Source: an uncultured Nannocystaceae bacterium (GTDB lineage: Bacteria > Myxococcota_A > Bradymonadia > UBA7976 > UBA1532). Taken from it: a stretch of 64,000 bases of DNA. Below, one piece after another: positions 1 to 64,000 of this stretch (its first letter is position 1; each line of letters begins with the position of its first letter). The stretch is taken from the NCBI GenBank assembly GCA_964402225.1, contig CAYOBQ010000018.1, positions 9,290-73,289 on the forward strand, written 5' to 3'. The translations under genes and the position numbers were made by a program. The notes under the pieces were generated by a model, which was not told where the DNA came from, ran no database searches, and worked only from the letters and a program-made list of their open reading frames with translations.

Positions 1-1637
1 GCGTAGCGAGCAGCGCCGGGGATCTCCAGACGGAAGAGCTGGTCTGGGCCCGGCGCGTCCCCCCGGCAATTGCTCCGCTCGTAATCGTCCGCGAGGCGGC
101 CGGTGTTCCCCGATCCGACGGCCTCGGGGGTGAGCAGCGGCGCCGTCTCGCAGGTGTCGCCGCCGCAGGCCTCGCCCTCGTCGATGGCCCCATCGCAGTC
201 GTCGTCTTCGCCGTCACAGGTCTCGGGCCCCGACGCGTCCGAGCGCCCCCCAGGGGCGGTGCTACAGCGCACGCCGCCCACCTCGTCGCACTCCCGCAGG
301 CCCTCGCCGCAGATCCCCAGGCCCACGCACGCGGCGCCCTTGTCGAGCCCCTCGTCTGTGGCCCCGTCGCAGTCGTCGTCCGCGTCGTTGCAAGCCTCCT
401 CGGCGGATTGGTCGGCCGTGCCGCCGGGGCCCGTCGCGCACACGACCTCGCCGCCCTCGCCGCACTCGTAGACGTCCGCCCCGCAGATCCCGACGGCGGG
501 GCAGGCGTCGCCGATGACGCGCCCCGAGTCCTGGGAGCCCCCGACGTCGGTGCTGCACCGGATCTCACCCTCCGGCGTGCACTCCGTGCGCCCCTCGCCG
601 CAGCCGGCGATCCCTTCGCAGGCCACGCCCACCTCGAAGCCCTCGTCGACGGCGCCGTCACAGTCGTCGTCCGATCCGTTGCACGCCTCTTCACCGGCCT
701 CGTCCGCCGAGCCCCCGGGCTCGGTGCTGCAGATCCGGCCCAGCTCCAGGTCGCACTCGAAGAGCCCCGCGCCGCAGATCCCAGCGCCTTCGCAGGCGTC
801 GCCGAGCCCGAACCCCTCGTCGACCGTGCCGTCGCAGTCGTCGTCCCGCTCGTTGCAGACCTCCGGCGCGGGCTCGCTCGCGCTCCCCCCGGGATCGGTG
901 GAGCAGACCAGCCGCGCGTCCGCGTCGCACTCCCGGGCGCCGGGGCCGCACCGCCCCACGCAGTCCTCGCCGACACCCAGCCCCTCGTCGGTGACGCCGT
1001 CGCAGTCGTCGTCGGCGCCGTTGCAACGCTCCACGCCGGCCTCATCGTCGCGCCCCCCCGGCTCGGTGGAGCAGCGGGTGGCGACGGGGCTCCTGCACTC
1101 GACGGTGCCGGCGCCGCAGGCCCCCACGCCATCGCACTCGGCGCCGACGCCGAAGCCGTCGTCTATCTCGCCGTTGCAGTCGTCGTCGGCGCCGTTGCAG
1201 ATCTCGTCCCGCGGCTCCACGGACCCCTCGCAGGGCCCCCACTCGGCGGCGTCGGTACACGTCTGGAGGCCAGCTCGGCACAGCCCGACGTTTCGCCCGC
1301 AGTCCTGGACTTCGCCAGGGGCGCAGGGACCGACGGGGGCGTCCGGCGATGGGCCGTCGGTGCGCTCGCCCGAGTCCGAGGGCGCGGCGTCTGGCGCGGC
1401 GTCGGTGGGGAACGCGGCGTCCTCGACGTCGATCAGCGCGTCGGGGGCCGCGTCCGCCTCGAGGGGCACGTCGCCACCGGCGTCGGTTGGTCGAGTCGTG
1501 CACCCGCCAGCGACGCAGACGAACCCCCGCGCGCAGTCGCCGTCGACCTCGCACCCCACGCGGGGCGGGTCCGCCGGATCTCCGCCCCCGCTGGCACAGC
1601 CGAGGGCCACCGCCGCGACCACCACGCAAATACGCAT
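1..1637 (-). CDS. Secreted lipoprotein with tandem cysteine-rich 'CxxxDDDCDGxxDE' (MopE-like putative metal/Ca-binding) repeats. 5' portion only; the gene runs off the window start.
   Basis: The reverse-strand translation starts at ATG (plus 'cat' ~1635-1637) as MRICVVVAAVALGCASGGG, a lipobox-type signal peptide. Further in, the same frame (e.g. plus 130-230) reads GPETCDGEDDDCDGAIDEGEACGG, which matches the repeat unit seen at 54.3-54.9 kb. The gene is missing from the ORF track because it is open to the window edge. The overlapping plus-strand ORFs 408..1646 and 514..2049 are low-complexity antisense artefacts. Confidence 0.6.
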   Translation of the reverse strand, partial: MRICVVVAAVALGCASGGGDPADPPRVGCEVDGDCARGFVCVAGGCTTRPTDAGGDVPLEADAAPDALIDVEDAAFPTDAAPDAAPSDSGERTDGPSPDAPVGPCAPGEVQDCGRNVGLCRAGLQTCTDAAEWGPCEGSVEPRDEICNGADDDCNGEIDDGFGVGAECDGVGACGAGTVECRSPVATRCSTEPGGRDDEAGVERCNGADDDCDGVTDEGLGVGEDCVGRCGPGARECDADARLVCSTDPGGSASEPAPEVCNERDDDCDGTVDEGFGLGDACEGAGICGAGLFECDLELGRICSTEPGGSADEAGEEACNGSDDDCDGAVDEGFEVGVACEGIAGCGEGRTECTPEGEIRCSTDVGGSQDSGRVIGDACPAVGICGADVYECGEGGEVVCATGPGGTADQSAEEACNDADDDCDGATDEGLDKGAACVGLGICGEGLRECDEVGGVRCSTAPGGRSDASGPETCDGEDDDCDGAIDEGEACGGDTCETAPLLTPEAVGSGNTGRLADDYERSNCRGDAPGPDQLFRLEIPGAARY

Positions 1638-1781
1638 GAGCCTTGATAGCAGAAAAAGGGGGCTCCCCCGATCTCGGTACCTCCGTTCGCGAACTACGAA
1701 ACGAGGTTCCGGGGTGACTATCGGCACCGCAGAAACCGCCTCCCGCCCCGCGCGCGTCGGCCGCGCTTCGCCGAGCGGGTC

Positions 1782-3021
1782 GTGGCGCCGCGGATCGAGA
1801 TGTTCGAGATCTGGGCGCCCGAGACGCGTAGGGCGCGCAACGCGCGCGGCTTCTTCGACTTCGAGCTCCCGGCGACCCTCGCCGATGACTGCCTGGGGCC
1901 ACCCCAGGAGCAGGTCTGGCGGCTGCGCTACCGGATCGCGCGGGCACCCGCTGGCGTCTCCCGCTTGCGCATCTGCCAGACGCGGGACGGCGCACGGACC
2001 TGCTTCCTCGATCAGCTCGCGCCGGCGGGTCGGCCCTGGCGCGAGGTGAGGTTCGACGACGACGTCGCCCCGCCGCCGCTGGACCCGGTGGCCAACGACG
2101 CGGAGCGGGCGCCGGTGATCCGCTACGAGCTGACGGCCTGGTCCGCGCGTGGCCCCAGCAGCCGCCGGATCCTGGAGCGCCACCTGGCGCTGTTCCCCCA
2201 CGCGCAGATCACCGACGAGGGGCACGTCGCGGGCCCCAACCCCAACTCGGGGCGTGGCTTCTACGGGCGCCCCACGAGGGGCGCCTGTGCGCCGCCGGTC
2301 TCCTCACGGACCGAGAGTGGGCCGGCTTCCAGGGGGCCGGGATGCCGGTGGGCCTCATCGCGCGCGCACCACGGGTGGGCGTCTGCCAGCTCGAGACCAA
2401 GGCGATCCGCGCGGACTCGGTCTCGACCCGGCTCTACGACCCCGCCGACTACCCGCGCACCCCGCCCCCATCCGTCGCCTGCGGGCGCGGGGTCCCCGGG
2501 GGGGGCGGCGGCGCGGTCGTTGGCGGCGGCGGTCGCGGCGAGGTCCCCCGCGACCGGGCGGAGGCCTGCGTCCTTGTCGGATCGACGGTGACTGCGCCCC
2601 CGGGACTGTCTGCGGCCGCGGGGAGCGCCCCGGGTGTGACCCCCGCACCGGGGAAGCCTGCGGCGTCTGCCGGACGATCGAGTCCTGGCCCGGTCATCCA
2701 TGCGACCACAAGCCCAGCTACTGCTGGGAGCCCAAGGCGGACATCGACGCCGAGGCGCCCTGGGACAACGTCGACATCTGCATCGCCAACGAGTGCGAGC
2801 CGTCCTGCCCCGGCGAGTGTGGGCACGACGGCTGCGGCGGGAGCTGCGGCGTCTGCGATGAGGGCGAGCGCTGCGCGGGGCTCCCCGGGGAGCCGACCAG
2901 CGGTGAGTGCCTGCCCGACGCGTGCGTCACCGACGAGGAGTGCTGCCCCCTGGACGACGAGGCCTGCAGCTTCCTCGGCCACCGCCGCTGCGTTGGCGGC
3001 CACTGTAGCGGGACGTTCTAG
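1782..3021 (+). pseudogene. Composite or frameshifted gene. The N-terminal ~170 aa are in frame 0. A cysteine-rich C-terminal domain lies in another frame and ends ...HRRCVGGHCSGTF.
   Basis: ORF 1782..2591 begins with a complex sequence (MAPRIEMFEIWAPE...LTAWSARGP) and then degenerates into Arg/Pro-rich junk. ORF 2149..3021 is junk at first and then becomes a convincing Cys-rich domain (PCRIDGDCAPGTVCG...CPGECGHDGCGGSCGVCDEGERC...). A third frame (2342..) looks protein-like in between. This suggests at least two frame changes between about 2250 and 2580. Confidence 0.35.
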
Positions 3022-3023
3022 AT

Positions 3024-3680
3024 TCAGGCGCGATCGAGGACCCAGGCGCCGCGCGTGTTTGTGTAGGGGTCCTCGCTCACCTCCGCGGGACGCCCTCGGA
3101 CCACGTACCAGGGGGCGCTCTCGCTGGCGCGGTAGCGCTCGCCCTCCACCGGGAGCTCGCCGTCGCAGACCATGCGCGCGGCGAGCCCGAAGGCCGCTGC
3201 CTGGGCGGGGCCGGCGTCCGCGGCGTCGTAGGGGACGGCGACATCCGGCAGGTCGAAGGCCTGCATCCCCTCCGTACAGACCTCCGTGTCGTCGCCCCAC
3301 ACCTCGACGAAGAGGTGGAAGAGGGCCACCGCGTCGTCGGGGGCGATCCCGCTCAGCGCCCCGGCGCCGAAGACCTTCACGGCGGTCTCGACATAGGCGC
3401 CCACCGCGCCAGCCTCGAAGGCGTCGATGAGCAGCCGCGCCACCTGCGTCGCGGGGCCGAGATCCCCTGGCCCCTCGAACTCGGCGGCGGCCTGGAGGAC
3501 AGCGCGGTGGCGGTGGATGGCGCTGACATCGCGGTCGTCGATGACCTGGGCCCTTCGCCCGATGGACTCGAAGGCCGCCGCGAGCTCGGGATCGGCGGGG
3601 CCGAACTCGAGGGGCACATCGGAGTCGATGGCGGGTGGCTCACGCCACGGGCCGGCGATGCTGATCAGGATGCGACCCAT
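3024..3680 (-). CDS. Hypothetical protein, 218 aa.
   Basis: The ORF has balanced amino-acid composition and GC-rich third codon positions. It starts 4 nt after the stop of the small upstream lipoprotein ORF, which is an operon-like arrangement. Confidence 0.55.
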   Translation of the reverse strand: MGRILISIAGPWREPPAIDSDVPLEFGPADPELAAAFESIGRRAQVIDDRDVSAIHRHRAVLQAAAEFEGPGDLGPATQVARLLIDAFEAGAVGAYVETAVKVFGAGALSGIAPDDAVALFHLFVEVWGDDTEVCTEGMQAFDLPDVAVPYDAADAGPAQAAAFGLAARMVCDGELPVEGERYRASESAPWYVVRGRPAEVSEDPYTNTRGAWVLDRA

Positions 3681-3683
3681 GGC

Positions 3684-3902
3684 TCAGGGCTCTCCTTCGG
3701 TGTCGGGTCCCGCGTCGGGCGGGGGCTGGGGATCGACGAGGACGCACCACTTCTCGGGGCTGCACGCGGCGCGCGGGCCGAGATCGGCGCAGTCGGCGCG
3801 GGTCTCGCACTCCGTCCGCTCGAGGTCGGGGTCGCAGGAGAGGAGCGCGGCGGCGAGGACGAGGGCGCGGATCACGGGCCGTATGATACTCCTCTCAGGC
3901 AT
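3684..3902 (-). CDS. Small secreted lipoprotein, ~72 aa.
   Basis: The internal start reads MPERSIIRPVIRALVLAAALLSC|DPD (signal peptide plus lipobox) and is followed by a Cys-containing mature region. The longer ORF 3684..4031 is probably an upstream extension. The start codon shares the sequence CATG with the divergent gpmI start, so confidence is reduced. Confidence 0.4.
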   Translation of the reverse strand: MPERSIIRPVIRALVLAAALLSCDPDLERTECETRADCADLGPRAACSPEKWCVLVDPQPPPDAGPDTEGEP

Positions 3903-5517
3903 GAACGGGTGGACCTTGGAGCGCGGGCGCGTCGAGCCGGTCACCGGCCCGGTGCTCGTGGTGGTGATGGACGGCGTCGGGCTTGGCCCCGCCGAGGAGG
4001 GCAACGCCGTCTGGCAAGCGCGAACGCCCACCCTGGATGGGCTCTTCGAGCGCTACGGTTGTCTCCCGCTGGCGGCCCACGGTCGCGCCGTCGGGCTCCC
4101 GAGCGACAAGGACATGGGCAACAGCGAGGTGGGCCACAACGCCCTCGGGGCCGGTCGCGTCTTCGAGCAGGGCGCGTCGCTGGTCGCCGGCGCCATCGCC
4201 TCGGGCGCGCTCTTCGAGAGCGAGACCTGGAGGTGGCTGGTCGGTGGCTGTGTCGAGTCCGGCGAGCCGATGCACTTCGTGGGGCTGCTCAGCGACGGCA
4301 ACGTGCACAGCCACGAGCAGCATCTGCACGCGATGTTGCGGCGTGCCGCCCAGGACGGCGTCCCGGCTTCGCGGGTCCACATCTTGCTCGACGGGCGCGA
4401 CGTGGGCGTGACGACGGCGTTGACCTATGTGGAGCGGCTCGAGGGGGTGATCGCCGAGCTGAAGGCCACCGGCCACGACGCCCGAATCGCCAGCGGCGGC
4501 GGGCGGATGAAGGTCACGATGGACCGCTACGAGGCCGAGTGGAGCATGGTCGAGCGCGGTTGGCGATTGCACGTACGTGGCGAGGGGCGCCGCTTCGCCA
4601 GCGCCGAGGCGGCCATCCGCACCTTGCGCGACGAGACGCCGGGCATCTCCGACCAGGTCTTGCCGGGCTTCGTGATCGCCGACACCGATGGGCCCGTCGG
4701 CCCCATCCGGGACGGCGCGAGCGTGGTCCTCTTCAACTTCCGGGGCGACCGAGCCATCGAGCTCACGCGCGCCTTCGAGGACCCCGAGCTCGACGCCTTC
4801 GACCGCGGCCCGGTGCCCACCGTGCGCTACGCCGGGATGATGCAGTACGACGGTGACCTCAACCTCCCCGCGCGCTACCTGGTGACCCCGCCGGCCATCG
4901 ACCACACGCTCGCATCGCTCCTCGCCCACGAGGGCGTGAGCCAGTTCGCGTGCAGCGAGACCCAGAAGTTCGGCCACGTGACGTACTTCTGGAACGGGAA
5001 TCGGTCCGGCCGCTTCGGCGAGCGCGAGCTCTACGTGGAGATCCCCAGCGACGTCGTGCCCTTCGAGCAGCGTCCGTGGATGAAGGCCGCCGAGATCGTC
5101 GACGCGACCCTCGCCGCCTTGCGCACCGGGGCGATCCGCCACGGGCGAATCAACTTCGCCAACGGCGACATGGTCGGCCACACGGGGGATCTGCGGGCGT
5201 CGATCCTCGCCGTGGAGGCCGTCGACCTCGCGCTGGAGCGGCTGCTCGCGGGCGTCGCCGAGCTGGATGGGGTGGCGCTGGTCACCGCGGACCATGGCAA
5301 CGCCGATGAGATGTACCAGCGAGGCGCTGGCGTTGAGCGGGCGCCGCGCACGAGCCACACGACCAACCCGGTGCCGCTGAGCCTCTTCGACCCGCGGGGT
5401 CGAGCGAGTCTGTCCGACGCCGTGGAGCGGCCGGGGCTCGCGAACGTGGCTTCGACCGTGCTCGAGCTTCTGGGCTATGCGCCGCCCGAAGACTACGAGC
5501 CTTCGCTGTTGGCTTGA
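3901..5517 (+). CDS. gpmI: 2,3-bisphosphoglycerate-independent phosphoglycerate mutase.
   Basis: It begins MNGWTLERGRVEPVTGPVLVVVMDGVGLG and contains the SDGNVHSH motif, a Mn-binding core and the C-terminal ADHGNADEM block. The product is 538 aa. The ORF-track entry 3427..5517 includes a spurious 5' extension. Confidence 0.93.
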   Translation: MNGWTLERGRVEPVTGPVLVVVMDGVGLGPAEEGNAVWQARTPTLDGLFERYGCLPLAAHGRAVGLPSDKDMGNSEVGHNALGAGRVFEQGASLVAGAIASGALFESETWRWLVGGCVESGEPMHFVGLLSDGNVHSHEQHLHAMLRRAAQDGVPASRVHILLDGRDVGVTTALTYVERLEGVIAELKATGHDARIASGGGRMKVTMDRYEAEWSMVERGWRLHVRGEGRRFASAEAAIRTLRDETPGISDQVLPGFVIADTDGPVGPIRDGASVVLFNFRGDRAIELTRAFEDPELDAFDRGPVPTVRYAGMMQYDGDLNLPARYLVTPPAIDHTLASLLAHEGVSQFACSETQKFGHVTYFWNGNRSGRFGERELYVEIPSDVVPFEQRPWMKAAEIVDATLAALRTGAIRHGRINFANGDMVGHTGDLRASILAVEAVDLALERLLAGVAELDGVALVTADHGNADEMYQRGAGVERAPRTSHTTNPVPLSLFDPRGRASLSDAVERPGLANVASTVLELLGYAPPEDYEPSLLA

Positions 5518-7190
5518 GAGCGCTACCACTGCTGGTGCTGCTGACGGGCTGCCCCGGTGGCGGCGAGGGCCCCAGCTTCGTGGTGTCCGGCGACGGCGGT
5601 CCGCCGATCCCGCGCATCGGCCGGATCTCCATCGAGGTGCAGACCGCCTGCGCGACCCCCGTCGTCTTCCCCGGCGAGGCGGCCCCGGTGTTGGTGCGCA
5701 GCCCGGCGGTGCAGGGCAGCGAGATGATCGCCCGCGTCGTGGAGGGGCCCGGGGCGCTGGTCGAGGCCGAGGTCGACACCGCGCGTCGTCCGCTCATCTC
5801 CGGCGCCGCTCGGTTCAACCTGGAGTGCGGCGGCTTCGGCGTCGTCCGGCTCTTCGCCCGCGACGCGGAGGGCCGCACCACGACCTCCGACGCCATCCTC
5901 TGCGCGCGCCCCTCGGGCTACGACCGCGCGTGCCGGTCCGCGGTGCCCCCGCGACCCCTGGGGGAGTGGCGCATCGAGCAGTTCTCGCCCACCGGGGCGC
6001 GTGGGCGTCGGCTGGCCCCCGCCGGGCAGGGGGCCGGCACCCTCACGGACCGAAAACCGCTGGCGCTGCGCCTCGTCTTCGAGGGGGGCGTGCGGCCGGC
6101 GACGACGGGCCGAATCGCGGTGGAGATCGAGCCCGGTGGCCCGGAGGGCGTCACCGTGGTGCCCGACGCCCAGGCCACCGATCTGGGGACCGGCGAGGCG
6201 GTCTTCGACCTCGCCGCGGGCTCGGCGAGCGGCGCCTTCGTCCTGCGCTACACCGCCGATCTCGACGGCGGGAGGCGGACGCTCTCAAGTGAGCCCTTCG
6301 TGGTGACGGCGCCGCCGGCGGTGGGGGCCGAGATCGCTTGCGAACGAGGAGACCGGCCCCTGGCCGCCTTCGACAGCCGAGGGGGACTCGTCGACGGTGG
6401 CGCCGCGGCGATCTGCACCCTGCGGGCGCGCGCCGACCAGGGACCGCCGGTGGAGGGCACGCGCTTCTGGATCTTGAGCGAGGCGGGGGTGGTCGTCCCC
6501 GGTCGGGGTCGCCTCGGCCCGGGGGGCGAGGTCGAGTTCAGCGTCGCCGTCGGGGGCCGGCCGCCCGTCGACGCGGCGCCGCCGGGCCCCAGCCCGCTCG
6601 ACGGGGTGGTCACGGTCGTCGGCGTCGTCGAGGGGGCGGAGGTGGAGGACGGTGAGGAGCCCTACGTCGACGCGGACGACGACGGTGAGCACGGACCCGG
6701 GGAGTCCTTCCTCGACACCGACGGCGATGGCGCCTGGAGCGCCGCGAACGGGGTCTCCGACGAGGTCACGTTGCACTGGGCCCAGACGCGCCTGCGTTGG
6801 GTGGGCCCCATCGCCGACGCCCCGGCGACCCTCGGGCTCGCCTGCCTCCCGCCGGATTGCAGCCCCACACCGGTAGCCGGCGTGCACGACGCCTGCCCCG
6901 ACGGTGCCCACGCCTACCTGCTGCCGGGGGCGGTCGTCGAGGGCAGCGCCCGCCCCGCCGATCGCAACGGTCAATGCACGACCGAGGCCGGCGTCGCGAC
7001 CCTCTTCATCACCCCCGACGCGGCGGCCACGGTGACCGAGGTAGACGTACCACTGGGCCCGTGCGGCCCCGCCGGGCTACGCCCCACGCCCTTCACGCTG
7101 CGCCTGAAGCGCGCGGCGCCGGGCCCGTTCGTGCTGGGGCTGGGGCTGCCCGACGGCGGCTTGGTCGAGCGCACGCTGTGCGCGCCCTGA
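5514..7190 (+). CDS. Lipoprotein of unknown function, probably with Ig-like beta-sandwich repeats.
   Basis: A TTG start overlaps the gpmI stop. The N-terminus RALPLLVLLTGC|PGGG is a lipobox signal. The mature region has a non-repetitive composition. Confidence 0.55.
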   Translation: MRALPLLVLLTGCPGGGEGPSFVVSGDGGPPIPRIGRISIEVQTACATPVVFPGEAAPVLVRSPAVQGSEMIARVVEGPGALVEAEVDTARRPLISGAARFNLECGGFGVVRLFARDAEGRTTTSDAILCARPSGYDRACRSAVPPRPLGEWRIEQFSPTGARGRRLAPAGQGAGTLTDRKPLALRLVFEGGVRPATTGRIAVEIEPGGPEGVTVVPDAQATDLGTGEAVFDLAAGSASGAFVLRYTADLDGGRRTLSSEPFVVTAPPAVGAEIACERGDRPLAAFDSRGGLVDGGAAAICTLRARADQGPPVEGTRFWILSEAGVVVPGRGRLGPGGEVEFSVAVGGRPPVDAAPPGPSPLDGVVTVVGVVEGAEVEDGEEPYVDADDDGEHGPGESFLDTDGDGAWSAANGVSDEVTLHWAQTRLRWVGPIADAPATLGLACLPPDCSPTPVAGVHDACPDGAHAYLLPGAVVEGSARPADRNGQCTTEAGVATLFITPDAAATVTEVDVPLGPCGPAGLRPTPFTLRLKRAAPGPFVLGLGLPDGGLVERTLCAP

Positions 7191-7198
7191 AGCCGCGC

Positions 7199-10165
7199 TC
7201 AGATCGACTGGAGCGCCTGGAGGGCTCGGTCGAGGTAGTAGCCGGCGCGGTGGCAGGCGCGGGCGCCGTAGCGTTCGTAGCCCAGGGCCCGTTGGGTGTA
7301 GGCCAGCGCGGTCTGGAGGGCGCGCGGCGCCTCGCGGTCCTCGAGCAAGCGCCGTAGCAGGGCCTCGGCGTCGCGGAGGAGGTCGTAGGCCCGCGCGTCG
7401 CTTCGCGTGCACAACAAACGCCGTGCCTCCGACTCGAGGTCGATGACGTCGCGGTGGTCCGGGTCGTCGCTCGGGTCGGGTCCGTCGATCACCACGAAGG
7501 TGGTGCTGGTGGAGCGCTGGAAGCGAGGGACGTCGACGTCGGGCCGCAGGGGGCCCTCGAAGACGGACTCTCCAGCGGCGGGGCGGGCGAGGCCGACGTC
7601 CAGATCGAGGGTGACCTCGTAGAGGCCCTGGCCGGCGTAGGCGTCGAAGGCAGTCTGCCAGGCGCCGGTCTGTGGGTCCTGGGCGAGCTCGAGGCTGACG
7701 ACTGAGCCGTCGGGGCGGCGCACCCGGGCGCCGATGCTCACGTCACCCTCGATGGAGGTCACGAAGCTCGGCTGGGCGGAGAGACGCACCGGCGCGCTCA
7801 CCGAGGCGAGGACCGGGTGGGCGTCTCCGAACAGGTCGGGGCCGGGGTTGGCGACGTGGGCGAGGAGCACGGTCTCCTGCTCGCCGGGGGCGATGGGCAG
7901 CGCACGGAAGGTCCAGTTGCCGGGGACCGGGTCGGGGATGCGGACGAAGTACCAGCCGTCACCCGCGGAGACGAGGGGCGAGGACTTGGTCAGGTAGCTC
8001 CCGTCGGGGCCCCAGAGCTCGAAGCCCGTGTGCCACGTGTCGAGGCGCGCGTTGGCCCCCGAGAGGAAGACCGTGAGCCCCTCGGCGCCGAGCTCGACGG
8101 GGATGTCGAAGTCGACGAAGGGCTGGACCTCCTCCAGGTCGCCGTGGTTCTGCGGGCGCGCGCTGCGCTCCATCGTGAAGCGGGTGCGCGGCACGACGAG
8201 GGCCTCGCCGCCCTGGCGCACGGCCAGCTCGGCGTAGACGGCGGGGAGCTCGTCCACCTTGGCCTGGCCGAGGTTGTCCCCCCCCGTCTCCTTGGCGATG
8301 TCGGCGAGGAGCGCCTCGTCTACGTCGGCTCCGGCGGGCAGCGTGAAGACGCGGACTCCGGCGTCGTCGAGGGTCTGGGCAGCCTCCTCCGGATCGGTGC
8401 CGGCGTTGTTCTCCCCGTCGGAGAGGAGGAAGGCCGTCTGGCTCTTGGCGTCGTCGCCGTTGAGCGCGAACTCGGCGAGCGCCTCGAGCAGCCCGTCGCC
8501 GATGGCGGTGGAGTTGCCGGGCACGAGGCTGTCGATGTCGGCGTGGAAGGCCCCGATGTTGGCCGCGTTGAGCGGCGCGAGGGCGCGGACGACGCCCGCC
8601 ACGTCGTCGAAGGCCACCAGGCCCACGTCCAGGCCTTGGGCGACCTGTAGCTCGATGTAGGCGTGGGCCCCCGCCTGGGCGAAGACCATCCGCGGATCAG
8701 CGCAGCTCGACTCGTCGATGGTGCCGTCGCCGTCGTCGTCGGCGCCGTTGCCGCAGATCTCGTCCTCCGCCGGATCGCTGGACCAGGCCATGCTCCCGGA
8801 TCGGTCGATGACCAGCATCGCCTGGTCGGTGCCCTCGAGCTTCTCGTCGAAGTCCGGCGGGTTGTTGCAGTCCGCGGGGGCCGCCGCGACGGGCAGGCCG
8901 GCGGGCATCACGAGGAAGCCGTAGTTCTCGACCAGCGTGGCCCAGTCGGAGTCGCCGTCGTGGATCTGCGACTGCTGGGTGCTCTCCCAGCGCTGGGAGC
9001 CGGTGTTCCACCAGTCCGCGCAGTTCGGCTCGGTGCAGACGACTACGCCGTCGGCAAGGATGTCCGCGCTGGGGTTCCAGGTGTTGGGCGACGTGGCCGT
9101 GAACTGCATCGCGATGACCAGGTCGGACCCGCCGCTGGCGAGGTTGGGGATGTCGAGGACGGGCGGCGTCTCGTCGACGCCGGTGAGCGCGCCGCCCGCG
9201 GCGAAGGAGAGCACCCACTGGTCGAGGACCTGCATCGTGCCGGGCGTCGCGCCGATGTCGAAGCCGTCCACGGCGGCGATCACCGTCCATTGCAGGGGCG
9301 CGGTGTGGTTCGCGAAGAGCACGACCTGCGAGGCGACGGCCCCGTTGTCGTCGACGACGGTCGTCGCGCGGGCGAACTGCCACGTCGCGAACGCGGTGTC
9401 CCAGTCGGTGGGATCGAGCGGTTGAATCACCGCCGCCTGGGGCCATTGCCCACCGAGGGTGAGGTTGGCGGTGGCGGCGGGGGCCGGGCAGACCAGCGAG
9501 TCGCCCTGGACGAGGTCGTGGTTGGCGTCGACGCTGAGCTCGCTTTGCAGCACGGCCCGACAGTCGTTGGTGGAGCAGTCGGCGTCGCGCAGGCAGCGGT
9601 CACCGTCGTCGAGGCCGCCCACGCACTGCACGTAGCCGAGCTGCTGCATCAGGGAGTGGTTCTGCTCGTCCTCCGTTCCGGGGTCGAAGCCGAAGCCGAT
9701 GCCGCAGCGCCCCTGGGTGTGCTGCTCATCGTAGGACTCGCCGAGCCCGAAGGCGTGGTGACCCATCTCGTGGGCCAGCACGTCGGCCTGCGTCTGGGCG
9801 CCCAGGTAGATGTCCAGGTGGGCACCTTTCGTCTTCAAGGAGGAGCCGTCGGTGAACATGCTCCCGCCGGAGCGTCCGTCGACCGATTGGTACCAGAAGG
9901 CCGCGGCCTCCTCGCCCGCCGCCCCGGCCGTCAGCCGGATGTCGCCGACCCTGACCTGCCCGTCCGTCGCGTCGCAGAGGATCTCGCTCATCTGCGTGAG
10001 GGCGTCTTTGGCGTCGGTGAGCTGCTGGGCGGTGGGCGGGTATCGGAAGTTGACCTCGAAGTCGAGCTGGCCGGTGTCGGGATCGATGCTGCCGGTGCCC
10101 GCCTGGGCTCCGAGGGGGGCGCCGGCGAGGGCGAGGGAGAGGGCGATCTTTCTCATGGTGGACAT
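7199..10165 (-). CDS. Secreted zinc metalloprotease (HExxH) with an internal von Willebrand factor A (vWA/MIDAS) domain.
   Basis: The signal peptide is MSTMRKIALSLALAGAPLGAQA, with AAGGAAGG about 10 nt upstream. The motif VLAHEMGHHAFGLGESYDE is a zincin HExxH site. MLVIDRSGSM...FLLSDGENN is a DxSxS MIDAS motif. The C-terminal half is large. Confidence 0.8.
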   Translation of the reverse strand: MSTMRKIALSLALAGAPLGAQAGTGSIDPDTGQLDFEVNFRYPPTAQQLTDAKDALTQMSEILCDATDGQVRVGDIRLTAGAAGEEAAAFWYQSVDGRSGGSMFTDGSSLKTKGAHLDIYLGAQTQADVLAHEMGHHAFGLGESYDEQHTQGRCGIGFGFDPGTEDEQNHSLMQQLGYVQCVGGLDDGDRCLRDADCSTNDCRAVLQSELSVDANHDLVQGDSLVCPAPAATANLTLGGQWPQAAVIQPLDPTDWDTAFATWQFARATTVVDDNGAVASQVVLFANHTAPLQWTVIAAVDGFDIGATPGTMQVLDQWVLSFAAGGALTGVDETPPVLDIPNLASGGSDLVIAMQFTATSPNTWNPSADILADGVVVCTEPNCADWWNTGSQRWESTQQSQIHDGDSDWATLVENYGFLVMPAGLPVAAAPADCNNPPDFDEKLEGTDQAMLVIDRSGSMAWSSDPAEDEICGNGADDDGDGTIDESSCADPRMVFAQAGAHAYIELQVAQGLDVGLVAFDDVAGVVRALAPLNAANIGAFHADIDSLVPGNSTAIGDGLLEALAEFALNGDDAKSQTAFLLSDGENNAGTDPEEAAQTLDDAGVRVFTLPAGADVDEALLADIAKETGGDNLGQAKVDELPAVYAELAVRQGGEALVVPRTRFTMERSARPQNHGDLEEVQPFVDFDIPVELGAEGLTVFLSGANARLDTWHTGFELWGPDGSYLTKSSPLVSAGDGWYFVRIPDPVPGNWTFRALPIAPGEQETVLLAHVANPGPDLFGDAHPVLASVSAPVRLSAQPSFVTSIEGDVSIGARVRRPDGSVVSLELAQDPQTGAWQTAFDAYAGQGLYEVTLDLDVGLARPAAGESVFEGPLRPDVDVPRFQRSTSTTFVVIDGPDPSDDPDHRDVIDLESEARRLLCTRSDARAYDLLRDAEALLRRLLEDREAPRALQTALAYTQRALGYERYGARACHRAGYYLDRALQALQSI

Positions 10166-10274
10166 CGTTGATGTGCCTTCCTTTGGTGGTTCCACCGGCC
10201 CATACACCGGCGCCGACGAGACCCTTTTTTCGCCCCGCTGGTTTGGGGGGCGGTCCCTGCGCCATCATTCGAGC

Positions 10275-11528
10275 GTGATCCGCAGACGTGCCTGGCTCCT
10301 GGTTCCGCTGCTCGCCGTGGCCTGCGCCCGGACGGCCGAGGAGGATTCGATCCCCTTTCGGGCCGACGCCCTCGTGAGCGGCGGCGGAGGGGCCGGCGGG
10401 GAGGCACGGCCCGAGGCCGCCCGCTTCCTCTTCTTCACCCTCGCCGGTCAGGGCTACCTGGCGAGCGCCGCGGGGACCGAGGCGCGCCCCATCTGCGACG
10501 CCGTCAGCTTGCGGGTCGACGCCGCGGGGGAGCGGGTGCTCTGCATCCCCGCCAGCCCCGACGCGCCCCTCCTGCTCCATGACCTCGCGGCCACAGAGGT
10601 CATCGCCCGCTACCCGGGTTGGCGCGAGAGCCGTCTCGGGACGCCTCAGCTCTCGCCGGATGGGGGCCGCGTCGCCTTCCCCACCATCAACGAGGCCGGG
10701 AAGCGCGTGGTGCAGGTGCGCGACGACGGTGAGAACCTCGTCGGTGAGACGCGGGGCAGCGCCGTCCTGGGCTTCGCCGACGAGCGCACGCTGCTGGTCG
10801 AGGCCGGAGACACCCAGCTCTGGCGCATCGGGGAGGACCCGGTGGACCTCCACGGGAGCGACGAGCGCCCCGTCGGCCCCGATCCGGCCGGCGCCGTCTA
10901 CGAGGTGCGCTCGCCAGAGCGCACGGTCTTCTTCATGAACGCCGAAGACGGTCGCACGCGCTCCCTCGGCCCGGGGGAGATCGCGGCTGTCCGTGGTCGC
11001 AGGGTCCTGGTCAAGGGCGCCCGCTCCGGTACCGGCGTCCTCTACGACGTGGCCGATGGCGCCTTCTCGGCGGAGGTGCCGGTGCCCGAGCTGCCCCTCG
11101 GCGCGGTCCTCCAGATGCGGTTCGCGAGCGCGTCGAAGGTGCTGGTCGAGCAGGTGCGGGTCATCGCCTGCGGCGGATCCACGCTGCGCACGGACCTCTA
11201 CGAGGTTGGCGGCGACAGCGAGGTCCTCGTCGACGAGGCGGGACACCACGTCGCCCACATCGACCCGAGGGGCCGGACCCTGCTCGTCGTCGATGTCGAT
11301 CCCTGCGGGAGGCCCCTCGGCGGTGGGCGGGTCGGCGAGGTGGGCGGGGCGCTCTCCGAGCTCGAGGCGCTGGTCCCGGAGGGGCCGATCCAGAGCGCGG
11401 CGCTGAGCCGCGACGGCCGCTTCGTCGCGGTGACCGTCGCCGACGGCGTGCGCGTCGTGGATCTCGAGTCGGATGTCACTCGGACGGCGGCCAGCGGCGG
11501 CGCCGGTGGGGAGCTGCACTTCCGATGA
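10275..11528 (+). CDS. Lipoprotein with PD40/TolB-like beta-propeller repeats.
   Basis: The start is placed at a GTG (VIRRRAWLLVPLLAVAC|ARTAEE, lipobox). The first ~155 codons of ORF 9810..11528 are antisense to the metalloprotease gene and were discarded. Repeats of the form LSPDGGRVAF and LSRDGRFVAV are present. The stop overlaps the next start (ATGA). Confidence 0.55.
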   Translation: MIRRRAWLLVPLLAVACARTAEEDSIPFRADALVSGGGGAGGEARPEAARFLFFTLAGQGYLASAAGTEARPICDAVSLRVDAAGERVLCIPASPDAPLLLHDLAATEVIARYPGWRESRLGTPQLSPDGGRVAFPTINEAGKRVVQVRDDGENLVGETRGSAVLGFADERTLLVEAGDTQLWRIGEDPVDLHGSDERPVGPDPAGAVYEVRSPERTVFFMNAEDGRTRSLGPGEIAAVRGRRVLVKGARSGTGVLYDVADGAFSAEVPVPELPLGAVLQMRFASASKVLVEQVRVIACGGSTLRTDLYEVGGDSEVLVDEAGHHVAHIDPRGRTLLVVDVDPCGRPLGGGRVGEVGGALSELEALVPEGPIQSAALSRDGRFVAVTVADGVRVVDLESDVTRTAASGGAGGELHFR

Positions 11529-12676
11529 TCTGGCGCATGGCGTTGTTCGGCGCGGCCCTGCTGTTGGTCGTGGGCTTGACCCACACCTACCTCTATCGGC
11601 GTCTTGTCCGCGATCCCTGGCCGGAGCAGCGGCGCGGCGGTCGCTGGCTCCTGCTCTCCCTCGCGTTGTCGATGATGGGCGGCATCGGGCTGGCCCGGGC
11701 GCTCCCGCGCACGCAGGGCGTGTGGGCCGGCTACCTCGCCTACGGCTGGATGGGGATGGTGGTGCTGCTCGTGACCTTGCTGGCGGCGCTGGACGTCGTG
11801 CGACTCGCGTCCCGGCCGCTGCTGGGCAACGCGCCCTCGGACCCGGATCGGCGCCTGGCCCTCGCGCGGGGAGCCGCGGCGGTGGGCCTGCTCGGCTCGG
11901 GGGGCGCAGGCGCCATGAGCGTCCGGGAGGCCCTCGCGCCACCGGAGCTGGTCACGGTCGAGGTGCCGATCGCCGGCCTCCCCCCGGCGCTACGGGGCTT
12001 TCGCATCGTTCAGATCAGCGATCTGCACGTGGGGCCCACCATCGGGCGTGACTTCGTCGAGGCCGTCGTCGAGCGGGCCCGCGCCTTGGAGCCGGATCTG
12101 GTGGTCGTGACGGGCGATCTCGTGGACGGGAGCGTGCCGCGGCTGTGGCCGCACGTGGAGCCGCTCGGTCGGCTGACGGCTCGCCACGGGGTCCTCTTCG
12201 TCACTGGCAACCACGAATACTACTCCGGCGTGGAGGCGTGGCTCGAGGCCGTGACGAAGCTGGGGATGCGTCCGCTGCGCAACGAGCGCGTGACGCTCTC
12301 CCACGACGGCGCACGGTTGGACGTGCTGGGCGTCGACGACTGGCGGGCGAAGCGGCTCGCCCCGGGGCACGGCCACGATCTGGCGCGGGCCGCGGCGGGG
12401 CGGGATCCCTCGCACCCGGCGGTGTTGCTCGCTCACCAGCCCAAGGTCGTCCACGAAGCCGCCGAGTTGGGGCTTGACCTGGTGCTCTGCGGGCACACGC
12501 ACGGCGGCCAGATCTGGCCGTTTGGCCACTTCGTGCGGCTCATCCAGCCCTATGTCGCCGGCCTGCACCGGCACGGGCCGCGCACTTGGATTCACGTGAG
12601 CCGGGGCACCGGATATTGGGGCCCCCCAATGCGCCTGAAGGCCCCCGGTGAGCTCACGTTGGTGCGCCTGGTCTGA
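11525..12676 (+). CDS. Membrane-anchored calcineurin-like metallophosphoesterase.
   Basis: It has N-terminal transmembrane helices and the blocks IVQISDLH, VVTGDLVD, GNHEY and GHTHGG. Confidence 0.85.
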   Translation: MIWRMALFGAALLLVVGLTHTYLYRRLVRDPWPEQRRGGRWLLLSLALSMMGGIGLARALPRTQGVWAGYLAYGWMGMVVLLVTLLAALDVVRLASRPLLGNAPSDPDRRLALARGAAAVGLLGSGGAGAMSVREALAPPELVTVEVPIAGLPPALRGFRIVQISDLHVGPTIGRDFVEAVVERARALEPDLVVVTGDLVDGSVPRLWPHVEPLGRLTARHGVLFVTGNHEYYSGVEAWLEAVTKLGMRPLRNERVTLSHDGARLDVLGVDDWRAKRLAPGHGHDLARAAAGRDPSHPAVLLAHQPKVVHEAAELGLDLVLCGHTHGGQIWPFGHFVRLIQPYVAGLHRHGPRTWIHVSRGTGYWGPPMRLKAPGELTLVRLV

Positions 12677-12686
12677 AGAGGCGTCG

Positions 12687-14147
12687 CTACTCGGCCGGCT
12701 CGACGACGAACTCGGACATCATGCCCAGCTCGGCGTGCTCGAGGATGTGGCAGTGGGCCATCCAGCGGCCGGGGTTGTCCATGTAGGCCGTCACCTCCAC
12801 GGTGCTCTGCCCAGGCACCAGGACGGTGTCCTTCAGGCCGGGCTGCTCGGTTGCGGCGCGCCCGTCCGGCGAGATCGTGAGGAACTGTCCGTGCAGGTGG
12901 AAGGGGTGCTCCGGGCCCAGGCGGTTGACCAGCCGGAAGCGCACGGTGTCGCCCTCCTGGAAGGTGAAAAGCGGCTCCTCGGGCATCGCCTGACCGTTGA
13001 TCCGCCACTCCAGGCCGTTGGCCCCGTTGACGGCGTCGAAGACCATCTCTGCCTCGGTGTTGGGGAGTCGCAGGGGCACCTGCTCACCCGGCACGAAGAC
13101 CACCTCCCGCATCGGGTCGTCGGTGGCCTCGACATCGACCTCGAAGGCGGTGATGGGGACCCACACGAGCTGGTCCAGCTCGTTGCGCGTCGGCATCATC
13201 GTGTTCAGCGTGACCGGGCCCGCCGCGTCGTAGCGGACCTCCACGTTGTAGCGCTGGCCGACGGGCACCAGGAGCTGCTCGGTCTCGTACGGCTCGGCGA
13301 GCGGCCCCCCGTCGGTGCCGACGACGCGGAAGCTGGCGCCCTCGATCTCGAGGAACATCGTGCGGGCGTTGGCCGTGTTCAGGATGCGCCAGAGCTCGAC
13401 CTGGCCCTGCTTCGCGGCGCCCGTGACGGCGTCGGCGCGGCCGTTCGTGAGCAGCACATTGCCGAAGCGACCGTGCATCATCTCGGACCGCGACAGGAAC
13501 GGCGGCAGGCCCTCGCGGTGCCACAGGAGATCGTCGAGGACCAGCATCCGCTCGGCGTCGTAGTCCGGCTCCTCCGCGCGCTGGATCACGATCGGACCGT
13601 AGAGGCCCCGCTCCATCTGCTCGTTGGTGCGGACATGCGGGTGGTACCAGTAGGTCCCCGGATCGCGCGCCGTGAAACGGTAGGAAAATGTGTCACCGGG
13701 CTGGACCGGGTCCTGGATGCGTGGGTTGCCGTCCATCGCGTTGGGGACCCGCAGCCCGTGCCAGTGCACCGTGGTGGGCTCCTCGAGGTTGTTCGTGAAG
13801 TGGATGACGACCTCGTCTCCGATGCGCGCTTGCAGGAGTGGGCCGGGGACCTGCCCGTTGTACGCGTAGCCGTCGTAGCCCATGCCGTCGGCGAGCTCCA
13901 CGCGTTGCGGGGCCGCCGTGAGGTTGAACTCGACCACCCCGGGCGTCGGATCCTCGTCGGTGGCCGCGACCACGCCAGAGACCTCGGGCAGCGGGGGCTC
14001 GAGGGCCGCGTCGGGTTCCGGCGGAGCCGCGTCGGGGGTGGGCGCGGCGTCGGGCTGGGTCATCGGGGCGGCGTCGTCGTCGGTGGCGCTCGAGCCGTCG
14101 TCACAGGCGCCCAGCGAGAGCAGGGTCAGCAAACAGGCGATTCTCAT
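12687..14147 (-). CDS. Multicopper oxidase (CueO/laccase-like) lipoprotein.
   Basis: The signal is MRIACLLTLLSLGAC. The copper ligands HWHG, HPH, HLHG and HCHILEHAELGMM are present. Confidence 0.9.
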   Translation of the reverse strand: MRIACLLTLLSLGACDDGSSATDDDAAPMTQPDAAPTPDAAPPEPDAALEPPLPEVSGVVAATDEDPTPGVVEFNLTAAPQRVELADGMGYDGYAYNGQVPGPLLQARIGDEVVIHFTNNLEEPTTVHWHGLRVPNAMDGNPRIQDPVQPGDTFSYRFTARDPGTYWYHPHVRTNEQMERGLYGPIVIQRAEEPDYDAERMLVLDDLLWHREGLPPFLSRSEMMHGRFGNVLLTNGRADAVTGAAKQGQVELWRILNTANARTMFLEIEGASFRVVGTDGGPLAEPYETEQLLVPVGQRYNVEVRYDAAGPVTLNTMMPTRNELDQLVWVPITAFEVDVEATDDPMREVVFVPGEQVPLRLPNTEAEMVFDAVNGANGLEWRINGQAMPEEPLFTFQEGDTVRFRLVNRLGPEHPFHLHGQFLTISPDGRAATEQPGLKDTVLVPGQSTVEVTAYMDNPGRWMAHCHILEHAELGMMSEFVVEPAE

Positions 14148-14378
14148 GGGCTGTTCTCCTCGCGAAACGCGGGCCTTTTAGCACAAGGCCCCATGTGTCG
14201 CGGTGCGGCGATTTGTCCACCCTGGACCCCACCTCGTGACCGAAGACACGCTTTTCGGCGCGTCCTTCGCCGATCGTTCTTCGTCTCGCCACGTCCGAGC
14301 ACCGCACCCAGCTTGTTGGCGATTTGTCCTCGACCCCAACGGTTTGGGGAGCGGGCTCGTGGGCGAGGTCGCAGTGGC

Positions 14379-17300
14379 CTACCAGGCCTGGATGCGCTCG
14401 AGCTCGATCGTCTCGTCTGGCAGCACCACAACGAAGCGGATGAGGCCCGCGCCCTCGACCCCGAAGCTCTGGGTCGTCATGCGGTACTCGCCAAAGGCTT
14501 CGCCGTCGCGGCGCACCTCGCCCAGCGCGGCCCAGTAGTCCTCGGAGGAGGGCTTGCCGTTCCTGAAGGCCTTGCGCGTCGTCGCGTCGATCCACGTGTA
14601 GGAGACCGCCCCGACATCGAGCACGCTGCGATTGATGCGCTCGGCGCTCTGCGCGGTCGTCGGCCTGGGCTCGGCCGCCGTCACCAACTCGAAGCGCCAC
14701 TGCTCGTCGAGCGCGAGGCGCACGTCGGCCCAGCGGATGGTCCCCGTCAGGAGGTACGCGTTGTCGTACGAGTGGCCGCTCGTGTCCGACTCGAAGTGCT
14801 CCGTGCCTCGGTAGCGCAGCCCCTCGAGCGCGTAGTCGACGCCGCCATCCCGCAGCGTGCCGTCGATGCGCACGTCGCGCTCGGCACCCTGCTTCACGCT
14901 GGAGACGTGCACCCTCCCCCCGGACCCCTCGACCTCGAAGACGAGCCGGTGGTCGCCGCCGAGCACCGCGTCGGGGCTCGACAGGTCGGCGGCCTGCACC
15001 TCCTCCACGGCGAAACGGAGCGTCTGGCCCTCGACGTGCACCACGAGGGCGTCATCGGGCTCCGCCGACCAGACCCACTGCTCCCCCTCCTGCGACACCG
15101 TGCCCGTCGTCACCAGTCGCTCCCCCCCACCACCTTGGACCGACGCCACGAACAGCGCGTTGACCAGCACGCGCCCCGCCGCCACGACCTGCTGCACCAC
15201 CACCTCGGGCACGGCGTAGACCGCCTTCAACGGCGCCAAGGCGGTGCTCACGGGCCCGTCGCGCGCCCCGCCGTCGTCGGCCACCACCACCCCGCCGCCT
15301 CCTCCGCCCCCACCGGCCGGGGCGCAGCCGCAGATCAGGAGCATCAACATCGAGCGGGTCGCGGGTCGCATGGCTCTGGTCCATCGCGGTGGACTACGAA
15401 GGCGAGCCGAGACCGGGGCGCCGGCTCCGAGTGTGGATTCAGCAAGTCCAAGAGAACCAAGACAGCGGGCGAGCCATCTCTGTCTGGGGCCAGGCGAGCA
15501 GACGCACCGTCGTGGGCGATCTTCCCTCGTCCGGCCGCGGCCCCCCCGGCGGCGGTGGGGTGCTAGCAACAGGAGGGCAAACCACCCCACCGTCGTGCCC
15601 CCGCCCGGTGTCGAGCAGCCGCAGCCATCGCTGCTCTGCGCCTCTTCGGGGGGGTCCTCGTCGGCCCCCGGTTCGACGTCGCCCGCGTCCCTCGGCGGCG
15701 GTCCATCGAGGGCCGCGTCCGGGCCGCTGTCGGTGACCCCGAGGTCGACGGGAGGCCCCCCGTCGGGGGGTGGCACGGGCTCCTGCTCGAGCAGGGCTTC
15801 GATCGCCTGTGCGGCGTGTACGCGCAGCCCCTCGAACGCGCCCTCGTGGTGACCATCGAGGGGGATCGCGGCGGCGGCCTCCAGGCGATGCGCGTCGCCA
15901 GCCGGCCCCAGGTAGGACGCGACGAGACCGGCCATCTGCCCGCGGGTGTATCCGCCGAGCCTCTGCAGGATCCGCAGATACTCGATGTCCTGCTGAGCGC
16001 GGCGGTAGGCAGCGAGGCGCAGCGAGGGGTAGACGACCGGCTCGAGCGCGTCCTCGCTCACCACGAGCAGCGCCAGGCGCTGGGCATCTGGAGCGCCGCC
16101 TTCCAACAGCGACGGGTCGTAGCTCACGGTCTGCCATGGGAGCACCCCATCGCCGCCGAGGGCGAAGGTGCGCAACGCCCAGGCCTGGACGTGGTGGTTG
16201 CTCTCGGTCACGAGGTTCGGTGACCCGTAGCTCCACAGCTCGCCACCCGTGCGCCGGCGCCACGCGTCCAGGACGCGTGGGAAGCGGCTCAGCGCGCTCA
16301 CGCTGCAGACGTAGAGGCCGACGCGCTCCAGGTAGCCGCGGTGATACTCCGGTCGGCTCACGTCGGCGCGGAAGCGTAGATCGACGCCCGGCACGGGGGC
16401 GGCGGCGTCGAAGAGCCCGGCGAAGTAGTCGAGGGCGCGGAAGTCCCAATAGGAGGCGGGCTCGTCCAGGGACCACGGGGTCGGGTTGTTCGGTCCCGGC
16501 TTGTTGTTCAAGTAGACCTGGAAGAGCGTCGCGCCCCAGCCCCGCTCGCCGGCCAGCCGCGCGAAGTCCCCCAGCACCGCGCTCCAGGTCGCCGCGTAGA
16601 TCTCGTCGAAGACCGCGTAGGCGTCGATCTCGTCCTCGACCCGGTGGGCGTTCATCGGCAACGGCCAGTTCTCGTGGAACGGCAGGTAGAATCCCCCGAC
16701 GGGGAAGGCGCCGCCGCCCAGGATGGGGTCGAAGGCCTCCACGAACTCGTCCCAGTTGCCGCTCATCGCGCCCGGCTCGATGTCATTGAACGCCGCCTCG
16801 TCCTGCCGGCGCCCGTCGGGTAGCCGCATATCCATCCGGGTCCGCCCGCTGTGGCCGTAGGGCACCACGTTCACGTAGCTGCGGAACCGGCGCGCCACCC
16901 GCTGAATCGCCCACAGCGTCGGCGCGGTGTCCGGCCAACCGTAGGTGTTCAGCTCCATGTGGAAGGTCGGCTCCGCCGGCAGGTCGAAGCCCCAGACTCG
17001 TAGATCGATGGGCAACTCGATTCGCTCGGGTCCGGCCACCACCAGGCGGGCGCCGACGTGACCGGCGGGGGCCCCCGCCGGTACGTCGAGCTCGACGAGG
17101 AGCTGGAGCAGTCGTCCGCCGTCGTCATCCGTCGCGAGGCCCGCGAGGCTCGAGCGGGCCGGCGCCCCGGAGGGTGAGCGCAGGATCTCCGGGTGTGGGC
17201 CCCGGTCGGTCGTCACCGAGCGGATCGGCGTGAGGCTCGCGCCGACGCCGTCGGGTGCGGCCACGCTGACCTCGATGTCCGCCACCGGGCCCCCGACAGC

Positions 17301-18467
17301 CCCCACGACCAGCACGAAGGCGACGGTCTCACCACCGGCCGCGGCGAGGGAGATCCGCCCGTCGACAAAGCGCGCGTTGTGCTGCTCGTAGCCGTGGAAG
17401 ACCGGTTCGACGAGGCCGCCGTCCCTGCGCAGCTTGTCCGTCTCGGGGATCGCCCACACCTCCAGCCCCCCCGCCTCGTGCCGCGTCCCGTCGCTGCCAG
17501 GCGCATCGATTGCGAGGTCTGGAAACGGGATCGCGGGGCGGTCCGAGGCGACGACGTCGATCTCGGCGGCGGGCCCCTCGGCGCCAGATCGGCTGACCGC
17601 GGTGAGCGAGAGGTGGGCCGCCTGGCCAGGCGCGAGGATGTCGCGGAGGCGCAGCGTCTGCGCCTCCCCCGCCGCGGCCGCGAAGGGGACCAGGTAGCGC
17701 GGCGCCGCGACGCCGTTCACGAGGAGCCGATAGGCGAAGGCGCGGGCAGGCGCCGTGAAGCGCAGCACGACCTCGCCCCGATCCGCCGCCTCTTCGTCCG
17801 CTCGCAGCGCGCCGACGGCGGCGGGGGCCTCCACCCCCGGGCCCAGCACGACCTCGAGGTACGGGGCGTCGCCGCTCTCGCGCGATTGCACCGTAGGGTT
17901 CCGCGACACGTCGTGCTCCGACTCGAAGACCGCGAGCCCGAAGGCGGCCTCCACGGCGTTGGCGTGCACGAGATCGGGGTCGAGCGTCCAGTCGTAGAAG
18001 CCCTCCATGAGGGTCGCCTCCGACTCGCTGGTGAGCGCGAAGGCGTTGCCGTTGACCACGTCCGGGAAGGTGCTGCCCGGCCACGCCCACGCGGCGCGCT
18101 CCCCGTGGACCGCGTGGTTGTAGGTGGCCCCGGCGGCGCTCTCGGCGAACCCGCCCGAGTCCCCCTCGGCCCAGTCCCCCTGGACGGTCGAGATCGTGAC
18201 CCGACGCAGCGCTTCGCGATGCTGGGCGTAGCGCAACCGCGCGCTGATGACCGTTCGTCCGGCGAGCGGCGCGGTGTCGAACTTCAGCACGAGGTGGTGC
18301 TGGAACGACTTCAGCCGGATGGCGTGGGCCGCGCCCATGTTGAAGTCCCGCTCACCGCCCACGTCGATGATCGAGTTGTCGGCGGTGATGGCGAGGCGGA
18401 GGGGCTGAGCCACGGCGGGACCGCCGCACAGCGCGAGGACGAGCGAGGCACGCACCACGAGCGACAT
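14379..18467 (-). CDS. Single open frame that appears to fuse two genes. (a) A ~950-aa secreted protein ending in a MYXO-CTERM-like sorting signal. (b) A ~323-aa lipoprotein (MLMLLICGC...) starting near 15349.
   Basis: The N-terminus MSLVVRASLVLALCGGPAVAQP is a signal peptide (the ORF-track start at 18524 is an extension). Near 15520-15640 the frame reads ...SSDGCGCSTPGGGTTVGWFALLLLAPHRRRGGRGRTRE, a Cys motif followed by a TM helix and an Arg cluster, and there is no stop. About 70 codons of low-GC3, intergenic-looking sequence follow. A second signal peptide (MLMLLICGCAPAGG) then opens a distinct protein that ends at 14379. Confidence 0.5.
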   Translation of the reverse strand: MSLVVRASLVLALCGGPAVAQPLRLAITADNSIIDVGGERDFNMGAAHAIRLKSFQHHLVLKFDTAPLAGRTVISARLRYAQHREALRRVTISTVQGDWAEGDSGGFAESAAGATYNHAVHGERAAWAWPGSTFPDVVNGNAFALTSESEATLMEGFYDWTLDPDLVHANAVEAAFGLAVFESEHDVSRNPTVQSRESGDAPYLEVVLGPGVEAPAAVGALRADEEAADRGEVVLRFTAPARAFAYRLLVNGVAAPRYLVPFAAAAGEAQTLRLRDILAPGQAAHLSLTAVSRSGAEGPAAEIDVVASDRPAIPFPDLAIDAPGSDGTRHEAGGLEVWAIPETDKLRRDGGLVEPVFHGYEQHNARFVDGRISLAAAGGETVAFVLVVGAVGGPVADIEVSVAAPDGVGASLTPIRSVTTDRGPHPEILRSPSGAPARSSLAGLATDDDGGRLLQLLVELDVPAGAPAGHVGARLVVAGPERIELPIDLRVWGFDLPAEPTFHMELNTYGWPDTAPTLWAIQRVARRFRSYVNVVPYGHSGRTRMDMRLPDGRRQDEAAFNDIEPGAMSGNWDEFVEAFDPILGGGAFPVGGFYLPFHENWPLPMNAHRVEDEIDAYAVFDEIYAATWSAVLGDFARLAGERGWGATLFQVYLNNKPGPNNPTPWSLDEPASYWDFRALDYFAGLFDAAAPVPGVDLRFRADVSRPEYHRGYLERVGLYVCSVSALSRFPRVLDAWRRRTGGELWSYGSPNLVTESNHHVQAWALRTFALGGDGVLPWQTVSYDPSLLEGGAPDAQRLALLVVSEDALEPVVYPSLRLAAYRRAQQDIEYLRILQRLGGYTRGQMAGLVASYLGPAGDAHRLEAAAAIPLDGHHEGAFEGLRVHAAQAIEALLEQEPVPPPDGGPPVDLGVTDSGPDAALDGPPPRDAGDVEPGADEDPPEEAQSSDGCGCSTPGGGTTVGWFALLLLAPHRRRGGRGRTREDRPRRCVCSPGPRQRWLARCLGSLGLAESTLGAGAPVSARLRSPPRWTRAMRPATRSMLMLLICGCAPAGGGGGGGGVVVADDGGARDGPVSTALAPLKAVYAVPEVVVQQVVAAGRVLVNALFVASVQGGGGERLVTTGTVSQEGEQWVWSAEPDDALVVHVEGQTLRFAVEEVQAADLSSPDAVLGGDHRLVFEVEGSGGRVHVSSVKQGAERDVRIDGTLRDGGVDYALEGLRYRGTEHFESDTSGHSYDNAYLLTGTIRWADVRLALDEQWRFELVTAAEPRPTTAQSAERINRSVLDVGAVSYTWIDATTRKAFRNGKPSSEDYWAALGEVRRDGEAFGEYRMTTQSFGVEGAGLIRFVVVLPDETIELERIQAW

Positions 18468-18644
18468 TCGACGACTCCTGGACCACCCCGCTCCCACGAT
18501 GGCGCCTTCGCCCATGGCGCGCAACGCCTGCCACCTCGACGTTCACGCTCGTGCCCCCGGGCTCGGTGTCCGTGGGGTAGAGCGCCGGGTCGACCGCGGT
18601 GCGCCCAACGCGGCCGTGCCTTGCGTCCCGCGACGGTTGCTGCC

Positions 18645-20514
18645 ATGACCACCAGCGTGCGCTGCCTATGTGTGATCCCGCTGCTGTGGGCGTGTACCGA
18701 GCCGCCGCGGGAGCCGCCGGCGCCGCGGGTCCCCGTGGAGGTCCGCTTCGCCGGGTGCGCCGAGGTCCGCCGAGGCCCGGTGTGTCTCTTGAAGGCCGAG
18801 CGCACGCTGACGGTGTGGGTGCGGCGGGTGCCGGGGATCGTCTTCGATGTCGTCGCTGCCGGACGCACCCTCGAAGCGGTCACCGCGGAGGTCGAGGGGG
18901 GCCGTCGCCTCGAGGTCAAGGTGCCCGAGGGCGCTTCGGTGCTCACGGTGGCGCCGCGGGGGGCTCGGGGACGCTGGGCGAGCGGACGCCGCTGACGGTC
19001 GTGGAGACGGCCGCCGAGGCGCGCAGGAGCGGGGAGACAGAGGCCGCCATCGCCCGGTTGGAGCGGGCCCGTCGCTCCGATGGTCGCCAACTATGGCGAG
19101 GGCGCCGCGGCGCTGCCCTACTACCAGGCGCAGGTGGCGGAGAAGTCGGGCGACCTGCGCACGGCGTTGCGGCGCTTGCGGGAGGCCGCCGACGCTTCGG
19201 CCTCCACCGGCTTCGCCGCCACGCGTTGCAGCTACTCGCCGTGGATCTGCAGGTCGTGGGTCGCCCCGAGGAGGCCCTGGAGATCCTCGACGCCCTCGGC
19301 GTCGAGATGGTGCGCGTGGAGGCGCCCTGCGAGCGCGCTCGCATCGTGTCCGTCGGGCAACGCGGCGTGGGCGAATCTGGCCCACGCCCGGCTCCTCTCC
19401 GGCCGCCTGGAGCCGGCGTCGGAGGCCACCCGGACAGCACGGGGGACAGCGGGGCTGGACGACCACACCCGCGTCTGGCTCGACGATCTGGAGGGCCGCG
19501 TGGCCCTCGCCCGAGGTGACGCCGACGGGGCGCTCACGTCCTACCGCGCGCTGGCGGATCGCGGGCGTCTGGCGCGGGCACCGGACGTCGTCTGGCGCGG
19601 CACGCTGGGCGAGGCGAGGGCTCACCGGGCGGTGGGGAGACGCGCCGCCGCTCTGGCTGCCTTCGGTCGGGCAGAAGCGCTGCTCGACGATCTCGCCGTC
19701 GAGCTCCCGCTCCAGGATGGGCGGGCGCGTTTCCTCGGGGACCGCGCGCGGGCGACCCGCGACCACCTGGATCTGCTGTTGGAGGCGGGGCGGGCGGGGG
19801 ACGCGCTGGCCGTCGCTCGGCGGGCTCGGGCCCGGGTCGTGCGTCACCTGCAGCGGCTCGACCGCCTCGGCCGCCTCTCGGCCACGGAGCGCCTGCGCCG
19901 GCTGCTCGACGATTCCTTCGCGGTCCTGGCGGACGCGCCGGCGAATCCGCGGCTCAGGGCCCCCGGCCCCGGCGATCTGTGGCTGGTCTATCATCCGCTG
20001 CCCCGGGGATGGGCCGCCTTCGCGGCGACCGCCGCCCTTCGCAGCCCAACTCGAGGTGGCGCGGCGCGTGCGGGTCCTGGCCTACGGTCGCTTGCTCGAG
20101 GTCGATCTTCATGCGCTGCCTTGGCGCGGGCGCCCGCTCGTGGCGAGCTTGCCCGTCGCCTACCCCCTCGACCTCGCAGCCACGCCGGTCGCGGGTCATG
20201 GCGTCTTCGCCGGGCGAGGTGGCCGGGACAGCGCGCAGCGCCTCGCGGGCCGCCGGCTCTCCGTCGGCGAGATCCTCGCGCTTCCGTGGATCCCCGCGCG
20301 CGTCGTGTTGCCGGGCTGCGAGACCGCCCGCACGGCGCTCGACGCACCGCCGGCGGCGGTCAGCCTCGCCCACGCCTCTCTGACGGGGGGCGCCGAGCAG
20401 GCGGTGGCGGCCGTACGCCCCGTCGATGACCGACCCGCGACCCAGCTCATGGGCGCCCTCTATCGCGGGGGGGTGCCCTCGACGCAGCCTTGCGCGACGC
20501 CCAGCTCGGGTTGA
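18645..20514 (+). pseudogene. Lipoprotein with TPR repeats and a C-terminal CHAT (caspase-like) protease domain. It needs about four frameshifts to read through.
   Basis: Frame 0 gives MTTSVRCLCVIPLLWAC|TEPP (lipobox). Frames 2 and 0 alternate through TPR-like segments (GTLGERTPLTVVETAAEARRSGETEAAIARLERARRSDG, then MVANYGEGAAALPYYQAQVAEKSGDLRTALRRLREA..., then LQLLAVDLQVVGRPEEALEILDALGVEMVRVEAP..., then GLDDHTRVWLDDLEGRVALARGDADGALTSYRAL...). Frame 1 ends with a CHAT signature (...LALPWIPARVVLPGCETARTALD...) and stops at 20514. Confidence 0.45.
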
Positions 20515-20631
20515 TGGGCTCGGTGGGGGCCGGGCGGACGCGAGGACTCGGCCCGCGGTCGGCGCCGACCCGCGGCGACTGGGCTGCCTTTCGCGCGCTC
20601 GTGCGCTGAACCACGCGCACCCCGGGCGTGC

Positions 20632-22719
20632 GTGGGAGAAGAACCCGCGCAGACGAGGGAGGCGATCGTGCGTGGAGCGTTGTTGGCGTTGATACTGGTG
20701 TTGCCCGGTTGCCCAGACGACGAGCCCGAGGTCGTCGTCGGCGCCGATCTGTGCGCAGGGCTCGGACCCGGCTGCGAGGCGCCACGTGACCCCGCTCTCG
20801 ACCGCGCCGCCCCGTGCTCTTTCTCGCAGGTCATCGCCCTGGCCCCCCCCGGGGAGGCGTGCCCGGTCTTTCCGCGCGGGGAAGAGGATGCCGCTCCGTG
20901 GCGCGGCGGTCCTCTCTTTGCCTTCACGGTGAACGACGCGCCCGTCGATGGGCTGCCCCGGCCCGACGACGACGACGGCGAGGCGCGGTTCTGTCGCTAC
21001 GTCTACACCGGAGAGGGCACCCCGGCCGACGCGGAGGTGGACGTCCTTCGTGGGGAGATGTCCCTCGCGCGCGTCGAGACGGATTGCAGCGTCTCCGGGG
21101 GAATGGGGCTGTTCGAGACGCTCGGCCCCGACCTCCTCGCCACGGGGGACCGGATGAGCGGGGCGTTGCCGCTGGGTCCGCTCCCGTCGCTCGGCTTCGA
21201 CGGCGGGGAGAGGCTGCCGGCGCCGGTGCGGGTGGCCGTCGTGGACACCGCCGCCGACGGTCCGGTTCAGTGGGGTCCCGGCGTCTCCGACGGCACCAAC
21301 TCACCCCACGGCCGCGACATGGCGCGCATCATCCAGCGCCTCGCGTGCCCCGAGTGCGCGCAGCAGCCGGCCGGAGGGGGGGTCGAGCTGACCAACCACC
21401 CCGGACTCGATCTGGTGTGGGACGGGGGCCAGATCGTCGCCCAGTCGACGGGCGGCTACTTCGGGTACCAAGGCACGGTGGCGCTGCGCGTCTACGAGGC
21501 CTTCGCCCGTTGGTACACCGACCACCCGGAGCCTCGCCCCCCGCTGGTGATCAACCTCTCCATCGGTTGGGAGCCAGGCTTCAACGACGAGGAGGACGAC
21601 CGGAGCTTGCGGGCGAGCGCGGTGTACGAGGCCATCGAGCTCGCCGTCCGCCACGGCGCGCTCGTCATCGCCTCGGCGGGGAACCGGGGGGTCGGACCCA
21701 CCACGGGACGTGACCGGCCCGGGCCGAGCTGGCCAGCGGCCCTCGAGGCGGAGCCGGCTCCGGGGGGCGGCGCCCCGGGGTACGCCCCCTTGGTCCACGC
21801 GATCGGGGGTCTGGATGGGCTCGACGAGCCCCTCGAGAAGACCCGCCCGCAGAGCATGCCGAGGCTCGCGAGCTACGCCTTCTTCGCGGTGGCGCCGAAC
21901 GTCGCCGGGCAAGACCTCTCGGGTCCTTACACCGGCACGTCCGTCGCGGCGGCCACCGCCTCGGCCGCCGCGGCGCTGGTGTGGCGCTACCGGCCCGAGC
22001 TCACGGCCGCCGAGGTCATGCAGGTCGTCTACGACAGCGCCGTGGAGGTCGCCGGCCCCGCGGCCTTCTGCAACCCGAGCGCCAGCCCGTGCCCGGCGAC
22101 GCGTCGAGTCTCGGTGTGTGGGGCGGCGCGCGCGGCCATCGAACACGTCTGTGCGCAGGAACCCGAGCCCGCAGGCTGCGCCGAGGCGGCGGTCGAGTGC
22201 GTGGGCATCGAAGCCGCGATGGGGCACAACCCGAGCTTCCCCACCATGCCACCCTCGGTCGCCCCGGAGGAGATCGAGGCGGGCATGCTGGGCGAGGTCG
22301 AGCAGAAGGTGGCCAACTGCGACGCGCCGATCATCGCCGGAGACACGGCGGGTGAGGACCCCTGCCCGGAGCAGCAGCACTTCGGAGCGGGTCACGCCCC
22401 CTGGGCCGTCTGGCCCCAGCCGAGCAATCCCGGCTGTCACGTCTGTGCCCTCTCCGAGAGCACAGGCACGCTGTGGTACGAGCCCGGCGCCTGGCCCGAC
22501 AAGCTCACCTCGCCCAAGCTCAAGGTGGCCACGGCGGCTGGCGTGAAGGCCTACGACCTCAGCATCGGGTCGGCCACCTCGGGGCTCGTCGGTGGACAGC
22601 TCTACAAGTTCGGTGGGCTCTCGCTCCCCGGGGGGATCAAGAGCGCGAAGGTCACGTTCACCACCATCGGCACTACGGGCAAGAAGATCGCCGGTAGCGA
22701 CCAGCTCATCCTCTACTGA
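20632..22719 (+). CDS. Subtilisin-like serine protease (peptidase S8) lipoprotein.
   Basis: The N-terminus LLALILVLPGC|PDD is a lipobox. The catalytic-triad blocks are VAVVDTA (Asp), SPHGRDMARII (His) and GTSVAAATASAAAALV (Ser). The product is 695 aa. Confidence 0.85.
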   Translation: MGEEPAQTREAIVRGALLALILVLPGCPDDEPEVVVGADLCAGLGPGCEAPRDPALDRAAPCSFSQVIALAPPGEACPVFPRGEEDAAPWRGGPLFAFTVNDAPVDGLPRPDDDDGEARFCRYVYTGEGTPADAEVDVLRGEMSLARVETDCSVSGGMGLFETLGPDLLATGDRMSGALPLGPLPSLGFDGGERLPAPVRVAVVDTAADGPVQWGPGVSDGTNSPHGRDMARIIQRLACPECAQQPAGGGVELTNHPGLDLVWDGGQIVAQSTGGYFGYQGTVALRVYEAFARWYTDHPEPRPPLVINLSIGWEPGFNDEEDDRSLRASAVYEAIELAVRHGALVIASAGNRGVGPTTGRDRPGPSWPAALEAEPAPGGGAPGYAPLVHAIGGLDGLDEPLEKTRPQSMPRLASYAFFAVAPNVAGQDLSGPYTGTSVAAATASAAAALVWRYRPELTAAEVMQVVYDSAVEVAGPAAFCNPSASPCPATRRVSVCGAARAAIEHVCAQEPEPAGCAEAAVECVGIEAAMGHNPSFPTMPPSVAPEEIEAGMLGEVEQKVANCDAPIIAGDTAGEDPCPEQQHFGAGHAPWAVWPQPSNPGCHVCALSESTGTLWYEPGAWPDKLTSPKLKVATAAGVKAYDLSIGSATSGLVGGQLYKFGGLSLPGGIKSAKVTFTTIGTTGKKIAGSDQLILY

Positions 22720-22932
22720 CCTGAGTCGAGCGTCGAATCGGGGGCGCCGCCGGCCCAAATCCCCTCCGCCTGATCACCCTGGACGATCGAACTCGTTACC
22801 CGGCGCGGCACCTCTCGGGCAGGGGCGTAACGAAGTCGCGCTCTCCGCGCGCGTCGATGTTCGAGCTGACGGAGGGCTCTACGCTGGCGCGCGGTGTGCA
22901 GGGAATCAGCGGTGAAACAAAGGAGGGCCGAG

Positions 22933-25152
22933 ATGACGACCTCACCGACATTCAACCTCAGGAGTCTGCGACGTGCGGCCTCGGATTTCCGAGGCGTCGC
23001 GCTGCTCGCGGCCCTCGCCTTCGTCGCCTGTGACGATGCGAGGGACGGCGACCAGCCGGCCTTCGAGGAGCGGACCGTGGGGCTCCACGCCTTCGAGTCC
23101 TGCGACTCGCTGCTCGAGTACCTGCACGCCGAGGCGACCGCCGAGCTCGACCGCTTCGGCGAGGTCGCGCCACCGTTCGCCGTCGAAGAGGCCGGCCGCG
23201 GGAGCGTCGGCGCCCCGGCGCCGCAGGATGGCGGCAACGGGGAGGCGGGGTACTCCCGGACCAACGTGCAGGAGGCGGGGGTCGATGAGCCCGACCTCGT
23301 GAAGACCGACGGCGAGTTCATCTACCTCGTGCGCGGTCGGCTGCTGCTCATCTACGACGCCGTCGATCTGGCCCTGCTGAGCGAGACCCATCTGGCCGGC
23401 TACGAGGCCCAGCTCCTGCTCGACGGCGATGACCTGGTGGTCCTGGGCTATCGCTGGGGTGAGCCCGAGGAGGCCTTCCCCGACGCCGACGCCGTGCGCC
23501 TCGGGCGGGTCACCAAGACCGTCGTCAGCGTGTTCGACGTCACCGACCGCGGGGCCCCGGCGCTGGTCCGGCGCCGCTACGTGGAGGGCCACCTTCAGGC
23601 CGCACGCATGGTCGGGCGTACGGTTCGCGCGGCCATCTACCACGACGCCGCCTCCGTGATCGCCTGGGACATCGAGGTGCCCGGTGAGGGCGGGGGGGGC
23701 GGCAGCACGCCCGGCGACCCCGGTCGACCCGTCGCCGACGCCGGGACGTCCGTTGATCCGACGCCGGCCCCCGATGAGGGCGGCGGAGACGACGACGCAC
23801 GGAAGGACCACCACGAGGTGGCCGTCGCGGCCTGGCGCGAGGCCATCGCCGAGACCACGCTCGACGACTGGATGCCGCAGGTCTACACCGTCGCTGGCGA
23901 CGCCCGTGAGGTGGGGCCGGTGGCGAGCTGCGAGCGCTTCCACCGCCCCGGCGAGCGGGCGGGCACCGGGGTGGTCGTCGTCTTCAGCCTCGACCTCGAC
24001 CGCCCGGCGGAGCGCCTGGGCGATCCCGCCGTCGTCACGGGCCCCGGGGTGGTCTACGCCAGCGCGGGTTCGCTGTATCTCACCACCTCGAATCACCACG
24101 CCTGGCCCGTCCGCGGCGGTGACGTGGCGGTGGGCGTCGCCGAGTCGCCGCCCGAATCGACGGGGGGCGTCGAGACCCAGGAGAGCCCGCTGCGCGAGCC
24201 CGACGACGAGCGAATCGCCACCCAGGTCCACAAGCTCGACATCACCGACGCCGAGGTCGGCGCCGTCTACCGCGCCAGCGGCCGGGTCTTCGGCATCCCG
24301 CTCAACCAATTCAGCATGGGCGAGCACGAGGCCCACCTGCGCATCGCCACCACCGAGGAGCACTGGGGCGAGGGCCGCGACGCGAGCGAGAACCACGTCT
24401 TCGTTCTCGGCGAGACCGAGGCCGACGCCGATGAGGTCGCCGACCGGGCCCTGGAGATCACCGGCGAGGTGACGGGGCTCGCGCCCGGGGAGCGCATCTA
24501 CGCCGTCCGCTTCCTGGGCGACCGCGGCTTCGTGGTCACCTTCAGGCAGGTGGACCCGCTGTTCACCCTCGATCTGTCGGACCCCGCGGATCCGCGGCTG
24601 ATGGGCGAGCTGAAGGTGCTCGGCTTCTCGACCTACCTGCACCCGTTCGACGATGATCACTTGATCGGCATCGGCCAGTCCGCCACCGAGGAGGGGCGCG
24701 TCACCGGCCTCCAGCTCAGCCTCTTCGACGTCTCCGACCTCGCGGATCCGTCGTTGGCCCACAAGACGCTGCTCGGCGAGGGCTGGAGCGAAGCGCTGTA
24801 CGACCACCACGCCTTCAACTTCTGGGCCCCCGAGTCGGCGCTGATGGTCCCAACCAACGCGTGGGACGGCGAGCAGCCGCGCATGGGCCTCGACGTCTTT
24901 CGGGTGAGCCTCGAAGACGGCTTCGTCGCCGATGGCCACGTCAGCCACGCCGATCTGGTCGAGGGCTGGCGACCCCACGTACGGCGAAGCCTGGTCATCG
25001 CCGACGCCGTGTACTCGATGAGCGATGTGGGGATGAAGGCCAACGGCTTCGATGACCTCATGGAGCGTGCGCGCTGCGTCTTCCCCGACGACCCCGACCG
25101 GCACGACGGCCGCGAGCCACCGAAGCCCGAGCCCGGCGAGGACCGCGACTGA
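22933..25152 (+). CDS. Beta-propeller-domain lipoprotein (PF09826-like 'beta propeller domain' family).
   Basis: The start MTTSPTFNLRSLRRAASDFRGVALLAALAFVAC|DD is a lipobox. The body is long and non-repetitive, with YSRTNVQEAGVDEPDLVKTDGEFIYLV and a C-terminal HKTLLGEGWSEALYDHHAFNFW typical of this family. Confidence 0.65.
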   Translation: MTTSPTFNLRSLRRAASDFRGVALLAALAFVACDDARDGDQPAFEERTVGLHAFESCDSLLEYLHAEATAELDRFGEVAPPFAVEEAGRGSVGAPAPQDGGNGEAGYSRTNVQEAGVDEPDLVKTDGEFIYLVRGRLLLIYDAVDLALLSETHLAGYEAQLLLDGDDLVVLGYRWGEPEEAFPDADAVRLGRVTKTVVSVFDVTDRGAPALVRRRYVEGHLQAARMVGRTVRAAIYHDAASVIAWDIEVPGEGGGGGSTPGDPGRPVADAGTSVDPTPAPDEGGGDDDARKDHHEVAVAAWREAIAETTLDDWMPQVYTVAGDAREVGPVASCERFHRPGERAGTGVVVVFSLDLDRPAERLGDPAVVTGPGVVYASAGSLYLTTSNHHAWPVRGGDVAVGVAESPPESTGGVETQESPLREPDDERIATQVHKLDITDAEVGAVYRASGRVFGIPLNQFSMGEHEAHLRIATTEEHWGEGRDASENHVFVLGETEADADEVADRALEITGEVTGLAPGERIYAVRFLGDRGFVVTFRQVDPLFTLDLSDPADPRLMGELKVLGFSTYLHPFDDDHLIGIGQSATEEGRVTGLQLSLFDVSDLADPSLAHKTLLGEGWSEALYDHHAFNFWAPESALMVPTNAWDGEQPRMGLDVFRVSLEDGFVADGHVSHADLVEGWRPHVRRSLVIADAVYSMSDVGMKANGFDDLMERARCVFPDDPDRHDGREPPKPEPGEDRD

Positions 25153-25174
25153 CCGGCCTCAGCCGCCGCCCGTC

Positions 25175-26002
25175 TCAGCGATCACGTCGCAGCGCGGCGA
25201 GCTCGGCGCGGAGCCGCGCGGCGTCCTGCTCGGCTACGCTCCGAGCCTGGCGCTCGGCCGCCAGCGCTTCGTCAGCGGCCACCAACGCTTCCTCCGCCGT
25301 CGGGACCAGATCGTGGCCTGCCATGTCGCGGCAGAGCCGCAGGCGTGCGACGGGCCCCTCGTGGACCACGACCAGCCCCGCATCGATTTGCTCGCTCCAC
25401 GTCGGCCCCGCCCCTCGGTAGACGCGCACGAAGGCGCCGTCGCTCTCGCGGCGGTAGAGCTGAAGCGCCACGCGCTCGTCTGACCCGCGACCACTCGCGG
25501 CCTCGGGATCGAAGATCACCAGCTCCTCGGTGCCCAGCAGCGCGTACTTGGCCGGCGCCTCCTCGTAGTCCTTCTCCCACCGTGCGCGGCGGCCCCCCTT
25601 CGCCGAGACGACCTCGACGGCGAACCGCGGAGGGCGGCGGCCGGGCTTCCAGGTCTCCCACATCTCCGGGTGTGGCGGTGGCGGTGGGTCGTCGAGCAGG
25701 TAGACATCGGGTGACACCCGCACGTTCGGCTCGTGGGGGACCCAGGCAAAGAACTGGTCACCGGCGATGTGCACGTCGGGCCACCCGAGCGTTCGCGCGA
25801 GCGCCTTGAGCGAGGACTTCAAGACGAAGATGATCTGTTCCTGCTCGCTGCTCTCGCCCCTGTCCTCCTCGTCGGTCAGATACCACGTGGACCAATCGAT
25901 GCGGGCGCCGACCTCGTGGGGGAGCGGATCGCGGACCACGCTGAGGACGCGCGGGGGGCGGCTGGGCTTCTCGTCAGTCGAGAGGGCATGAGCCGGCCGC
26001 AT
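25175..26002 (-). CDS. Uma2-family (DUF820) putative restriction-endonuclease-like protein.
   Basis: The block [43 protein letters not shown] is the family's PD-(D/E)xK-like core. An internal Met (MRPAHALS) was chosen as the start. The ORF track begins at 26059. Confidence 0.65.
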
Positions 26003-26050
26003 GGTGGCAGCGTACCATATGGGCGGGGCCCCTACCGGGCGACCATCCCG

Positions 26051-29000
26051 ATGTGCCAAGCTGGCCGCCTGGGGGTCGTCGTGCGTCGCTCTTCGCTCGT
26101 CCTGGCAATGCTCGTGTCTGTCGCGGTGGCCCAGCCGCGCGAGTACCCGGCCGGCGTCTTCGACGACATCATGCTGCTATGGGACGTCATGAACGCGTTC
26201 ACCGAGGAGGTGAACGTCGATGATGACCTGACGCGCGAGGCGGCGTTTCCCGGGCGGAGCCTGGCGGACTTCGACCGCAATCGGAACGGGCAGTTCTACA
26301 CCGCCCAGGACGCCTTCGGGCTCCTCGATGTCGATCTGGCCGTGGTCCAGTTCATCCACGATCCGGTGGACGCCGATGGCGATGGGCTGCTGGGCTTCTT
26401 CGAACTCGAGTGCGCCCATGTGGGGGGCCTCAGCCTCGACCCCAACCGCCGCGCGACCCTCGACGGCATCGACGACGGTGATCGCGACTGCGATGGCGAC
26501 CGGATCACGAACCGCGCCGAGGTGGAGCATCGCCTCGATCCCCTCGACCCGGCGGACGGAGACGACGACCACGACGGCGACGGGCTGAGCAGCAGTGTCG
26601 AGGGCGGCCTCGGCACCGATCCCTTTCGGCGCGACTCCGACGGCGACGGCCTCGACGACGCCTTTGAGGTGGTGGATCCGGGGGCGCCACGCGACGCCGA
26701 CGCCGACGGCACGATCGACGCACTCCAACGGGACCGCGATGGGGATGGGGTCGACGACGGAGGGGACAATTGCCCGGACCTCGGCAACCCCGGGCAGGGT
26801 GATCTCGACGCGGATGGGGCGGGTGATGCGTGCGACGCCGACCGGGACGATGACGGGCGTACGGACGGGGAGGACAACTGCCCGGCGGTGGCCAACGGCG
26901 ACCAGGTCGATCTCGACGGCGATGGCCTGGGCGACGAGTGCGACGCCGATCGCGACGGGGATGGACGCGACGACGCCTTCGACAACTGCCCGGCGTTGGC
27001 GAACGATCAGGCGGACCTCGAGGGCGATGGCGTGGGCGACGCCTGCGACGACGACGATGACAACGACACCGTGCCCGACGGGGCGGACCTCTGCCCGCGG
27101 GACTGGGACCAGCTCCAGGTCGACCAGGACGGCGACGGCGTGGGCCTCGCCTGTGACGACGACGACGGAGTCCCGACGCGCGCCGAGGACTGCCCGGCGG
27201 GGCCCGATTGCGATGGGGACGGGCGCGACGACGATGGGGACAACTGCCCCTTCGTCCGAAACGCCGGGCAGGAGGACACCGATGGCGACGGGGTGGGTGA
27301 CGTCTGCGATGGCGACATCGACGGCGATGACCGGGACAACGCCCAGGACAACTGCGCGCTGATCGACAACGACCAGGCGGATCTCGACGCGGACGGCGTG
27401 GGTGATGTCTGCGACGAGGACATCGACGGCGATGGTCGTGACGACGACGGGGACAACTGCTTCGGGCTGGCGAACCCGGACCAGGCGGACCTCGACGAGG
27501 ACGGCGCGGGCGACGCCTGCGACCGGGACGTCGACGACGACGGTTTCGACAACGAGGCGGACAACTGCCCACGCATCTCGAACCCGGAGCAGCCCGACGC
27601 CGACGCCGATGGGGCCGGCGACGTGTGTGACGACGACGACGACGGGGACGGGACGCCGGACGATCTGGACAACTGCCCGCGGGACGCCAACGCCCCCCAA
27701 GGCGACGTGGATGGAGACGAGCTGGGGGACGTCTGCGACCCCGATCCCGACGGCGACGCGCTGGCGGAGGGGGACAACTGCCCGCTGGCGGACAACCCCG
27801 ACCAGGCCGACGCCGACGGGGACGGGGTGGGCGACGTCTGCGACGAGGACCGCGATGGGGACGGGGTCGCCGATGTCGAGGACGGCTGCCCGGCGGTGGT
27901 CGATCCGGCGCAGGGCGACGTCGATGGGGACGGCAACGGGGACGCCTGCGACCCCGATGACGACGGCGATCTGGTGCCCGATGGGAACGACAACTGCCCG
28001 CGGGCCTTGAACCCCGGTCAGAGCGATCTGGACGGGGACGGTTTCGGCGACGCCTGCGATCCCGACAGCGACAACGACGAGATCGTCGATGGGGAGGACA
28101 ACTGCCCGGTGGACCGCAACCGCGATCAGGCGGATCGCGACCAGGACGGGCTGGGCGACCCCTGCGACGTCGATGACGACGGCGACGCGGTGGACGACGT
28201 GGACGACAACTGCCGCGTGGTGCCCAACGCCGATCAGGCCGACGAAGACGAGGACGGCGTCGGCGACGCGTGCGCGGCGGATCTGGACGACGACGGGGTG
28301 CTAAACGCCGACGACAACTGCCCCGAGGTGCCGAACCCCGGGCAGCTCGATCTCGACGGGGACGGCGCCGGCGACCTGTGCGACGCCGACCGGGACAACG
28401 ACGGAGCCCCCGACCATCAGGACCGGTGCCCCGAACAGCCCGGTGACGGCGGGGACGCCGACCGGGACGGGTTGGGCGATGTGTGCGACGACGACGACGA
28501 TGGCGACGGGGTGGTGGATGGCGAGGACCGCTGTCCGGCGGTGGCCGATGCGGGTCAGGGGGACGCGGACGGCGACGGCCGGGGCGACGCGTGCGACGAC
28601 GACGACGACAACGACGGGACGCCCGACGCCGATGACCCGTGCCCGCGGGTGGCCGACGCCGGGCGCGGTGATGGCTGCGTGGTGGACGCCGACGGGGACG
28701 GGGTCGACGAGGACAACTGTCCGGGGGTCGCCAATCCGGGGCAGTTCGACCGCGACCGGGACGGCATCGGGGACGCCTGCGACGACAACGTGGACGGTGA
28801 CGGTGACGGCACCGACGACGGCGGGGACAACTGCCCGACGGCGGTCAACGCCAACCAGGCGGACACCGACGGGGATGGCCGCGGGGACGTCTGCGACCCC
28901 GACGACGACGACGATGGGATCGGGGACGGGGGTGACAACTGCCCGCTGTTGGCGAACGCGGACCAAGCCGACGCCGATGGCGATCGCGTGGGCGATCTGT

Positions 29001-30397
29001 GTGACGAGGACCGCGATGGGGATGGGGTGGCCAACGACGCCGACGACTGCCCCGACGCAGCCGACGCGGGCGGCGACGGCCGGGCCTGCGATCCAGACGA
29101 CGACGGCGACGGGGTCCCCGACGAGGCCGACGGTTGCCCCTGGGCGGCGGATCTCGGGCAGAACGACGGCGACGCTGACGGGATCGGAGACGCCTGCGAC
29201 GCGGACGCGGACGGAGACGGAGACGGGGTCGACGACGGGGCCGACCTTTGTCCTGCCCTCGGCGATCCCGACCAGGGAGACGTGGATCGCGACGGGATCG
29301 GCGATGCCTGCGACGACGACGCGGACGGGGACGGCGTCCCCAACGAGGACGATGGGTGTCCTCTGGCGGCCGACGCCGCGCAGCTCGACTCGGACGGAGA
29401 CGGCGCCGGCGACGTCTGCGACGACGACGACGACGACGACGAGATCACCGACGCCAACGATGTGTGTCCCCTCGCCGACAACGCCGGGGCTGATGGCGAC
29501 GGGGATGGGACGGACGACGGCTGCGACCCCGACGACGACGGTGACGGCGTGCTCGACGGCGACGACGTCTGCCCGCTGGTGGCCGACGCGAGGCAAGCGG
29601 ATCTGGACGTGGACGGCGTCGGCGACGCGTGCGACGCCGACGATGATGGCGACGGCGTGGAGGACCCCGTGGACCGTTGTCCGCGCATCTTTGACCCGGA
29701 TCAGGCCGACCTGGACCGGGACGGGCTGGGCGACGCGTGCGATGCGGACCGCGACGGGGACGGGCGCGGCAACGAGGAGGACAACTGCCCCGACGCCGTC
29801 AACGCGGGGCAAGACGACGGCGACGAGGACGGGGTGGGCGACGCGTGCGATCCGGACCTGGTCGACAGCGACGCCGACGGGCTCGTCGACCAGATCGAGA
29901 TCGACTGTGGCCTCGACCGAAACGACGGGGACGATCTGGACCTGGATCACGACCACGACGGGATCGCCAACGGCGCCGAGTGCGAAGCGGGGACGCCGGT
30001 GCTTCCGGTGGTCTTCCTCCGCGCCTTCGATCCGGGGGAGGCGGGGCTGGTCGGCGTCGATGTCCACCTGCGGCCGACGGATCCGGCGCCAGCGCTGATC
30101 GAGCTGCGGCTGGTCCACGACGCCGAGCTCGTGGAGGTGACGCCGGGGGATGCGGCGGCGGACGCGTCCAAGGACGTCTTCGTCGGGGTCGCGGGGGCGA
30201 CGGAGCTTCGGTTGACGGCGACGAGCTTGCACACCGGGCCGGTCGGCGCCGGGGTCCTCGCGCGCCTGACGCTGCGGGCCGAAGGGCCGGTGAGGGTCCG
30301 CTTCGGCCTGGCCCAGGGGCAGGTGGCGCCGGCGGGGGCGGTCCTGACCTACGGCGTCGGTCACCCGGACGCGGCGCTGGTCGTGGGGGCGCCATGA
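26051..30397 (+). CDS. Giant secreted protein with ~35 thrombospondin type-3 (TSP3) calcium-binding repeats and an N-terminal EF-hand/dockerin-like module.
   Basis: The signal peptide is [29 protein letters not shown]. The unit DNCPxxxNPxQxDxDxDGxGDxCD recurs across about 3 kb. The N-terminal ~150 aa (FDRNRNGQF...DADGDGLLG...[12 protein letters not shown]) are paralogous to the N-terminus of the 31806 gene. The stop overlaps the next start (ATGA). Confidence 0.85.
26760..29850 (+). repeat. Coding tandem array of TSP3-type repeat units (~72-110 nt each).
   Basis: The peptide unit DNCPxxxNxDQxDxDxDGxGDxCD recurs more than 30 times at DNA level (gacaactgccc...gacggcgacggg...). Confidence 0.7.
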
Positions 30398-31809
30398 GGT
30401 TGCGCCATACGCTGCCGCTGCTGTTGTTGTGGGCCTGCGACACTCAGCCTGGGCTGGTTGATGGGGGCGCCCGGGACGGCGCCGATCTCGACTCGGCGGC
30501 GCTGGATGATCTCGGGGTCCCCGAGGACGTGGCGGTGGACACGGCCCTCGACGCCGCCGGGGACACGGGCGGCGATGTCCCGGTGGACGTCGCCGTCGCC
30601 GTGGACGCGACCGACGGGGCGACGGATGGCGCCGTCGCCGACGTCGCGCCCGACGCCGCGCCCGAGCCGACGCTCTGCGAGGTCTGCGAGGGGGACGATG
30701 ACTGCCCCTCCGGGCTTTGTCTGGAGGTCGGGCTGCGGCGCTTCTGCGGGGCGGACTGCGCCGACGACGAGGACTGCGCCGACGGCTTCGAGTGCATCGA
30801 CACCGATCTGGAGAACGACGAGGAACCCCTGCAATGTGTCCCGGCGGGGGGGCTGTGTCCGGCGTGCGCTGGCGACGACACGACCTGCGATGGCATCGAC
30901 GACGACTGCGATGGGACGGCGGACGAGGACTTCGTCGGGGTCGAATGCGCCGACTCCTGCGCGTCTGTGGGGTGCGTCGCGGGGGAGGTCACGGCGTGCC
31001 CGGATCCGTCCGTCGATGGCTGTGATGGGGTGGACGACGACTGCGACGGGACGACGGACGAGGACTACGTCGCCGGACCTGGCTGCGGGGTCGGGGCGTG
31101 TGCGCGCGGGGAGGCGTGCGTCTCCGGTGAGGCCGCATGCGAGCCGGGTGAAGCGGCGGCGGACGACGCGACCTGCGACGCCGTCGATGACGATTGTGAC
31201 GGGGCCCAGGACGAGGACTTCGTGAGCCCCGAGCGCTGCGGTCTCGGGGTGTGCGAACGCGCCGTGGCGTGCGTCGGTGGCGAGGTGGGCTGTGTGCCCG
31301 GCGAGCCGCTCGCGGCGACCGACGTGACCTGTGACGGGATCGACGACGACTGCGACGGGGCCCCCGACGACGAGTGCCAGCGCAACGTGCTGCGCTTCGA
31401 GCTCGCCGAGATGGGCGAGGGTTTCGTCGACGTGAACCTGGTCTACGCGCAGCAGCACTCGCCGCTCAACGACGGTGTCTACTGGCAACCCCGGGCCCTC
31501 GATCTGCGAGTTCTGGCGCCCGTCGGGCTGTCGCTGCGGCTGCCGAACCCCGAGGGCGTCGTGCCCGGTCCCTCGGTGGTCGCCGCGGACAAGCGGATCA
31601 ACGTCGTGCGCCGCGGCGAGCGGGAGACGCGACTCTCGATCATCTCGGCGGGCAACTCGAATCGGGTGGCCCCGGGCGTCTTGGCGACGCTGCGCTACAC
31701 CCACGACGCGGCGCCGCCCTTCGGCTTCGAGTGGGACGAGCTGCGCACGAACATGGCGCCGGTCGAGGCCCTCGAAGTGCTCGAAGTCGAAGCGGGGCTC
31801 ATCCAGTGA
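30395..31809 (+). CDS. Lipoprotein with four MopE-like 'CDGxDDDCDGxxDE' Cys-rich repeats and a C-terminal beta-rich domain.
   Basis: The N-terminus [15 protein letters not shown]|DTQ is a lipobox. Repeats include TCDGIDDDCDGTADEDF, GCDGVDDDCDGTTDEDY and TCDAVDDDCDGAQDEDF. It is coupled to both neighbours by ATGA and GTGA overlaps. Confidence 0.75.
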
Positions 31810-34304
31810 GGTGGACGTTTCTCACCCTCTTCGTCGCGTGCGCCGCCCAGGCGCGGGAGCCGCTGCGCGAGATCGGCCTCCTGCACGACCTGGTCGACGC
31901 CTATGCGCGCAGCGTCGACGTCGACGATCCGGCGGTGCTCGCCGACGCTTATCCCGGGCGGACGCTCGAGGACTTCGACCGCGACGGCGATGGGGCCTTC
32001 GGGGCGGCGACGGACGACGCCCTGGAGGACGTCGCGCTGGCGGTCCTCCAGTTCAACCACGACGATCTGGACGCGGACGCCGACGGCCTGATGGGGCAGA
32101 TGGAGCTCGACTGCGTGGTCGGCGAGACGCGCCTCGACCCGTCGTCGGCCCAGACCTTCGAGGGGGTCGACGACGCGGATCTGGACTGCGACGGCGATGG
32201 GATGGCGAACGGTGCGGAGCTCGCCCGCGGGCTGGATCCCCTCGACGGCCGCGACGCCCGGGCCTGTGCGGACGACGCCTCGGAGCCCAACGACGACGCG
32301 CCGGTGGTGGTGGCGAACGACTTCGAGGCGGACTTGACGCTCTGCCTCGACGACGTGGATCGCTTCGCCTTCGACGTGCCCGAGGGCACCGCCTCGCTGG
32401 TGGTGGCGGTGGGCTTCGACCACGCGCTGGGTGATCTGGACGCGCGACTCACGGCCCCGGGGGGGGACGTGTCGGAGAGCCGCTCCGTCGACGACGACGA
32501 GCGCTTCGAGGTCGCCGAGCCGGCGGTGGGGCGGTGGACGGTCGAGATCGTCGGCGCCCGGAACGACTACCAGCTCCGGCTGACGACCGTGCCGGTGGAG
32601 GGCTGCGTCCCCGACGCGCGGGAGCCGGGGGCGGGGGATGACACGCCGGAGCGGGCGCCCGTCGTCGAGGCGCAGGTCATCGAGGACCAGCGCGTGTGTC
32701 CCGGGGACCAGGATTGGCTGGCCCTCGATCTCGGCCTTGGCGACGGCCTGACGGTGCGACTCGAGATGCTGGGCAACCCGACGGGGGGAGACGGCGAGCT
32801 CGACCTGCTGGTGCATGGGCCCGGCCTACCCCGCGAGGGGGGTCCGCCACCCCTGCTGCCCAACAACGCAGGAGGCGAGGGGACGCCGGAGGACCCGTTC
32901 TATCTCGAGTTCCGCGCGCCGCGGGGCAACCCGACGATCTCGACGGGGCGCTACTACATTCAGACGGCTGGGATCGACGTCGTGCCGCTCCAGTGGGGGG
33001 ACTATCGGCTTCGGGTCGAGGTCGATCGGCTGCGGCGGCTCTGCCTGCCGGATCGGTTCGAGCCGAACGAGGACGCGGCGGGGGCGGCAAGTCTCGCGGT
33101 CTTGCCCGGCTTCGGTCGCGACGGGGCGGGGGGGCTCGAGTTGATCCCCGGCGTGGGTCGGCAGATCGACGACGTCGCGATCTGTGCGCGGGATGAGGAT
33201 TGGTTCGAGCTGGAGCTGGGGGCGGGCGACGATCTCGAGGTGGTGGTGACCCGGGAGGCGCCGGTCGAGGGCGACGTGCGCGTCGAGATTCGGGACGCCG
33301 AGGGCCGCGTCGTCGGCGATCGACGCCACGCGAACGCGGAGCTGGTGGCGACGGCCGAAGGGGTCGACGCCGGGCGACACACGATTCGCGTCGACGGGCT
33401 GACCAGCGTGCAGACGTTCTACTCGATGCGCGTCCGGCGGACGGCGGCGCCGGTGCCGTGCGCGCCCGACGGTGATGAACCGAACGACGAGCGCGGGGCG
33501 GCGACGCCGGTCGAGGCGGGGCCGCGCGAGGGCCGGACGCTGTGTGCCGCCGACGGGGACGTCGACTGGTACGCCTTTGACGTCGATGAGCTCTCGACGG
33601 TTCAGGTGGAGCTCGACTTCGCCCACGCGGACGGCGATCTCGAGCTCGACGTCTTCCGGGGCGACGCCCCCGAGGCCCTCAACGCGCAGGTGCGCGATGG
33701 CCACACACGCAGCGACGGCGAGAGCGTCCGCCTCGTGAACCAGCCGTCGGGGCGCTATTTCGTCCGGGTGACAGGTTTCTCGCCGGACGGCGTCGGTGCC
33801 GGCAACGCGCCCTATTCGTTGTCGATCGAGGTGACGCCGCGGGTCTTCGCCTGCGCCGACGACCCGGACGAGCCCAACGACGTGCTCGAGACGGCGACTC
33901 TGCTCGGCTTCGAGCCCTTGGTGCGTGACACCCAGTGGTTGTGCCAGCGGATCCCGCCGGAGAGCGACTACTTCCAGATCGACATCCCGCCGAACACGCC
34001 GCGGGTCGTGGGCGCCGACTTCGTGCTCTTCGACGACGGCGACCTCTTCCTCCAGGTCTACGATCTCGACGGGATGTTGCGCGCCTCCACGGCGTTGTTG
34101 ACGCGGAACCAGTCGAAGCAATGCGTCGTGTTCCCGGCGACGGCGGATCCGCGGTCCTACGTCCTGAGGGTGGCGCCCTTCGCGATCAACGCGGTGATCG
34201 ATGACGACGAGCGGCTCGACTACACGCTGCACGTCCTCGATGGGGAGGATTGCGAGGCGTTCGGCCACCCCAGCCCGGGGATTCATTGGCCGCGTATCCG
34301 CTGA
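31806..34304 (+). CDS. Lipoprotein with five tandem pre-peptidase C-terminal (PPC) domains and an N-terminal EF-hand/dockerin-like module.
   Basis: A GTG start gives VRWTFLTLFVAC|AAQA (lipobox). Five units of the form EPND(D/E)...A..L......(DxDWY/F)(A/E)F......v.v....DLDL......YxLRV are present. The N-terminus (FDRDGDGAF...DADADGLMG...DCDGDGMANGAE) is homologous to the N-terminus of the 26051 gene. Confidence 0.8.
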   Translation: MRWTFLTLFVACAAQAREPLREIGLLHDLVDAYARSVDVDDPAVLADAYPGRTLEDFDRDGDGAFGAATDDALEDVALAVLQFNHDDLDADADGLMGQMELDCVVGETRLDPSSAQTFEGVDDADLDCDGDGMANGAELARGLDPLDGRDARACADDASEPNDDAPVVVANDFEADLTLCLDDVDRFAFDVPEGTASLVVAVGFDHALGDLDARLTAPGGDVSESRSVDDDERFEVAEPAVGRWTVEIVGARNDYQLRLTTVPVEGCVPDAREPGAGDDTPERAPVVEAQVIEDQRVCPGDQDWLALDLGLGDGLTVRLEMLGNPTGGDGELDLLVHGPGLPREGGPPPLLPNNAGGEGTPEDPFYLEFRAPRGNPTISTGRYYIQTAGIDVVPLQWGDYRLRVEVDRLRRLCLPDRFEPNEDAAGAASLAVLPGFGRDGAGGLELIPGVGRQIDDVAICARDEDWFELELGAGDDLEVVVTREAPVEGDVRVEIRDAEGRVVGDRRHANAELVATAEGVDAGRHTIRVDGLTSVQTFYSMRVRRTAAPVPCAPDGDEPNDERGAATPVEAGPREGRTLCAADGDVDWYAFDVDELSTVQVELDFAHADGDLELDVFRGDAPEALNAQVRDGHTRSDGESVRLVNQPSGRYFVRVTGFSPDGVGAGNAPYSLSIEVTPRVFACADDPDEPNDVLETATLLGFEPLVRDTQWLCQRIPPESDYFQIDIPPNTPRVVGADFVLFDDGDLFLQVYDLDGMLRASTALLTRNQSKQCVVFPATADPRSYVLRVAPFAINAVIDDDERLDYTLHVLDGEDCEAFGHPSPGIHWPRIR

Positions 34305-34318
34305 ATAGGGACGGCGAG

Positions 34319-34596
34319 ATGTCGATTGGAAAGCGCGCGACAGCGGAGGTCTTCGGGACCTCTTGGCTCGTCTTCGAAGGGTGTGGGAGCGCGGTGCTGG
34401 CGGCCGCCTCACGCTCTTCCACCTGGTCGGGATTCCGGTGACGAACCTCTCCGTGAACCCCGCCCGGAGCACGGGGCCGGCCCTCTTCGTCGGCGGCGGG
34501 GCGCTCAGCCAGCTCTGGCTGTTCTGGGTCGCGCCGATTATTGGCGCCGCGCTGGCCGGTGTGGTGTATCCGATGGTCGCCGGCAAGGACGAATAG
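34319..34596 (+). pseudogene. aqpZ: Aquaporin Z relic. The first ~30 codons are joined, out of frame, to the last ~65 codons. An internal deletion of about 135 codons is inferred.
   Basis: The 5' part (frame of ORF 34250..34441) reads [30 protein letters not shown]. coli AqpZ starts [27 protein letters not shown]. The 3' part (ORF 34363..34596, other frame) reads [62 protein letters not shown], which matches the AqpZ C-terminus (...[45 protein letters not shown]...). The junction is near 34400-34410. Confidence 0.7.
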
Positions 34597-34607
34597 ACAG
34601 GAGCTCC

Positions 34608-36464
34608 ATGAAGCGCGCGATCCTCGCACTCTCGCTGTTGCCCGCCATGGCGATGGCGTTACCCGATGTGCAGTCCGTTGATGACCGGGTCGACGACGCC
34701 ACCCTCACGCTGCGAGTCCTCGACCGGCTCGTGCAGGGTGACTCGCGGAGCTTCTGTGAGGTTCGCATCTTCGACCGCGCCAGCGACGAGTCCCTCACGG
34801 CGGGGGACACCATCCTCATCTGGGTCTACGAGGACGACGCGCTCGGCGATGACCTGCTCTGGGAGACGGAGTTCAACGTGAGCGCCCAGGAGGCGCAGCA
34901 GCAGCGGCTCGACCGGACGTTGGACTGCTCGTCGGCCTTCGGCGACGGGGATGGCATCGGCGACAACCTGGAGATCTACGCCGAGGCCCGTGTCGAGAAG
35001 AGCGAGTGTGGCTTTGGCTGTGCCTACGACCGGCCGGAGACCGCGGCGCTCGATGTGGCCTTTGTCGGTGACGACGGGGCGGAGGACGACGACGGTCAGG
35101 GCAGCGCCGTCCGCATCCCGATCGGGCCCACCGGCGGGCGCGTCGCGCGAGACGCCGATTGGTTCGAGGTGGTGCTCGACGAGCGAGCGATCATCGACTT
35201 CCAGGCGGCGCACCGTGCTCATGTGGGGCGACTCGACGTGGCGATCTTCGCCCCCGGCGGGGCGCTCATCGCCAATGGCGGTGACGGTGACGACGTCGCG
35301 AGCCTGGTCTCACAGCCGTTGCTCCCGGGCACCTACGGCCTCCGCGTCACGCACCGCGATGGGGACGACTTCAACTTCTACGACGTCCGCCTGCGCGTCG
35401 AGCTGCGCCCCTTCACGTGTCAGCCCGGGGTCGTCGAGGAGGCGGGCTGTGGAAGCTGCGGCGCCCGTCGGCGGACCTGCGGTCAAGACGGTGAGTGGGC
35501 GGCCTTCGGCCCGTGTGGGGGTGAGGGGGTCTGCGCGCCGGGGGCCATGCGGGAAGACGCCTGCGGGCTGTGCGGCCAGCGCACCGACGCGTGCAACGGT
35601 GCCTGCGAGTGGGTGGACGGCGTCTGTCAGGACGAGGGCCCGTGCAACCCCGGATCGAGCGAGCAGGAGGTCTGCCCCGAGGGCGGCACCCGACGACGGG
35701 AGTGCGACCAGGCGTGCCAGTGGGGGGCGTTCGCGGAGTGCGTGGAGTGCGACGACGGCGCCACCCGCGCTTGCTACGACGGCGCCCCGGGCACGGAGGG
35801 GGTCGGGGCGTGCATCGCCGGGCTCGAGACCTGCATCCGTGGTGAGTGGAGCGACTGCGATGGGATGATCGGGCCGGCCTCCGAGGCGTGCGGCGACGCG
35901 GCGGACGACGACTGCGATGGCCTCGCCGACGACGAGGATCCCGACTGCCTGGCGGACCGGGGAGGCGCCTGCGAAGCCGACGGCGAGTGTCTGGCGACGC
36001 GGTGCCTGGACGGTGTCTTCCCCGCTGGCTACTGCGCCGACGAGGGTTGTGGCGCGTGCGACGATGGCGTTTGCGTGGCGCCGTTTGGGGCCGACCTCTG
36101 CCTCGCCGGGTGCGCCGCCGACCTCGACTGCCGTCCCGGCTACCTGTGCCTCGACGGCGCGTGCACCCCGCCCTGCCGTGACGATGGCGACTGCGGGGGC
36201 GTGGAGCGCCCGCTGTGCGGGGACGGGCGTTGCGTTCCCGAGGGGGGTGAGGGTGAAGGTGAAGGTGAGGGCGAGGTGCTGGACCAGGGGGTCACGCCGC
36301 CGATCGGACAATCGGACGCAGGCACCGCCGCCGACTCGGGTTCGGCGACCGCCGAGCCCGTCTCGGATTGCAACTGCCGCGCAGGCGAGTCGGCGTCGAG
36401 GCCCTGGTGGATGATGATGGTGTTGCTGGTGGGTTTGCGCCGCCGCGGTCGCGGCGGCCGCTAG
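34608..36464 (+). CDS. Secreted protein with a PPC-like domain, a large Cys-rich (disulfide-repeat) region and a canonical MYXO-CTERM sorting signal.
   Basis: AGGAG lies 7 nt before the ATG. The signal is MKRAILALSLLPAMAMA. The C-terminus reads ...[33 protein letters not shown], a Cys motif followed by a hydrophobic helix, an Arg cluster and a stop. The architecture is TraA-like (variable domain, Cys-rich repeats, MYXO-CTERM). Confidence 0.8.
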   Translation: MKRAILALSLLPAMAMALPDVQSVDDRVDDATLTLRVLDRLVQGDSRSFCEVRIFDRASDESLTAGDTILIWVYEDDALGDDLLWETEFNVSAQEAQQQRLDRTLDCSSAFGDGDGIGDNLEIYAEARVEKSECGFGCAYDRPETAALDVAFVGDDGAEDDDGQGSAVRIPIGPTGGRVARDADWFEVVLDERAIIDFQAAHRAHVGRLDVAIFAPGGALIANGGDGDDVASLVSQPLLPGTYGLRVTHRDGDDFNFYDVRLRVELRPFTCQPGVVEEAGCGSCGARRRTCGQDGEWAAFGPCGGEGVCAPGAMREDACGLCGQRTDACNGACEWVDGVCQDEGPCNPGSSEQEVCPEGGTRRRECDQACQWGAFAECVECDDGATRACYDGAPGTEGVGACIAGLETCIRGEWSDCDGMIGPASEACGDAADDDCDGLADDEDPDCLADRGGACEADGECLATRCLDGVFPAGYCADEGCGACDDGVCVAPFGADLCLAGCAADLDCRPGYLCLDGACTPPCRDDGDCGGVERPLCGDGRCVPEGGEGEGEGEGEVLDQGVTPPIGQSDAGTAADSGSATAEPVSDCNCRAGESASRPWWMMMVLLVGLRRRGRGGR

Positions 36465-36466
36465 GA

Positions 36467-36676
36467 TCAGTTGCTCTCGACGAGCTCTCGGAGGTCGGGG
36501 AACTGCTCGAAGAGCGCCTCGACCGCCTGGTCGATGTCCTTGAGCACCTGCTCACGGTTGTTGCACAGGCGGTCGATTTGTTCTGCCGAGAGCGTCGGCG
36601 GGCCGCCGGGGAAAGCGCCCGTGAAGTTCGGGTCGACCGAGTAATCCAGCTTTGCCGCCTCGTCTGCCCAGCTCAT
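36467..36676 (-). CDS. Small acidic hypothetical protein, 69 aa. It is the last gene of the KAP-NTPase module.
   Basis: The sequence MSWADEAAKLDYSVDPNFTGAFPGGPPTLSAEQIDRLCNNREQVLKDIDQAVEALFEQFPDLRELVESN is complex, has GC-rich third positions, and has GCAGGAG 8 nt upstream of the ATG. Confidence 0.5.
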   Translation of the reverse strand: MSWADEAAKLDYSVDPNFTGAFPGGPPTLSAEQIDRLCNNREQVLKDIDQAVEALFEQFPDLRELVESN

Positions 36677-36721
36677 CTCGTACTCCTGCTCACAAAGAAC
36701 GCACTATTACTCACCGTACTG

Positions 36722-36752
36722 GACCGGTCCGAACCGGTCAAGGACCGGTCCC
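36722..36752 (-). terminator. Two copies of the self-complementary decamer GGACCGGTCC, 11 nt apart, at the stop codon of the KAP NTPase gene. Possible stem-loop, attenuator or protein-binding site.
   Basis: The sequence is tGGACCGGTCCgaaccggtcaaGGACCGGTCCc. The copies can pair as a 10-bp GC-rich stem with an 11-nt loop. It is followed, in the minus sense, by a lower-GC stretch (gtacggtgagtaatagtgcgttctttgt) and no clean U-tract. Confidence 0.3.
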
Positions 36753-38651
36753 GTCGGGCTGGGGGAGGACGGCGCATCGCACCGTGTGGATGACTCTCAC
36801 GGCCTTGCCCGTGGCCTCCTCGTACATCGCGGGGCGAGGCCGGATGGGCTCCCCCGCTTCGTGGAACGCGGTCCACATCAGCCACGCGGGGACATCGTCT
36901 ACAGGGCGGCTGAACAGCCAGTCCGCATCGAACCAGCGGTCGCGGACGTCCCCCTGCTCGGGTGGCGCGTTCACGAAGCCGTAGCCGCGGGCCTGGCTGG
37001 CCAGATCCACGATGCCCAACGCGTTGACGAACACGTCCCTACTATCCTTGTCGACGAGCTTGAGCAATGTCCGGCGTAGATCCGGGGCGTTGGCGGATAT
37101 CGCCCGGGGAATCCCGTGGCGGGCGTGGGCGCGCTCGTACCGACGCCACGCCCGCTGCCCACGCTCGCGCTGCCGGTCGACGGCGCTGCGTGCATAGAAC
37201 TGACACAACTCGAAGAGGCGCATGCACTCCCCCAGCTCTCTGCCCGCGGGCTGCCGGTCGATGAGCGCCGAGAGCTTGGGGTGTCGCCAGTCCCCACCCC
37301 AGGGCGGCGTCGCGAGGAGGAGCAGCGCCTCCGGCTCACGTTCCACAGTGGCGATGAGTTCATCTGTGGCGTGTCGGTCCTCGACCAGACAGAAGACGTC
37401 AAGCAGGAGCCGGAAGACGAGCACCGATTGATTCGCGTCGAGCTCGGTCCGGCGCTCTTCGACTGCGAGCCGCATCCAGATCCAGCGCAGGGCCCGTTTG
37501 ACGCAGCGGGGCGTCTTCAGCCCCCGCTGTAGCAGGAGCTGGCTTGGCGATGGTCGCTGCCCCGCCCGCGTCAACCCGCCCGCCGGCAGGTCGAGGCTGG
37601 TCCACCACTCCGCTACGAGCGCTCGCGCATGGTTGATCTCGAACGGTGGCATTGGGAACCGGACGTCAACCAGCTTCGTGAGGTAGTCCTCGCCGCCCTC
37701 ACCGTCGCTCGCGCGGGGGGCAACGGCGTGCAGCTTGCGGAGGGCCGTCGCGTCGAGGTTGAGGAGCAGCACCGTCTGCTCCAGCGCGTGGAGGTGCCCC
37801 AGCGCGTCGAGGATCGACGGGAGCTGCGCCTCCGCCAGTCGCGTGAGGTCGTCGATGACGATGAGCAGCCGCCAACGCTCGGAACGTGTGCCCAGCATCG
37901 GGATCAGCTCGTTGACGCGCTCCACGAACGCCCGGGTGTCGATGCCCTGGGTGGCGATGACGCCGTCGTCGCCCACCAGGAGCGATGCCAGGTCGCTCGC
38001 GGCCCGCACCGCTCCCTTCGCGTTGGCGGTGCCCGCCGCGACTGCCCCTCGGACAGTGGCGGAGCCGGCCGTGAGCAGATCTGTGGTGCTCCTGCGCCGT
38101 CGCGTCACCTTCCAGCGGGTGTCGCAGAACAGCGCCAGGCTCGGATGCCATTCCTTGTTGCCAACCCCCTCGGCGAGGCGCCACGCGACCTCGGTCCACG
38201 GCAACCGCTTGTCGAGCAAGACCTGCGTGTCGACCCTGATCCTCCCGTCGCCATCGGGGTGTGGGACATCCAGCGCGGGATCCGACGCGCCGCGCGCGAG
38301 CACGCGTTTGTGGAGCCGGCGATAGATGGCCTCGCCGATTCGGTAGGCGAGGGCCTCCCAGGGGGTGAAGCCCCGGGGCGTCGAGTACCGCGCGCTGAAG
38401 CGCACCTCCAGCGGCCGGTGCTCGAGGTCGGTGGGGGTCGCCAAGCGGTCCAAGGCGGCATGGGCGAGGCTCGTCTTACCGCTTCCCCAGGGTCCCTCGA
38501 CGGAGACCGAGACCCGGTTTCGGCCCCCCTCCGTCCAGCACAGACCGATGAGCTCGACCAGCGTCTCGACCCGGTCCGGCCAGAGCTCAGGGCCGCCCGT
38601 CGTCCGCGGCGACTCCTCGAGCCAGGTCGGGAGGGGGACTCGGTCGCTCAC
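36738..38651 (-). CDS. KAP-family P-loop NTPase (637 aa).
   Basis: A GTG start overlaps the upstream stop (GTGA). Walker A is VSVEGPWGSGKTSLAHA (GxWGxGKT/S). Walker B is RLLIVIDDLTRL. Local GC is lower than the surroundings. The ORF-track entry 36738..39533 carries a 294-aa spurious Arg-rich extension. Confidence 0.8.
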   Translation of the reverse strand: MSDRVPLPTWLEESPRTTGGPELWPDRVETLVELIGLCWTEGGRNRVSVSVEGPWGSGKTSLAHAALDRLATPTDLEHRPLEVRFSARYSTPRGFTPWEALAYRIGEAIYRRLHKRVLARGASDPALDVPHPDGDGRIRVDTQVLLDKRLPWTEVAWRLAEGVGNKEWHPSLALFCDTRWKVTRRRRSTTDLLTAGSATVRGAVAAGTANAKGAVRAASDLASLLVGDDGVIATQGIDTRAFVERVNELIPMLGTRSERWRLLIVIDDLTRLAEAQLPSILDALGHLHALEQTVLLLNLDATALRKLHAVAPRASDGEGGEDYLTKLVDVRFPMPPFEINHARALVAEWWTSLDLPAGGLTRAGQRPSPSQLLLQRGLKTPRCVKRALRWIWMRLAVEERRTELDANQSVLVFRLLLDVFCLVEDRHATDELIATVEREPEALLLLATPPWGGDWRHPKLSALIDRQPAGRELGECMRLFELCQFYARSAVDRQRERGQRAWRRYERAHARHGIPRAISANAPDLRRTLLKLVDKDSRDVFVNALGIVDLASQARGYGFVNAPPEQGDVRDRWFDADWLFSRPVDDVPAWLMWTAFHEAGEPIRPRPAMYEEATGKAVRVIHTVRCAVLPQPDGTGP

Positions 38652-41600
38652 GCCTCCGGCTCCGTCGGGGCGAGCCAGGTTGGCGGCCACTGAGATCGGT
38701 CCTCGTACTCGAGCCCCTCGATCTTGGCCCCGAACGTGCGGTCCTCCGGTTCCGTCCAGCACAGGAGCCCGTGGAGCCTCCGCGATCCGGCGTGAATCGT
38801 GATCTCCGGTCGCGTCGCCCCTGCCGACTGTTCGACGGGTGGCAATCGCGGGTGCCCTTCGGCGAGCCGTCCGCCCAGCCCTCCGTCTGGGGTGATGTCG
38901 ACCGCGAAGGCCGCAGCGCAGGTCCCATCGATCTCGAGGTCGAAGCTGCACTCCACGCCTCGGAACCGTGGGTAGGCCCGCTCGCGCGAGAGGTAGCGCA
39001 GGACGCGCCCGGCCCGTATCCGAAGGGCCACGTCGGCGAGGACTCGCAGCGTCGAGACCCGGAGGGACAGCCACGTCTCGCGGTGTGTCTCCCCGATCAC
39101 GAAGACCCCGCCGAGGTGGTTTGTGTAGGCGCCGGGCTCGAGCGTCGGGATCGTGTTCTCGGGGCCTCGTCTGACGCCGATGGGCCCGGTGCTCGGGAGC
39201 AACTCGCCGAAGCGGTCGGTGATATGCGAGAGGACCTTGCGAATCCAGAGATAGGCGTGCTGGCTCGGCCGCGCAGACGCCGCCAGCTCCCGCAACCTCT
39301 CCGGCTCGGCGTCCGGTTCGAGCTCTCGACCTGCGAGCACCGACCACGGCGCGGCCGGCTCCATGCCCGCGCTGAGGTGAGGGTCGAGGGTGTCGTAGTC
39401 TGTGCTCTTGCTGGCGAGCAGCTTTTCCTCCGCCTCGAGATCCGAGACGAGGGTGTCGAGCTTCTTGAAGAGGCCGTCGCACCGGTCGTTGAAGTCCGCG
39501 AGCGCGTCGCTCTTGGAGCCCACCCACCTGCACAGCGGAGACAGGTAGTGGCCCTCCAGGAGGGCGCGAAGCTGTGCCTGGTCATCGCCCACCTCGTGTT
39601 CGCAATAGCGCCAGACCCGTTCCAGCATCTCGTCGAACACGCCCTGTCCGAGCCGTCGCCCGACGAGGGCGACGATGCGGGGGCCAAACGGCGGGTTGTC
39701 CAGGTCGTGTAGCTGGCGCTGGATGAGCAGGTGCAACGTGGTCTCGGCCCATACCAGCGCCCGGTCGGCCGCCGAGACGATGCCCTCTGCCCGTCGCAGC
39801 CCCATCGCCTGACCCAACAGGAACTGCAGCTCGAATCGTCGCCACGATGTCGCCCCGGCGCGTCGCCACACCGCGTGGGCGAAGATGTCCTCCAAGAACA
39901 GCGCGCGCTGCCGGTCGAGCCACGCGTGGCGATGGTCGGCCGCACCGAAAGCGCCGATCTCCCGTGCGCACGCGTCGAAAGACGCACGGGTATCGCGGTG
40001 CGCGTCCGGACTCAGCCAGCATCGCAGCAGCCAGTGACCATGCTCGTGGAACAGCACCGTCAGCGTCAGCGGGTTCATCGCCTGAAGTTGAGAGAGACGC
40101 AGCACGGGGATCCGCCCGAGCCCCCGCGTCTCAATGGCCGCGTCGGCGCTGAAGAACGCCGTCATCGCGGCGCTCTTGGGCCGTGGGACGCCCTCCGCCC
40201 GGCGCCGCGTGGCCCAGGTGCGCTCGTCGAGGGCGAAGATCGCTGACGCCACGTTGGTCACCACGCCGATGAGTTGGTTGGTCCCCACCGGCACCTCGCC
40301 GCTCAGCGGCGGAACGCCCCCCATCAGCGGGGAGAACTGAACTCGCTGCTCGAGGGCGTGTTGTCCGTACTCGGTGACCTCCCCGACGAGGGTCGGCAGC
40401 TCGGGTGCGGCGTATCCCTTGGTGTCGGGATAGAAGACGACGCGTCGAACGACCGCCGCGAGATCAGCGAGGTCGACCACCGAGCCGAACATGTCGGGGA
40501 GCGACAGGGTGTCTGCGAGCGCGTTGAGCCAGCCGCGCAGCGCCAGCGCTTCGATGCGCCCGATGCTGCGGGCGCTGAGTCGATCGCGTTCGAAGCGCGC
40601 CTGGCTCGGCGCCTGGTTGTGGCTCAGCGTCGAGTAGCCGTAGCGCCGACCGCGGGGCCCTGCCTTCCGTTGCTCGAGTCCAGTCGTCGGCGTGCGCCCG
40701 AGCAGCGAGGTCACGTCCAGGACATGTCGCGCGTGCTCGAGGTGGGCCCGGGACCAACATGCGAGGGCGACAAGGACCACGAATCCGCGTCGGCCGTCCG
40801 GCACCTCGCAGCGCAACGCGATCGTCGTTCCCAGGGGTCCAGAGGCGTCGCTCACGTCCGCGCGCGTGTCCCCGTGGGCCTCCATCAGTCGATCGGCGAA
40901 CAACTGAACGACATCGCGCACCTCATCGGCGTGTCCCGGCTTGGGGAGCCACTGAATCAACGCACGGACGCGGTCCGAGCCTTCCTCCGCGTGGGAGAAG
41001 GCCTCCTCGACGCGTCCGCCCAGGTCATCGATGAAGGCGGCGCGGTCGTGGTCCTCGGCGTCGTCGTCGTGGGTCGGGTTGCACACCGCCCGGCACACCT
41101 CGGTCGTGGCGCGATGCGCCTCGCCGTCGCCCAGCCACCCGAGCAAGCCGGCGGCGTGCAGCCCCGTGTAGGCGCGTGCCGCGACGACGACGTGGGAGAC
41201 CCCGAGGAGCTGGTCGAGCGCGTCCGCCGTGAATCCCGTCGGGTTGGCGAGCCCGCCTGTTTGGAGCCGGCGGTCGGCGATCCACCGACGGATGATGCCC
41301 CGCGGTACGTAGAGCGGTGAGTCGTCCCCCGACGACCGAAGCGCCTCGCGCAGCCTGCCGTAGACCTCCGGGAGGTGGTGCACCTGAATCGACTCGATGT
41401 CGGCCGCTACGCTCGCGACGGCGTGGGCGGTCGGTCCGCTGATAACCACGACCAACTCCGGCCAGGAGTAGGCGTCGAGCACCACGCAGTGGCAGCCCCG
41501 CACCCGGGCGCGCTCGTAGACCATCGCGGCGGTCGCGGTCTCCAGGGCGTGTCCGCTCGCCGTGGCGATCGCATCTGTGAGCTTGATACAGACGACGCCG

Positions 41601-41971
41601 AGGACCGCGCGATCCGGGTCGGGCTCGTCGGTGAGCAGCGCCCCGATGTCCGCATCGTAGTCCGGCCCCGGAGGTGGCAGGACGGCGCCGTAGAGCATTT
41701 CCTGGGCCGTCGCTCCGCCAGCGCTCGCCATGTAGACGACGGACTCGAGGTCATCGGCGAGATAGAAGGTGGCGCTGTCGTAGATCCCGAACATCAGCGC
41801 GCGCCGCGGGTCGTAGTAGCGGGGATCGAGCGGCTCGGTGCTGATGCGCTCCAGATCCTGGCGATAGAGTCTGACGCTCTCGTTGAAGGCCCACGAGGTG
41901 CCGTTGTCGCGGTCTGGCTGCACGCGATGAAGCGCGACCACGAGGATGGGATGAGCTGGCTGGTGATTCAT
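38648..41971 (-). CDS. Large protein of unknown function (1107 aa). It is the first gene of the KAP NTPase module and contains an HEHGH (HExxH) motif.
   Basis: It is an uninterrupted complex-sequence ORF with no signal peptide and no Walker motif. The motif LFHEHGHWLLRC fits HExxH. Its stop overlaps the KAP start. Confidence 0.75.
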   Translation of the reverse strand: MNHQPAHPILVVALHRVQPDRDNGTSWAFNESVRLYRQDLERISTEPLDPRYYDPRRALMFGIYDSATFYLADDLESVVYMASAGGATAQEMLYGAVLPPPGPDYDADIGALLTDEPDPDRAVLGVVCIKLTDAIATASGHALETATAAMVYERARVRGCHCVVLDAYSWPELVVVISGPTAHAVASVAADIESIQVHHLPEVYGRLREALRSSGDDSPLYVPRGIIRRWIADRRLQTGGLANPTGFTADALDQLLGVSHVVVAARAYTGLHAAGLLGWLGDGEAHRATTEVCRAVCNPTHDDDAEDHDRAAFIDDLGGRVEEAFSHAEEGSDRVRALIQWLPKPGHADEVRDVVQLFADRLMEAHGDTRADVSDASGPLGTTIALRCEVPDGRRGFVVLVALACWSRAHLEHARHVLDVTSLLGRTPTTGLEQRKAGPRGRRYGYSTLSHNQAPSQARFERDRLSARSIGRIEALALRGWLNALADTLSLPDMFGSVVDLADLAAVVRRVVFYPDTKGYAAPELPTLVGEVTEYGQHALEQRVQFSPLMGGVPPLSGEVPVGTNQLIGVVTNVASAIFALDERTWATRRRAEGVPRPKSAAMTAFFSADAAIETRGLGRIPVLRLSQLQAMNPLTLTVLFHEHGHWLLRCWLSPDAHRDTRASFDACAREIGAFGAADHRHAWLDRQRALFLEDIFAHAVWRRAGATSWRRFELQFLLGQAMGLRRAEGIVSAADRALVWAETTLHLLIQRQLHDLDNPPFGPRIVALVGRRLGQGVFDEMLERVWRYCEHEVGDDQAQLRALLEGHYLSPLCRWVGSKSDALADFNDRCDGLFKKLDTLVSDLEAEEKLLASKSTDYDTLDPHLSAGMEPAAPWSVLAGRELEPDAEPERLRELAASARPSQHAYLWIRKVLSHITDRFGELLPSTGPIGVRRGPENTIPTLEPGAYTNHLGGVFVIGETHRETWLSLRVSTLRVLADVALRIRAGRVLRYLSRERAYPRFRGVECSFDLEIDGTCAAAFAVDITPDGGLGGRLAEGHPRLPPVEQSAGATRPEITIHAGSRRLHGLLCWTEPEDRTFGAKIEGLEYEDRSQWPPTWLAPTEPEA

Positions 41972-41975
41972 GGTT

Positions 41976-41998
41976 GCCCGTGAGTGAACCTCACGGGC
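41976..41998 (-). promoter_or_regulatory. Perfect 8-bp inverted repeat (GCCCGTGA n7 TCACGGGC), 5-27 nt upstream of the start codon of the 1107-aa gene.
   Basis: The plus-strand sequence is gcccgtgagtgaacctcacgggc. It lies between the stop of the upstream lipoprotein gene (42023) and the ATG at 41971. No U-tract is present. It could be a leader hairpin or an operator. Confidence 0.25.
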
Positions 41999-42022
41999 TT
42001 ATACCGCAACGCGGATCGAGAT

Positions 42023-42556
42023 TCACGGGTAGCTGGAGTTGCCCACCGTGACGGTGTCGTAGGGCACGTCGTCGATGCCGAAGCGGCACTGTTTGCCCGA
42101 GGCGCAGAAACAGTCGGTCTTCTCGTAGTTCGGGCTGCAGAAGCCGTCGTGGCCGCTATCTTCCGTGCACTCGACCGGCATGCACGCGACGATCCACTTG
42201 AGGTTGCCGATGACGATGCGCCCGCCCACCTGGGCCAGCGGGATCGTGTCCGTCCGGTTCTCGCCCGTGGCGGCGGTGCCGAAGCGCAGGAGGTTGAGTC
42301 CGTCTTCGAGGCGAGCGACGGCGAAGCGCTCGATCTCGCCTCCATCGGGGAAGCTCCGGGAGAGCCGGTTCCGGTGGAGGACGATCCGTCCGTTCTCGGC
42401 GATGTGCGCCACCGCGACGCGCCGTCCGGCGCCGTCGGCCTTGGACACCTCGGCGGAGAGCTCGTTGGGATCGATGTGGGTGATCTCCGGCTCGGCGACG
42501 TCCGCGCTGCAGGCGGCGAAGGAGAGGGAGAGGAGCAGAATCGAGAGGTGTCGCAT
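42023..42556 (-). CDS. Small lipoprotein (177 aa) with a Cys-containing C-terminal region.
   Basis: The N-terminus MRHLSILLLSLSFAAC|SAD is a lipobox. The composition is complex. Confidence 0.6.
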   Translation of the reverse strand: MRHLSILLLSLSFAACSADVAEPEITHIDPNELSAEVSKADGAGRRVAVAHIAENGRIVLHRNRLSRSFPDGGEIERFAVARLEDGLNLLRFGTAATGENRTDTIPLAQVGGRIVIGNLKWIVACMPVECTEDSGHDGFCSPNYEKTDCFCASGKQCRFGIDDVPYDTVTVGNSSYP

Positions 42557-42663
42557 CTTGGGCCTCCATCATGGGTTGCGATGGGGCTTTCGCGGGGCCG
42601 CTTGGAAGCCTGACAGGCTTTGTTCAGAAAAGGACGCACCTGAAACGGCCGCTTCGGCGGCGT

Positions 42664-43707
42664 TCAGCGCAGCGCTTCGAGGGTGGCCTCGGCCTCCTCC
42701 ATGATGCGGGCGATGAGCTGCGCGACGGTTGGCAGGGTGTCGATTGTGCCGACGATCTGGCCGGTGGGGAGGATGCCGATGTCGGGGTTGCCCTCGACCA
42801 TCGAGGCGCGGGTGAGCATCGGCGCGTTGGCGGCCATGGCGACCTGGGCCCACGTCAGGCCGCGGCTGCGCTTCATCGCGACGCCCTCGCGGACGAGGTC
42901 GCCGAGGGAGGTCTTCGTGAGGCGCCGGAGGCGGAGGGCGTTGGCGGCGGCGCGGAGGAAGCGGGCGGGGCCCGTCGACCGTTCCAGGCTGCGGACGAGC
43001 TCGGTGGCGACGACGCGCTGGGGGGCGCCGTCGATGGCCCGGGTGACGACGGTGCCGGTGACCGGGGTCGCGAGATAGCGTCGCTTCACGGCGTCGGGGA
43101 CGGGGCTCTCTCGGGTGAGGAGGAAGCGGGTGCCCATGGCGACGCCGGCGGCGCCGTAGGCCAGCGCCGCGACGAGGCCCTGGCCGCTGCCGAAGCCCCC
43201 GGCGCCGAGGACCGGGACGTCCACCGCGTCGACGACCTCGGGGAGCAGAAGCGTGGTGGGGACCGAGCCGGTGTGCCCGCCGCCCTCGCCGCCCTGGGCG
43301 ATGATCGCGTCGACGCCGAGGGCGGCGACCTTCTCCGCGTGGCGCCGGGCCCCGACGGTGGGCATCGTGAGCACGCCTCCGCGCCGGAGACGCTCGATGA
43401 GCGCCGGCTTGGGGGCGCCCGCGAAGGAGGCGAGACGCACGCCCTGCTCGATGAGCAGATCGACGACGCGCTCCGCCCCCGGCTGGTCGGCGCGCAGGTT
43501 CACCCCGAAGGGCTGCTGGGTGCGGGCCTTCACGTCGGCGATGGAGGCGCTCAGCTCGTCGAAGCCGAGGGTCGCGGCGGCGAGGATGCCGAGGCCCCCC
43601 GCTTCGCTGGTGGCCGCCGTGAGCGCGGGGACGGAGACCCACCCCATGCCCGTCTGCACGATGGGGTGGCGCACGCCGACGAGCTCGCAGAAGGCTGTGG
43701 GCTTCAC
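42664..43707 (-). CDS. NAD(P)H-dependent flavin oxidoreductase of the nitronate monooxygenase (2-nitropropane dioxygenase) family.
   Basis: A GTG start overlaps the upstream stop. The blocks VKPTAFCELVGVRHPIVQTGMGWVS and IIAQGGEGGGHTG are present. Confidence 0.8.
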   Translation of the reverse strand: MKPTAFCELVGVRHPIVQTGMGWVSVPALTAATSEAGGLGILAAATLGFDELSASIADVKARTQQPFGVNLRADQPGAERVVDLLIEQGVRLASFAGAPKPALIERLRRGGVLTMPTVGARRHAEKVAALGVDAIIAQGGEGGGHTGSVPTTLLLPEVVDAVDVPVLGAGGFGSGQGLVAALAYGAAGVAMGTRFLLTRESPVPDAVKRRYLATPVTGTVVTRAIDGAPQRVVATELVRSLERSTGPARFLRAAANALRLRRLTKTSLGDLVREGVAMKRSRGLTWAQVAMAANAPMLTRASMVEGNPDIGILPTGQIVGTIDTLPTVAQLIARIMEEAEATLEALR

Positions 43708-44438
43708 GGGTCGGCGAGGGTCGCCCGGGCGGCGCCGTCGGGGTCGATGACCTCCCGGATCAAGCGCAACGCCTCGGCCCCGGGCGCGGGCGTCGTGGTC
43801 ACGGGGTCCGTGCGGTGCAGCTCGAAGCCGGTGCGCTCGGCGACGGTGTCTTCCTCGACCCCGGGGTGGACCGAAACGAGGCGCAGCTCGCCCCCCGGGC
43901 CACCGAGATCCAAGACCGCGAGATCGGTGACGACGCGTCGGATCTCGTGGAACCGCCCCCCCGGTCCGAGGCGCGCGGCCCGGTCCGAGCCAACGCCCGA
44001 GACGAGGTCCACGGCGGGGACGAAGACGCGGGCGCTGTGACGCGGGACAAAGTAGCTGGTGGGGTGGCAGATGGTGTTGCCCGGGGCGCCGCGGACCCCG
44101 AGCAGCATCGCCTTGGGCCGTCGCCACTCCCCGATACAGGCGATGTTCTGGTTGCCGAAGCGATCGATCTGGCTGGCGCCCATCATCACGTGGCGTCGGC
44201 CCGACCAGACGATGTCGAAGACGCGGCGGTAGTTGATGCGACCCTCGGCGTGGCCGTCGGCGTCGACCAGGGTGGCGACGCCGTCGCTGAGGCAGAGATC
44301 GGGCTCGAAGGTGAGCCGCGCGAGCCGCGCGCCCGCCCGGGGGATCGGGCCCATCGGGCTCGCCAGGATCTCCCCGTCGCCGCGGAAGGCCTCGGCGCAA
44401 GCGAGGATGCAGATCTCGGCTCGGCTCGCTCGCTTCAT
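43704..44438 (-). CDS. CoA-transferase subunit B (3-oxoacid or glutaconate CoA-transferase family).
   Basis: The start is MKRASRAEICILACAEAF, with an ATGA overlap to subunit A. The ORF-track start at 44588 is a spurious extension. Confidence 0.8.
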   Translation of the reverse strand: MKRASRAEICILACAEAFRGDGEILASPMGPIPRAGARLARLTFEPDLCLSDGVATLVDADGHAEGRINYRRVFDIVWSGRRHVMMGASQIDRFGNQNIACIGEWRRPKAMLLGVRGAPGNTICHPTSYFVPRHSARVFVPAVDLVSGVGSDRAARLGPGGRFHEIRRVVTDLAVLDLGGPGGELRLVSVHPGVEEDTVAERTGFELHRTDPVTTTPAPGAEALRLIREVIDPDGAARATLADP

Positions 44439-45283
44439 CGCCGCCGCTCCAGCGCCGCCGCCCGCCGGTACTCCGCCTCCGAGACGTCGATGTAACGGCG
44501 CCGGAAGTCGGCCCAGGCGTCGGGGTCCTTGGCGCTGTCGGCGTACGTCCGCTGGAAGGCTTCGTCGCGACCGTAGGCGGGGGGGCACGACGTGAAGTGC
44601 GCGCCGCCGGGCGCACAGACCACCGCGTGGGTGAAGATCCGGGGCAACGCGAGCGTGTGCGCCGGACCCAGCTCGGCGGTGGGGACGATGCGCTCACAGC
44701 TCACGTAGGTGCGCGCCGCGGCGCCGGCGAAGAGGTCGTCGAAGAAGGGATCGGGGCCGTCGATGGCGCAGTTGCCTCGCGCGTCGGCGCGGTGGACGTG
44801 GATGAGCGCGGCGTCGAGGGGGAGCGCCTTCATCGCCACGAGCTCCTCGGCGTCGGTGTAGGGAGAGGTGACGGTGCGCAGCCAAGGGTTGATGCGCAGG
44901 ACGTCGGAGCCCAGACCCGCGCGGGTGGGCAGGAAGGGCAGGCGCAGCTTCGCCGCGTAGAGGCCCCATTGCAGCATGCCCTCGTCGATCTCGACGGGCT
45001 CGATGGTCCCCGCTTGACGGGCTCGGCGAAAGTGGGGCTCCAGCGGGATCGAGTCGAGGGACGCGAAGCCGTAGACGACCTCGCGGGCCTGCCCGGTGGC
45101 GCACAGCACGCCCACGTCGGGCCCCGCGTAGCTGATGATGCGAAGGTCGCGCAGGGACGAGCGGGCGATGGCGCGCACCAGGGCCATCGGCTTGCGCCGC
45201 GATCCCCACCCGCCGATACCGATGGTCATCCCATCGCGCAGCTCGGAGACCACCCCTTCGAGGCTCGCGCGCTTGTCAGCCAT
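44435..45283 (-). CDS. CoA-transferase subunit A.
   Basis: The start reads MADKRASLEGVVSELRDGMTIGIGGWG. Confidence 0.8.
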   Translation of the reverse strand: MADKRASLEGVVSELRDGMTIGIGGWGSRRKPMALVRAIARSSLRDLRIISYAGPDVGVLCATGQAREVVYGFASLDSIPLEPHFRRARQAGTIEPVEIDEGMLQWGLYAAKLRLPFLPTRAGLGSDVLRINPWLRTVTSPYTDAEELVAMKALPLDAALIHVHRADARGNCAIDGPDPFFDDLFAGAAARTYVSCERIVPTAELGPAHTLALPRIFTHAVVCAPGGAHFTSCPPAYGRDEAFQRTYADSAKDPDAWADFRRRYIDVSEAEYRRAAALERRR

Positions 45284-46028
45284 CTTCGTCCCCCTCGCCG
45301 ACGAAGGCGTCACGCGCGATGTCGCCGGCGCCCAACAAGTTGAGCTCGAAGGTGAAGCCTTGCTCGAAACGGTAGCTGCGGTTCACGTCGATGGGATCGA
45401 TGCCGTTGAGGCACGCCTTCGCCGCGCGGACGACGGCGGGGGGCTTGGCGGCGATGGTGGTGGCGAGCGCCCACGCCGCGCCGCGCAGCGCCTCGGCTGG
45501 GACCACTCGATGCACCGTCCCGTAGCGATGCAGCTCGGCGGCCGTCGCGCGCTCGCACGTGTAGACCATCGCCCGCATGCGCTGCCGTGGCACCAGCCGC
45601 GCGAGGTGGGTGGCGGCGCCGAGGGCCCCGCGATCGACCTCCGGGAGCCCGAAGGTGGCGTCCACAGACGCGACCACGACGTCGGCGTTGCCGACCAGGC
45701 CGATGCCCCCGCCGAGGCAATAGCCGTGGACGGCGCAGATCACCGGGACGGCGCACTCGTAGATCGCCTTGAAGGCCGCGTAGCAACCGCGGTTCGCTCC
45801 GACGAGGGCCTCGAAGCCCTCCGTGCGCTGCATCTCCTTCAGATCCACGCCGGCGTTGAAGCCGCCGCCGTCGGCGCGCAGCACGACGACGCGCACGCCG
45901 GGATCGGCGCCGAGGGTGTCGAGCCGACGCGCGAGGTCGAACCAGCCGGCGACGTCCAGGGCGTTCACCGGTGGGTTGGACATCACGATCTCGGCGATGC
46001 CGTCCGTGACGCCGTGGGTGGTGGGCAA
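45276..46028 (-). CDS. Enoyl-CoA hydratase/isomerase (crotonase) family protein.
   Basis: The N-terminus ...HGVTDGIAEIVMSNPPVNAL...FNAGVDLKEM has the classic crotonase fold. The start is either a TTG at 46028 or the ATG at 45983, which overlaps the MFS stop as TGATG. The ORF-track start at 46424 is an artefact. Confidence 0.75.
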   Translation of the reverse strand: MPTTHGVTDGIAEIVMSNPPVNALDVAGWFDLARRLDTLGADPGVRVVVLRADGGGFNAGVDLKEMQRTEGFEALVGANRGCYAAFKAIYECAVPVICAVHGYCLGGGIGLVGNADVVVASVDATFGLPEVDRGALGAATHLARLVPRQRMRAMVYTCERATAAELHRYGTVHRVVPAEALRGAAWALATTIAAKPPAVVRAAKACLNGIDPIDVNRSYRFEQGFTFELNLLGAGDIARDAFVGEGDEDG

Positions 46029-47218
46029 GCGAGCCTCCCGCGCCGAGGTAGAACTTGTTCTACTCCGCCGACGAGGGTCCGACAAGCGAGGAGCGCGGCG
46101 AGGCCGAGGGTGACCCCCGTCAGGGCTGCGTCCCCGGCCCGCGCGGTGGCGTCGGCTGCGGCGCCGGCTGCGAGGGCGCCGGCGGCCATCCCGGCGGTCG
46201 ACAGGAGCACATCGATGGCGCCGACGCGGCCCCGGAGGGCGTCGGGCGTGAGCCGCTGCATCGCGGTGGAGGTCCAGACCCAGTTGGCCCCGGAGCCCAC
46301 GCCCCAGGCGAAGGCCGAGAGCACCAGCCAGACGAGGTCCTGACCGAAGGCGAAGCCGAGCACTCCGAGGAAGGCGATGGCGTCGAGGCGCGGACCCTCG
46401 ATACGGAGGCGGCGCAGGAGCCACGAGCCGACCCCGCAGCCGACGGCGCGGGCGAAGTGGAGGGCCCCGATCGCGAGGGCACCGGAGAGCGCGTAGCCCA
46501 ACAGGTTGAGGGCCACCCAGCCGCCGCCGATGGCGACCGCCACCGGCGTCTTGGCCAGCACGGCGCGCAGGAGATCACGACGGTCCGAGGCGTAGCGCCA
46601 GGCTGGTAGCAGGCTGCCGCGGGCGGCGGCGCCCTCCGCGCGCAGCGACGGCAGGCCCCGGAGCAGACGGGCGGCGACGAAGAAGCTCAAGGCGTCGATC
46701 ACCAGCGCCGGCACCGGTCCGACGAACGCCGACACCAACCCTCCGAGGGCCACGCCCACGGCGAAGAGGACGCTCCAGGTGATCGCGTCGAAGGCGTTCG
46801 CGTCGGCGAGCTCCTCCGGCTCGACGACCCGGGCGAGGGCGGCGCGCGCCGCGGGCATGTGGAAGGCGCCGACCACCACCCGCAGGAACAACAACGCCTG
46901 GAGGGCGAGGAGGTGGCCGGCCCAGGCGGCGGCGACCATGCCCAGCGTGACGACCCCTCGCAGCAGGTGGGCGCCGACCATCAGCGTGCGGCGGTCGAGA
47001 CGGTCGGCGACCGGGCCGGCGATGGGCGCGAGCAGCGCGTGGGGCAAGGTGTGGATGACGAAGACCAGCGCCAGCGCGAGGGCGCCGCCGTCCTCGCGCA
47101 CGACGAGGACGGAGACGGCGATGTAGCTCATCCAGGTGCCGAGGGCGGAGGCGACATCGGAGGCCCAGAGCCGACGAAAGCCGGGACGACGGGACAGCAG
47201 GGAGAGGAACGTCTTCAT
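45983..47218 (-). CDS. MFS transporter.
   Basis: Twelve hydrophobic segments are present. It is the first gene of the catabolic operon. Confidence 0.8.
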   Translation of the reverse strand: MKTFLSLLSRRPGFRRLWASDVASALGTWMSYIAVSVLVVREDGGALALALVFVIHTLPHALLAPIAGPVADRLDRRTLMVGAHLLRGVVTLGMVAAAWAGHLLALQALLFLRVVVGAFHMPAARAALARVVEPEELADANAFDAITWSVLFAVGVALGGLVSAFVGPVPALVIDALSFFVAARLLRGLPSLRAEGAAARGSLLPAWRYASDRRDLLRAVLAKTPVAVAIGGGWVALNLLGYALSGALAIGALHFARAVGCGVGSWLLRRLRIEGPRLDAIAFLGVLGFAFGQDLVWLVLSAFAWGVGSGANWVWTSTAMQRLTPDALRGRVGAIDVLLSTAGMAAGALAAGAAADATARAGDAALTGVTLGLAALLACRTLVGGVEQVLPRRGRLACPPPTASRTASPRS

Positions 47219-47291
47219 GGATCCACGGTAGCGCTTGCCCGCTCGGCTGCTGACGATCTGGCTCTCTCGTTAGCCAGATGTCGACGCGTTG

Positions 47292-47993
47292 TCAGCGGAC
47301 CAGTCCGTAGAGCCGGCTGAGGGTGTGGGGCGGGACGCCGAGCTTGAAGAGCGCCGGGAAGGTGAGGGTCATCGCGGTGGTGCGCAGCGGGCGCGCCGCG
47401 AAGCGTCGGCCGGAGGTGGTGACCGTGTGCCGCAGGCGCGCCACCCGGCCGTGGGCCGCCATGCGCTGGGCGAAGTCGCAGTCCTCCATCAACGGGATGT
47501 CGCGGTAGCCACCCATCGCGTCAAAGACGCGGCGCCGTACGAAGAAGGCGCAGTCGCCCCACGGTTGGCCGAGGACATTGGGGCGGATATCGGCGAAACG
47601 GAGGCCGAGGTTCGTGAGTCGCCCTCGCTCGGGGCTGACGGTCTTCAGGCGGAACCAGCCGCCGGCGACGTCGGCCGACGCCATCGCCTCTGCGACCGCG
47701 GCGAGCCAGCCCACGGAGAGCACCGAGTCGGCGTGCAGGAAGAGGAGGGTCTCGGCCCCCGCGTGCCGGGCGCCGACGTTCATCTGGCTCCCGCGGCCCC
47801 TCGGCGCACAGACGAGGCGGACGCTCGGGCGATCCCGCGTGAGGGCCTGCGTGCGATCGCGGCTGCCGCCGTCCGCGACGATCACCTCCACCGGGTCCCG
47901 CGGGTCGAATTGGTCCAGACAGCTCTCGATGACGGCCTCCTCGTCGAGGGTGGGGACCACCACCGAGACCCGGGCCGGGCGTCTAGCTCCCAA
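47292..47993 (-). CDS. Family-2 glycosyltransferase (233 aa).
   Basis: VSVVVPTLDEE...VIVADGGSRDRT is the GT-A DxD-type N-terminal block. Confidence 0.8.
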   Translation of the reverse strand: MGARRPARVSVVVPTLDEEAVIESCLDQFDPRDPVEVIVADGGSRDRTQALTRDRPSVRLVCAPRGRGSQMNVGARHAGAETLLFLHADSVLSVGWLAAVAEAMASADVAGGWFRLKTVSPERGRLTNLGLRFADIRPNVLGQPWGDCAFFVRRRVFDAMGGYRDIPLMEDCDFAQRMAAHGRVARLRHTVTTSGRRFAARPLRTTAMTLTFPALFKLGVPPHTLSRLYGLVR

Positions 47994-48073
47994 TTGCTTT
48001 CCCCCACCGTTGCCGCCCCCATGAGCGGTAGTGTACGAAACCGGGACACCCTGGTCAGAAAGGGCCGCACCCG

Positions 48074-49117
48074 TTGAGTCTCCCTACGCGCAGGCGCCGC
48101 GCGCGCAACCGCCCGCACGATCTCGAGGCCTGGCTCGAGTACGCCACCGTGGCGTTCGAGACGGGAAGCTCAGAGGAGAGCGCGGAGGCGGCCTTGCACG
48201 CCGCGGGCCTCGCCTCATTTCAGGACGAGTACTGGCGCACTGGTCACCTGCTCGCGGCCACCGGGCAACGCGAGGCGGCGGAGAAGCTCTTCAGGCGCGC
48301 CATCTTCGAGGCGCCCCACGAGCCGAAGGCCCACGGGTTGCTCGGGCGCCTCCTGGTCGACGCGGGGCAGATGAAGGAGGGCATGGAGACGATCGCCGCG
48401 GCCATCCGCCTCGGGCCGGAGCGGGCCGAGGGTCACCTGCACCTCGGCCACGCGTTGACGACGTTGGAGCGCCACGAGGAGGCCGTCGAATCACTCCGCA
48501 CCGCGCGGCGCCTCGCCCCCGACGACGACGAGGTCGCGCTGGCGCTGGGCGTCGCCCTCGCTCGGGTGGGTGAGGACGAAGCGGCCGTGGAGTGTCTCGG
48601 CGGGATCCTCGAGCGCGATCCGCGTCAGATCGCGGCCCGCCTCGAGCGCGGGGCGGCCCGGGCGCGGCTCGGAGATCCCACTGCGGCCATCGAAGATCTG
48701 CGCGAGGTCATCCGGCTCGAGCCGGATCTGGCCCAGGCCCATTGGAGCCTGGGGATGGTCTTGCTCGAGGTCGGCCGGCTGGAGTCGGCGGAGGCGATGT
48801 TCGAGGCGGCGCGGGCCCTCGCCCCGGATGAAGGGTTCTCCGGCGTCGAGATCGATCCCGGCGCCGACGAGCGCGAGGCGGAGCTGGTCCTCGAACGCTT
48901 GGAGATCAGCGAGCGCGCGCCCGCCCCGACGACGATGCCGATGATCCCGCCGGGGGCGACGCCGGTGCTGTACGGGCGTCTCGAGGAGTGCCCGCTCGAA
49001 CAGATCGTCGAGCGGCTGGCGGACAGCCCGCGAGCCCACCTGGCGCGGCTCGTCGGTCCGTGGGGGGGCCGGCGACGCGGTGCTGCGGGGCGGCTGGCTG
49101 CTGCTCGCCCAGGCTGA
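48074..49117 (+). CDS. TPR-repeat protein. It is possibly the N-terminal part of a TPR-DUF4388 protein split by a frameshift.
   Basis: TPR helices are repeated. The C-terminal end (VLYGRLEECPLEQIVERLADSPRAHLARLVG) already resembles a DUF4388 start. It overlaps the next ORF, which is in another frame. Confidence 0.55.
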   Translation: MSLPTRRRRARNRPHDLEAWLEYATVAFETGSSEESAEAALHAAGLASFQDEYWRTGHLLAATGQREAAEKLFRRAIFEAPHEPKAHGLLGRLLVDAGQMKEGMETIAAAIRLGPERAEGHLHLGHALTTLERHEEAVESLRTARRLAPDDDEVALALGVALARVGEDEAAVECLGGILERDPRQIAARLERGAARARLGDPTAAIEDLREVIRLEPDLAQAHWSLGMVLLEVGRLESAEAMFEAARALAPDEGFSGVEIDPGADEREAELVLERLEISERAPAPTTMPMIPPGATPVLYGRLEECPLEQIVERLADSPRAHLARLVGPWGGRRRGAAGRLAAARPG

Positions 49118-49994
49118 CGGCGGCGAGGCGTCCGGTGATCCGGCGGCTTCCCTCGCGGCGGCGCGCACCCTGGCCTCCCGACGCTCCGGTGAGTTCGCCT
49201 GCTTCCCGCTCCCCGACGACGCCCCGCTGCCGACGGGGGTGCCATTCGAGGCCGCCCTCGGTGAGGCGCCGACGCCCACGCCGTCGCGTCCGCCAGCGCC
49301 GGCGTCGGTCGAGGACGACGCCGCCGTCGGTCGACTCCGTGGGTTCCTCGCCGCCGAACCCACCAACCCCGACCTGCGACTCGCCCTGGCGGACGCGCTT
49401 CGGGAGCGAGGCGGCGCGGCGGTGGCGGTCCCCGTGCTGCTGGCTGGCGCCGTGCTCGATCCGGAGGACCACCGCTTCTCGGACGCGCTGGCGACGGAGA
49501 TGGCCGCGGGGCCGACGCCCTCCCCCGTCCGCGCCCGCACCGGCCTCGGCGGGGAGATCGAGTCGTGGGCGCTGCGGGATCTGCTGCGGTCCGTGGGGAC
49601 CGGCGCCGGCGGCGTGGTCCGGCTGATCGCGCCGCAGGGCCTCGCCACCATCGAGCTCGCGGGCGGACGGGTGCTCGCCGCGAGCGCGTCCACGACGGCG
49701 CGACTCGGCGGTTTGCTGGTCTCGGGTCGGGTGTTGACGCGGGAGGTGCTGGCGGACCACCTGCTCCACCAGCGCGGCCCGAAGCCGCCGCGCCTGGGGA
49801 CGCTCCTGGTGGACAGCGGCGCGATCGAGGTCGATGTACTCGAGGCGGTCCTCGCCGGACGGATCCGCACGGCCGTCAGCCACGCGTGCCGCTGGGCGCG
49901 GGCGGAGTTCACCTTCGAGCCGCGCGATCTCGGGCCGGAGGGTGACGTCTTTGGCGGGCTACCCCTCGACGAGCTGCTTGGATCCGCGTCATGA
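49080..49994 (+). CDS. DUF4388-domain protein.
   Basis: GEIESWALRDLLRSVGTGAGGVVRLIAP is the DUF4388 signature. The domain is common in Myxococcota. Confidence 0.55.
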   Translation: MLRGGWLLLAQADGGEASGDPAASLAAARTLASRRSGEFACFPLPDDAPLPTGVPFEAALGEAPTPTPSRPPAPASVEDDAAVGRLRGFLAAEPTNPDLRLALADALRERGGAAVAVPVLLAGAVLDPEDHRFSDALATEMAAGPTPSPVRARTGLGGEIESWALRDLLRSVGTGAGGVVRLIAPQGLATIELAGGRVLAASASTTARLGGLLVSGRVLTREVLADHLLHQRGPKPPRLGTLLVDSGAIEVDVLEAVLAGRIRTAVSHACRWARAEFTFEPRDLGPEGDVFGGLPLDELLGSAS

Positions 49995-50614
49995 CCGGAG
50001 AAGGGGCCCTGAATCGAACGCTGGTGGCGTTGCTTCACAACCTCGAGAGCGAGGACGCCGAGGTCCGGCAGATCGCCGCGAGGGATGGTGTCGGCCTGCT
50101 GGAAGAGACCCGGGATCTCGCTCGGTACAGCGCCGTGCTGCGGGTCGCCCTCGGCAGCAACGACGTGCTCGTGCGTCGAATCGTCGCCAGCGGGCTGCGG
50201 GAGATCGCGCTGTTGGGGATCGATCTTCAGCCCGCCGCGCGCTTTTGTGCCCGCGGCCTGGAGGACGCCGACGACGTGACGCGCCGCGCGCTGGCCGAGG
50301 TCATCGCCTCGGGGGCGGAGACCGGGCGCGCGGAGGTGGCGCGCCTCACCCGGCGGGCGTTGGCCGATCCCGACGAGCAGGTGCGCGCCGTGGTCGCCCG
50401 CGCCCTCGGCCGCTTCGCCGACGCGGGGGAGGATCTGACGGCGCACCTGCCGGGGCTCGTCGCGCGCCTCGAGGACCGCGCGCCGGAGGTCCGCGACGCC
50501 GCGATGCACGCCCTCGACGCCTACGCACGCCAGGGGGGCGAGCGCGCCGCGCGGGTGCACCTCCTCTACCGCGCCGTGTGTCGCATCGCCCGCGCCCGCG
50601 ACGCCGACGGCTGA
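49991..50614 (+). CDS. HEAT/PBS-lyase-like repeat protein.
   Basis: An ATGA overlap joins it to the upstream gene. It has repeated units of the type VRxxAARALG. Confidence 0.6.
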   Translation: MTGEGALNRTLVALLHNLESEDAEVRQIAARDGVGLLEETRDLARYSAVLRVALGSNDVLVRRIVASGLREIALLGIDLQPAARFCARGLEDADDVTRRALAEVIASGAETGRAEVARLTRRALADPDEQVRAVVARALGRFADAGEDLTAHLPGLVARLEDRAPEVRDAAMHALDAYARQGGERAARVHLLYRAVCRIARARDADG

Positions 50615-51914
50615 GCCCGACGACCAACGGCATCAGGAGGAGCGCGACCCCCGAGCCGCCGGGGCGGGCCGAGCAGCGCGGGGGGTCTGCGCCGTCGTCC
50701 ACGAAGTCCACGGTGGGGGTGATGACCAGCCCGCCGTCGGGGGGCGGCGCGGGCGCGTGACCGTCGCCCTCGGGCTCGTCTCCCGCGTCGGGATCCGGCG
50801 CCGCCCCGGCGTCGCGCCCGGGCTCGGGCTCTGGATCGGGCTCCGGCTCCGGCTCCGGCTCCGGTTCGGGCTCGGCGCCCGGGGCGCACGCGCCGCCGCC
50901 GCCCTGTGTCGGGACGCACTCGGCGCCCTCCGGGCAGGTGTCGGGGCCGCTGCATTGCTGGGAGCACGACGCCCGCCGACCATCGGAGAGGCACAGCCCC
51001 GACTGACAGTCCGCGCCGCCCTCGCAGGGGTCACCGAAGGCGCCGTCGCCGCCAGCGTCTGCGTCGGGCAGGCAGATGTCGGCGACCTCGCCGCCTTGGA
51101 ACTGCACGCGCTGACACGACCACCCCTGGGGGCAGTCACCGCCGCACTCGCGGGTGCAAAACGAATCCCCCCCTTGCCCGCCGACGCAGAAGTTCCCCGC
51201 GGCGCAGGCCCCGCCCGGGCCGCAGGGGTCGCCGACGGCCCCCTCTCCGTCGGGGCCGGGCTCGGCGCAGCTCCCGAAGCGGCAGACTCGGCCCGCCGCG
51301 CAGTCGCCGTCGTCGCGGCACTCGGGGGCGACGTCTGAGGGGTACAGCGCGCAGACGCCCTCGATGTCGTCCCCGTCGAGCGTCCGGCCGCCGGTGCCGC
51401 CGAGGTAGGCGGCGAACATCGTCGCGGCGCGGCTGCCGGAGTGGTTGAGGCCGAGCTGGTGGCCGGTCTCGTGGGTGATGATCGACTGCGCGTCGACTTG
51501 CCCCGGGCGCCGGGGGGTGGTGGTCCACTGGTGGTCGATGCCGTTGAAGAGGATGTCCCCGTCAACCGCTTGGCGACCCTGGAAGACGCTGAGCGTGACG
51601 CCGATCGTCGAGCGCCCGCCGAGCTCCCGCGGGCGCTCGTTGGGATCGTAGATCCACACCAGCGTGTTCACCCGGTCGCGGGCGTTCCAGAGGCCCTGCG
51701 TCTCGCCGCCAAGGGCCGAGGTGTAGCCGGTGCAGGCCGGCGCCTCCCATGCGTCGTAGCTGGCCTGAATCACCTCGAGGGTGGTCCCGCGTCCAAGCTC
51801 GGCGGAGCTCGCGGTGTTGACCTCGTAGCGGACGGGGAGCGGCCAGGTGAAGCCCGTGGGGTTCCAGGCGGTGGCGGCGCCGGCGAGCAGGGTGAGCAAG
51901 ACGACGCGGGTCAT
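50346..51914 (-). CDS. Secreted matrixin-like (M10) zinc metalloprotease with a Cys-rich domain, a PEPEPEP linker and a MYXO-CTERM-like tail. No stop follows the tail, so the annotated end is probably too long.
   Basis: The signal is MTRVVLLTLLAGAATA. HETGHQLGLNHS fits HExxHxxGxxH. The C-terminus reads ...[33 protein letters not shown]. The frame then continues ~80 Arg-rich codons antisense to the HEAT gene, down to 50346. Confidence 0.7.
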   Translation of the reverse strand: MTRVVLLTLLAGAATAWNPTGFTWPLPVRYEVNTASSAELGRGTTLEVIQASYDAWEAPACTGYTSALGGETQGLWNARDRVNTLVWIYDPNERPRELGGRSTIGVTLSVFQGRQAVDGDILFNGIDHQWTTTPRRPGQVDAQSIITHETGHQLGLNHSGSRAATMFAAYLGGTGGRTLDGDDIEGVCALYPSDVAPECRDDGDCAAGRVCRFGSCAEPGPDGEGAVGDPCGPGGACAAGNFCVGGQGGDSFCTRECGGDCPQGWSCQRVQFQGGEVADICLPDADAGGDGAFGDPCEGGADCQSGLCLSDGRRASCSQQCSGPDTCPEGAECVPTQGGGGACAPGAEPEPEPEPEPEPDPEPEPGRDAGAAPDPDAGDEPEGDGHAPAPPPDGGLVITPTVDFVDDGADPPRCSARPGGSGVALLLMPLVVGLSRRRRGRGRCDTRRGRGGAPARRARPPGVRRRRGRASRRRGPPARGPRGARRAPAGAPSDPPPRRRSGRGRGRPRRAPARRDRPTPAG

Positions 51915-52468
51915 CGGGCCACCTCCCCGCCGCCGAATCCGAGTTGGACCGCTCGGCCGACCGCGTCGCGCAGCGCGGGCAGGCTGAAGACCTCGGGGTC
52001 GGTGGCCACCTCCACGGCCCCGGCGCGGTAGAAGGCGAGGCCCCCGAGATCCCGGGAGACGGTGGGCCCGCCGGTCCCGCGGCGCACGTGGTAGACGCCC
52101 TGGGCCAATCCGACGACGAAGGTGAGCTGGCGGGCCGGATCGACGTCGAGGAAGGCGACGACCTCGTCCCCCTCCTCGAGCCGGGCGTTGCCCGTCACCC
52201 GCATCGAGAGGTCACCGAGGTGTCCGCCGAGCTGCTGCACCACCAGCGTCGTGGGGCCGTCCCCCTCGAGGTAGCGGTGCACGCTCAGGATGGTGCGGGT
52301 GTAGATCTCGCCGCGGGGGCCGCGCGCCGGCACCACGTAGCGGTCGACGACGTCGGCGTGGACGACGAGGCTCGCCTCGGCGGTGAGCTGGGCGACCGTC
52401 AGGCGGGTCGACACCGTCGCCCACGCGGGGCTCGACGCAAAGAGCAGGAGCAGGAGGGCGCGCGGCAT
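51911..52468 (-). CDS. Small secreted hypothetical protein (~185 aa), translationally coupled (ATGA) to the downstream M10 protease gene.
   Basis: The signal peptide is MPRALLLLLFASSPAWA. The body is complex. It may be a chaperone, inhibitor or propeptide-like partner of the protease. Confidence 0.5.
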   Translation of the reverse strand: MPRALLLLLFASSPAWATVSTRLTVAQLTAEASLVVHADVVDRYVVPARGPRGEIYTRTILSVHRYLEGDGPTTLVVQQLGGHLGDLSMRVTGNARLEEGDEVVAFLDVDPARQLTFVVGLAQGVYHVRRGTGGPTVSRDLGGLAFYRAGAVEVATDPEVFSLPALRDAVGRAVQLGFGGGEVAR

Positions 52469-52594
52469 CGGATCTCCCCACCAGTGATCGCGAATCGATC
52501 GGTAGCGAGGGGAAAGCACGGCTCATGCCAGGGCCCAATTGTGCCGATACCGGGAGGTCACGCTAGAGTTGGACGGCACCTCGGGAGGACCAGG

Positions 52595-54856
52595 ATGCGC
52601 GCCGGGCTCTGTATCTTGTTGGTCTGGGCGGGCGGCGCAGTCGCCCAGCCCTTCTCCGAAGACGTCGATCGCGCGGTCGATCGGGGTCTGGCGTGGCTCG
52701 TAGCCAACGGCGCGTTCCAGGACCCCAGCCTCGCCGGGGACGCCGCCGGGGTCGCGGCGTTGGCGATGCTGGAGCGGCGAGAGGGGGAGGCCTTCGCCCC
52801 GGCGGTCGGGTACGACGGGGCGAGCGACGAGGATCGCGGGCGCCTGGACCAGATCTTCGGCCACATCCTGCGGCAAGCCCTGGCGGAGGACTTCTACGCC
52901 TACCGCGACGGGGTCGATCTGATGGCCCTGTCGGTGTACCTGCGCACCGGGGGCGCTCGACGGCTGGACGCGGTCGCCGCGGTGAACGTGGTGGTCGACC
53001 GCGTCGTCGAGAACCAGGGAGAGCACGGCTACTGGACGGGGAGCAACGGGGCCACCCGGGACTCCTCGGCCACCCAGCTCGTCATGGCGGGGCTCGGCGC
53101 GGCCCGGGCGGTCTACGGCGATCCGGAGTTCGCGGACGCGGACCGGCTCGCCACCCTCGACGCGGCCACGGCCCTCGCGCGGGCGGCCTACGCGGCCAAC
53201 GGTCTCGCCGGTGGACTCGACGAGCGGGAGCGAGGGCACGGCTACCAACAGGGCAACCTGCCCTCCCTCCAGCAGACGGCGTCGGGGCTCTGGTGCCAGG
53301 TCATCGGCGGCGCCGATCTCAACGACGACGGGGTCCAGGCGTACCTGCGCTGGCTCTACCACCGCTACAACTACGGGAGCATCGAGGCGGCCGATGGCAG
53401 CCACCGCACCTCGCTGCTCTACTACCTGTGGGCGAGCACCCGGGCCTACACCTTCCTCGACGCGTCCCGCGTGGTCGCGGCGCCGGGGAACCTGCCGCCC
53501 TCGGCGCTGGGGACGCTGCCCGCCGATGCGGCGCCGGCGTATGCGACGCGGTCGCTGCACCGGGTCCCGGAGGACGATCCGCGACCGCCGGCCTTCGGCG
53601 TGGAGGGCGCCGGGTTCTACGCGGAGACCGAGCCCGGTTGGTACTACGACCACGCGTACTCGTTGCTGGCGATCCAGGACGGCGGGGGTCGGTTCGTGCC
53701 GCCGGGCGGGGTGTGGAACGACTTCGCGGGGCAAGCCTACGCGTTGCTCGTCCTCGAGCGGTCGGTGGGGGGCGGCTGCGTGGATCACGACGGGGACCAC
53801 GCGTGCCTGGGGTTCGACAACTGCCCGGAGGTGGCGAACCCGGACCAGGCGGACCGCGATGAGGACGGCTACGGCGACGCGTGCGACGGGTGCCCCGAGG
53901 TCGCTGACGACCAGAGGGACGGGGATCTCGACGGGGCCGGTGACGCCTGCGACGTGTGCCTCGACCTCGCCGACGACCAGGCGGACGGGGATGAGGATGG
54001 CGTGGGCGATGCCTGCGACAACTGCCCGGCGCAGCCGAACCCGGAGCAGGGGGACCGCGACGAGAACGGGGTCGGCGACTTCTGTGACGTGGGCTGTGAG
54101 GACGGGCCCTTCGAGGAGGTGTGCAACCAGCTCGACGACGACTGCGATGGGGCCACCGACGAGGGGCTCGAGGGCTGCGGCTGCGTGGAGGAGGAGATCG
54201 CCTGCGACGGGATCGACGAGGACTGCGACGACGCGGTGGACGAGGGGCTGCACAACGCCTGCGGAGAGTGCGGTCCGTTGCCGGAGGAGATCTGCAACCG
54301 AGGCGACGATGACTGCGACGGCGACATCGACGAGGGGGTCCAAAACGCCTGCGGAGGGTGTGGGGAGGTGCCCGTCGAGGTCTGCAATCGGGAGGACGAC
54401 GACTGCGACGGCGCCACCGACGAGGGGGTCCAAAACGCCTGCGGCGCGTGCGGGGAGCCGCCCATCGAGGTCTGCAACCGGGAGGACGATGACTGCGACG
54501 GGGCCACCGACGAGGGGGTCCAAAACGCCTGCGGTGCGTGCGGCGAGGTGCCCGTCGAGGTCTGCAATCGGGAGGACGACGACTGCGATGGGGCCACCGA
54601 CGAGGGGGTCCACAACGCCTGTGGCGGATGTGGGGCGGTGCCCGTCGAGATCTGCAACGGCGCCGATGACGACTGCGATGGCGAGACCGACGAGGCGGTC
54701 CAAAACGCCTGCGGGGGGTGTGGGGCGGTCCCCGTCGAGATCTGCAACGACGCCGACGACGACTGCGATGGGCGCACCGACGAGGGCGTCCAGAACGACT
54801 GTGGCGCCTGCGGTGCGGCGCCCCTCGAGATCTGCAACGACGCCGACGACGACTGA
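52595..54856 (+). CDS. Secreted protein with an alpha/alpha-toroid (prenyltransferase/terpene-cyclase-like) repeat domain, TSP3-like repeats and tandem MopE Cys-rich repeats. It ends at an in-frame TGA inside a repeat.
   Basis: GGGAGG lies 10 nt before the ATG. The signal is MRAGLCILLVWAGGAVAQP. QNQGEHGYWTGSNGATRDSSATQLVMAGL is toroid-like. DNCPEVANPDQADRDEDGYGDACD is TSP3-like. The unit CNREDDDCDGATDEGVQNACGACGE is repeated. Confidence 0.75.
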   Translation: MRAGLCILLVWAGGAVAQPFSEDVDRAVDRGLAWLVANGAFQDPSLAGDAAGVAALAMLERREGEAFAPAVGYDGASDEDRGRLDQIFGHILRQALAEDFYAYRDGVDLMALSVYLRTGGARRLDAVAAVNVVVDRVVENQGEHGYWTGSNGATRDSSATQLVMAGLGAARAVYGDPEFADADRLATLDAATALARAAYAANGLAGGLDERERGHGYQQGNLPSLQQTASGLWCQVIGGADLNDDGVQAYLRWLYHRYNYGSIEAADGSHRTSLLYYLWASTRAYTFLDASRVVAAPGNLPPSALGTLPADAAPAYATRSLHRVPEDDPRPPAFGVEGAGFYAETEPGWYYDHAYSLLAIQDGGGRFVPPGGVWNDFAGQAYALLVLERSVGGGCVDHDGDHACLGFDNCPEVANPDQADRDEDGYGDACDGCPEVADDQRDGDLDGAGDACDVCLDLADDQADGDEDGVGDACDNCPAQPNPEQGDRDENGVGDFCDVGCEDGPFEEVCNQLDDDCDGATDEGLEGCGCVEEEIACDGIDEDCDDAVDEGLHNACGECGPLPEEICNRGDDDCDGDIDEGVQNACGGCGEVPVEVCNREDDDCDGATDEGVQNACGACGEPPIEVCNREDDDCDGATDEGVQNACGACGEVPVEVCNREDDDCDGATDEGVHNACGGCGAVPVEICNGADDDCDGETDEAVQNACGGCGAVPVEICNDADDDCDGRTDEGVQNDCGACGAAPLEICNDADDD

Positions 54857-54917
54857 GACGGCGCCACCGACGAGGGGGTGCAAAAAGCCTGAGGGGGGTG
54901 AGGGGGGGTGCCCGCCG
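54288..54917 (+). repeat. Seven near-identical 90-nt tandem coding repeats, one MopE unit each. The last is degenerate and carries three TGA codons.
   Basis: The unit gtctgcaaccgggaggacgacgactgcgacggcgccaccgacgagggggtccaaaacgcctgcggcgcgtgcggggag recurs with a 90-nt period. High DNA identity suggests concerted evolution or an assembly hazard. Confidence 0.8.
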
Positions 54918-56188
54918 AGGTCTGCAACGGCCGGGACGACGACTGCGACGGCGCCATCGACGAGATCCACGCGGGGCGCTGCGACACGGAGCGACCGGGG
55001 CTCTGTGCCAATGGCCGCTGGCGCTGCGTGGACGACGAGCGGGTCTGCGTGACGAACAACGAGCCGAGGGCGGAGGTGTGCGACGCGATCGACAACGACT
55101 GCGACGGGGAGACGGACGAGGACACGCCCGGCGCCGGCGAGCCGTGCGTGACCCGAACCCCCGGCGTGTGCTCAGAGGGGGAGCGGCACTGCCTCGGCGG
55201 CGAGATGCGGTGCCGTCGGCACTTGCAGCCGGCGGACGAGGTCTGTGACGGAGAGGACGACGACTGCGACGGCACCATCGACGAGGGTCGACGCAACGCG
55301 TGTGGTCGCTGTGAGGCCCCAGACCCGGAGGTGTGCGACGGGCTCGACAACGATTGCGACACCGTCGTCGATGAGGCGGCGAGCTGCGACGGGGATCGGA
55401 CCTGTCGGTTCGGGCGCTGCCTGGCGCCGTGCGAGGGGGAGGTCTGCCCCGCCGGCGAGCTGTGCGTGGGGGGGCTGTGCGTGCTGCCCTGCGACCTCGT
55501 CGAGTGCGCGCCGGGGGAGCGCTGCGAGTTGGGCGTGTGCATCGACCCCTGCGCCGACGTGAAGTGCGGCCGGGGTGAGTTCTGCGTGGCGGGTGAGTGC
55601 CACGACTCGTGCGAAGACGAGGCGTGCCCGCCGGGGCAGCGCTGCGAGGACGGGGCGTGCGTCCCCGACGCCTGCGCGGACGCGAACTGCGCGGCGGGCG
55701 AGGCCTGCGTGGATGGCGAGTGCGTCGCGAGCTGCGCGCGGATCTCGTGCCCCGCCGACGAGGTCTGTGTCGACGGAGTGTGCGTGTCCAACCCCTGCGA
55801 GGGCCTCGATTGCCCCGAGGATCGGGCCTGCGGGGATGGCGAGTGCGGCGAGCCCTGCGAGGGCGACCCCTGCGCGGCCGTCGTCTGCCCTCGGGGCCAG
55901 GAGTGCACGGTCGTGCTGTGCAGCGGACAATGCCGCTTCGACACCTCCCTCGACGACCCCGAGGTCGTCGATCCGAACGCGCCGGACGGGGGCGGTGACG
56001 GAGACGGGGGCGGGGGCGGGCGACAGGGGCGTGGCGATGGCGGGCTCACCGGTGGCGACGGGGCGTTGGGGGCCAGCGAGTCCTCGAAGGGCCCCGCCAG
56101 CGACAACTGTGACTGCGACACGTCGGGCGCTGCGCCGGGGTTGTTCCTGATGCTGCTCGCTATGCGAAGGCGCCGACCTCCGGTGTGA
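54908..56188 (+). CDS. Same-frame continuation of the 52595 gene. It carries further Cys-rich EGF/MopE-like modules and a MYXO-CTERM tail.
   Basis: It is in frame with 52595..54856 across TGAs at 54854, 54890 and 54899. The C-terminus reads ...SDNCDCDTSGAAPGLFLMLLAMRRRRPPV*, a Cys motif followed by a TM helix and an Arg cluster. Confidence 0.7.
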   Translation: MPAEVCNGRDDDCDGAIDEIHAGRCDTERPGLCANGRWRCVDDERVCVTNNEPRAEVCDAIDNDCDGETDEDTPGAGEPCVTRTPGVCSEGERHCLGGEMRCRRHLQPADEVCDGEDDDCDGTIDEGRRNACGRCEAPDPEVCDGLDNDCDTVVDEAASCDGDRTCRFGRCLAPCEGEVCPAGELCVGGLCVLPCDLVECAPGERCELGVCIDPCADVKCGRGEFCVAGECHDSCEDEACPPGQRCEDGACVPDACADANCAAGEACVDGECVASCARISCPADEVCVDGVCVSNPCEGLDCPEDRACGDGECGEPCEGDPCAAVVCPRGQECTVVLCSGQCRFDTSLDDPEVVDPNAPDGGGDGDGGGGGRQGRGDGGLTGGDGALGASESSKGPASDNCDCDTSGAAPGLFLMLLAMRRRRPPV

Positions 56189-56200
56189 TACTCAGCGCGG

Positions 56201-57667
56201 ATGAGCGAGCTGACGAACCCCTACGCGACCGCCCTCGATGGGCTCGAGATCGACGACCCGGTGGCGGCCTTCTTTCGATTCTGCCGGGAGCGCGAGCGCG
56301 TCCGCGTCTTGCGGGAGACCGGCGCGCCGGCGCCGTGGACGGAGGACCCCATCCTGCAACGGGGGCGCTTCCTGAACGTCTTTCGTGAGGACGACCGGGG
56401 CAGCCGGGCGATCCTGCGCTTCGCCGAGCCGGTGCGCGACGATCTGCCGACGCTGGTCCAAGCGCTCTTCTTCGCGCGGTGGTGTAATCGGCAAGCGACC
56501 CTCGACGTGCTGTCCGCCGACGTGCTGGCCGATCCCGCGCGCTTGCGGCGGGTCCTCGAGACCGAGGTTCCGCAGCCTTGGTGCAACGTCACGGCCTACC
56601 CCGTCGAGCCCGTCTGCTGGGAAGGGACGCTCCACTCCCGAATCGAGACCGCCACCGAGCTCTTCTTCGAGAATCGGGGCTTCCTGCGCGACGCGATCCT
56701 CAGTGGCGAAGGGAGCGTCGTTCGAGCCACCGCGGCGGTGAACGCGGGGCTCGGCATGCGCAACGACTTCCCCATCTTCATGGCCGTGATGGATCTGGCC
56801 TGGTTCCGCCCCGACGTGGTGGATCCGGCGAGCCCGGTGCCCACCGGCATCGGCGCGGTGGCCTTCCTCGACCGCCTGCAGCGGCACCTGGGTCTCGAGG
56901 ACCACCACGAGACGTGCGCGCGGATGATCGCGCTGGCAGAGGTACATTGGCCCGAGGCGCGACGCCGGTTTCAGCCGATCGACATCGAGTACCTCGCCTG
57001 CGAGTGCAGGAAGTACTTCAGCTACGTGAATGGCACGAAGGCCTTCGAGGGCAAGAACGTCTTCCGCCCTGGAGAGTCCGCCCAGCTCGTCTTTGATGTG
57101 CCCGCAGACGCGGTCCCAACCGCGGGGACGCCCACCGGAGTCCACGTCGTCGCGGGGGGGCCCTGCTCGGGGAAGACCACGCTCCTCGAGGCGCTGGCGG
57201 AGGCGGGGCATCGTGTCGAGTACGAGACCGCGGAGCGGGTCCTGAAGGCCGGGATCGACCGTGGCCGCTCCGCCGACGCGCTGCGGGCGGATCCGGTCGA
57301 GTGGCAACGGACCCTGCTCGAACAGGACTTCGCGCTCTTCGACGGGCTGCCCACCGACGCGTGCGTCTTCACCGACACGTCGTTTGTCGAGACCCTCGTC
57401 TTCGGCGCCCGCGCGGGGATCACGATCGGCCCCAACGTCGAGGCCTGGCTTCGGCGCAAGCGTTACGCGACGGTCTTCTTCCTCGATCCGCTGCGCTACG
57501 AGCGCAGCGCCGTGCGGGTGGAGTCGCAACGGACGGCCGCGCGGATCAGCGACGAAGTGCGCGCGGCCTATCGACGCTACGGCTACGAGTTGGTCGTCGT
57601 CCCCGCGATGCCCGTCGCCGAGCGGTTGGCCTTCATCCAGTCGATCGTGGGCGACACGCTCGACTGA
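56201..57667 (+). CDS. Two-domain protein. The N-terminal ~320 aa resemble, from memory, the aGPT-Pplase 'DNA base hypermodification' family. The C-terminal part is a NadR/AAA_28-like P-loop kinase domain.
   Basis: The N-terminal block is FFRFCRERERVRVLRETGAPAPWTEDPILQRGRFLNVFREDDRGSRAIL. The C-terminus reads HVVAGGPCSGKTTLLEALAEAGHRVEYETAERVL...ATVFFLDPL (Walker A GxxxxGKT, Walker B hhhhD). Confidence 0.7.
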   Translation: MSELTNPYATALDGLEIDDPVAAFFRFCRERERVRVLRETGAPAPWTEDPILQRGRFLNVFREDDRGSRAILRFAEPVRDDLPTLVQALFFARWCNRQATLDVLSADVLADPARLRRVLETEVPQPWCNVTAYPVEPVCWEGTLHSRIETATELFFENRGFLRDAILSGEGSVVRATAAVNAGLGMRNDFPIFMAVMDLAWFRPDVVDPASPVPTGIGAVAFLDRLQRHLGLEDHHETCARMIALAEVHWPEARRRFQPIDIEYLACECRKYFSYVNGTKAFEGKNVFRPGESAQLVFDVPADAVPTAGTPTGVHVVAGGPCSGKTTLLEALAEAGHRVEYETAERVLKAGIDRGRSADALRADPVEWQRTLLEQDFALFDGLPTDACVFTDTSFVETLVFGARAGITIGPNVEAWLRRKRYATVFFLDPLRYERSAVRVESQRTAARISDEVRAAYRRYGYELVVVPAMPVAERLAFIQSIVGDTLD

Positions 57668-57694
57668 GTCGACCGGTGATGCGAACGTCTCCCG

Positions 57695-60600
57695 GTGCGC
57701 CTCGCCGCGTTCGAGCTCGAGACCCCTATCGCCAGCGGCGGCATGGGCGAGGTCTGGCGTGGGCGCCATCTCGACACCGGGGTGCCCGTCGCCATCAAGC
57801 TGCTGACCGAGCGGTTGGCGCGGGAGCCACGGCTCGTGCGGGCCTTTCGGGACGAGGTGCGGGCGATGGCCGCGCTGGACCACCCGGGCGTGGTGCTGGT
57901 CCACGACTACGGGCAGGTCCCGGAGGAGACGGCGGCCCGGTCTGAGGGTCAGTTCGTCGCGGGATCGCCCTACCTCGTGATGGAGTTCGTCGAGGGTGGC
58001 CCCAAGGCCCCGGGATCGTTGCGGAACTGGGCGGAGCTGTGCGCGGCGCTCACGGCGCTCACCGACGCGCTGGCCCACGCCCATGCCCGGGGGGTGGTCC
58101 ACCGGGACCTCAAGCCGGCCAACGTGCTCTGGAGCGCCACCGGCATCAAGCTGACTGACTTCGGGATCGCCCATGCGCTGCGCGGGGCCACCGAGCCCGG
58201 GGGCGAGGAGGGGCTCCTGGGGACGCCGGCCTACATGGCGCCGGAGCAATGCTGGGGGGACTGGCGGGATCTTGGGCCATGGACCGATCTCTACGCCCTG
58301 GGCTGCCTCGCCTACTCCTTGGCGACGGGGGGCCCGCCCTTCGACGCCGAGTCCCCCTTCGACATCCTGGACCAGCACCTGCGCGCGGCGCCGCCGCCCT
58401 TCGAGCCACGGTTCTCCGTCCCCGCCGGCTTCGAGGTCTGGCTCGACAGGCTGCTGCGAAAGAAGCCCTACGAGCGCTTCCAGCGGGCGGCGGACGCGGC
58501 GTGGGCGCTACAGCGACTGAGCCACGTGGACGACGAGCCCTCCGAGCCGTCGGTCGCGACCACGCTCGAGCCCGACACGATCCTGGCGGACATCGAGATC
58601 GTGCCCCGCGGCACGGAGGGTCCGCCGCCGGTGGTCGAGGGGGGGGCCGGGGCGCTGCCCGAGTCGGCGCGTCCTCCGCCCCCCACCGACTGGCGGCTCG
58701 CGCGGGAGACGGCGAGCACGCTCAACCGGATGAGCCTCGGGCTCTACGGCCTACGGACGCTGCGGCTGGTCGGACGCGAGTCGGAGCGCGAGGCGCTGTG
58801 GCGCGCGCTGCGCACCGTGCACGCGGAGCGTAGCTGTCGGGTGGTGGTGTTGCGCGGCGCGACCGGCGTCGGCAAGTCGAAGCTCGCGGACTGGCTCTGC
58901 GAGCGGGCCCACGAGCTGGGCGCCGCGACTCCGCTGCGGGTGGCGCACGCCCGCGACGGGGCCGCCTCCGCCGGGCTCACGGCCACGCTTCGACGCCACT
59001 TCAGCGCCCATGGCCTCTCCCGTGCGGAGCTGCGGACGCGGCTGAGACGGGTGCTCGAGCGCGATCCGACGGCTGAGGTGGAGGAGCCGGAGGCGCTGGC
59101 GGGGTTCCTGGCCCCCGCCACGGAGGAGGAGGAGGCCGCCGGTGAGCCCGTCGTCCGCTTCTCGAACCCCGCCGAGTGGCACCTGTTGGTCGCGCGGCAC
59201 CTGACGCGGCTGTCGCGGGAGCGGCCGGTGCTGCTGTGGCTGGACGACGCGGAGTGGGGTCTCGAGACGCTGCTCTTCGCGCGCCAGCTCGTGGAGTGGG
59301 ACAGCGCGCCGGTGCTGTTGGTCGTGAGCGCCGGGGAGGGCGCGCTGGCGGAGCGAGAGGCCGAGGCCCACGCGATCGACGCGCTCGCGCGCACCCGCGG
59401 CGCGTTGACCTTGGATTTGAAGGCCCTGCCCAGCCACGACCACGCGCGGCTCGTCCGCGCGCTGCTCGATATGGACGACGCCCTCGCGACGCGAGTCCAG
59501 CGACGCACCGCCGGCAACCCCCTCTACGCCGTGCAGCTCGTGCGAAGCTGGGTGCAAAACGGGCTGCTCGTGCCGGGGCCCAACGGGTTCTGCCTGGCGG
59601 AGGGCGCGACCATCGATCTGCCCACCGACCTGCACGAGGTCTGGTCTGCCCGGGTCATGCGGGTGCTCGCGGACCGGTCGGCGGACGACGAGTTGGCCGT
59701 CGAGCTGGCGGCGACGCTGGGGGTTGATGTCGACGACGACGAGTGGCTGGGCGCATGCGCCGCGGCGGGGGTCCGACCCTCGCCCTCGCTGCGTGACGAG
59801 CTCTTCCGCGCGCGCATCGTGCGACGGGGCTCCGGTGGCCGCTGGGTCTTCGGCCACGCGATGTTGCGGGAGAGCCTCGAACGACGCGCCCGCGACGGAG
59901 GACGGCTCGCGGCCCATCATCAGGCCTGCGCGCGCATGCTGGCGCGGCGCGGTGGCGTCCCGGAGCGACGGGGGCACCACCTCCTCGCCGCCGGTGCGGT
60001 CGACGCCGCGTTGACCGCCTTCGCGGAGGGGGCGAGGCGCCACCTCGCGCGCGGCGAGTTCGCGATGGCCGAGCAGATTCTGGGCGAATGGCGGGACGCC
60101 CAGGCGAAGCTCGGCCCGAACCGGCAGATGGGGATGGGGGTGCTGCTCGAGGCGTGGCTCGCCAACGAGCGCGGGGAGCTCGACGTCGCGCGGATGCTCG
60201 CCGAGGACGCTGTACGGCACGCGCGAGCGGAGTCGCGGCCGGAGGTGGAGGGGCGCGGCCTGATGCGCCTGGGCCGGATCGACTTCGAGGCCGGCCGGAT
60301 GGACCCCGCCCGGGACGCCCTCGCCCAGGCCCGATGCGTCCTGGCACCGCTGGAGCGCCCGGACCTGATGGGCGAGTGCCTGCGCCGGACTGGGCACGTG
60401 CTCACCGCCATCGGGGAGCACCTGCGCGCCGACGAGGTCTACCAGGCGGCGGTCCGAGCCTACGAGGCCGCGGGGAACGCCGACGCCGCGGCCTACGTCC
60501 TGCTGGACCGGGCGATGCTCGCCAAGCAGATGGGGCGGCTGGAGCACGCGGCGGGCCTCATCCGCGCGGCGCGTCGCGGTCTCGAGGGCGCCTCACGCCT

Positions 60601-61129
60601 CGAGACCGCGAACCTGGTCCACGACCTGGGCGAGGTCGAGCGGCTGCGCGGGCGCCTCGATGAGGCCGTGCGCTGCTACCGCGAGGCTCTCGTCGTGTAC
60701 GACGAGGTGGGATCGATGTACGGCAGCTACGTGCGGATGAACCTCGGGCTCACCCTCCAGGCGCGGGGGCAGTACGCCGCCGCCGCCGACTTGATCTGCG
60801 AGGCGCTCCCGGAGGTCGAGCGCCAGGGTCGGCGGGTCCTGGTGGCCGCCGCCCACGTCTTCCTCTTGCCGTGCTACGCCGCCGCCGGTGACTGGGCGGC
60901 CTGGGACCGCCACGCCGAGATCGGCTTCGACACCCTGGATGAGGTGGGGGTCTTCGAGGTCGACTTCGCCCGCACCGCACAGCTCGGAGCCGAGCTCGCC
61001 ACCGCGGCGGGCCAGCCCGAGCGCGCCCGCCGCGCGTGGCAAGCAGCCCTCGCGCAATGGCAGGGCCTGCACCGAGACGAGCGCGCCGCCGTCGCCGCCG
61101 CCGGCCTGCGCGGCTGCGCGCCTTCCTGA
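57695..61129 (+). CDS. Ser/Thr protein kinase fused to an AAA/STAND ATPase and TPR-like C-terminal repeats (1144 aa).
   Basis: The kinase blocks are GGMGEVWRG, VAIK, HRDLKPANVL, DFGIA and APE. Walker A is VVVLRGATGVGKSKLA and Walker B is VLLWLDDAEW. A helical-repeat tail follows. It starts 27 nt after the previous gene. Confidence 0.9.
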   Translation: MRLAAFELETPIASGGMGEVWRGRHLDTGVPVAIKLLTERLAREPRLVRAFRDEVRAMAALDHPGVVLVHDYGQVPEETAARSEGQFVAGSPYLVMEFVEGGPKAPGSLRNWAELCAALTALTDALAHAHARGVVHRDLKPANVLWSATGIKLTDFGIAHALRGATEPGGEEGLLGTPAYMAPEQCWGDWRDLGPWTDLYALGCLAYSLATGGPPFDAESPFDILDQHLRAAPPPFEPRFSVPAGFEVWLDRLLRKKPYERFQRAADAAWALQRLSHVDDEPSEPSVATTLEPDTILADIEIVPRGTEGPPPVVEGGAGALPESARPPPPTDWRLARETASTLNRMSLGLYGLRTLRLVGRESEREALWRALRTVHAERSCRVVVLRGATGVGKSKLADWLCERAHELGAATPLRVAHARDGAASAGLTATLRRHFSAHGLSRAELRTRLRRVLERDPTAEVEEPEALAGFLAPATEEEEAAGEPVVRFSNPAEWHLLVARHLTRLSRERPVLLWLDDAEWGLETLLFARQLVEWDSAPVLLVVSAGEGALAEREAEAHAIDALARTRGALTLDLKALPSHDHARLVRALLDMDDALATRVQRRTAGNPLYAVQLVRSWVQNGLLVPGPNGFCLAEGATIDLPTDLHEVWSARVMRVLADRSADDELAVELAATLGVDVDDDEWLGACAAAGVRPSPSLRDELFRARIVRRGSGGRWVFGHAMLRESLERRARDGGRLAAHHQACARMLARRGGVPERRGHHLLAAGAVDAALTAFAEGARRHLARGEFAMAEQILGEWRDAQAKLGPNRQMGMGVLLEAWLANERGELDVARMLAEDAVRHARAESRPEVEGRGLMRLGRIDFEAGRMDPARDALAQARCVLAPLERPDLMGECLRRTGHVLTAIGEHLRADEVYQAAVRAYEAAGNADAAAYVLLDRAMLAKQMGRLEHAAGLIRAARRGLEGASRLETANLVHDLGEVERLRGRLDEAVRCYREALVVYDEVGSMYGSYVRMNLGLTLQARGQYAAAADLICEALPEVERQGRRVLVAAAHVFLLPCYAAAGDWAAWDRHAEIGFDTLDEVGVFEVDFARTAQLGAELATAAGQPERARRAWQAALAQWQGLHRDERAAVAAAGLRGCAPS

Positions 61130-61184
61130 CGGAGCCCGCTCCAAGGGGTCCGGAGCCGGATCTCGACCTCCCTTGCGCTTTCAG

Positions 61185-61220
61185 TTGACAGTTTTTGTCG
61201 AAAATGAGAAAAACTGTTCA
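61185..61220 (+). promoter_or_regulatory. AT-rich (~30% GC) palindromic element with a TTGACA -35-like hexamer, 18-53 nt upstream of the 61238 start. Candidate promoter plus operator.
   Basis: The sequence is TTGACAGTTTTTgtcgaaaatgagAAAAACTGTTCA. There is a perfect 8-bp inverted repeat (CAGTTTTT / AAAAACTG) with a 12-nt spacer. It is embedded in ~70% GC DNA. AAGGAGG lies 8 nt before the ATG. Confidence 0.45.
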
Positions 61221-61237
61221 CCAGAAGGAGGCACTCG

Positions 61238-62107
61238 ATGCGGTATCTGACTCTCATCTCGGTCCTGGCGCTCAGCGGCTGCGTCGTCGACGAAAGCGCG
61301 CGGGGCCCGTCGTGCGCGGGCGAATCCGTTGTGCAGTCCGGCCTCGAGTTCTGCGTCATCATCGAGAAGGGCTTCTTGATGGCGGTGTGCCCCCCGGAGG
61401 CCCCCGAGCGACACGAGTTCGACGACGCGCTCGTCTGCGCGCCGGCGGAGGCGGACGCCGAGGACGCCGCCGTGGCGCGGGCTGAGGCGGTCGCGCCCGA
61501 GGGCCGGCCGGACGGGGCGCCGCCGATCAGTCCCGACGCCTGGCCGCCACCCTTCAATGGCTTGACCCGACACGACGCTTGCAGCTCCCCATTCCCCGAG
61601 GGCCCGCCGCCGTTGCCGATGACCAGAATGGTGGACGGTCGGCCCCGCTTCGACGAGTGGCGGGACCTGGACTGCGATGCGCTACGCCCGGACGAGCGCG
61701 GGCTCGGAGCGCCGTGTGGAGGTCCTGACGATGCCGAGTGCGAGCATATCTGCCTTCGGGGTCGCCCTGGGGGGCGCGGCGTGTGTACCTATGGAGACAT
61801 CGACATCTGGTGCGATGGAGAGGGCGAGGTGGTGAGCTACTGGGACGGTGATTGTTGGATGTGCATGCCTTCGGCTCACCACGCGATGGCGTGTTGTCTC
61901 GAGCTCGAGGGCTTCGACTGTCGTGCCTGGCCCTTCCCCTCGGATGGCCGCCCAGGGACACCGTGCGCGATTCACGAGGACTGCGAGCCCGGGCTCGTGT
62001 GTGGCGCCCACCGTGGTTCGGGCTACGGGATCTGCCAGTGCCCCGAGCTCGACGATCCGGACCTCGCTCCCGCCGCCGAAGGCCAGTGCCTTGATGCCCC
62101 CGGCTGA
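61238..62107 (+). CDS. Cys-rich lipoprotein (289 aa).
   Basis: The N-terminus MRYLTLISVLALSGC|VVDE is a lipobox. There is a strong SD. The mature part has many Cys, Asp and Gly residues. Confidence 0.65.
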   Translation: MRYLTLISVLALSGCVVDESARGPSCAGESVVQSGLEFCVIIEKGFLMAVCPPEAPERHEFDDALVCAPAEADAEDAAVARAEAVAPEGRPDGAPPISPDAWPPPFNGLTRHDACSSPFPEGPPPLPMTRMVDGRPRFDEWRDLDCDALRPDERGLGAPCGGPDDAECEHICLRGRPGGRGVCTYGDIDIWCDGEGEVVSYWDGDCWMCMPSAHHAMACCLELEGFDCRAWPFPSDGRPGTPCAIHEDCEPGLVCGAHRGSGYGICQCPELDDPDLAPAAEGQCLDAPG

Positions 62108-62846
62108 TCGCGAGCTCGTCGACCGGGTGGTCTTCTCGCTGCTGCTCCCGGCGGCGCGGATCGCCCAGCGGTACGGGCTGCCGCTGCGCGCCCTCACCGA
62201 GTCCTCGAAGCTCGCGGGCTTCCACCAGGCGCGGGGCCAGGGGCTCAAGCTGCGGGAGATCGTGGACCGGCTCGGCGTGAGCATGAGCGCGGCGGCGCGG
62301 CTGTCGAAGCGGCTGAAGCACAACTTCCTGCGGCCCGAGATCGAGCATGAGCTGCCGTGCCGAATCGAGTTCGCGCTATGGCCGGGGCCGCTGGGGGAGG
62401 CGCGCCTTGCTCAAGCGCTCCCCGATGTCGAGCCGGCGCTCATCGTCGAGACGCTCGAGGGGCTCGCCGAGGAGGGCAGCGTCGAGCGCGTAGGGGGACG
62501 CACCGTGACCTGGCGCTTGCTGCGCGCCGTCGACCGCCGCGTCGCCCCGGACCTCTACGCGCGCATCGATGGGCTCAATTCGCTGTGTGGGGTCCTGGCC
62601 GACGCGGTCTATGCCCGCTTCTTCCGTGACGAGCCCACGGCGTTTGCGCGCAGCCTGATGCTGCGGATCCGCCGGGAGGACGTCGAGACGCTCGAGCGCT
62701 TCTACGAGGACGAGCTCTGGCCGTTGCTCGCCCGGCTCGACGAGGCCGCCGAGGCTCACGACGACACCATCGAGCTGGGCTTTGGCCTCATGTGGGCGCC
62801 CCACGAGAGGCTCCGCCGCGACACGCCCCCGGCCGACCCGGAGTAG
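62094..62846 (+). CDS. Putative HTH-containing regulator, ~250 aa.
   Basis: The start is MPPADRELVDRV.... KLREIVDRLGVSMSAAARLSKRL looks like a helix-turn-helix. The ORF-track start at 61848 is an extension that overlaps the previous gene. Confidence 0.5.
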   Translation: MPPADRELVDRVVFSLLLPAARIAQRYGLPLRALTESSKLAGFHQARGQGLKLREIVDRLGVSMSAAARLSKRLKHNFLRPEIEHELPCRIEFALWPGPLGEARLAQALPDVEPALIVETLEGLAEEGSVERVGGRTVTWRLLRAVDRRVAPDLYARIDGLNSLCGVLADAVYARFFRDEPTAFARSLMLRIRREDVETLERFYEDELWPLLARLDEAAEAHDDTIELGFGLMWAPHERLRRDTPPADPE

Positions 62847-62923
62847 GCGGCTCGAGGACACCGCGGAGCGCCCCAGCAGCGCGAGCAGAGTCGCGGCCCG
62901 ACCTGTCGGCCCACCCGAACCCG

Positions 62924-63913
62924 TCAGGGAGACGGGTACATCGCGTCGACGCGGTCGCGCAGGAGCTCTTGCCAGTCGGTCGGGTTCGTCGAGCGGGTGA
63001 GCGTGATCGGGCTCGCCAGATCGATGGTGCTCGTCGCCGCGAGGTCGCCGAAACGAGTGGCCTCGTAGTGCCCGGCGGTGTCGGCTCGGATCTCGATCGT
63101 CCCCGTCGCGCTGGTCAGCGCGACCACCGCGTTGCTCGGGCCGTCTTGTTCGTACTTCGCGAAGGTCGCGGCGCCGACGAGATCGGGCAGGTGGTGCTGC
63201 GCCGTTGGATCCGAAGAGACGAGGACGTAGCGCGCCGAGAGGCGGTTGAGCCGCTCCCACTGCGTGCCGTTGCCGCTGCCGTGGTGCGCGGTCTTGAGCA
63301 CCCTGCAGGGGGTGTTGAGCATGCCCTCGGCGTCGTAGGCAGCCCAGTTCTCCATCTGCGCGTCGGCGGCGAAGACCATCGAGAAGCTGCCCCACGTCAG
63401 GCGCGAGATGATCGAGAGGTGGTTGATGTCGAGCATGCTCGCGTCCTCGAGGTCGCTCGTCAGCCGGTTGGGGGGCCCCAGCAGCTCGAGGTAGAGCGCG
63501 CTCGGATCGATCGCACCGGCGGCGACCGCGCCCTCCGGGTAGATGCGCTGGTAGCCGGCGACGAAGCGCACCGGGATGTCCTGAGCCTCGATGGTGTTCA
63601 CCAGCGTGGCGTAGCTGGGGGAGACCAGCGAGTGCGCGTTCCAGAACGGGGCCAGGGTGACGGAGTCGACGGTGTAGTCCGCGAGCAGCGAGCCGGCGGC
63701 GCTGTAGTGGTCGTAGTGGGGGTGGGTGATGACGAGCTCTTCGATGTGACCGCCAGGCGGCAGGCCGAGGTCTTGGAGTAGCGGTCGCAGCTTGTTGGGC
63801 TTGACGGCGTCGATGACCATGATGGTGCCGCCGGGGGCCACCACCACGGCGGTGTCCGCTTGCCGCACGGCCAATACATAGATGTGTAGGTCTCCGTCGC
63901 CAGCGACGCTCAT
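62924..63913 (-). CDS. MBL-fold metallo-hydrolase.
   Basis: VITHPHYDHYSAAG is the HxHxDH zinc motif. A C-terminal His is present (TAHHGSGNG). Confidence 0.8.
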   Translation of the reverse strand: MSVAGDGDLHIYVLAVRQADTAVVVAPGGTIMVIDAVKPNKLRPLLQDLGLPPGGHIEELVITHPHYDHYSAAGSLLADYTVDSVTLAPFWNAHSLVSPSYATLVNTIEAQDIPVRFVAGYQRIYPEGAVAAGAIDPSALYLELLGPPNRLTSDLEDASMLDINHLSIISRLTWGSFSMVFAADAQMENWAAYDAEGMLNTPCRVLKTAHHGSGNGTQWERLNRLSARYVLVSSDPTAQHHLPDLVGAATFAKYEQDGPSNAVVALTSATGTIEIRADTAGHYEATRFGDLAATSTIDLASPITLTRSTNPTDWQELLRDRVDAMYPSP

Positions 63914-64000
63914 CGCCGCCTCCGCGCGGTCATCCGAGCGAACGCGGCCGCGGGGCGCTCACCGTCGCTCATCCGCACCCGGGCCCACGCACGCTCCGGC

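What the first reader, a model, noticed from the sequence alone, without database searches (positions are those of the whole stretch)
36467..41998. Translationally coupled module: 1107-aa unknown protein, KAP P-loop NTPase and 69-aa protein. Candidate uncharacterised defence or conflict system.
Three minus-strand genes form a tight unit. The stop of the 1107-aa gene overlaps the GTG start of the KAP NTPase (GTGA). The 69-aa gene, with its own SD, follows 61 nt later.

The KAP family is named partly for PifA, the F-plasmid T7-exclusion (abortive infection) protein. KAP NTPases recur in defence islands, yet most partner proteins are uncharacterised.

The 1107-aa partner has no signal peptide, no P-loop and no domain I can recognise apart from an HEHGH (HExxH-like) motif.

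The module's DNA is visibly less GC-rich than its flanks. It has many aaa, aat, tat, cta and ctt codons, and sequences such as ctactatccttgtcgacgagcttgagcaatgtcc. This is consistent with horizontal acquisition.

Structured elements bracket it: an 8-bp inverted repeat in the leader and a GGACCGGTCC pair at the KAP stop.
Basis: partly seen in the sequence, partly recalled or inferred. Interest (0 to 1): 0.72.

Follow-up and report, generated by a model that had tools for sequence, protein, structure and literature searches.

The report
Rare PilZ–HExxH protein, KAP NTPase cassette
The three genes are a real, conserved but very rare cassette: a large new protein with a protease-like zinc motif and a c-di-GMP receptor domain, a KAP ATPase and a ~70-residue protein; it is probably an undescribed conflict or defence system, but no function has been tested.

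Summary
Three minus-strand genes form a tight unit: 1107 aa (38648-41971), a KAP NTPase (36738-38651, GTGA overlap) and 69 aa (36467-36676).

The unit is a conserved cassette. Homologues of the large protein sit directly upstream of a KAP NTPase, overlapping or within 4 nt, in 9 of 11 independent loci. A homologue of the small protein (motif DPNFxGAFxGGPPLLS) is clear in 7 of them and doubtful in 2 more.

The large-protein family is very rare: about 28-30 clusters among 1.84 billion representative proteins, with no Pfam, NCBIfam or PADLOC model.

A confident AlphaFold model (pLDDT 82, pTM 0.88) and a 28-member alignment split the large protein into three parts:
- N-terminal ferredoxin-like domains, the first two packed as a chlorite-dismutase/DyP-type barrel;
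- a large helical domain with no solved relative, carrying an HExxH motif invariant in 28/28 members;
- a C-terminal PilZ domain with intact c-di-GMP motifs.

Flanks differ in every locus. The cassette is GC-poorer than its surroundings, and one copy sits beside an IS91 transposase and an integrase.

My best reading (confidence 0.4) is a mobile KAP-NTPase conflict system with a c-di-GMP-gated metalloprotease-like effector. Defence is inferred, not shown. I saw no defence-island context where neighbours could be checked, and no copies in the phage or plasmid collections searched.

The parts
38648..41971 (-). Large protein, 1107 aa. Founding member of an undescribed family of about 1100-1280-aa cytoplasmic proteins.
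   Evidence: ORF, translation. No Pfam, PADLOC or NCBIfam hit. 28 hits with E<1e-30 among 1.84 billion representatives. AlphaFold model has pLDDT 81.7 and pTM 0.88.
40682..41971 (-). Residues 1-430: N-terminal ferredoxin-like (beta-alpha-beta-beta-alpha-beta) domains, about three by my reading of the secondary structure. The first two resemble a chlorite-dismutase / DyP / ABM-type alpha+beta barrel. Conserved G62, D65, D73-D74, E91, K130, D133 and KPGH 344-347.
38987..40654 (-). Residues 440-995: large, mostly helical central domain with no close solved relative. It contains the zincin-like core (about residues 601-760), which is the most conserved segment of the family.
40034..40048 (-). HEHGH, the HExxH motif (H642, E643, H646). 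It lies on a helix that directly follows a three-stranded sheet.
   Evidence: Invariant in 28/28 members, including the most distant one, P0039. Topology. Coordinates checked.
39872..39892 (-). EDIFAHA (residues 694-700), on the second helix after the HExxH helix. D695 is nearly invariant and is a candidate third metal ligand.
   Evidence: The ligand role is inference only.
38687..38986 (-). Residues 996-1095: PilZ domain with R998-x-x-x-R1002 and D1025-I-T-P-D-G1030, matching the RxxxR and D/NxSxxG c-di-GMP-binding motifs.
36738..38651 (-). KAP-family P-loop NTPase, 637 aa (650 aa if it starts at the GTG at 38690). Translationally coupled to the large gene. Probably soluble.
   Evidence: Pfam KAP_NTPase 1.6e-13. 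GTGA overlap. No 19-residue segment has Kyte-Doolittle hydrophobicity above 1.75 in 7 orthologues. Alignment A5.
38469..38495 (-). Walker A motif GPWGSGKTS of the KAP NTPase. The Walker B motif LLIVIDD lies at 37848-37868.
   Evidence: W55, G56, G58, K59 and S61 are invariant in 7 orthologues. Walker B is an acidic pair in 6 of 7 (DD in five, ED in L008; EN in L009). Coordinates.
36467..36676 (-). Small protein, 69 aa. It has the conserved motif Y-x-x-DPNFxGAFxGGPP(L/T)LS (36584-36643) followed by a variable charged tail that I take to be helical (not modelled).
   Evidence: Homologues lie downstream of the KAP gene in L003, L004, L005, L008 and L013, and directly after the large gene in L001. 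Possible inverted copies in L014 and, more weakly, L009. No Pfam or PDB relative.
41976..41998 (-). Leader hairpin GCCCGUGAG-GUUCA-CUCACGGGC, ending 4 nt before the ATG of the large gene. No Shine-Dalgarno sequence is visible there. It could terminate the upstream lipoprotein gene or mask translation initiation.
   Evidence: (z = -2.7; 2 of 200 shuffles fold as well). Its function was not tested.
36721..36751 (-). Two copies of the palindrome GGACCGGTCC flanking the KAP stop codon. They can form a 10-bp stem.
   Evidence: The region does not fold better than shuffles (z = -1.0), so this may be chance in 70% GC DNA.

Best explanation
**What it is.** A horizontally mobile three-gene cassette encoding a KAP-NTPase-based conflict system, most likely anti-phage or another form of regulated self-harm.

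**Shown.**
- The large protein, the KAP NTPase and the small protein are inherited together across distant bacteria.
- The large gene and the KAP gene are translationally coupled almost everywhere.
- The large protein carries an invariant HExxH motif in a zincin-like sheet-helix-helix setting.
- It also carries a PilZ domain with intact c-di-GMP-binding motifs.
- The KAP protein keeps its Walker A motif, and usually its Walker B motif.

**Inferred mechanism.**
1. The KAP NTPase and the large protein form a complex. The NTPase acts as the NTP-driven sensor or switch, as proposed for other KAP defence proteins.
2. The large protein is the effector. It is a zinc metallopeptidase held inactive until triggered.
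3. c-di-GMP bound to the PilZ domain sets or gates its activity. This ties the response to the cell's physiological state.
4. The N-terminal ferredoxin-like barrel may bind a further ligand.
5. The small protein's conserved motif, flexible as judged from its Gly/Pro-rich sequence, docks on the large protein as a pseudo-substrate inhibitor, an antitoxin-like lid, or the first substrate.
6. Activation leads to cleavage of host or invader proteins and to growth arrest.
For: **Cassette conservation.**
- L003: all three proteins are homologous, at 29%, 31% and 47% identity.
- L004, from a Phycisphaerales genome.
- L005, L006/7, L008, L009/10, L013 and L014/15.
- The junction between the large gene and the KAP gene is an overlap or a gap of at most 4 nt in all nine loci.

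**Small protein travels with the large one.** L001 has the large and small genes but no KAP gene.

**Motifs and domains.**
- HExxH is invariant in 28/28 members, and the core around it is the most conserved segment.
- The PilZ domain rests on fold, family-level Pfam hits and motifs.
- The KAP domain is confirmed and its Walker motifs are conserved.

**Mobility.**
- Flanks differ in every locus.
- GC is lower than the surroundings in the window (69.1 vs 72.1%), in L003 (67-69 vs 71-81%) and in L004 (54 vs 65%).
- In L004 an IS91 transposase and a tyrosine integrase lie next to the cassette.

**Published precedent for KAP NTPases in defence.**
- KAP proteins fused to unknown domains protect Enterococcus from phage, and this depends on the Walker B motif (PMC13552941).
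- QatA of qatABCD is a KAP NTPase that broadens that system's phage range (PMC13279940).
Against: - There is no experimental evidence of any kind.
- No known defence genes flank the cassette in the window. None is evident in the precomputed Pfam labels of the other loci.
- No PADLOC model matches the large or small protein.
- No copy turned up in 50,697 phage or 72,556 plasmid records (tblastn), or in a two-motif pattern scan of IMG/VR viral contigs.
- A sister group of about 900-aa proteins has a mostly degenerate HExxH, so the scaffold can exist without it.
- PilZ domains normally serve housekeeping c-di-GMP signalling.
- Only 11 loci were inspected, many of them on short metagenomic contigs.
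Confidence: 0.4

Rival explanations
1. A c-di-GMP-controlled regulatory proteolysis or signalling module with no role in immunity. c-di-GMP binds the PilZ domain and switches the large protein's protease or scaffold activity. The KAP NTPase remodels or loads a client. The small protein is the regulated substrate or an adaptor. The output would be a lifestyle decision such as motility, development or matrix production.
For: - PilZ with intact RxxxR and DxSxxG motifs is the only recognisable signalling domain.
- The hosts look like organisms with complex lifestyles. This is my inference from the thrombospondin type-3 repeat, pre-peptidase C-terminal (PPC) and MopE-motif secreted proteins beside the cassette and the Phycisphaerales locus.
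- The flanks are ordinary metabolic, envelope and signalling genes.
- A STAS-PilZ protein lies at the edge of the L004 island.
Against: - The family is extremely rare and patchy (about 30 clusters in 1.84 billion representatives). There is no conserved neighbourhood beyond the three genes.
- GC is below the flanks, and a transposase and integrase sit alongside in L004.
- A core regulatory pathway would be expected to be lineage-conserved and syntenic.
Confidence: 0.3
2. The large protein is not a protease. Its HExxH site binds a metal for another hydrolytic or purely structural purpose, or it is a sensor or scaffold. The real effector would then be the KAP NTPase with its roughly 290-residue C-terminal region of unknown fold, as in single-chain KAP defence proteins.
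For: - No peptidase family or fold match of any strength.
- The sister group lacks HExxH.
- The published Enterococcus KAP proteins need their own uncharacterised C-terminal region (PMC13552941).
- The N-terminal chlorite-dismutase/DyP-like barrel and the PilZ domain both look like ligand sensors.
Against: - HExxH, plus a near-invariant acidic residue two helices later, is the best-conserved feature of a 1100-aa protein.
- It sits in the sheet-then-helix arrangement typical of zincins.
- L001 and L012 keep the large protein but replace or lose the KAP gene.
Confidence: 0.17
3. A peptide-maturation (RiPP-like) cassette. The small protein is a precursor whose conserved N-terminal motif acts as a leader recognised by the large protein. 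The large protein cleaves it to release the variable C-terminal part.
For: - The small protein has a conserved N-terminal motif and a variable C-terminal part.
- It always accompanies an HExxH protein.
Against: - The variable part is a charged tail with no Cys/Ser/Thr-rich core.
- No modifying enzyme, transporter or immunity gene travels with the cassette.
- A KAP NTPase has no known role in such pathways (my knowledge).
- None of the three proteins has a signal peptide or a strong membrane segment.
Confidence: 0.06

Closest known systems
Single-chain KAP P-loop NTPase anti-phage proteins (Enterococcus EF_KAP and metagenomic relatives; PLoS Biol 2026, PMC13552941) and PifA of the F plasmid
   Same: - A KAP-family P-loop NTPase with intact Walker motifs, coupled to sequence of unknown function.
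- A mobile, patchy distribution.
- In the published cases the NTPase motif and the attached unknown region are both needed for defence.
   Different: - Here the unknown partner is a separate 1107-aa protein plus a 69-aa protein, not a fused C-terminal region.
- These KAP proteins show no strong membrane helices, whereas EF_KAP is modelled with two.
- The PADLOC PifA model matches only the P-loop stretch, residues 49-75.
qatABCD (QatA = KAP NTPase, QatB, QatC = QueC-like, QatD = TatD nuclease)
   Same: A multi-gene operon in which a KAP NTPase accompanies other proteins and appears to modulate rather than execute the response (PMC13279940).
   Different: - The cassette has no QueC-like or TatD-like gene.
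- The NCBIfam QatA model scores 12.9 bits against a cut-off of 600. The PADLOC QatA model gives E = 5.7e-4 over 84 residues only.
- The partner proteins are unrelated.
PilZ-domain c-di-GMP receptors fused to enzymes (BcsA cellulose synthase, Alg44, YcgR, PlzA)
   Different: - The attached module is a new HExxH helical domain plus ferredoxin-like domains, not a glycosyltransferase or a flagellar brake.
- The gene is coupled to a KAP NTPase.
- No paper in the searched library mentions KAP NTPase and PilZ together.
M48-type zincins / minigluzincins (HtpX, BepA)
   Different: - No sequence-family match.
- No membrane anchor.
- The core is embedded in a helical domain of about 550 residues with no solved relative.
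- The identity of the third ligand is unknown.

Membership tests
KAP family P-loop NTPase (Pfam PF07693) | Match to the family profile above the curated threshold | tested here: met
   51 bits against a cut-off of 20, E = 1.6e-13. The five complete downstream partner proteins scanned directly (L003, L004, L006, L008, L009) also match.
KAP family P-loop NTPase (Pfam PF07693) | Walker A (GxxGxGK[ST]) and Walker B (hhhhDD) motifs | tested here: met
   GPWGSGKTS at residues 53-61 and LLIVIDD at 262-268. Walker A is invariant in 7 orthologues. Walker B is an acidic pair in 6 of 7.
KAP family P-loop NTPase (Pfam PF07693) | Transmembrane helices inserted in the NTPase domain. This is typical of many members as I recall the original description of the family; it is not universal. 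| tested here: not met
   The maximum 19-residue Kyte-Doolittle hydrophobicity is 1.0-1.7 in 7 orthologues. This subfamily looks soluble.
PifA (F-plasmid T7 exclusion) | Full-length similarity to PifA and a single-gene architecture | tested here: not met
   The PADLOC PifA model gives 32.6 bits, with the best stretch limited to residues 49-75, the P-loop. Here the NTPase is one part of a three-gene unit.
qatABCD | A QatA equivalog plus QatB, QatC (QueC-like) and QatD (TatD) partners | tested here: not met
   NCBIfam QatA scores 12.9 bits against a cut-off of 600. No QueC or TatD domain in the cassette proteins or in the window's nearest neighbours scanned.
PilZ domain (PF07238) | Profile match | tested here: inconclusive
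   - The window protein gives no hit, even with its C-terminus alone.
- Orthologues do: 5 of 28 at E <= 0.01, best 1.1e-8. The L005 orthologue is listed in precomputed Pfam data.
- P0002 and L003 are sub-threshold, at 0.021 and 0.006.
PilZ domain (PF07238) | PilZ beta-barrel fold | tested here: met
PilZ domain (PF07238) | The c-di-GMP-binding motifs RxxxR and (D/N)x(S/T)xxG | tested here: met
   R998-AYP-R1002 is at least 90% conserved in the family. D1025-ITPD-G1030 matches the family consensus DxSPxGxG. Actual binding was not tested.
Zincin metallopeptidases (HExxH) | An HExxH motif on a helix that follows a beta-sheet | tested here: met
   H642, E643 and H646 are invariant in 28/28 members. 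Strands 604-626 are followed by helix 634-652.
Zincin metallopeptidases (HExxH) | A third metal ligand (Glu, Asp or His) on a downstream element | tested here: inconclusive
   D695 is nearly invariant on helix 682-707, but E694 varies.
Zincin metallopeptidases (HExxH) | Sequence or fold match to a known peptidase family | tested here: not met
Known anti-phage defence systems (PADLOC-DB 2.0) | A model match for the system's proteins | tested here: not met
   The large and small proteins give no hits at E <= 1. The KAP protein gives only weak PifA and QatA matches.
Defence-island residency | Known defence genes or mobile-element genes close by | tested here: inconclusive
   - Window flanks are nitronate monooxygenase, CoA-transferase, enoyl-CoA hydratase, an MFS transporter and secreted proteins with thrombospondin type-3 repeat or pre-peptidase C-terminal domains.
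- L004 has an IS91 transposase and an integrase.
- L013 has a weak Nuc_deoxyrib_tr neighbour.
- The other flanks are ordinary genes.

The most novel reading that the evidence does not exclude
The cassette is a new type of immune system in which the housekeeping second messenger c-di-GMP, read by a PilZ domain, licenses a KAP-NTPase-controlled metalloprotease of a previously unseen zincin fold. A dedicated ~70-aa protein (motif GAFxGGPP) would act as its built-in inhibitor or bait. To my knowledge, and in the library searched, PilZ/c-di-GMP sensing has not been linked to a KAP-type defence system. It would also give a first mechanistic partner set for soluble KAP NTPases.
Probability: 0.25. Interest if true: 0.8.

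Novelty: new variant of a known kind. Interest (0 to 1): 0.62.

Why it matters
KAP NTPases have only recently been shown to act in phage defence, and how they work is unknown. This cassette offers a natural three-part version in which the NTPase, a candidate effector and a candidate regulator are separate proteins. That makes the division of labour testable.

The large protein also defines a new family with two features of wider interest:
- a PilZ domain attached to an HExxH module, so possibly a new output class for c-di-GMP signalling;
- a helical domain of about 550 residues that no solved structure resembles.

Because the family is very rare (about 30 clusters in 1.84 billion representatives), its general importance is limited unless the mechanism proves instructive for KAP systems as a whole.

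Tried and rejected
1. **Fourth gene.** The upstream 177-aa ORF (42023-42556) was considered. I rejected it: it has a lipoprotein signal (LSFAAC) and is absent from every other locus.
2. **Word-indexed protein search with the 28-member profile.** It returned only the two proteins already known, so one capped search was wasted. The exhaustive HMMER search was what revealed the family.
3. **Co-folding.** I tried to fold the large protein fused to the small one through a linker, to test docking of the GAFxGGPP motif.
4. **Pfam on isolated HExxH cores.** Scanning cores of ten members at E <= 10 gave nothing meaningful.
5. **Profile searches against PDB sequences.**
   - The large-protein profile found only weak PilZ hits.
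   - The small-protein profile found nothing.
   - The KAP profile found only generic P-loop matches.
6. **Foldseek against PDB.** The full model gave no hit below E = 0.048.
7. **Mobile-element collections.**
   - Phage and plasmid tblastn searches found no copy.
   - An IMG/VR scan with two conserved peptide patterns also found none.
   - The 28-member alignment was too divergent for the pattern-based locus finder.
   - The metagenome scan re-found only L005.
9. **The eLife 2020 survey of NTP-dependent conflict systems.** It does not discuss KAP or PilZ.
10. **Source organism.** It could not be named. The look-up returned only metagenome scaffold names.

Full report
**1. The observation**

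The window is about 72% GC.
- Codon-position GC marks them as real genes in those frames: GC3 is 0.86-0.87 and GC2 0.39-0.51.
- The TGA of the large gene overlaps a GTG (GTGA), with GGAG 9 nt upstream.
- Public gene callers prefer a GTG 13 codons further up, giving 650 aa. In both cases the two genes overlap.
- The small gene follows 61 nt after the KAP stop and has AGGAG 6 nt before its ATG.
- The cassette is 69.1% GC against 72.1% for the window. That is the lowest 1% of 5.5-kb stretches, so the drop is real but modest.
- The leader hairpin (41976-41998, 9-bp stem, 4 nt before the ATG) folds better than shuffled sequence (z = -2.7). The GGACCGGTCC pair at the KAP stop does not (z = -1.0).
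- A further minus-strand ORF 51 nt upstream (42023-42556) encodes a lipoprotein and is not conserved with the cassette.

**2. What the three proteins are**

*Middle gene.* It is a KAP-family P-loop NTPase (Pfam PF07693, 51 bits against a cut-off of 20).
- Walker A (GPWGSGKTS) is invariant and Walker B (LLIVIDD) is largely conserved among seven orthologues.
- No strongly hydrophobic segment is present, so it is probably soluble.
- It is not PifA or QatA. The PADLOC PifA model matches only the P-loop stretch. The NCBIfam QatA model scores 12.9 bits against a cut-off of 600.

*Large protein.* It matches nothing in Pfam, NCBIfam or PADLOC.
- An exhaustive HMMER search of 1.84 billion representative proteins found 43 hits. 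Of these, 28 have E < 1e-30, and nearly all of those are 1000-1280 aa long.
- In a 28-member alignment only 11 columns are invariant. Four of them are H642, E643, G645 and H646 of the HExxH motif.
- An AlphaFold2 model built on that alignment is confident: pLDDT 81.7, pTM 0.88.
- Further evidence for PilZ:
  - Pfam PilZ is the only family hit by any member (5 of 28, best 1.1e-8).
  - Precomputed Pfam data list PilZ for the L005 orthologue.
  - The family profile weakly finds Alg44, BcsA and YcgR among PDB sequences.
  - Both c-di-GMP-binding motifs are present: R998-xxx-R1002, and D1025-ITPD-G1030, with family consensus DxSPxGxG.
  - The window protein itself is too divergent for the Pfam model.
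- The central region (residues 440-1000) was modelled separately, with pLDDT 85 and pTM 0.90.
  - The local layout still matches what I know of zincins: three strands (604-626), then the HExxH helix (634-652), then helices carrying a near-invariant acidic residue (D695).
  - This core is the most conserved stretch of the protein.
  - I therefore call it a putative metallopeptidase of a new fold variant, with moderate confidence.

*Small protein.* It has no database relative. Its orthologues share the motif Y-x-x-DPNFxGAFxGGPPLLS, followed by a variable charged tail.

**3. The cassette is conserved**

Eleven independent loci carrying a family member were examined.

| Locus | Large to KAP junction | Small protein |
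|---|---|---|
| Window | GTGA overlap | 61 nt after the KAP stop |
| L003 | 19-nt overlap | 47% identical |
| L004 (Phycisphaerales genome) | 11-nt overlap | present |
| L005 | 2-nt gap | present |
| L006/7 | 4-nt overlap | contig ends |
| L008 | 28-nt overlap | present |
| L009/10 | 4-nt overlap | only a doubtful match (ATGGHMGGAPR) on the opposite strand |
| L013 | 4-nt overlap | present but uncalled, HMM E = 2e-11 |
| L014/15 | 4-nt gap | inverted 92-aa gene with EFVGAFIGGGP, E = 0.005 |

There are two exceptions.
- L001 has the large and small genes but no KAP gene. A partial SMC/AAA_21-type ATPase lies upstream.
- L012 carries the most distant family member, followed by a 732-aa protein with a Rossmann-type dinucleotide-binding region.

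So the large and small proteins form the core, and an NTPase, nearly always KAP, is the usual third partner.

**4. Context and mobility**

- Beyond the three genes, no neighbour is shared between loci.
- In the window the flanks are a lipoprotein, nitronate monooxygenase, CoA-transferase, enoyl-CoA hydratase and an MFS transporter on one side. On the other are large secreted proteins with thrombospondin type-3 repeat, pre-peptidase C-terminal (PPC) or MopE-motif matches.
- The cassette is GC-poorer than its flanks in the window, in L003 (67-69% vs 71-81%) and most clearly in L004. There a 10-kb island of 54% GC in a 65% GC genome also holds an IS91-type transposase and a tyrosine integrase.
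- tblastn found no copy in the phage or plasmid collections, and a two-motif pattern scan found none in the IMG/VR viral contigs.
- This pattern fits a horizontally moving accessory module. It is not the signature of a classical defence island.

**5. How it most likely works**

Shown:
- co-inheritance of the three genes and translational coupling of the first two;
- an invariant HExxH motif;
- a PilZ fold with intact binding motifs;
- an NTPase whose catalytic motifs are intact in most orthologues (Walker B reads EN in L009).

Inferred:
- The KAP NTPase and the large protein form a complex in which NTP binding or hydrolysis acts as the switch.
- The large protein is the effector protease.
- c-di-GMP bound to PilZ gates or tunes it.
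- The N-terminal barrel may sense another ligand.
- The small protein's conserved motif occupies the protease as inhibitor, bait or first substrate.

Given what is published on KAP proteins in phage defence (PMC13552941; PMC13279940), I favour a conflict or defence role (0.4) over a purely regulatory c-di-GMP module (0.3). The remaining rivals are a non-protease reading in which the KAP protein is the effector (0.17) and a peptide-maturation cassette (0.06).

**6. Comparison with known systems**

It works most like the recently described KAP-NTPase defence proteins, but it is not a member of PifA, QatABCD or any PADLOC 2.0 system. The fusion of PilZ to an HExxH module, and its pairing with a KAP NTPase, is not mentioned in any paper of the searched library.

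A sister group of about 900-aa proteins shares the scaffold but lacks PilZ, and most of them have lost HExxH.

**7. Verdict**

It is a conserved, very rare, apparently mobile three-gene cassette with a new large protein family. The function is unproven. I rate it a new variant of a known kind (NTPase-coupled conflict systems), interest 0.62.

Noticed in passing
window 25733-30397 (+): A 1554-aa protein made largely of thrombospondin type-3 repeats (25 matched stretches, E = 6.5e-170). It coincides with a strong AT skew (+0.29 to +0.32) at 27-30 kb.
   Followed up: no
window 30400-36464 (+): Three further large plus-strand genes converge on the cassette. One has a weak MopE-like metal-binding motif. 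One has two pre-peptidase C-terminal (PPC) domains and a bacterial thrombospondin type-3 repeat. One, of about 700 aa, has no Pfam match. Together with the 72% GC this suggests a myxobacterium-like host, but the organism was not identified.
   Followed up: partly
window 42023-42556 (-): A 177-aa predicted lipoprotein (MRHLSILLLSLSFAAC...) with no Pfam match lies 51 nt upstream of the cassette. The leader hairpin may be its terminator.
   Followed up: partly
L004 5942-9803: In the Phycisphaerales locus, the low-GC island that holds the cassette also carries a STAS protein with a weak PilZ match (E = 0.034), an IS91/Y2 transposase and a tyrosine integrase.
   Followed up: partly
P0042-P0050 (e.g. 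L011 1861-4578): A sister group of about 890-950-aa proteins aligns with the large protein along most of its length but lacks the PilZ domain. In most of them the HExxH position is degenerate (HEAA.., KEAAN.); P0049 keeps HELGH and P0044 HEMLH. No Pfam hits. The one locus seen is too short to show partners.
   Followed up: partly
L001 3-785 and L012 4590-6788: Where the KAP gene is missing, another nucleotide-binding protein is adjacent. L001 has the C-terminal part of an SMC_N/AAA_21-type ATPase upstream. L012 has a 732-aa protein with an FAD/NAD(P) Rossmann region downstream. This may be partner swapping.
   Followed up: partly
window 40682-41971 (-), residues 1-430 of the large protein: Strongly conserved polar residues in the ferredoxin-like domains (G62, D65, D73-D74, E91, K130, D133, KPGH 344-347, R408) suggest a second ligand-binding or catalytic site apart from HExxH. 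The matching folds include heme-binding families.
   Followed up: no
L013 1628-2284: A 218-aa gene with a weak nucleoside 2-deoxyribosyltransferase-like Pfam mark lies just upstream of the cassette in this locus. To my knowledge this domain type occurs in some conflict systems.
   Followed up: no

What the first reader, a model, noticed from the sequence alone, without database searches (positions are those of the whole stretch)
54854..54901. Three in-frame TGA codons sit exactly at conserved cysteine positions of a tandem MopE repeat.
In the seventh 90-nt repeat, the peptide that elsewhere reads CN.DDDCDG.TDEGVQNACG(A/G)CG instead reads CNDADDD*DGATDEGVQKA*GG*GG.

The TGAs at 54854, 54890 and 54899 replace the TGC, TGC and TGT codons of Cys 2, 3 and 4 of the motif. 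The reading frame is otherwise preserved through to a canonical MYXO-CTERM end at 56188.

TGA aligned to Cys in homologues is the classical signature of selenocysteine. The same region also carries several other C-to-A and C-to-G substitutions (aac to aaa, gtc to gtg). The three UGAs are too close (36 and 9 nt) for independent bacterial SECIS hairpins.

I consider the hypotheses in this order: (1) a localised consensus or collapse error in a high-identity tandem repeat; (2) recent pseudogenisation of a surface protein; (3) recoding (Sec) as a remote possibility.
Basis: seen in the sequence. Interest (0 to 1): 0.58.

Follow-up and report, generated by a model that had tools for sequence, protein, structure and literature searches.

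The report
False stop codons from repeat misassembly
The three TGA codons are really in this sequence, but other assemblies of the same bacterial population read normal cysteine codons there, so they are almost certainly an assembly error inside a tandem repeat and not selenocysteine or a dead gene.

Summary
TGA sits at 54854, 54890 and 54899, in frame, at Cys 2, 3 and 4 of one 90-nt MopE-type repeat unit. The frame stays open to a MYXO-CTERM-like tail ending at 56188.

The TGAs are not supported outside this window. Metagenome contigs from the same population match the window with 0 mismatches over 9,084 nt downstream and 2,587 nt upstream. In the affected unit they read TGT/TGT/TGT and AAC. 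They also carry one extra 90-nt unit that the window lacks.

All 8 window-only substitutions fall within 51 nt (54856-54906). Background divergence is about 1e-4 per nt.

None of the 14 other contigs retrieved for this locus spans the array; the 12 that reach it break inside it. Two have their own false stop 22 nt from the contig tip.

No SECIS-like fold, Rfam hit or tRNA was found. In 78 related loci, none has an in-frame stop followed by MopE motifs.

Joining the window's left side to contig L001 gives one intact 1,227-aa surface-protein gene.

Not a real feature; low interest.

The parts
52595..56188 (+). One surface-protein gene, split in the window by three in-frame TGAs. As written it gives a 753-aa product plus a 3' remainder of up to 429 codons. 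Repaired it is 1,197 aa; with the missing unit restored it is 1,227 aa.
   Evidence: Translations. Homologues of 1,000-1,260 aa share the same architecture; P0002 is 53% identical over 100% of the query. The window-left plus L001-right reconstruction is a single ORF.
52595..53779 (+). Signal peptide (MRAGLCILLVWAGGAVAQ) and an N-terminal all-helical alpha/alpha-toroid-like domain of unknown function.
   Evidence: AlphaFold2 model with pLDDT 93.4 and pTM 0.91. Only weak fold matches (E >= 1e-3) to terpene cyclases, prenyltransferase beta subunits, glycoside hydrolases and complement thioester-containing proteins. No Pfam or PDB sequence hit.
53780..54088 (+). Thrombospondin type-3-like Asp-rich repeats (DxDxDGxGDxCD).
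   Evidence: Tandem Repeats Finder period 66 at 53843-54019. PF02412 TSP_3 is precomputed on the near-identical products P0001 and P0121.
54203..55012 (+). Tandem array of 90-nt (30-aa) MopE-type Cys-rich units.
   Evidence: Tandem Repeats Finder period 90, 8.4 copies. Unit table. PF11617 Cu-binding_MopE scores 94.2 bits against a cutoff of 27.
54833..54922 (+). The affected unit. It corresponds to the penultimate unit of contig L001.
   Evidence: In the left register (L001 position 1 = window 54693) there are only 8 mismatches, all inside this unit.
54854..54856 (+). TGA at Cys 2. Contig L001 reads TGT.
54890..54892 (+). TGA at Cys 3. Contigs L001, L002 and L004 read TGT.
54899..54901 (+). 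TGA at Cys 4. Contigs L001, L002 and L004 read TGT.
54856..54906 (+). 51-nt stretch holding all 8 window-only substitutions: T>A three times, C>A, A>C, A>G and C>G twice. Position 54856 and the stretch 54886-54916 are covered by no 25-mer of any other contig then in hand (L001-L013).
54922..54923 (+). Junction where the window lacks a 90-nt unit (TGCAATGACCGG...GAGTTGCCCGTGGAGGTC, peptide CNDRDDDCDGATDEGVQNACGGCGELPVEV) that L001 and L004 carry. L002 carries it with three differences (54838, 54842, 54843) within 75 nt of its contig start.
55400..55930 (+). Second Cys-rich repeat region, with units of about 60 nt of the type CxxxxCxxGxxCxxGxC.
   Evidence: Tandem Repeats Finder period 60 at 55487-55723. 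Translation.
56105..56185 (+). MYXO-CTERM-like sorting tail, NCDCDTSGAAPGLFLMLLAMRRRRPPV: a Cys motif, a hydrophobic stretch and an Arg run.
   Evidence: TIGR03382 scores 18.0 bits (cutoff 15.85) and TIGR03901 scores 18.2 bits (cutoff 20). The tripartite architecture is described in PMC11980579 (abstract seen).

Best explanation
The three TGAs are an assembly or consensus artefact. The gene encodes a roughly 1,230-aa secreted, MYXO-CTERM-anchored protein. It contains an array of near-identical 90-nt MopE-type units in DNA of about 72% G+C. Short-read assemblers cannot resolve this array.

The contig behind this window is apparently a 75-kb NCBI MAG contig. It bridged the array by collapsing the last two canonical units into one. 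In doing so it carried a short stretch of erroneous base calls into the consensus. Six of the eight wrong bases replace a pyrimidine with a purine, so three Cys codons (TGT) became TGA.

What is shown: the disagreement with same-population contigs, the missing unit, and the confinement of the differences to 51 nt.

What is inferred: that the window, rather than the other contigs, is wrong. The exact source of the miscalls is unknown.
For: 1. Same population. L001 and L002 show 0 mismatches to the window over 54917-64000 (9,084 nt). L009 shows 0 mismatches over 51911-54497.

2. In the affected unit these contigs read TGT, AAC GAC, TGT and TGT where the window has TGA, AAA GCC, TGA and TGA. L001, L002 and L004 agree on Cys 3 and Cys 4. 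They come from two pipelines (JGI and ENA) and three sample records.

3. Copy number. L001 and L004 hold an extra 90-nt unit between the affected unit and unit 54923.

4. Clustering. There are 8 differences in 51 nt, against 5 in 45,271 nt elsewhere. The Poisson probability is about 2.5e-23.

5. None of the 14 other contigs retrieved for this locus spans the array, and the 12 that reach it start or end inside it. The right-hand gene is found only on contigs of 20 kb or less.

6. The same array produces false stops in other assemblies. The tips of L008 and L092 degenerate and give stops 22 nt from the contig end, in different units (products P0001, 663 aa, and P0121, 600 aa).

7. Joining the window's left side to L001 gives one uninterrupted 1,227-aa ORF.

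8. Elsewhere the window is clean, with no other in-frame disruptions.
Against: - No raw reads could be inspected, so per-base support for the TGAs is unknown.
- The three T>A changes in a TGTG context are not a textbook error signature for any platform I can name.
- The supporting contigs are tips that begin inside the array. L002 has its own tip errors.
- Only L001 reaches Cys 2 of the affected unit.
- The JGI and ENA assemblies may partly reuse the same reads.
Confidence: 0.93

Rival explanations
1. A real pseudogene allele. A subpopulation carries a copy of the gene that lost one repeat unit by slippage or recombination and acquired three nonsense mutations. The NCBI MAG assembled that variant.
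For: Tandem arrays do vary in unit number. Small SNP-level variation exists between samples: 5 differences in about 45 kb. The frame is preserved, as expected for point mutations.
Against: Eight substitutions within 51 nt, against zero in the flanking 11.6 kb, is not how neutral decay looks. No donor sequence in the array could supply TGA by gene conversion. The variant stretch is absent from every other contig. The same array yields obviously artefactual stops at contig tips elsewhere.
Confidence: 0.05
2. Programmed recoding. The three UGAs are read as selenocysteine, or another amino acid, in a Cys-rich metal-binding repeat.
For: UGA aligned to Cys in paralogous units and in homologues is the classical Sec signature. 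There is a far sub-threshold NCBIfam hit to Omp28_seleno, but it lies elsewhere in the protein: 30 bits against a cutoff of 200, at residues 397-436.
Against: - Same-population contigs have TGT at these very sites.
- The 60 nt after each TGA fold no better than the same segments of TGC/TGT units (-17.8 to -18.9 kcal/mol against -17.5 to -32.4). No hairpin starts about 11 nt downstream.
- There is no Rfam match, even at E <= 10.
- Spacings of 36 and 9 nt leave no room for separate bacterial SECIS elements. This rests on established knowledge that bacterial SECIS elements lie immediately 3' of the UGA.
- 272 MopE cores in 78 related loci sit in uninterrupted ORFs, and none has a stop followed by in-frame MopE motifs.
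- TGA ends 21 of the 24 coding-like ORFs that reach a stop in this window, so it is the ordinary stop codon here.
- There is no tRNA in the window.
Confidence: 0.01
3. Targeted hypermutation, for example a diversity-generating retroelement acting on one repeat unit.
For: The changes are tightly clustered. Four of them involve adenine in the window against T or C in other contigs.
Against: Four of the eight changes do not involve adenine. No reverse transcriptase appears among the genes called within 10 kb on either side (precomputed Pfam). No template-like second copy of the stretch exists in the window.
Confidence: 0.01

Closest known systems
Collapsed or misassembled tandem repeat in a short-read metagenome-assembled genome
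   Same: A high-identity 90-nt tandem array in DNA of about 72% G+C. Other assemblies break inside it. The bridging contig has one unit fewer and a local cluster of unsupported bases. Everything outside the array is identical.
   Different: The miscalls are substitutions only and keep the frame. By hitting Cys wobble positions they mimic a selenoprotein signature. Read-level proof is missing.
Bacterial selenoprotein genes (UGA plus an immediately downstream SECIS bound by SelB)
   Same: In-frame UGA at positions that are Cys in homologues.
   Different: No SECIS-like hairpin. Three UGAs within 48 nt. Same-population sequences have TGT. No related locus shows the pattern.
MopE-motif (PF11617), TSP3-repeat, MYXO-CTERM surface proteins of Myxococcota
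   Same: The gene itself is an ordinary member: PF11617 at 94 bits, a TSP3-like region, and a Cys/hydrophobic/Arg-rich tail. Hundreds of full-length homologues occur in Myxococcota and Bradymonadia MAGs, often several per genome.
   Different: Its conserved N-terminal alpha/alpha-toroid-like domain has no Pfam family and no known function.

Membership tests
Bacterial selenoprotein (Sec recoding) | In-frame UGA at a position occupied by Cys in homologues | tested here: met
   Holds in the window's own sequence only.
Bacterial selenoprotein (Sec recoding) | SECIS stem-loop immediately 3' of each UGA | tested here: not met
   Folds of the 60 nt after each TGA are no more stable than the equivalent segments of Cys-codon units, and no hairpin starts at about +11. 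No Rfam hit at E <= 10.
Bacterial selenoprotein (Sec recoding) | UGA present in other sequences of the same population, or UGA/Cys pairs in orthologues | tested here: not met
   L001, L002 and L004 read TGT. None of 78 related loci has a stop followed by in-frame MopE motifs.
Bacterial selenoprotein (Sec recoding) | selA, selB, selC (tRNA-Sec) and selD in the genome | not testable with these tools
   Only the 64-kb window is available. It contains no tRNA.
Assembly artefact: collapsed tandem repeat | Lies inside a high-identity tandem repeat longer than typical short reads can anchor | tested here: met
   90-nt period, 8.4 copies, 82% matches.
Assembly artefact: collapsed tandem repeat | Independent assemblies of the same population agree everywhere except in the repeat | tested here: met
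   0 mismatches in 9,084 nt and in 2,587 nt of flanks. 8 mismatches in 51 nt inside the affected unit.
Assembly artefact: collapsed tandem repeat | Copy-number discrepancy between assemblies | tested here: met
   The window lacks a 90-nt unit present in L001 and L004, and in L002 with tip differences.
Assembly artefact: collapsed tandem repeat | Raw reads do not support the variant bases | not testable with these tools
   No access to reads. The runs to use are those named (SRR8062346, SRR8062348 and SRR8062351).
Pseudogene | Disruptions shared by other sequences of the lineage, and changes spread over the gene | tested here: not met
   The stops are absent from L001, L002 and L004. All changes lie within 51 nt.
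PF11617 Cu-binding_MopE repeat protein | Score above the Pfam gathering threshold | tested here: met
   94.2 bits against a cutoff of 27, on the protein with the three stops read as Cys.
MYXO-CTERM sorting signal | C-terminal Cys-containing motif, hydrophobic helix and Arg-rich end, scoring above the NCBIfam cutoff | tested here: inconclusive
   TIGR03382 GC_trans_RRR scores 18.0 against 15.85 and passes. TIGR03901 scores 18.2 against 20 and just fails. The tripartite layout is visible in the sequence.
Diversity-generating retroelement target | Adenine-specific differences plus a nearby reverse transcriptase and template repeat | tested here: not met
   Half of the changes do not involve adenine. 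No reverse transcriptase appears among neighbours within 10 kb.

The most novel reading that the evidence does not exclude
The TGA-bearing unit is a genuine allele in part of the population. It could be a locally hypermutated, truncated variant of a surface protein or, far less likely, a triple-Sec MopE unit read without canonical SECIS elements.
Probability: 0.04. Interest if true: 0.55.

Novelty: not a real feature. Interest (0 to 1): 0.07.

Why it matters
It matters mainly as a caution. A cluster of miscalls in a Cys-rich, GC-rich tandem repeat can imitate the textbook selenoprotein signature of UGA aligned to Cys.

The resulting truncated products are already in public protein collections. 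P0122 (753 aa) comes from the NCBI contig. P0001 (663 aa) and P0121 (600 aa) come from ENA assemblies.

Screens for new selenoproteins or recoding in MAGs should discount UGA/Cys pairs that lie inside tandem repeats, unless reads or independent assemblies confirm them.

The gene itself is an ordinary member of a large Myxococcota surface-protein family.

Tried and rejected
- **Collection scans.** Exact and degenerate pattern scans of metagenome contigs and genome contigs for the junction found nothing. The pattern was verified on the window and the loci, so those collections do not hold this population.
- **Exact look-ups of the window's truncated products.** The 753-aa and 426-aa products were not on record. 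The 753-aa product is nevertheless in the protein clusters as P0122, from a 75,142-bp NCBI contig. I could not fetch that record or name the organism.
- **Literature search for sample and run identifiers.** No hits.
- **SECIS.** No specific fold and no Rfam match.
- **A second possible in-frame double stop at 41999-42025 on the minus strand.** It is a normal intergenic spacer containing an inverted repeat.
- **Omp28_seleno NCBIfam hit.** 30 bits against a cutoff of 200, in the Asp-rich TSP3 region. I rejected it as low-complexity similarity.
- **N-terminal domain.** No Pfam or PDB sequence match. The fold search gave only a generic alpha/alpha-toroid resemblance.
- **Simple consensus of two collapsed units.** Rejected as the sole cause. 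At six of the eight window-only changes (54856, 54886, 54892, 54895, 54901, 54906) the window has a base found in neither of the two L001 units.

Full report
**Observation**

TGA occupies 54854-54856, 54890-54892 and 54899-54901. All three are in the frame of one 90-nt unit (54833-54922) of a tandem array: period 90, 8.4 copies, 82% matches, at 54208-54964. The unit translates CNDADDD*DGATDEGVQKA*GG*GGVPAEV, where the sister units read CN..DDDCDG.TDEGVQNACG.CG.

The frame is open from ATG 52595, which starts a signal peptide (MRAGLCILLVWAGGAVAQ), through to the stop at 56186-56188. The window is 69-75% G+C. TGA ends 21 of the 24 coding-like ORFs that reach a stop, so it is the usual stop codon here. 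A window-wide scan for in-frame stops flanked by coding-like composition on both sides returns only these three as real disruptions. The others are antisense frames or gene borders.

**The gene**

With the three stops read as Cys, the product is 1,197 aa. It scores 94.2 bits on PF11617 Cu-binding_MopE, against a cutoff of 27. The tail NCDCDTSGAAPGLFLMLLAMRRRRPPV passes TIGR03382 and narrowly misses TIGR03901 MYXO-CTERM. It has the tripartite Cys/hydrophobic/cationic layout described for MYXO-CTERM (PMC11980579, abstract seen).

A protein search gives 1,648 homologues. Many are full-length at 1,000-1,260 aa with the same architecture and intact cysteines. P0002, for example, is 53% identical over 100% of the query. 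The gene should therefore be a single long ORF.

**Independent copies of the same locus**

Exact look-ups of the flanking genes returned metagenome contigs from JGI, ENA and Logan assemblies of sister samples. The flanking genes used were 56201-57667 on the plus strand and 51911-52468 on the minus strand.

- On the right, L001 and L002 are identical to the window over 54917-64000: 9,084 nt with 0 mismatches.
- On the left, L009 is identical over 51911-54497.

These contigs therefore come from the same population. None of them spans the array. Right-hand contigs L001, L002 and L004 start inside it (at 54603, 54770 and 54793 in right-anchored coordinates). The left-hand contigs that reach it end inside it, between 54152 and 54608. 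The right-hand gene is found only on contigs of 20 kb or less.

**What those copies read**

In the register where L001 position 1 equals window 54693, the two sequences are identical except for 8 substitutions. All 8 fall in 54856-54906:

- T>A at 54856, 54892 and 54901, which are the three TGAs (TGT in L001)
- C>A at 54886 (AAC>AAA)
- A>C at 54888
- A>G at 54895
- C>G at 54897 and 54906

After this unit, L001 and L004 carry a further 90-nt unit (CNDRDDDCDGATDEGVQNACGGCGELPVEV) that the window lacks, before both sequences continue identically from 54923. L002 has the same unit with three differences (54838, 54842, 54843), all within 75 nt of its contig start.

L002 and L004 independently confirm TGT at Cys 3 and Cys 4 of the affected unit. 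A 25-mer support map against contigs L001-L013 shows that 54856 and 54886-54916 are covered by none of them.

Background divergence among all these contigs is 5 differences in 45,271 nt. Eight differences in 51 nt then has a Poisson probability of about 2.5e-23. Joining window 52595-54692 to L001 gives one uninterrupted 1,227-aa ORF with 14 MopE cores.

**The array misleads other assemblies too**

- The tip of L008 (ENA ERZ23498983) degenerates over its last ~50 nt (12 of its 15 mismatches) and turns the Cys 2 codon of unit 54563 into TGA, 22 nt from the contig end. This yields the 663-aa product P0001.
- The tip of L092 (ENA ERZ23499048, a 63.6-kb scaffold) diverges completely over its last ~30 nt, again with a stop 22 nt from the end. 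This yields the 600-aa product P0121. That tail contains GAGCACACG.CTGA, which from memory resembles the Illumina TruSeq adapter.
- The same 90% cluster holds P0122. It is 753 aa, from an NCBI contig of 75,142 bp, and is identical to the window's truncated product. That contig is presumably the window's source, and it is the only record seen that bridges the array.

**Tests of the recoding hypothesis**

- The 60 nt following each TGA fold at -17.8 to -18.9 kcal/mol. The corresponding segments of units with TGC or TGT fold at -17.5 to -32.4 kcal/mol, so the TGA segments are no more stable. No hairpin starts about 11 nt downstream.
- Rfam gives nothing at gathering thresholds for the whole window, and nothing relevant at E <= 10 for 54600-55200.
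- There is no tRNA in the window.
- In 78 related loci from GTDB genomes, mostly Myxococcota and Bradymonadia MAGs, 272 MopE cores sit in uninterrupted ORFs. Most of these ORFs end in LLLL...RRRR tails. No locus has an in-frame stop followed by MopE motifs.
- Together with the TGT codons in same-population contigs, this rejects Sec.
- The sub-threshold Omp28_seleno hit (30 bits against a cutoff of 200) lies in the Asp-rich TSP3 region and is not meaningful.

**Other readings**

A true pseudogene allele is not strictly excluded without reads. However, neutral decay does not place 8 changes in 51 nt and none in 11.6 kb of flanks, and no unit in the array could donate TGA by conversion.

A diversity-generating retroelement is unsupported. 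Half of the changes do not involve adenine, and no reverse transcriptase is among the neighbours within 10 kb.

**Why TGA falls on Cys**

Cys codons (TGY) are one wobble change from TGA. Six of the eight miscalls replace a pyrimidine with a purine, raising purine content in the stretch from 65% to 75%. The unit is 13% Cys. The alignment of TGA with Cys is therefore a by-product of the error spectrum, not a sign of selection.

I cannot name the chemistry or software step that produced the miscalls. At six of the eight sites the window's base occurs in neither of the two L001 units that were merged, so a plain consensus of collapsed units does not explain it.

**Verdict**

The feature is an assembly artefact in an ordinary MopE/TSP3/MYXO-CTERM surface-protein gene. 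It is not a real biological feature and is of low interest, except as a warning for selenoprotein and recoding screens in MAGs. Confidence is 0.93. The remaining uncertainty is the lack of read-level evidence.

Noticed in passing
L008 (ENA ERZ23498983 scaffold_3097) and L092 (ENA ERZ23499048 scaffold_400): the contig tips, equivalent to window ~54555-54608 and ~54390-54419: Two other public assemblies end inside the same array with degenerate tips, and each has a false stop exactly 22 nt from the contig end. The resulting truncated proteins, P0001 (663 aa) and P0121 (600 aa), cluster with the window's 753-aa product P0122. The L092 tail (GAGCACACGACTGA) resembles, from memory, the Illumina TruSeq adapter.
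   Followed up: partly
window 52595-53779: The conserved N-terminal domain of about 395 aa has no Pfam or PDB sequence match. AlphaFold2 gives a confident all-helical alpha/alpha-toroid-like model (pLDDT 93). It has only weak fold similarity (E >= 1e-3) to terpene cyclases, prenyltransferase beta subunits, several glycoside hydrolase families and complement thioester-containing proteins. It occurs in several copies per genome in Myxococcota and Bradymonadia MAGs.
   Followed up: partly
loci L070, L071, L073, L074, L077, L080, L082, L085, L091: Homologues of the N-terminal domain in Betaproteobacteria and Gammaproteobacteria MAGs are short (about 500-580 aa). Instead of MopE repeats and MYXO-CTERM, they end in a dockerin/EF-hand-like DxDGDGxI motif followed by a conserved C-terminal ...C.P.CTRPNCATQ. 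This could be a different sorting or anchoring signal.
   Followed up: no
window 56201-57667 (+) and 57695-61129 (+): The gene immediately downstream carries PF18723 HMUDK_hel plus PF13521 AAA_28 (precomputed Pfam). It is followed by a 1,144-aa Ser/Thr kinase with AAA_16 and TPR domains. The three genes share a reading frame and are tightly spaced.
   Followed up: no
window 54498-54692: This part of the array is only partly supported by 25-mers of contigs L001-L013: 54499, 54535-54544 and 54613-54692 are uncovered. The unit count and sequence there may also be unreliable, although the frame is intact.
   Followed up: partly
window 3024-3683 (-) and 3397-5517 (+): Two stop-to-stop open frames on opposite strands overlap by about 290 nt, and both have GC3 of about 0.91. 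One of them is probably a shadow frame. A TGA at 3684 on the minus strand was flagged by the composition scan.
   Followed up: no
window ~41975-42000 (-): An inverted repeat (cccgtgaggttcactcacggg) lies in the spacer between two minus-strand genes that happen to share a frame. It explains an apparent double in-frame stop.
   Followed up: yes

Follow-up and report, generated by a model that had tools for sequence, protein, structure and literature searches.

A cellular sister clade of phage aGPT-Pplase clade 1 proteins, fused to a P-loop kinase domain, with a possible housekeeping role

In the stretch of DNA analysed here (64,000 nucleotides, "the window"), one gene encodes a 488-aa protein that joins an N-terminal PF18723 domain to a C-terminal P-loop kinase domain. 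The protein is typical of a large and strongly conserved cellular family that is as yet uncharacterised. Until now, enzymes of thymidine hypermodification have been studied in phages only, and the finding points to a cellular sister clade of the clade-1 proteins of those pathways, a clade not accompanied by the other phage pathway genes. We consider it about an even call that the protein is a two-step enzyme with a housekeeping role rather than one in hypermodification or immunity.

Domain architecture of the 488-aa protein

The gene and its two domains are located as follows:

56201..57667, + strand: gene for the 488-aa two-domain protein (PF18723 and PF13521), from ORF, Pfam, homologues and AF2
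56201..57070, + strand: N-terminal all-alpha domain, residues 1-290, PF18723, from Pfam, phrog_2396, AF2 and Foldseek
57146..57625, + strand: P-loop kinase domain, residues 316-475, PF13521 AAA_28, NadR ribosylnicotinamide-kinase-like, from Pfam, TIGR01526 and Foldseek
57155..57178, + strand: Walker A motif G319-G-P-C-S-G-K-T326, (nearly) invariant columns in the homologue alignment

The open reading frame starts with ATG, has a GC3 of 0.90 and contains the peptides quoted in the original prediction; alignments of homologues begin at residue 1-6 of its product. The full-length AF2 model has a pLDDT of 88.3 and a pTM of 0.84, and the Pfam matches of this protein and of the downstream gene product are far beyond chance.

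The boundary of the N-domain at residue 290 was set from a split-gene relative (L131, below). PF18723 is matched with E 6.1e-19 (score 68.9 bits; Pfam gathering threshold 25), the best stretch being residues 22-104, and positions 5-88 of the HMM are covered in the 488-aa protein and 4-273 of 281 in the close relatives P0121 and P0122. PF18723 was the sole match when the N-terminal 312 aa were scanned alone (Pfam, E<=10); neither PF18724 (AADT, clade 2) nor aGPT-Pplase clade 3 was found even at this threshold. The domain also matches phrog_2396 (E 1.5e-21), and its own AF2 model has a pLDDT of 88.9. The current Pfam name of PF18723, HMUDK_hel, treats it as a helical accessory of a kinase; its earlier name was aGPT-Pplase clade 1. 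That the two are the same is supported by the phage Sonora protein CPT_Sonora_042 ('alpha-glutamyl/putrescinyl thymine pyrophosphorylase'), which matches PF18723 over the whole profile (E 5e-52), and by the SN1 genome paper, which has 'aGPT-Pplase1' in the same position, adjoining a kinase and Nmad5. The original prediction was thus right to place the domain in the aGPT-Pplase superfamily, in which it belongs to clade 1, and the annotation that it cited, 'putative DNA base hypermodification protein', is given in NCBI to at least one member of PF18723, gene 3 of E. coli DS-4. The pyrophosphorylase activity that it proposed is upheld as to family membership but not as to enzyme, the characterised transferase being clade 2.

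A sequence-profile search of the PDB returned no solved relative of the N-domain. Foldseek against BFVD matched it to clade-1 and clade-2 phage proteins with probability 1.00 and TM 0.55-0.66, the partners at that probability being SP10 gp186, PhiW-14, phiRSL1, Pplase1 and AADT proteins.

The C-terminal domain matches nearly the whole PF13521 AAA_28 profile (positions 3-164 of 164, E 2.1e-26), which agrees with the predicted NadR/AAA_28-type kinase. A second motif of the D-T-S/D-T-D type was recognised by inspection. The NadR equivalog TIGR01526 is matched weakly, in its kinase part (14.5 bits, with the cut-off at 341), and Foldseek against the PDB returned adenylate, shikimate, NadR, thymidylate and deoxynucleoside kinases (probability 1.00, E about 1e-3). 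The protein shares PF13521, Walker A and the second motif with the NadR RNK domain and COG3911 ('predicted ATPase'), and NadR structures are among its best fold matches; however, the NMN adenylyltransferase and HTH domains of NadR are absent, and the domain to which the kinase is fused has no relation to NAD metabolism. The suggestion that this domain belongs with the phage 5-hmdU DNA kinases is not supported: PF18748, the family of those kinases, is absent among its Pfam matches at E<=0.1, and tblastn searches with the kinases of phages Sonora and Ab18 found P-loop-level matches only (E about 2) in the window and in 83 related genomic loci. The AAA_28 kinase family is known for small-molecule substrates (NadR RNK), not DNA.

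Distribution of fused, split and stand-alone forms

The predicted fusion is conserved in relatives. The best 120 of 1414 database matches are all about 487 aa long, contain both domains and are 56-73% identical to the window protein, and the full-length form occurs in 15 genomic loci, in MAGs labelled Myxococcota, Planctomycetota, Rhodothermales, Hydrogenedens, Chthoniobacterales and others. In a split version (L131/L132), a 294-aa PF18723 gene and a 195-aa AAA_28 gene stand in the same order, 3 nt apart, and encode proteins 67% and 59% identical to the respective halves of the window protein. Identity above 50% across MAGs of at least eight phylum-level groups indicates very strong constraint on the cellular clade.

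The N-domain also stands alone. Some 65 loci encode it with no kinase within 8 kb, as do most marine lineages; streamlined marine bacteria with genomes of about 1 Mb carry it as a 290-aa protein amid housekeeping genes. The Actinomarina gene lies 5 nt after carB-pyrF-pyrD-PRTase, with a small PRTase and rpiB as flanking genes, the Marinimicrobia gene comes after lptF/G, and elsewhere the gene lies in varied non-defence contexts. Given these kinase-less forms, the kinase step may not be obligatory. A conserved link to an AlkD-like DNA_alkylation gene, found near the gene in two unrelated loci, was rejected, two loci being too few.

In a tree, the cellular sequences group mostly by lineage and lie apart from the phage clade on a long branch. 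A search of viral contigs for close relatives, as a test for a phage auxiliary gene, returned only partial segments of at most 50% identity. The phage clade-1 proteins (M6 gp55, ViI gp160, PhiW-14 C9DG43, Sonora gp042 and Ab18 ORF13) belong to the same Pfam family and have the same fold, but are 22-30% identical to the cellular N-domain, and their genes sit in hypermodification clusters, whereas those of the cellular clade do not (0/83 loci). They too have a P-loop kinase as partner, as the original prediction stated for phages, although the partner kinase family differs: in Sonora and Ab18 the gene immediately upstream of PF18723 encodes a kinase, which scores above the PF18748 cut-off in Sonora and matches PF18748 weakly in Ab18. 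SP10 gp186, the best viral fold match (TMq 0.66, probability 1.00), unites a P-loop kinase and a PF18723-type domain in one polypeptide. It is phage-encoded, acts within the glutamyl-thymidine pathway and has its kinase at the N-terminus, whereas the kinase of the window protein is C-terminal; the two fusions are likely independent. The pairing of kinase and PF18723 arose several times independently.

A conserved Glu/Cys motif in the N-domain

Three conserved elements of the N-domain stand out:

56375..56398, + strand: N59-V-F-R-E-D-D-R66, an invariant and probably mobile loop (invariant columns, low pLDDT)
56840..56857, + strand: P214-T-G-I-G-A219, a helix-hairpin-helix-like hairpin (conservation, inspection, fold prediction in the literature)
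56987..57013, + strand: E263-Y-L-A-C267-E268-C-R-K271, a candidate catalytic Glu/Cys motif (conservation, by-eye match to AADT)

The N-domain has the family-wide invariant residues R31, W46, D49, F57, R62, D65, G218, E263, C267, E268 and K271. Eleven catalytic-looking positions (R56, R62, D65, R93, G216, G218, A219, E263, C267, E268 and K271) do not vary in any of the 80 cellular N-domains and recur in the phage members. The HhH reading of P214-A219, which includes three of them, was made by inspection and from the glycosylase-like HhH fold predicted in the literature. Residues 59-65 have a pLDDT below 50 in the full-length model, which suggests that the N59-R66 loop is probably mobile.

The AADT enzymes (PF18724; M6 gp51 and ViI gp247) are the only enzymes of the superfamily whose mechanism has been proven; a Cys and a neighbouring Glu are essential to it, and it proceeds by attack on C6 and formation of an exocyclic methylene. 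They have no sequence-level match to the window protein, but their fold is related (probability 1.00, TM 0.57-0.61) and they carry a Glu-x3-Cys motif at what appears to be an equivalent C-terminal helix. The E263-K271 motif aligns by eye with the AADT motif E-T-I-L-C-K-W-K, and the two appear to resemble each other on inspection and by fold similarity; an hhalign comparison of the PF18723 alignment with a shallow two-sequence AADT alignment was not significant (E 0.09). The window protein shows no sign of the amino-acid co-substrate of AADT.

These observations bear on whether the N-domain is catalytic. If it were a non-catalytic helical module that binds substrate or DNA, the protein would be a nucleoside or nucleotide kinase only. 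The Pfam name and the NCBI name ('nucleotide kinase domain-containing protein') fit such a role, SP10 gp186, with its PF18723-type domain, is listed as a 5-hmdU DNA kinase, and M6 gp55 was dispensable for the pathway in vitro. However, conservation is higher in the N-domain (60-71% identity) than in the kinase domain (48-66%), the N-domain occurs without a kinase in the loci described above, and it has an invariant Glu/Cys/Glu/Lys cluster, common to the phage members, that is like the essential dyad of AADT. We therefore think it unlikely, while granting it a real chance, that the protein is a kinase alone.

A second alternative takes the glycosylase likeness of the N-domain at face value: in a Qng1-type nucleotide salvage, the kinase would make the 5'-monophosphate of a (modified) nucleoside, and the N-domain would split its N-glycosidic bond to free the base and ribose-5-phosphate. 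The top fold matches of the N-domain in the PDB are indeed the queuine salvage enzyme DUF2419/Qng1 and the AGOG glycosylase (probability 0.2-0.47), the kinase is of the NadR ribosylnicotinamide-kinase type, and the Actinomarina gene is flanked by the small PRTase and rpiB. These PDB matches fall short of significance (E about 0.7, TM about 0.3), though, the significant structural relatives are phage C5-modifying enzymes, and the PRTase/rpiB context is confined to one lineage, so that we consider this salvage route improbable.

Genomic context

The neighbouring features are:

54908..56188, + strand: Cys-rich MopE-repeat secreted protein, upstream neighbour across a 12-nt gap (context only)
57668..57694, no strand assigned: 27-nt spacer to the STPK-STAND gene, no terminator-like or promoter-like site
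57695..61129, + strand: Ser/Thr kinase, AAA_16 (STAND-type) and TPR gene, 1144 aa, GTG start, from Pfam, NCBIfam and PADLOC

A promoter and terminator scan around the gene returned no site, and an Rfam search of the window and nine related loci for a riboswitch that might hint at the substrate gave no match; no neighbour gene or riboswitch points to the substrate.

The original prediction coupled the fusion gene to the downstream gene as an immune or signalling module. The arrangement itself was as described, with the 27-nt gap and Pkinase (residues 7-262), AAA_16 (357-522) and TPR_12 (971-1038) domains confirmed by Pfam. The coupling was not borne out: an STPK-STAND neighbour is present at 0/83 related loci, in none of four further contexts, each of them different, and not beside the nearest distinct relative (72% identity), and the gene was found solely on contigs that encode the identical 488-aa protein. 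It is a lineage-specific neighbour outside any conserved unit. Such STPK fusions are numerous in myxobacterial genomes.

No hmdU-generating enzyme was found nearby either. Searches by tblastn for a TS-like hydroxymethylase, AADT, Nmad5 and a phage-type 5-hmdU kinase found none in the window or the 83 loci, whereas a thymidylate-synthase-like gene lies near 30/37 viral loci. Deliberate hypermodification or immunity is unlikely because there is no such nearby hmdU-making enzyme and the neighbours are housekeeping genes. A chromosomal thymidine-hypermodification enzyme that acts on the DNA of the cell itself or on foreign DNA and is coupled to the STPK-STAND sensor can draw on homology to the proteins of phage hypermodification clusters, on the short gap, uninterrupted by a terminator-like site, and on a PF18723 gene in the validated E. 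coli system DS-4/NTTI, where it adjoins kinase and TIR genes. Against this stand the missing neighbour and pathway genes (PF18748 included), the lack of a PF18724 match and the presence of the family in genomes of about 1 Mb beside pyr and lpt genes, and we judge such a module very unlikely.

DS-4 'NTTI' (DefensePredictor) resembles the window locus in having a cellular PF18723 gene next to a small P-loop kinase gene. It differs in its thymidylate-synthase-like, TIR and Nmad2 genes, the gene set of an accessory island; at the window locus a TS-like gene was not found (tblastn), and Pfam scans of 13 neighbouring ORFs showed no TIR or Nmad domain and no defence island, which does not support the proposed immune setting. 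A defence reading from PADLOC was rejected, as only the generic kinase domain of the STPK-STAND gene matches PD-T4-6 and mad6; the 488-aa protein has no specific match (P-loop noise, E>=0.005). That the gene is an anti-phage gene which, like DS-4, depletes or corrupts phage hmdU nucleotides or DNA is hardly credible: PF18723 does occur in a validated defence operon and hmdU phages are common, but the gene is conserved, mostly lineage-grouped and solitary amid housekeeping neighbours, and no TIR effector accompanies it.

Proposed function

In the two-step enzyme that we favour, the kinase domain would transfer phosphate from ATP to a hydroxyl of a pyrimidine-type substrate; by analogy this would be 5-hmU, in a nucleotide or in DNA, with its 5-hydroxymethyl as the acceptor. 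The N-domain would hold the (poly)nucleotide through its HhH-like hairpin, and the invariant Glu-x3-Cys-Glu motif would attack C6 of the pyrimidine and expel the phosphate; the exocyclic methylene might then be resolved by a nucleophile or a hydride, as in the related clade-2 transferases. The likeliest role would be to repair or salvage, constitutively, a modified pyrimidine that arises adventitiously.

The clade-1 'pyrophosphorylase', for which no activity is on record, was one of two gene classes common to all four hypermodifying phages in a 2018 study. Its cellular clade is kept in streamlined genomes of about 1 Mb and is repeatedly found with a kinase, either fused or adjacent. Its characterisation would give a first function for clade 1 and might uncover new chemistry of pyrimidine repair or salvage in abundant ocean bacteria. 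The immune-type coupling to a STAND kinase is a negative result.

A more specific and speculative version, to which we assign a small chance, is that the cellular clade forms a hitherto unrecognised housekeeping pathway in marine bacteria that handles 5-hydroxymethyluracil, whether from oxidised thymine in their own DNA or from phage or dinoflagellate DNA, by direct-reversal repair or salvage. The hydroxymethyl group would be phosphorylated and the Cys would then mediate replacement or reduction at C5 to give a normal pyrimidine. If so, this could at the same time be the 'hmdU to thymidine' activity that has long been missing in hypermodifying phages.

A PF18723-kinase fusion protein

Both genes that the original prediction had placed 27 nt apart are present in the window (G+C ~72%), and the codon-position G+C of each is typical of a real gene:

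56201..57667, + strand: 488-aa ORF, GC3 0.90
57695..61129, + strand: 1144-aa STPK-STAND ORF, GC3 0.92

The downstream protein contains Pkinase (residues 7-262), AAA_16 (357-522) and TPR domains. In the 488-aa protein, the predicted C-terminal NadR/AAA_28-type P-loop kinase was confirmed by a Pfam match to PF13521 across residues 316-475 (E 2.1e-26), while a Pfam scan of residues 1-312 alone (E<=10) returned nothing besides PF18723. The earlier description of this N-terminal domain as “aGPT-Pplase / putative DNA base hypermodification protein” was essentially correct, as it is the older name of PF18723 (HMUDK_hel, formerly aGPT-Pplase clade 1 or Pplase1). BFVD entries matching our model of the N-domain bear both names, and the PF18723 protein of E. 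coli DS-4 is called “putative DNA base hypermodification protein” by NCBI. CPT_Sonora_042, annotated “alpha-glutamyl/putrescinyl thymine pyrophosphorylase”, covers the whole PF18723 profile (E 5e-52), and its paralogue CPT_Sonora_039 matches PF18724, “Amino acid:DNA transferase” (AADT, formerly clade 2). The SN1 genome note places an “aGPT-Pplase1” next to a nucleotide kinase and Nmad5, in a position equivalent to that of the Sonora PF18723 gene.

The characterised enzymes of the superfamily belong to clade 2: the AADTs M6 gp51 and ViI gp247 use a Cys to attack C6 of 5-phosphomethyl-dU, and a neighbouring Glu is essential. The clade 1 protein M6 gp55 is dispensable for the in vitro reaction, and the literature searched assigns no activity to clade 1. 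One member of the representative library, P0252 (1087 aa), is a family-A DNA polymerase (3'-5' exonuclease and polymerase) with a C-terminal PF18723 domain, an architecture which suggests that its (probably phage) branch acts on DNA at the replication fork.

Kinases are paired with PF18723 in other systems as well. In phages Sonora and Ab18, three genes come in the order P-loop kinase, PF18723, thymidylate-synthase-like (TS-like), the first two directly adjacent. The kinase of Sonora scores above the cut-off of PF18748 (phage 5-hmdU DNA kinase), and that of Ab18 matches it only weakly. SP10 gp186, whose fold is the closest viral match to that of the N-domain model (TMq 0.66, probability 1.00), is a natural fusion of an N-terminal kinase and a C-terminal Pplase1. 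The parallel originally drawn with the phage 5-hmdU DNA kinase is not supported: the window kinase is a NadR ribosylnicotinamide-kinase-like AAA_28 protein of a different P-loop family, it does not match PF18748, and the phage kinases resemble it at the P-loop only. The domain order is also reversed relative to the phage arrangement, with PF18723 first and the kinase second. For these two reasons the window fusion is probably an independent joining of analogous parts, which argues that the kinase and PF18723 act on a common substrate.

Fused, stand-alone and split forms

A database search with the window protein returned 1414 matches, and our statements on architecture rest on the best 120 of them. 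All 120 are ~480-515 aa long, contain PF18723 and PF13521 and are 56-73% identical to the window protein; at source they are named “predicted ATPase”, “nucleotide kinase domain-containing protein” or “ATP-binding protein”. The fusion is thus kept in relatives and defines a conserved family rather than a one-off.

Searches of one-genome-per-species contigs found relatives encoded in 167 stretches, of which we analyzed the best 80. Full-length relatives are present in 15, whose source MAGs are labelled Myxococcota, Planctomycetota, Rhodothermales, Hydrogenedens, Chthoniobacterales and others. In the other ~65, the match (55-73% identity) is confined to residues 1-290 and the ORF is a stand-alone protein of ~285-300 aa, with no AAA_28 homologue within 8 kb of its gene. 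The source lineages of these loci are marine (Marinimicrobia, Actinomarina/OCS155, Verrucomicrobia, Victivallales, Nitrospina and the like), and their contigs reach 729 kb in length. Searching with the kinase half returned stand-alone AAA_28 proteins (46-73% identity). Two loci have a split form:

L131:2954-5348 and L132:3194-5588: 294-aa PF18723 gene, 3 nt, 195-aa AAA_28 gene

The split genes keep the order of the fusion and are 67% (PF18723) and 59% (AAA_28) identical to the halves of the window protein. A similar pair of gene models, PF18723 then AAA_28 (the latter 61% identical to the window kinase half), occurs in an assembly of the green alga Cymbomonas tetramitiformis (L134, LGRX02035853.1). 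The gene ranges suggest introns, and the pair represents either transfer into a eukaryote or bacterial contamination.

As a side observation, an AlkD-like DNA_alkylation repair gene (PF08713) precedes the split pair on the same strand in L131 and L132. Another lies ~3 kb from the fused gene in L088, L089 and L006, which makes only two independent cases, too few for a conserved link.

The cellular proteins are separate from the phage clades. In a neighbour-joining tree, all cellular sequences form one tight group on a long branch from the phage members, with the fused forms mostly together, and clustering a library at 50% identity leaves the entire cellular clade with 2 or 3 full-length clusters, the other strong matches being fragments. 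Viral contigs yielded no close relatives: their 37 matches are all partial segments with <=50% identity. Both Pfam families and the kinase-Pplase pairing are already known, and the architecture is on record in databases; our literature search found nothing on the cellular clade itself, nor on how extremely conserved it is, that it is present in streamlined marine genomes or that it occurs independently of hydroxymethylases.

Predicted structure and invariant residues

The AF2 model of the full-length protein has a pLDDT of 88.3 and a pTM of 0.84, and that of the N-domain, which is all-alpha, a pLDDT of 88.9. The C-domain model resembles adenylate, shikimate, NadR, thymidylate and deoxynucleoside kinases. 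Phage proteins of both clade 1 and clade 2 match the N-domain model at a probability of 1.00.

The 80 cellular N-domains compared have 57 invariant positions out of 300, among them E263, C267, E268, K271, R56, R62, D65 and R93 and the hairpin residues G216, G218 and A219; all of these are shared with two phage clade-1 proteins. E263-x3-C267 can be aligned by eye to the AADT motif E-T-I-L-C-K-W-K, but because hhalign gave no significant match to an AADT alignment of two sequences, we only infer that the two are counterparts. The invariant loop NVFREDDR (N59-R66, window 56375-56398) has a pLDDT <50 in the full-length model but scores better when the N-domain is modelled alone; it may act as a mobile lid that covers the predicted active site.

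We propose that the kinase domain would activate a hydroxyl of the substrate, after which the N-domain would carry out Cys-dependent chemistry on a pyrimidine, at C5/C6, either in DNA or in a nucleotide. The role would be a housekeeping one, either in repair or in salvage. Alternatively, the protein could be a kinase carrying a non-catalytic helical module; against this, it is the N-domain that is better conserved (60-71% identity vs 48-66% for the kinase domain). The N-domain could also be a Qng1-like nucleotide glycosidase: its model has no significant PDB neighbours, and the weak ones of highest probability are the glycosylase-like Qng1/DUF2419 and AGOG, in line with the HhH glycosylase-like fold predicted in the literature.

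Genomic context

The phage pathway is absent from the cellular loci. The original prediction proposed looking for an hmdU-generating enzyme in the genome, and no TS-like hydroxymethylase was found in the window or in any of 83 related loci; AADT, Nmad5 and a phage-type kinase were likewise absent from all of them. In the viral loci (L090-L126), a TS-like gene lies <=6 kb from the PF18723 gene in 30 of 37, AADT is present in 4 and a BLAST-detectable phage kinase in 8. The hydroxymethylase is therefore a closer associate of clade 1 than the known transferase is.

A role as a defence gene would have a precedent in E. coli DS-4/NTTI, a validated defence operon which combines TS-like, adenylate-kinase-like, PF18723, TIR and Nmad2 proteins. 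The window has no defence genes around the 488-aa gene, and the PADLOC matches of the STPK protein are to its generic kinase domain. The hypermodification-plus-sensor module first proposed is an unlikely alternative, and its immune coupling is not supported: the identical protein occurs on 11 contigs, presumably of one population, with the STPK-STAND arrangement on all three of those listed, but a STAND neighbour is found in 0 of 83 related loci (three have weak, generic kinase-domain matches, none directly adjacent), four Pfam-annotated homologue neighbourhoods all differ and lack an STPK, and no STPK lies downstream of the gene in the nearest distinct relative (72% identity). The link to the STPK-STAND gene is thus not conserved.

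The window surroundings encode MopE-type Cys-rich secreted proteins and TPR, HEAT, DUF4388, MFS and GT2 proteins, and include the following:

51944-56188, + strand: two large secreted proteins, rich in Cys and carrying Cu-binding_MopE and thrombospondin type 3 repeats, directly upstream of the 488-aa gene (12-nt gap)
38648-41971, - strand: 1107-aa ORF, GC3 0.86, gene-like codon bias, no Pfam match at E<=0.001
61848-62846: possible HTH protein, no link to the 488-aa gene seen
62924-63913, - strand: 329-aa protein, weak metallo-beta-lactamase-fold match (E 5e-5), no link to the 488-aa gene seen

Homologues in L081 and on the contig of P0039 also have MopE-repeat proteins nearby, so this proximity is probably typical of Myxococcota and not a sign of a functional connection. 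Rfam searches of the window and nine loci returned nothing. In Marinimicrobia, lptF/G precede the stand-alone PF18723 gene, and the genes downstream of it, greA and pckA, lie on the other strand. In Actinomarina/OCS155 (L053-L074, e.g. L060:7606-8855), the PF18723 gene begins 5 nt after a 129-aa PRTase-like gene in the order carB, pyrF, pyrD, small PRTase, PF18723, with rpiB next on the opposite strand, a context suggesting a possible pyrimidine or ribose-phosphate link in that lineage only.
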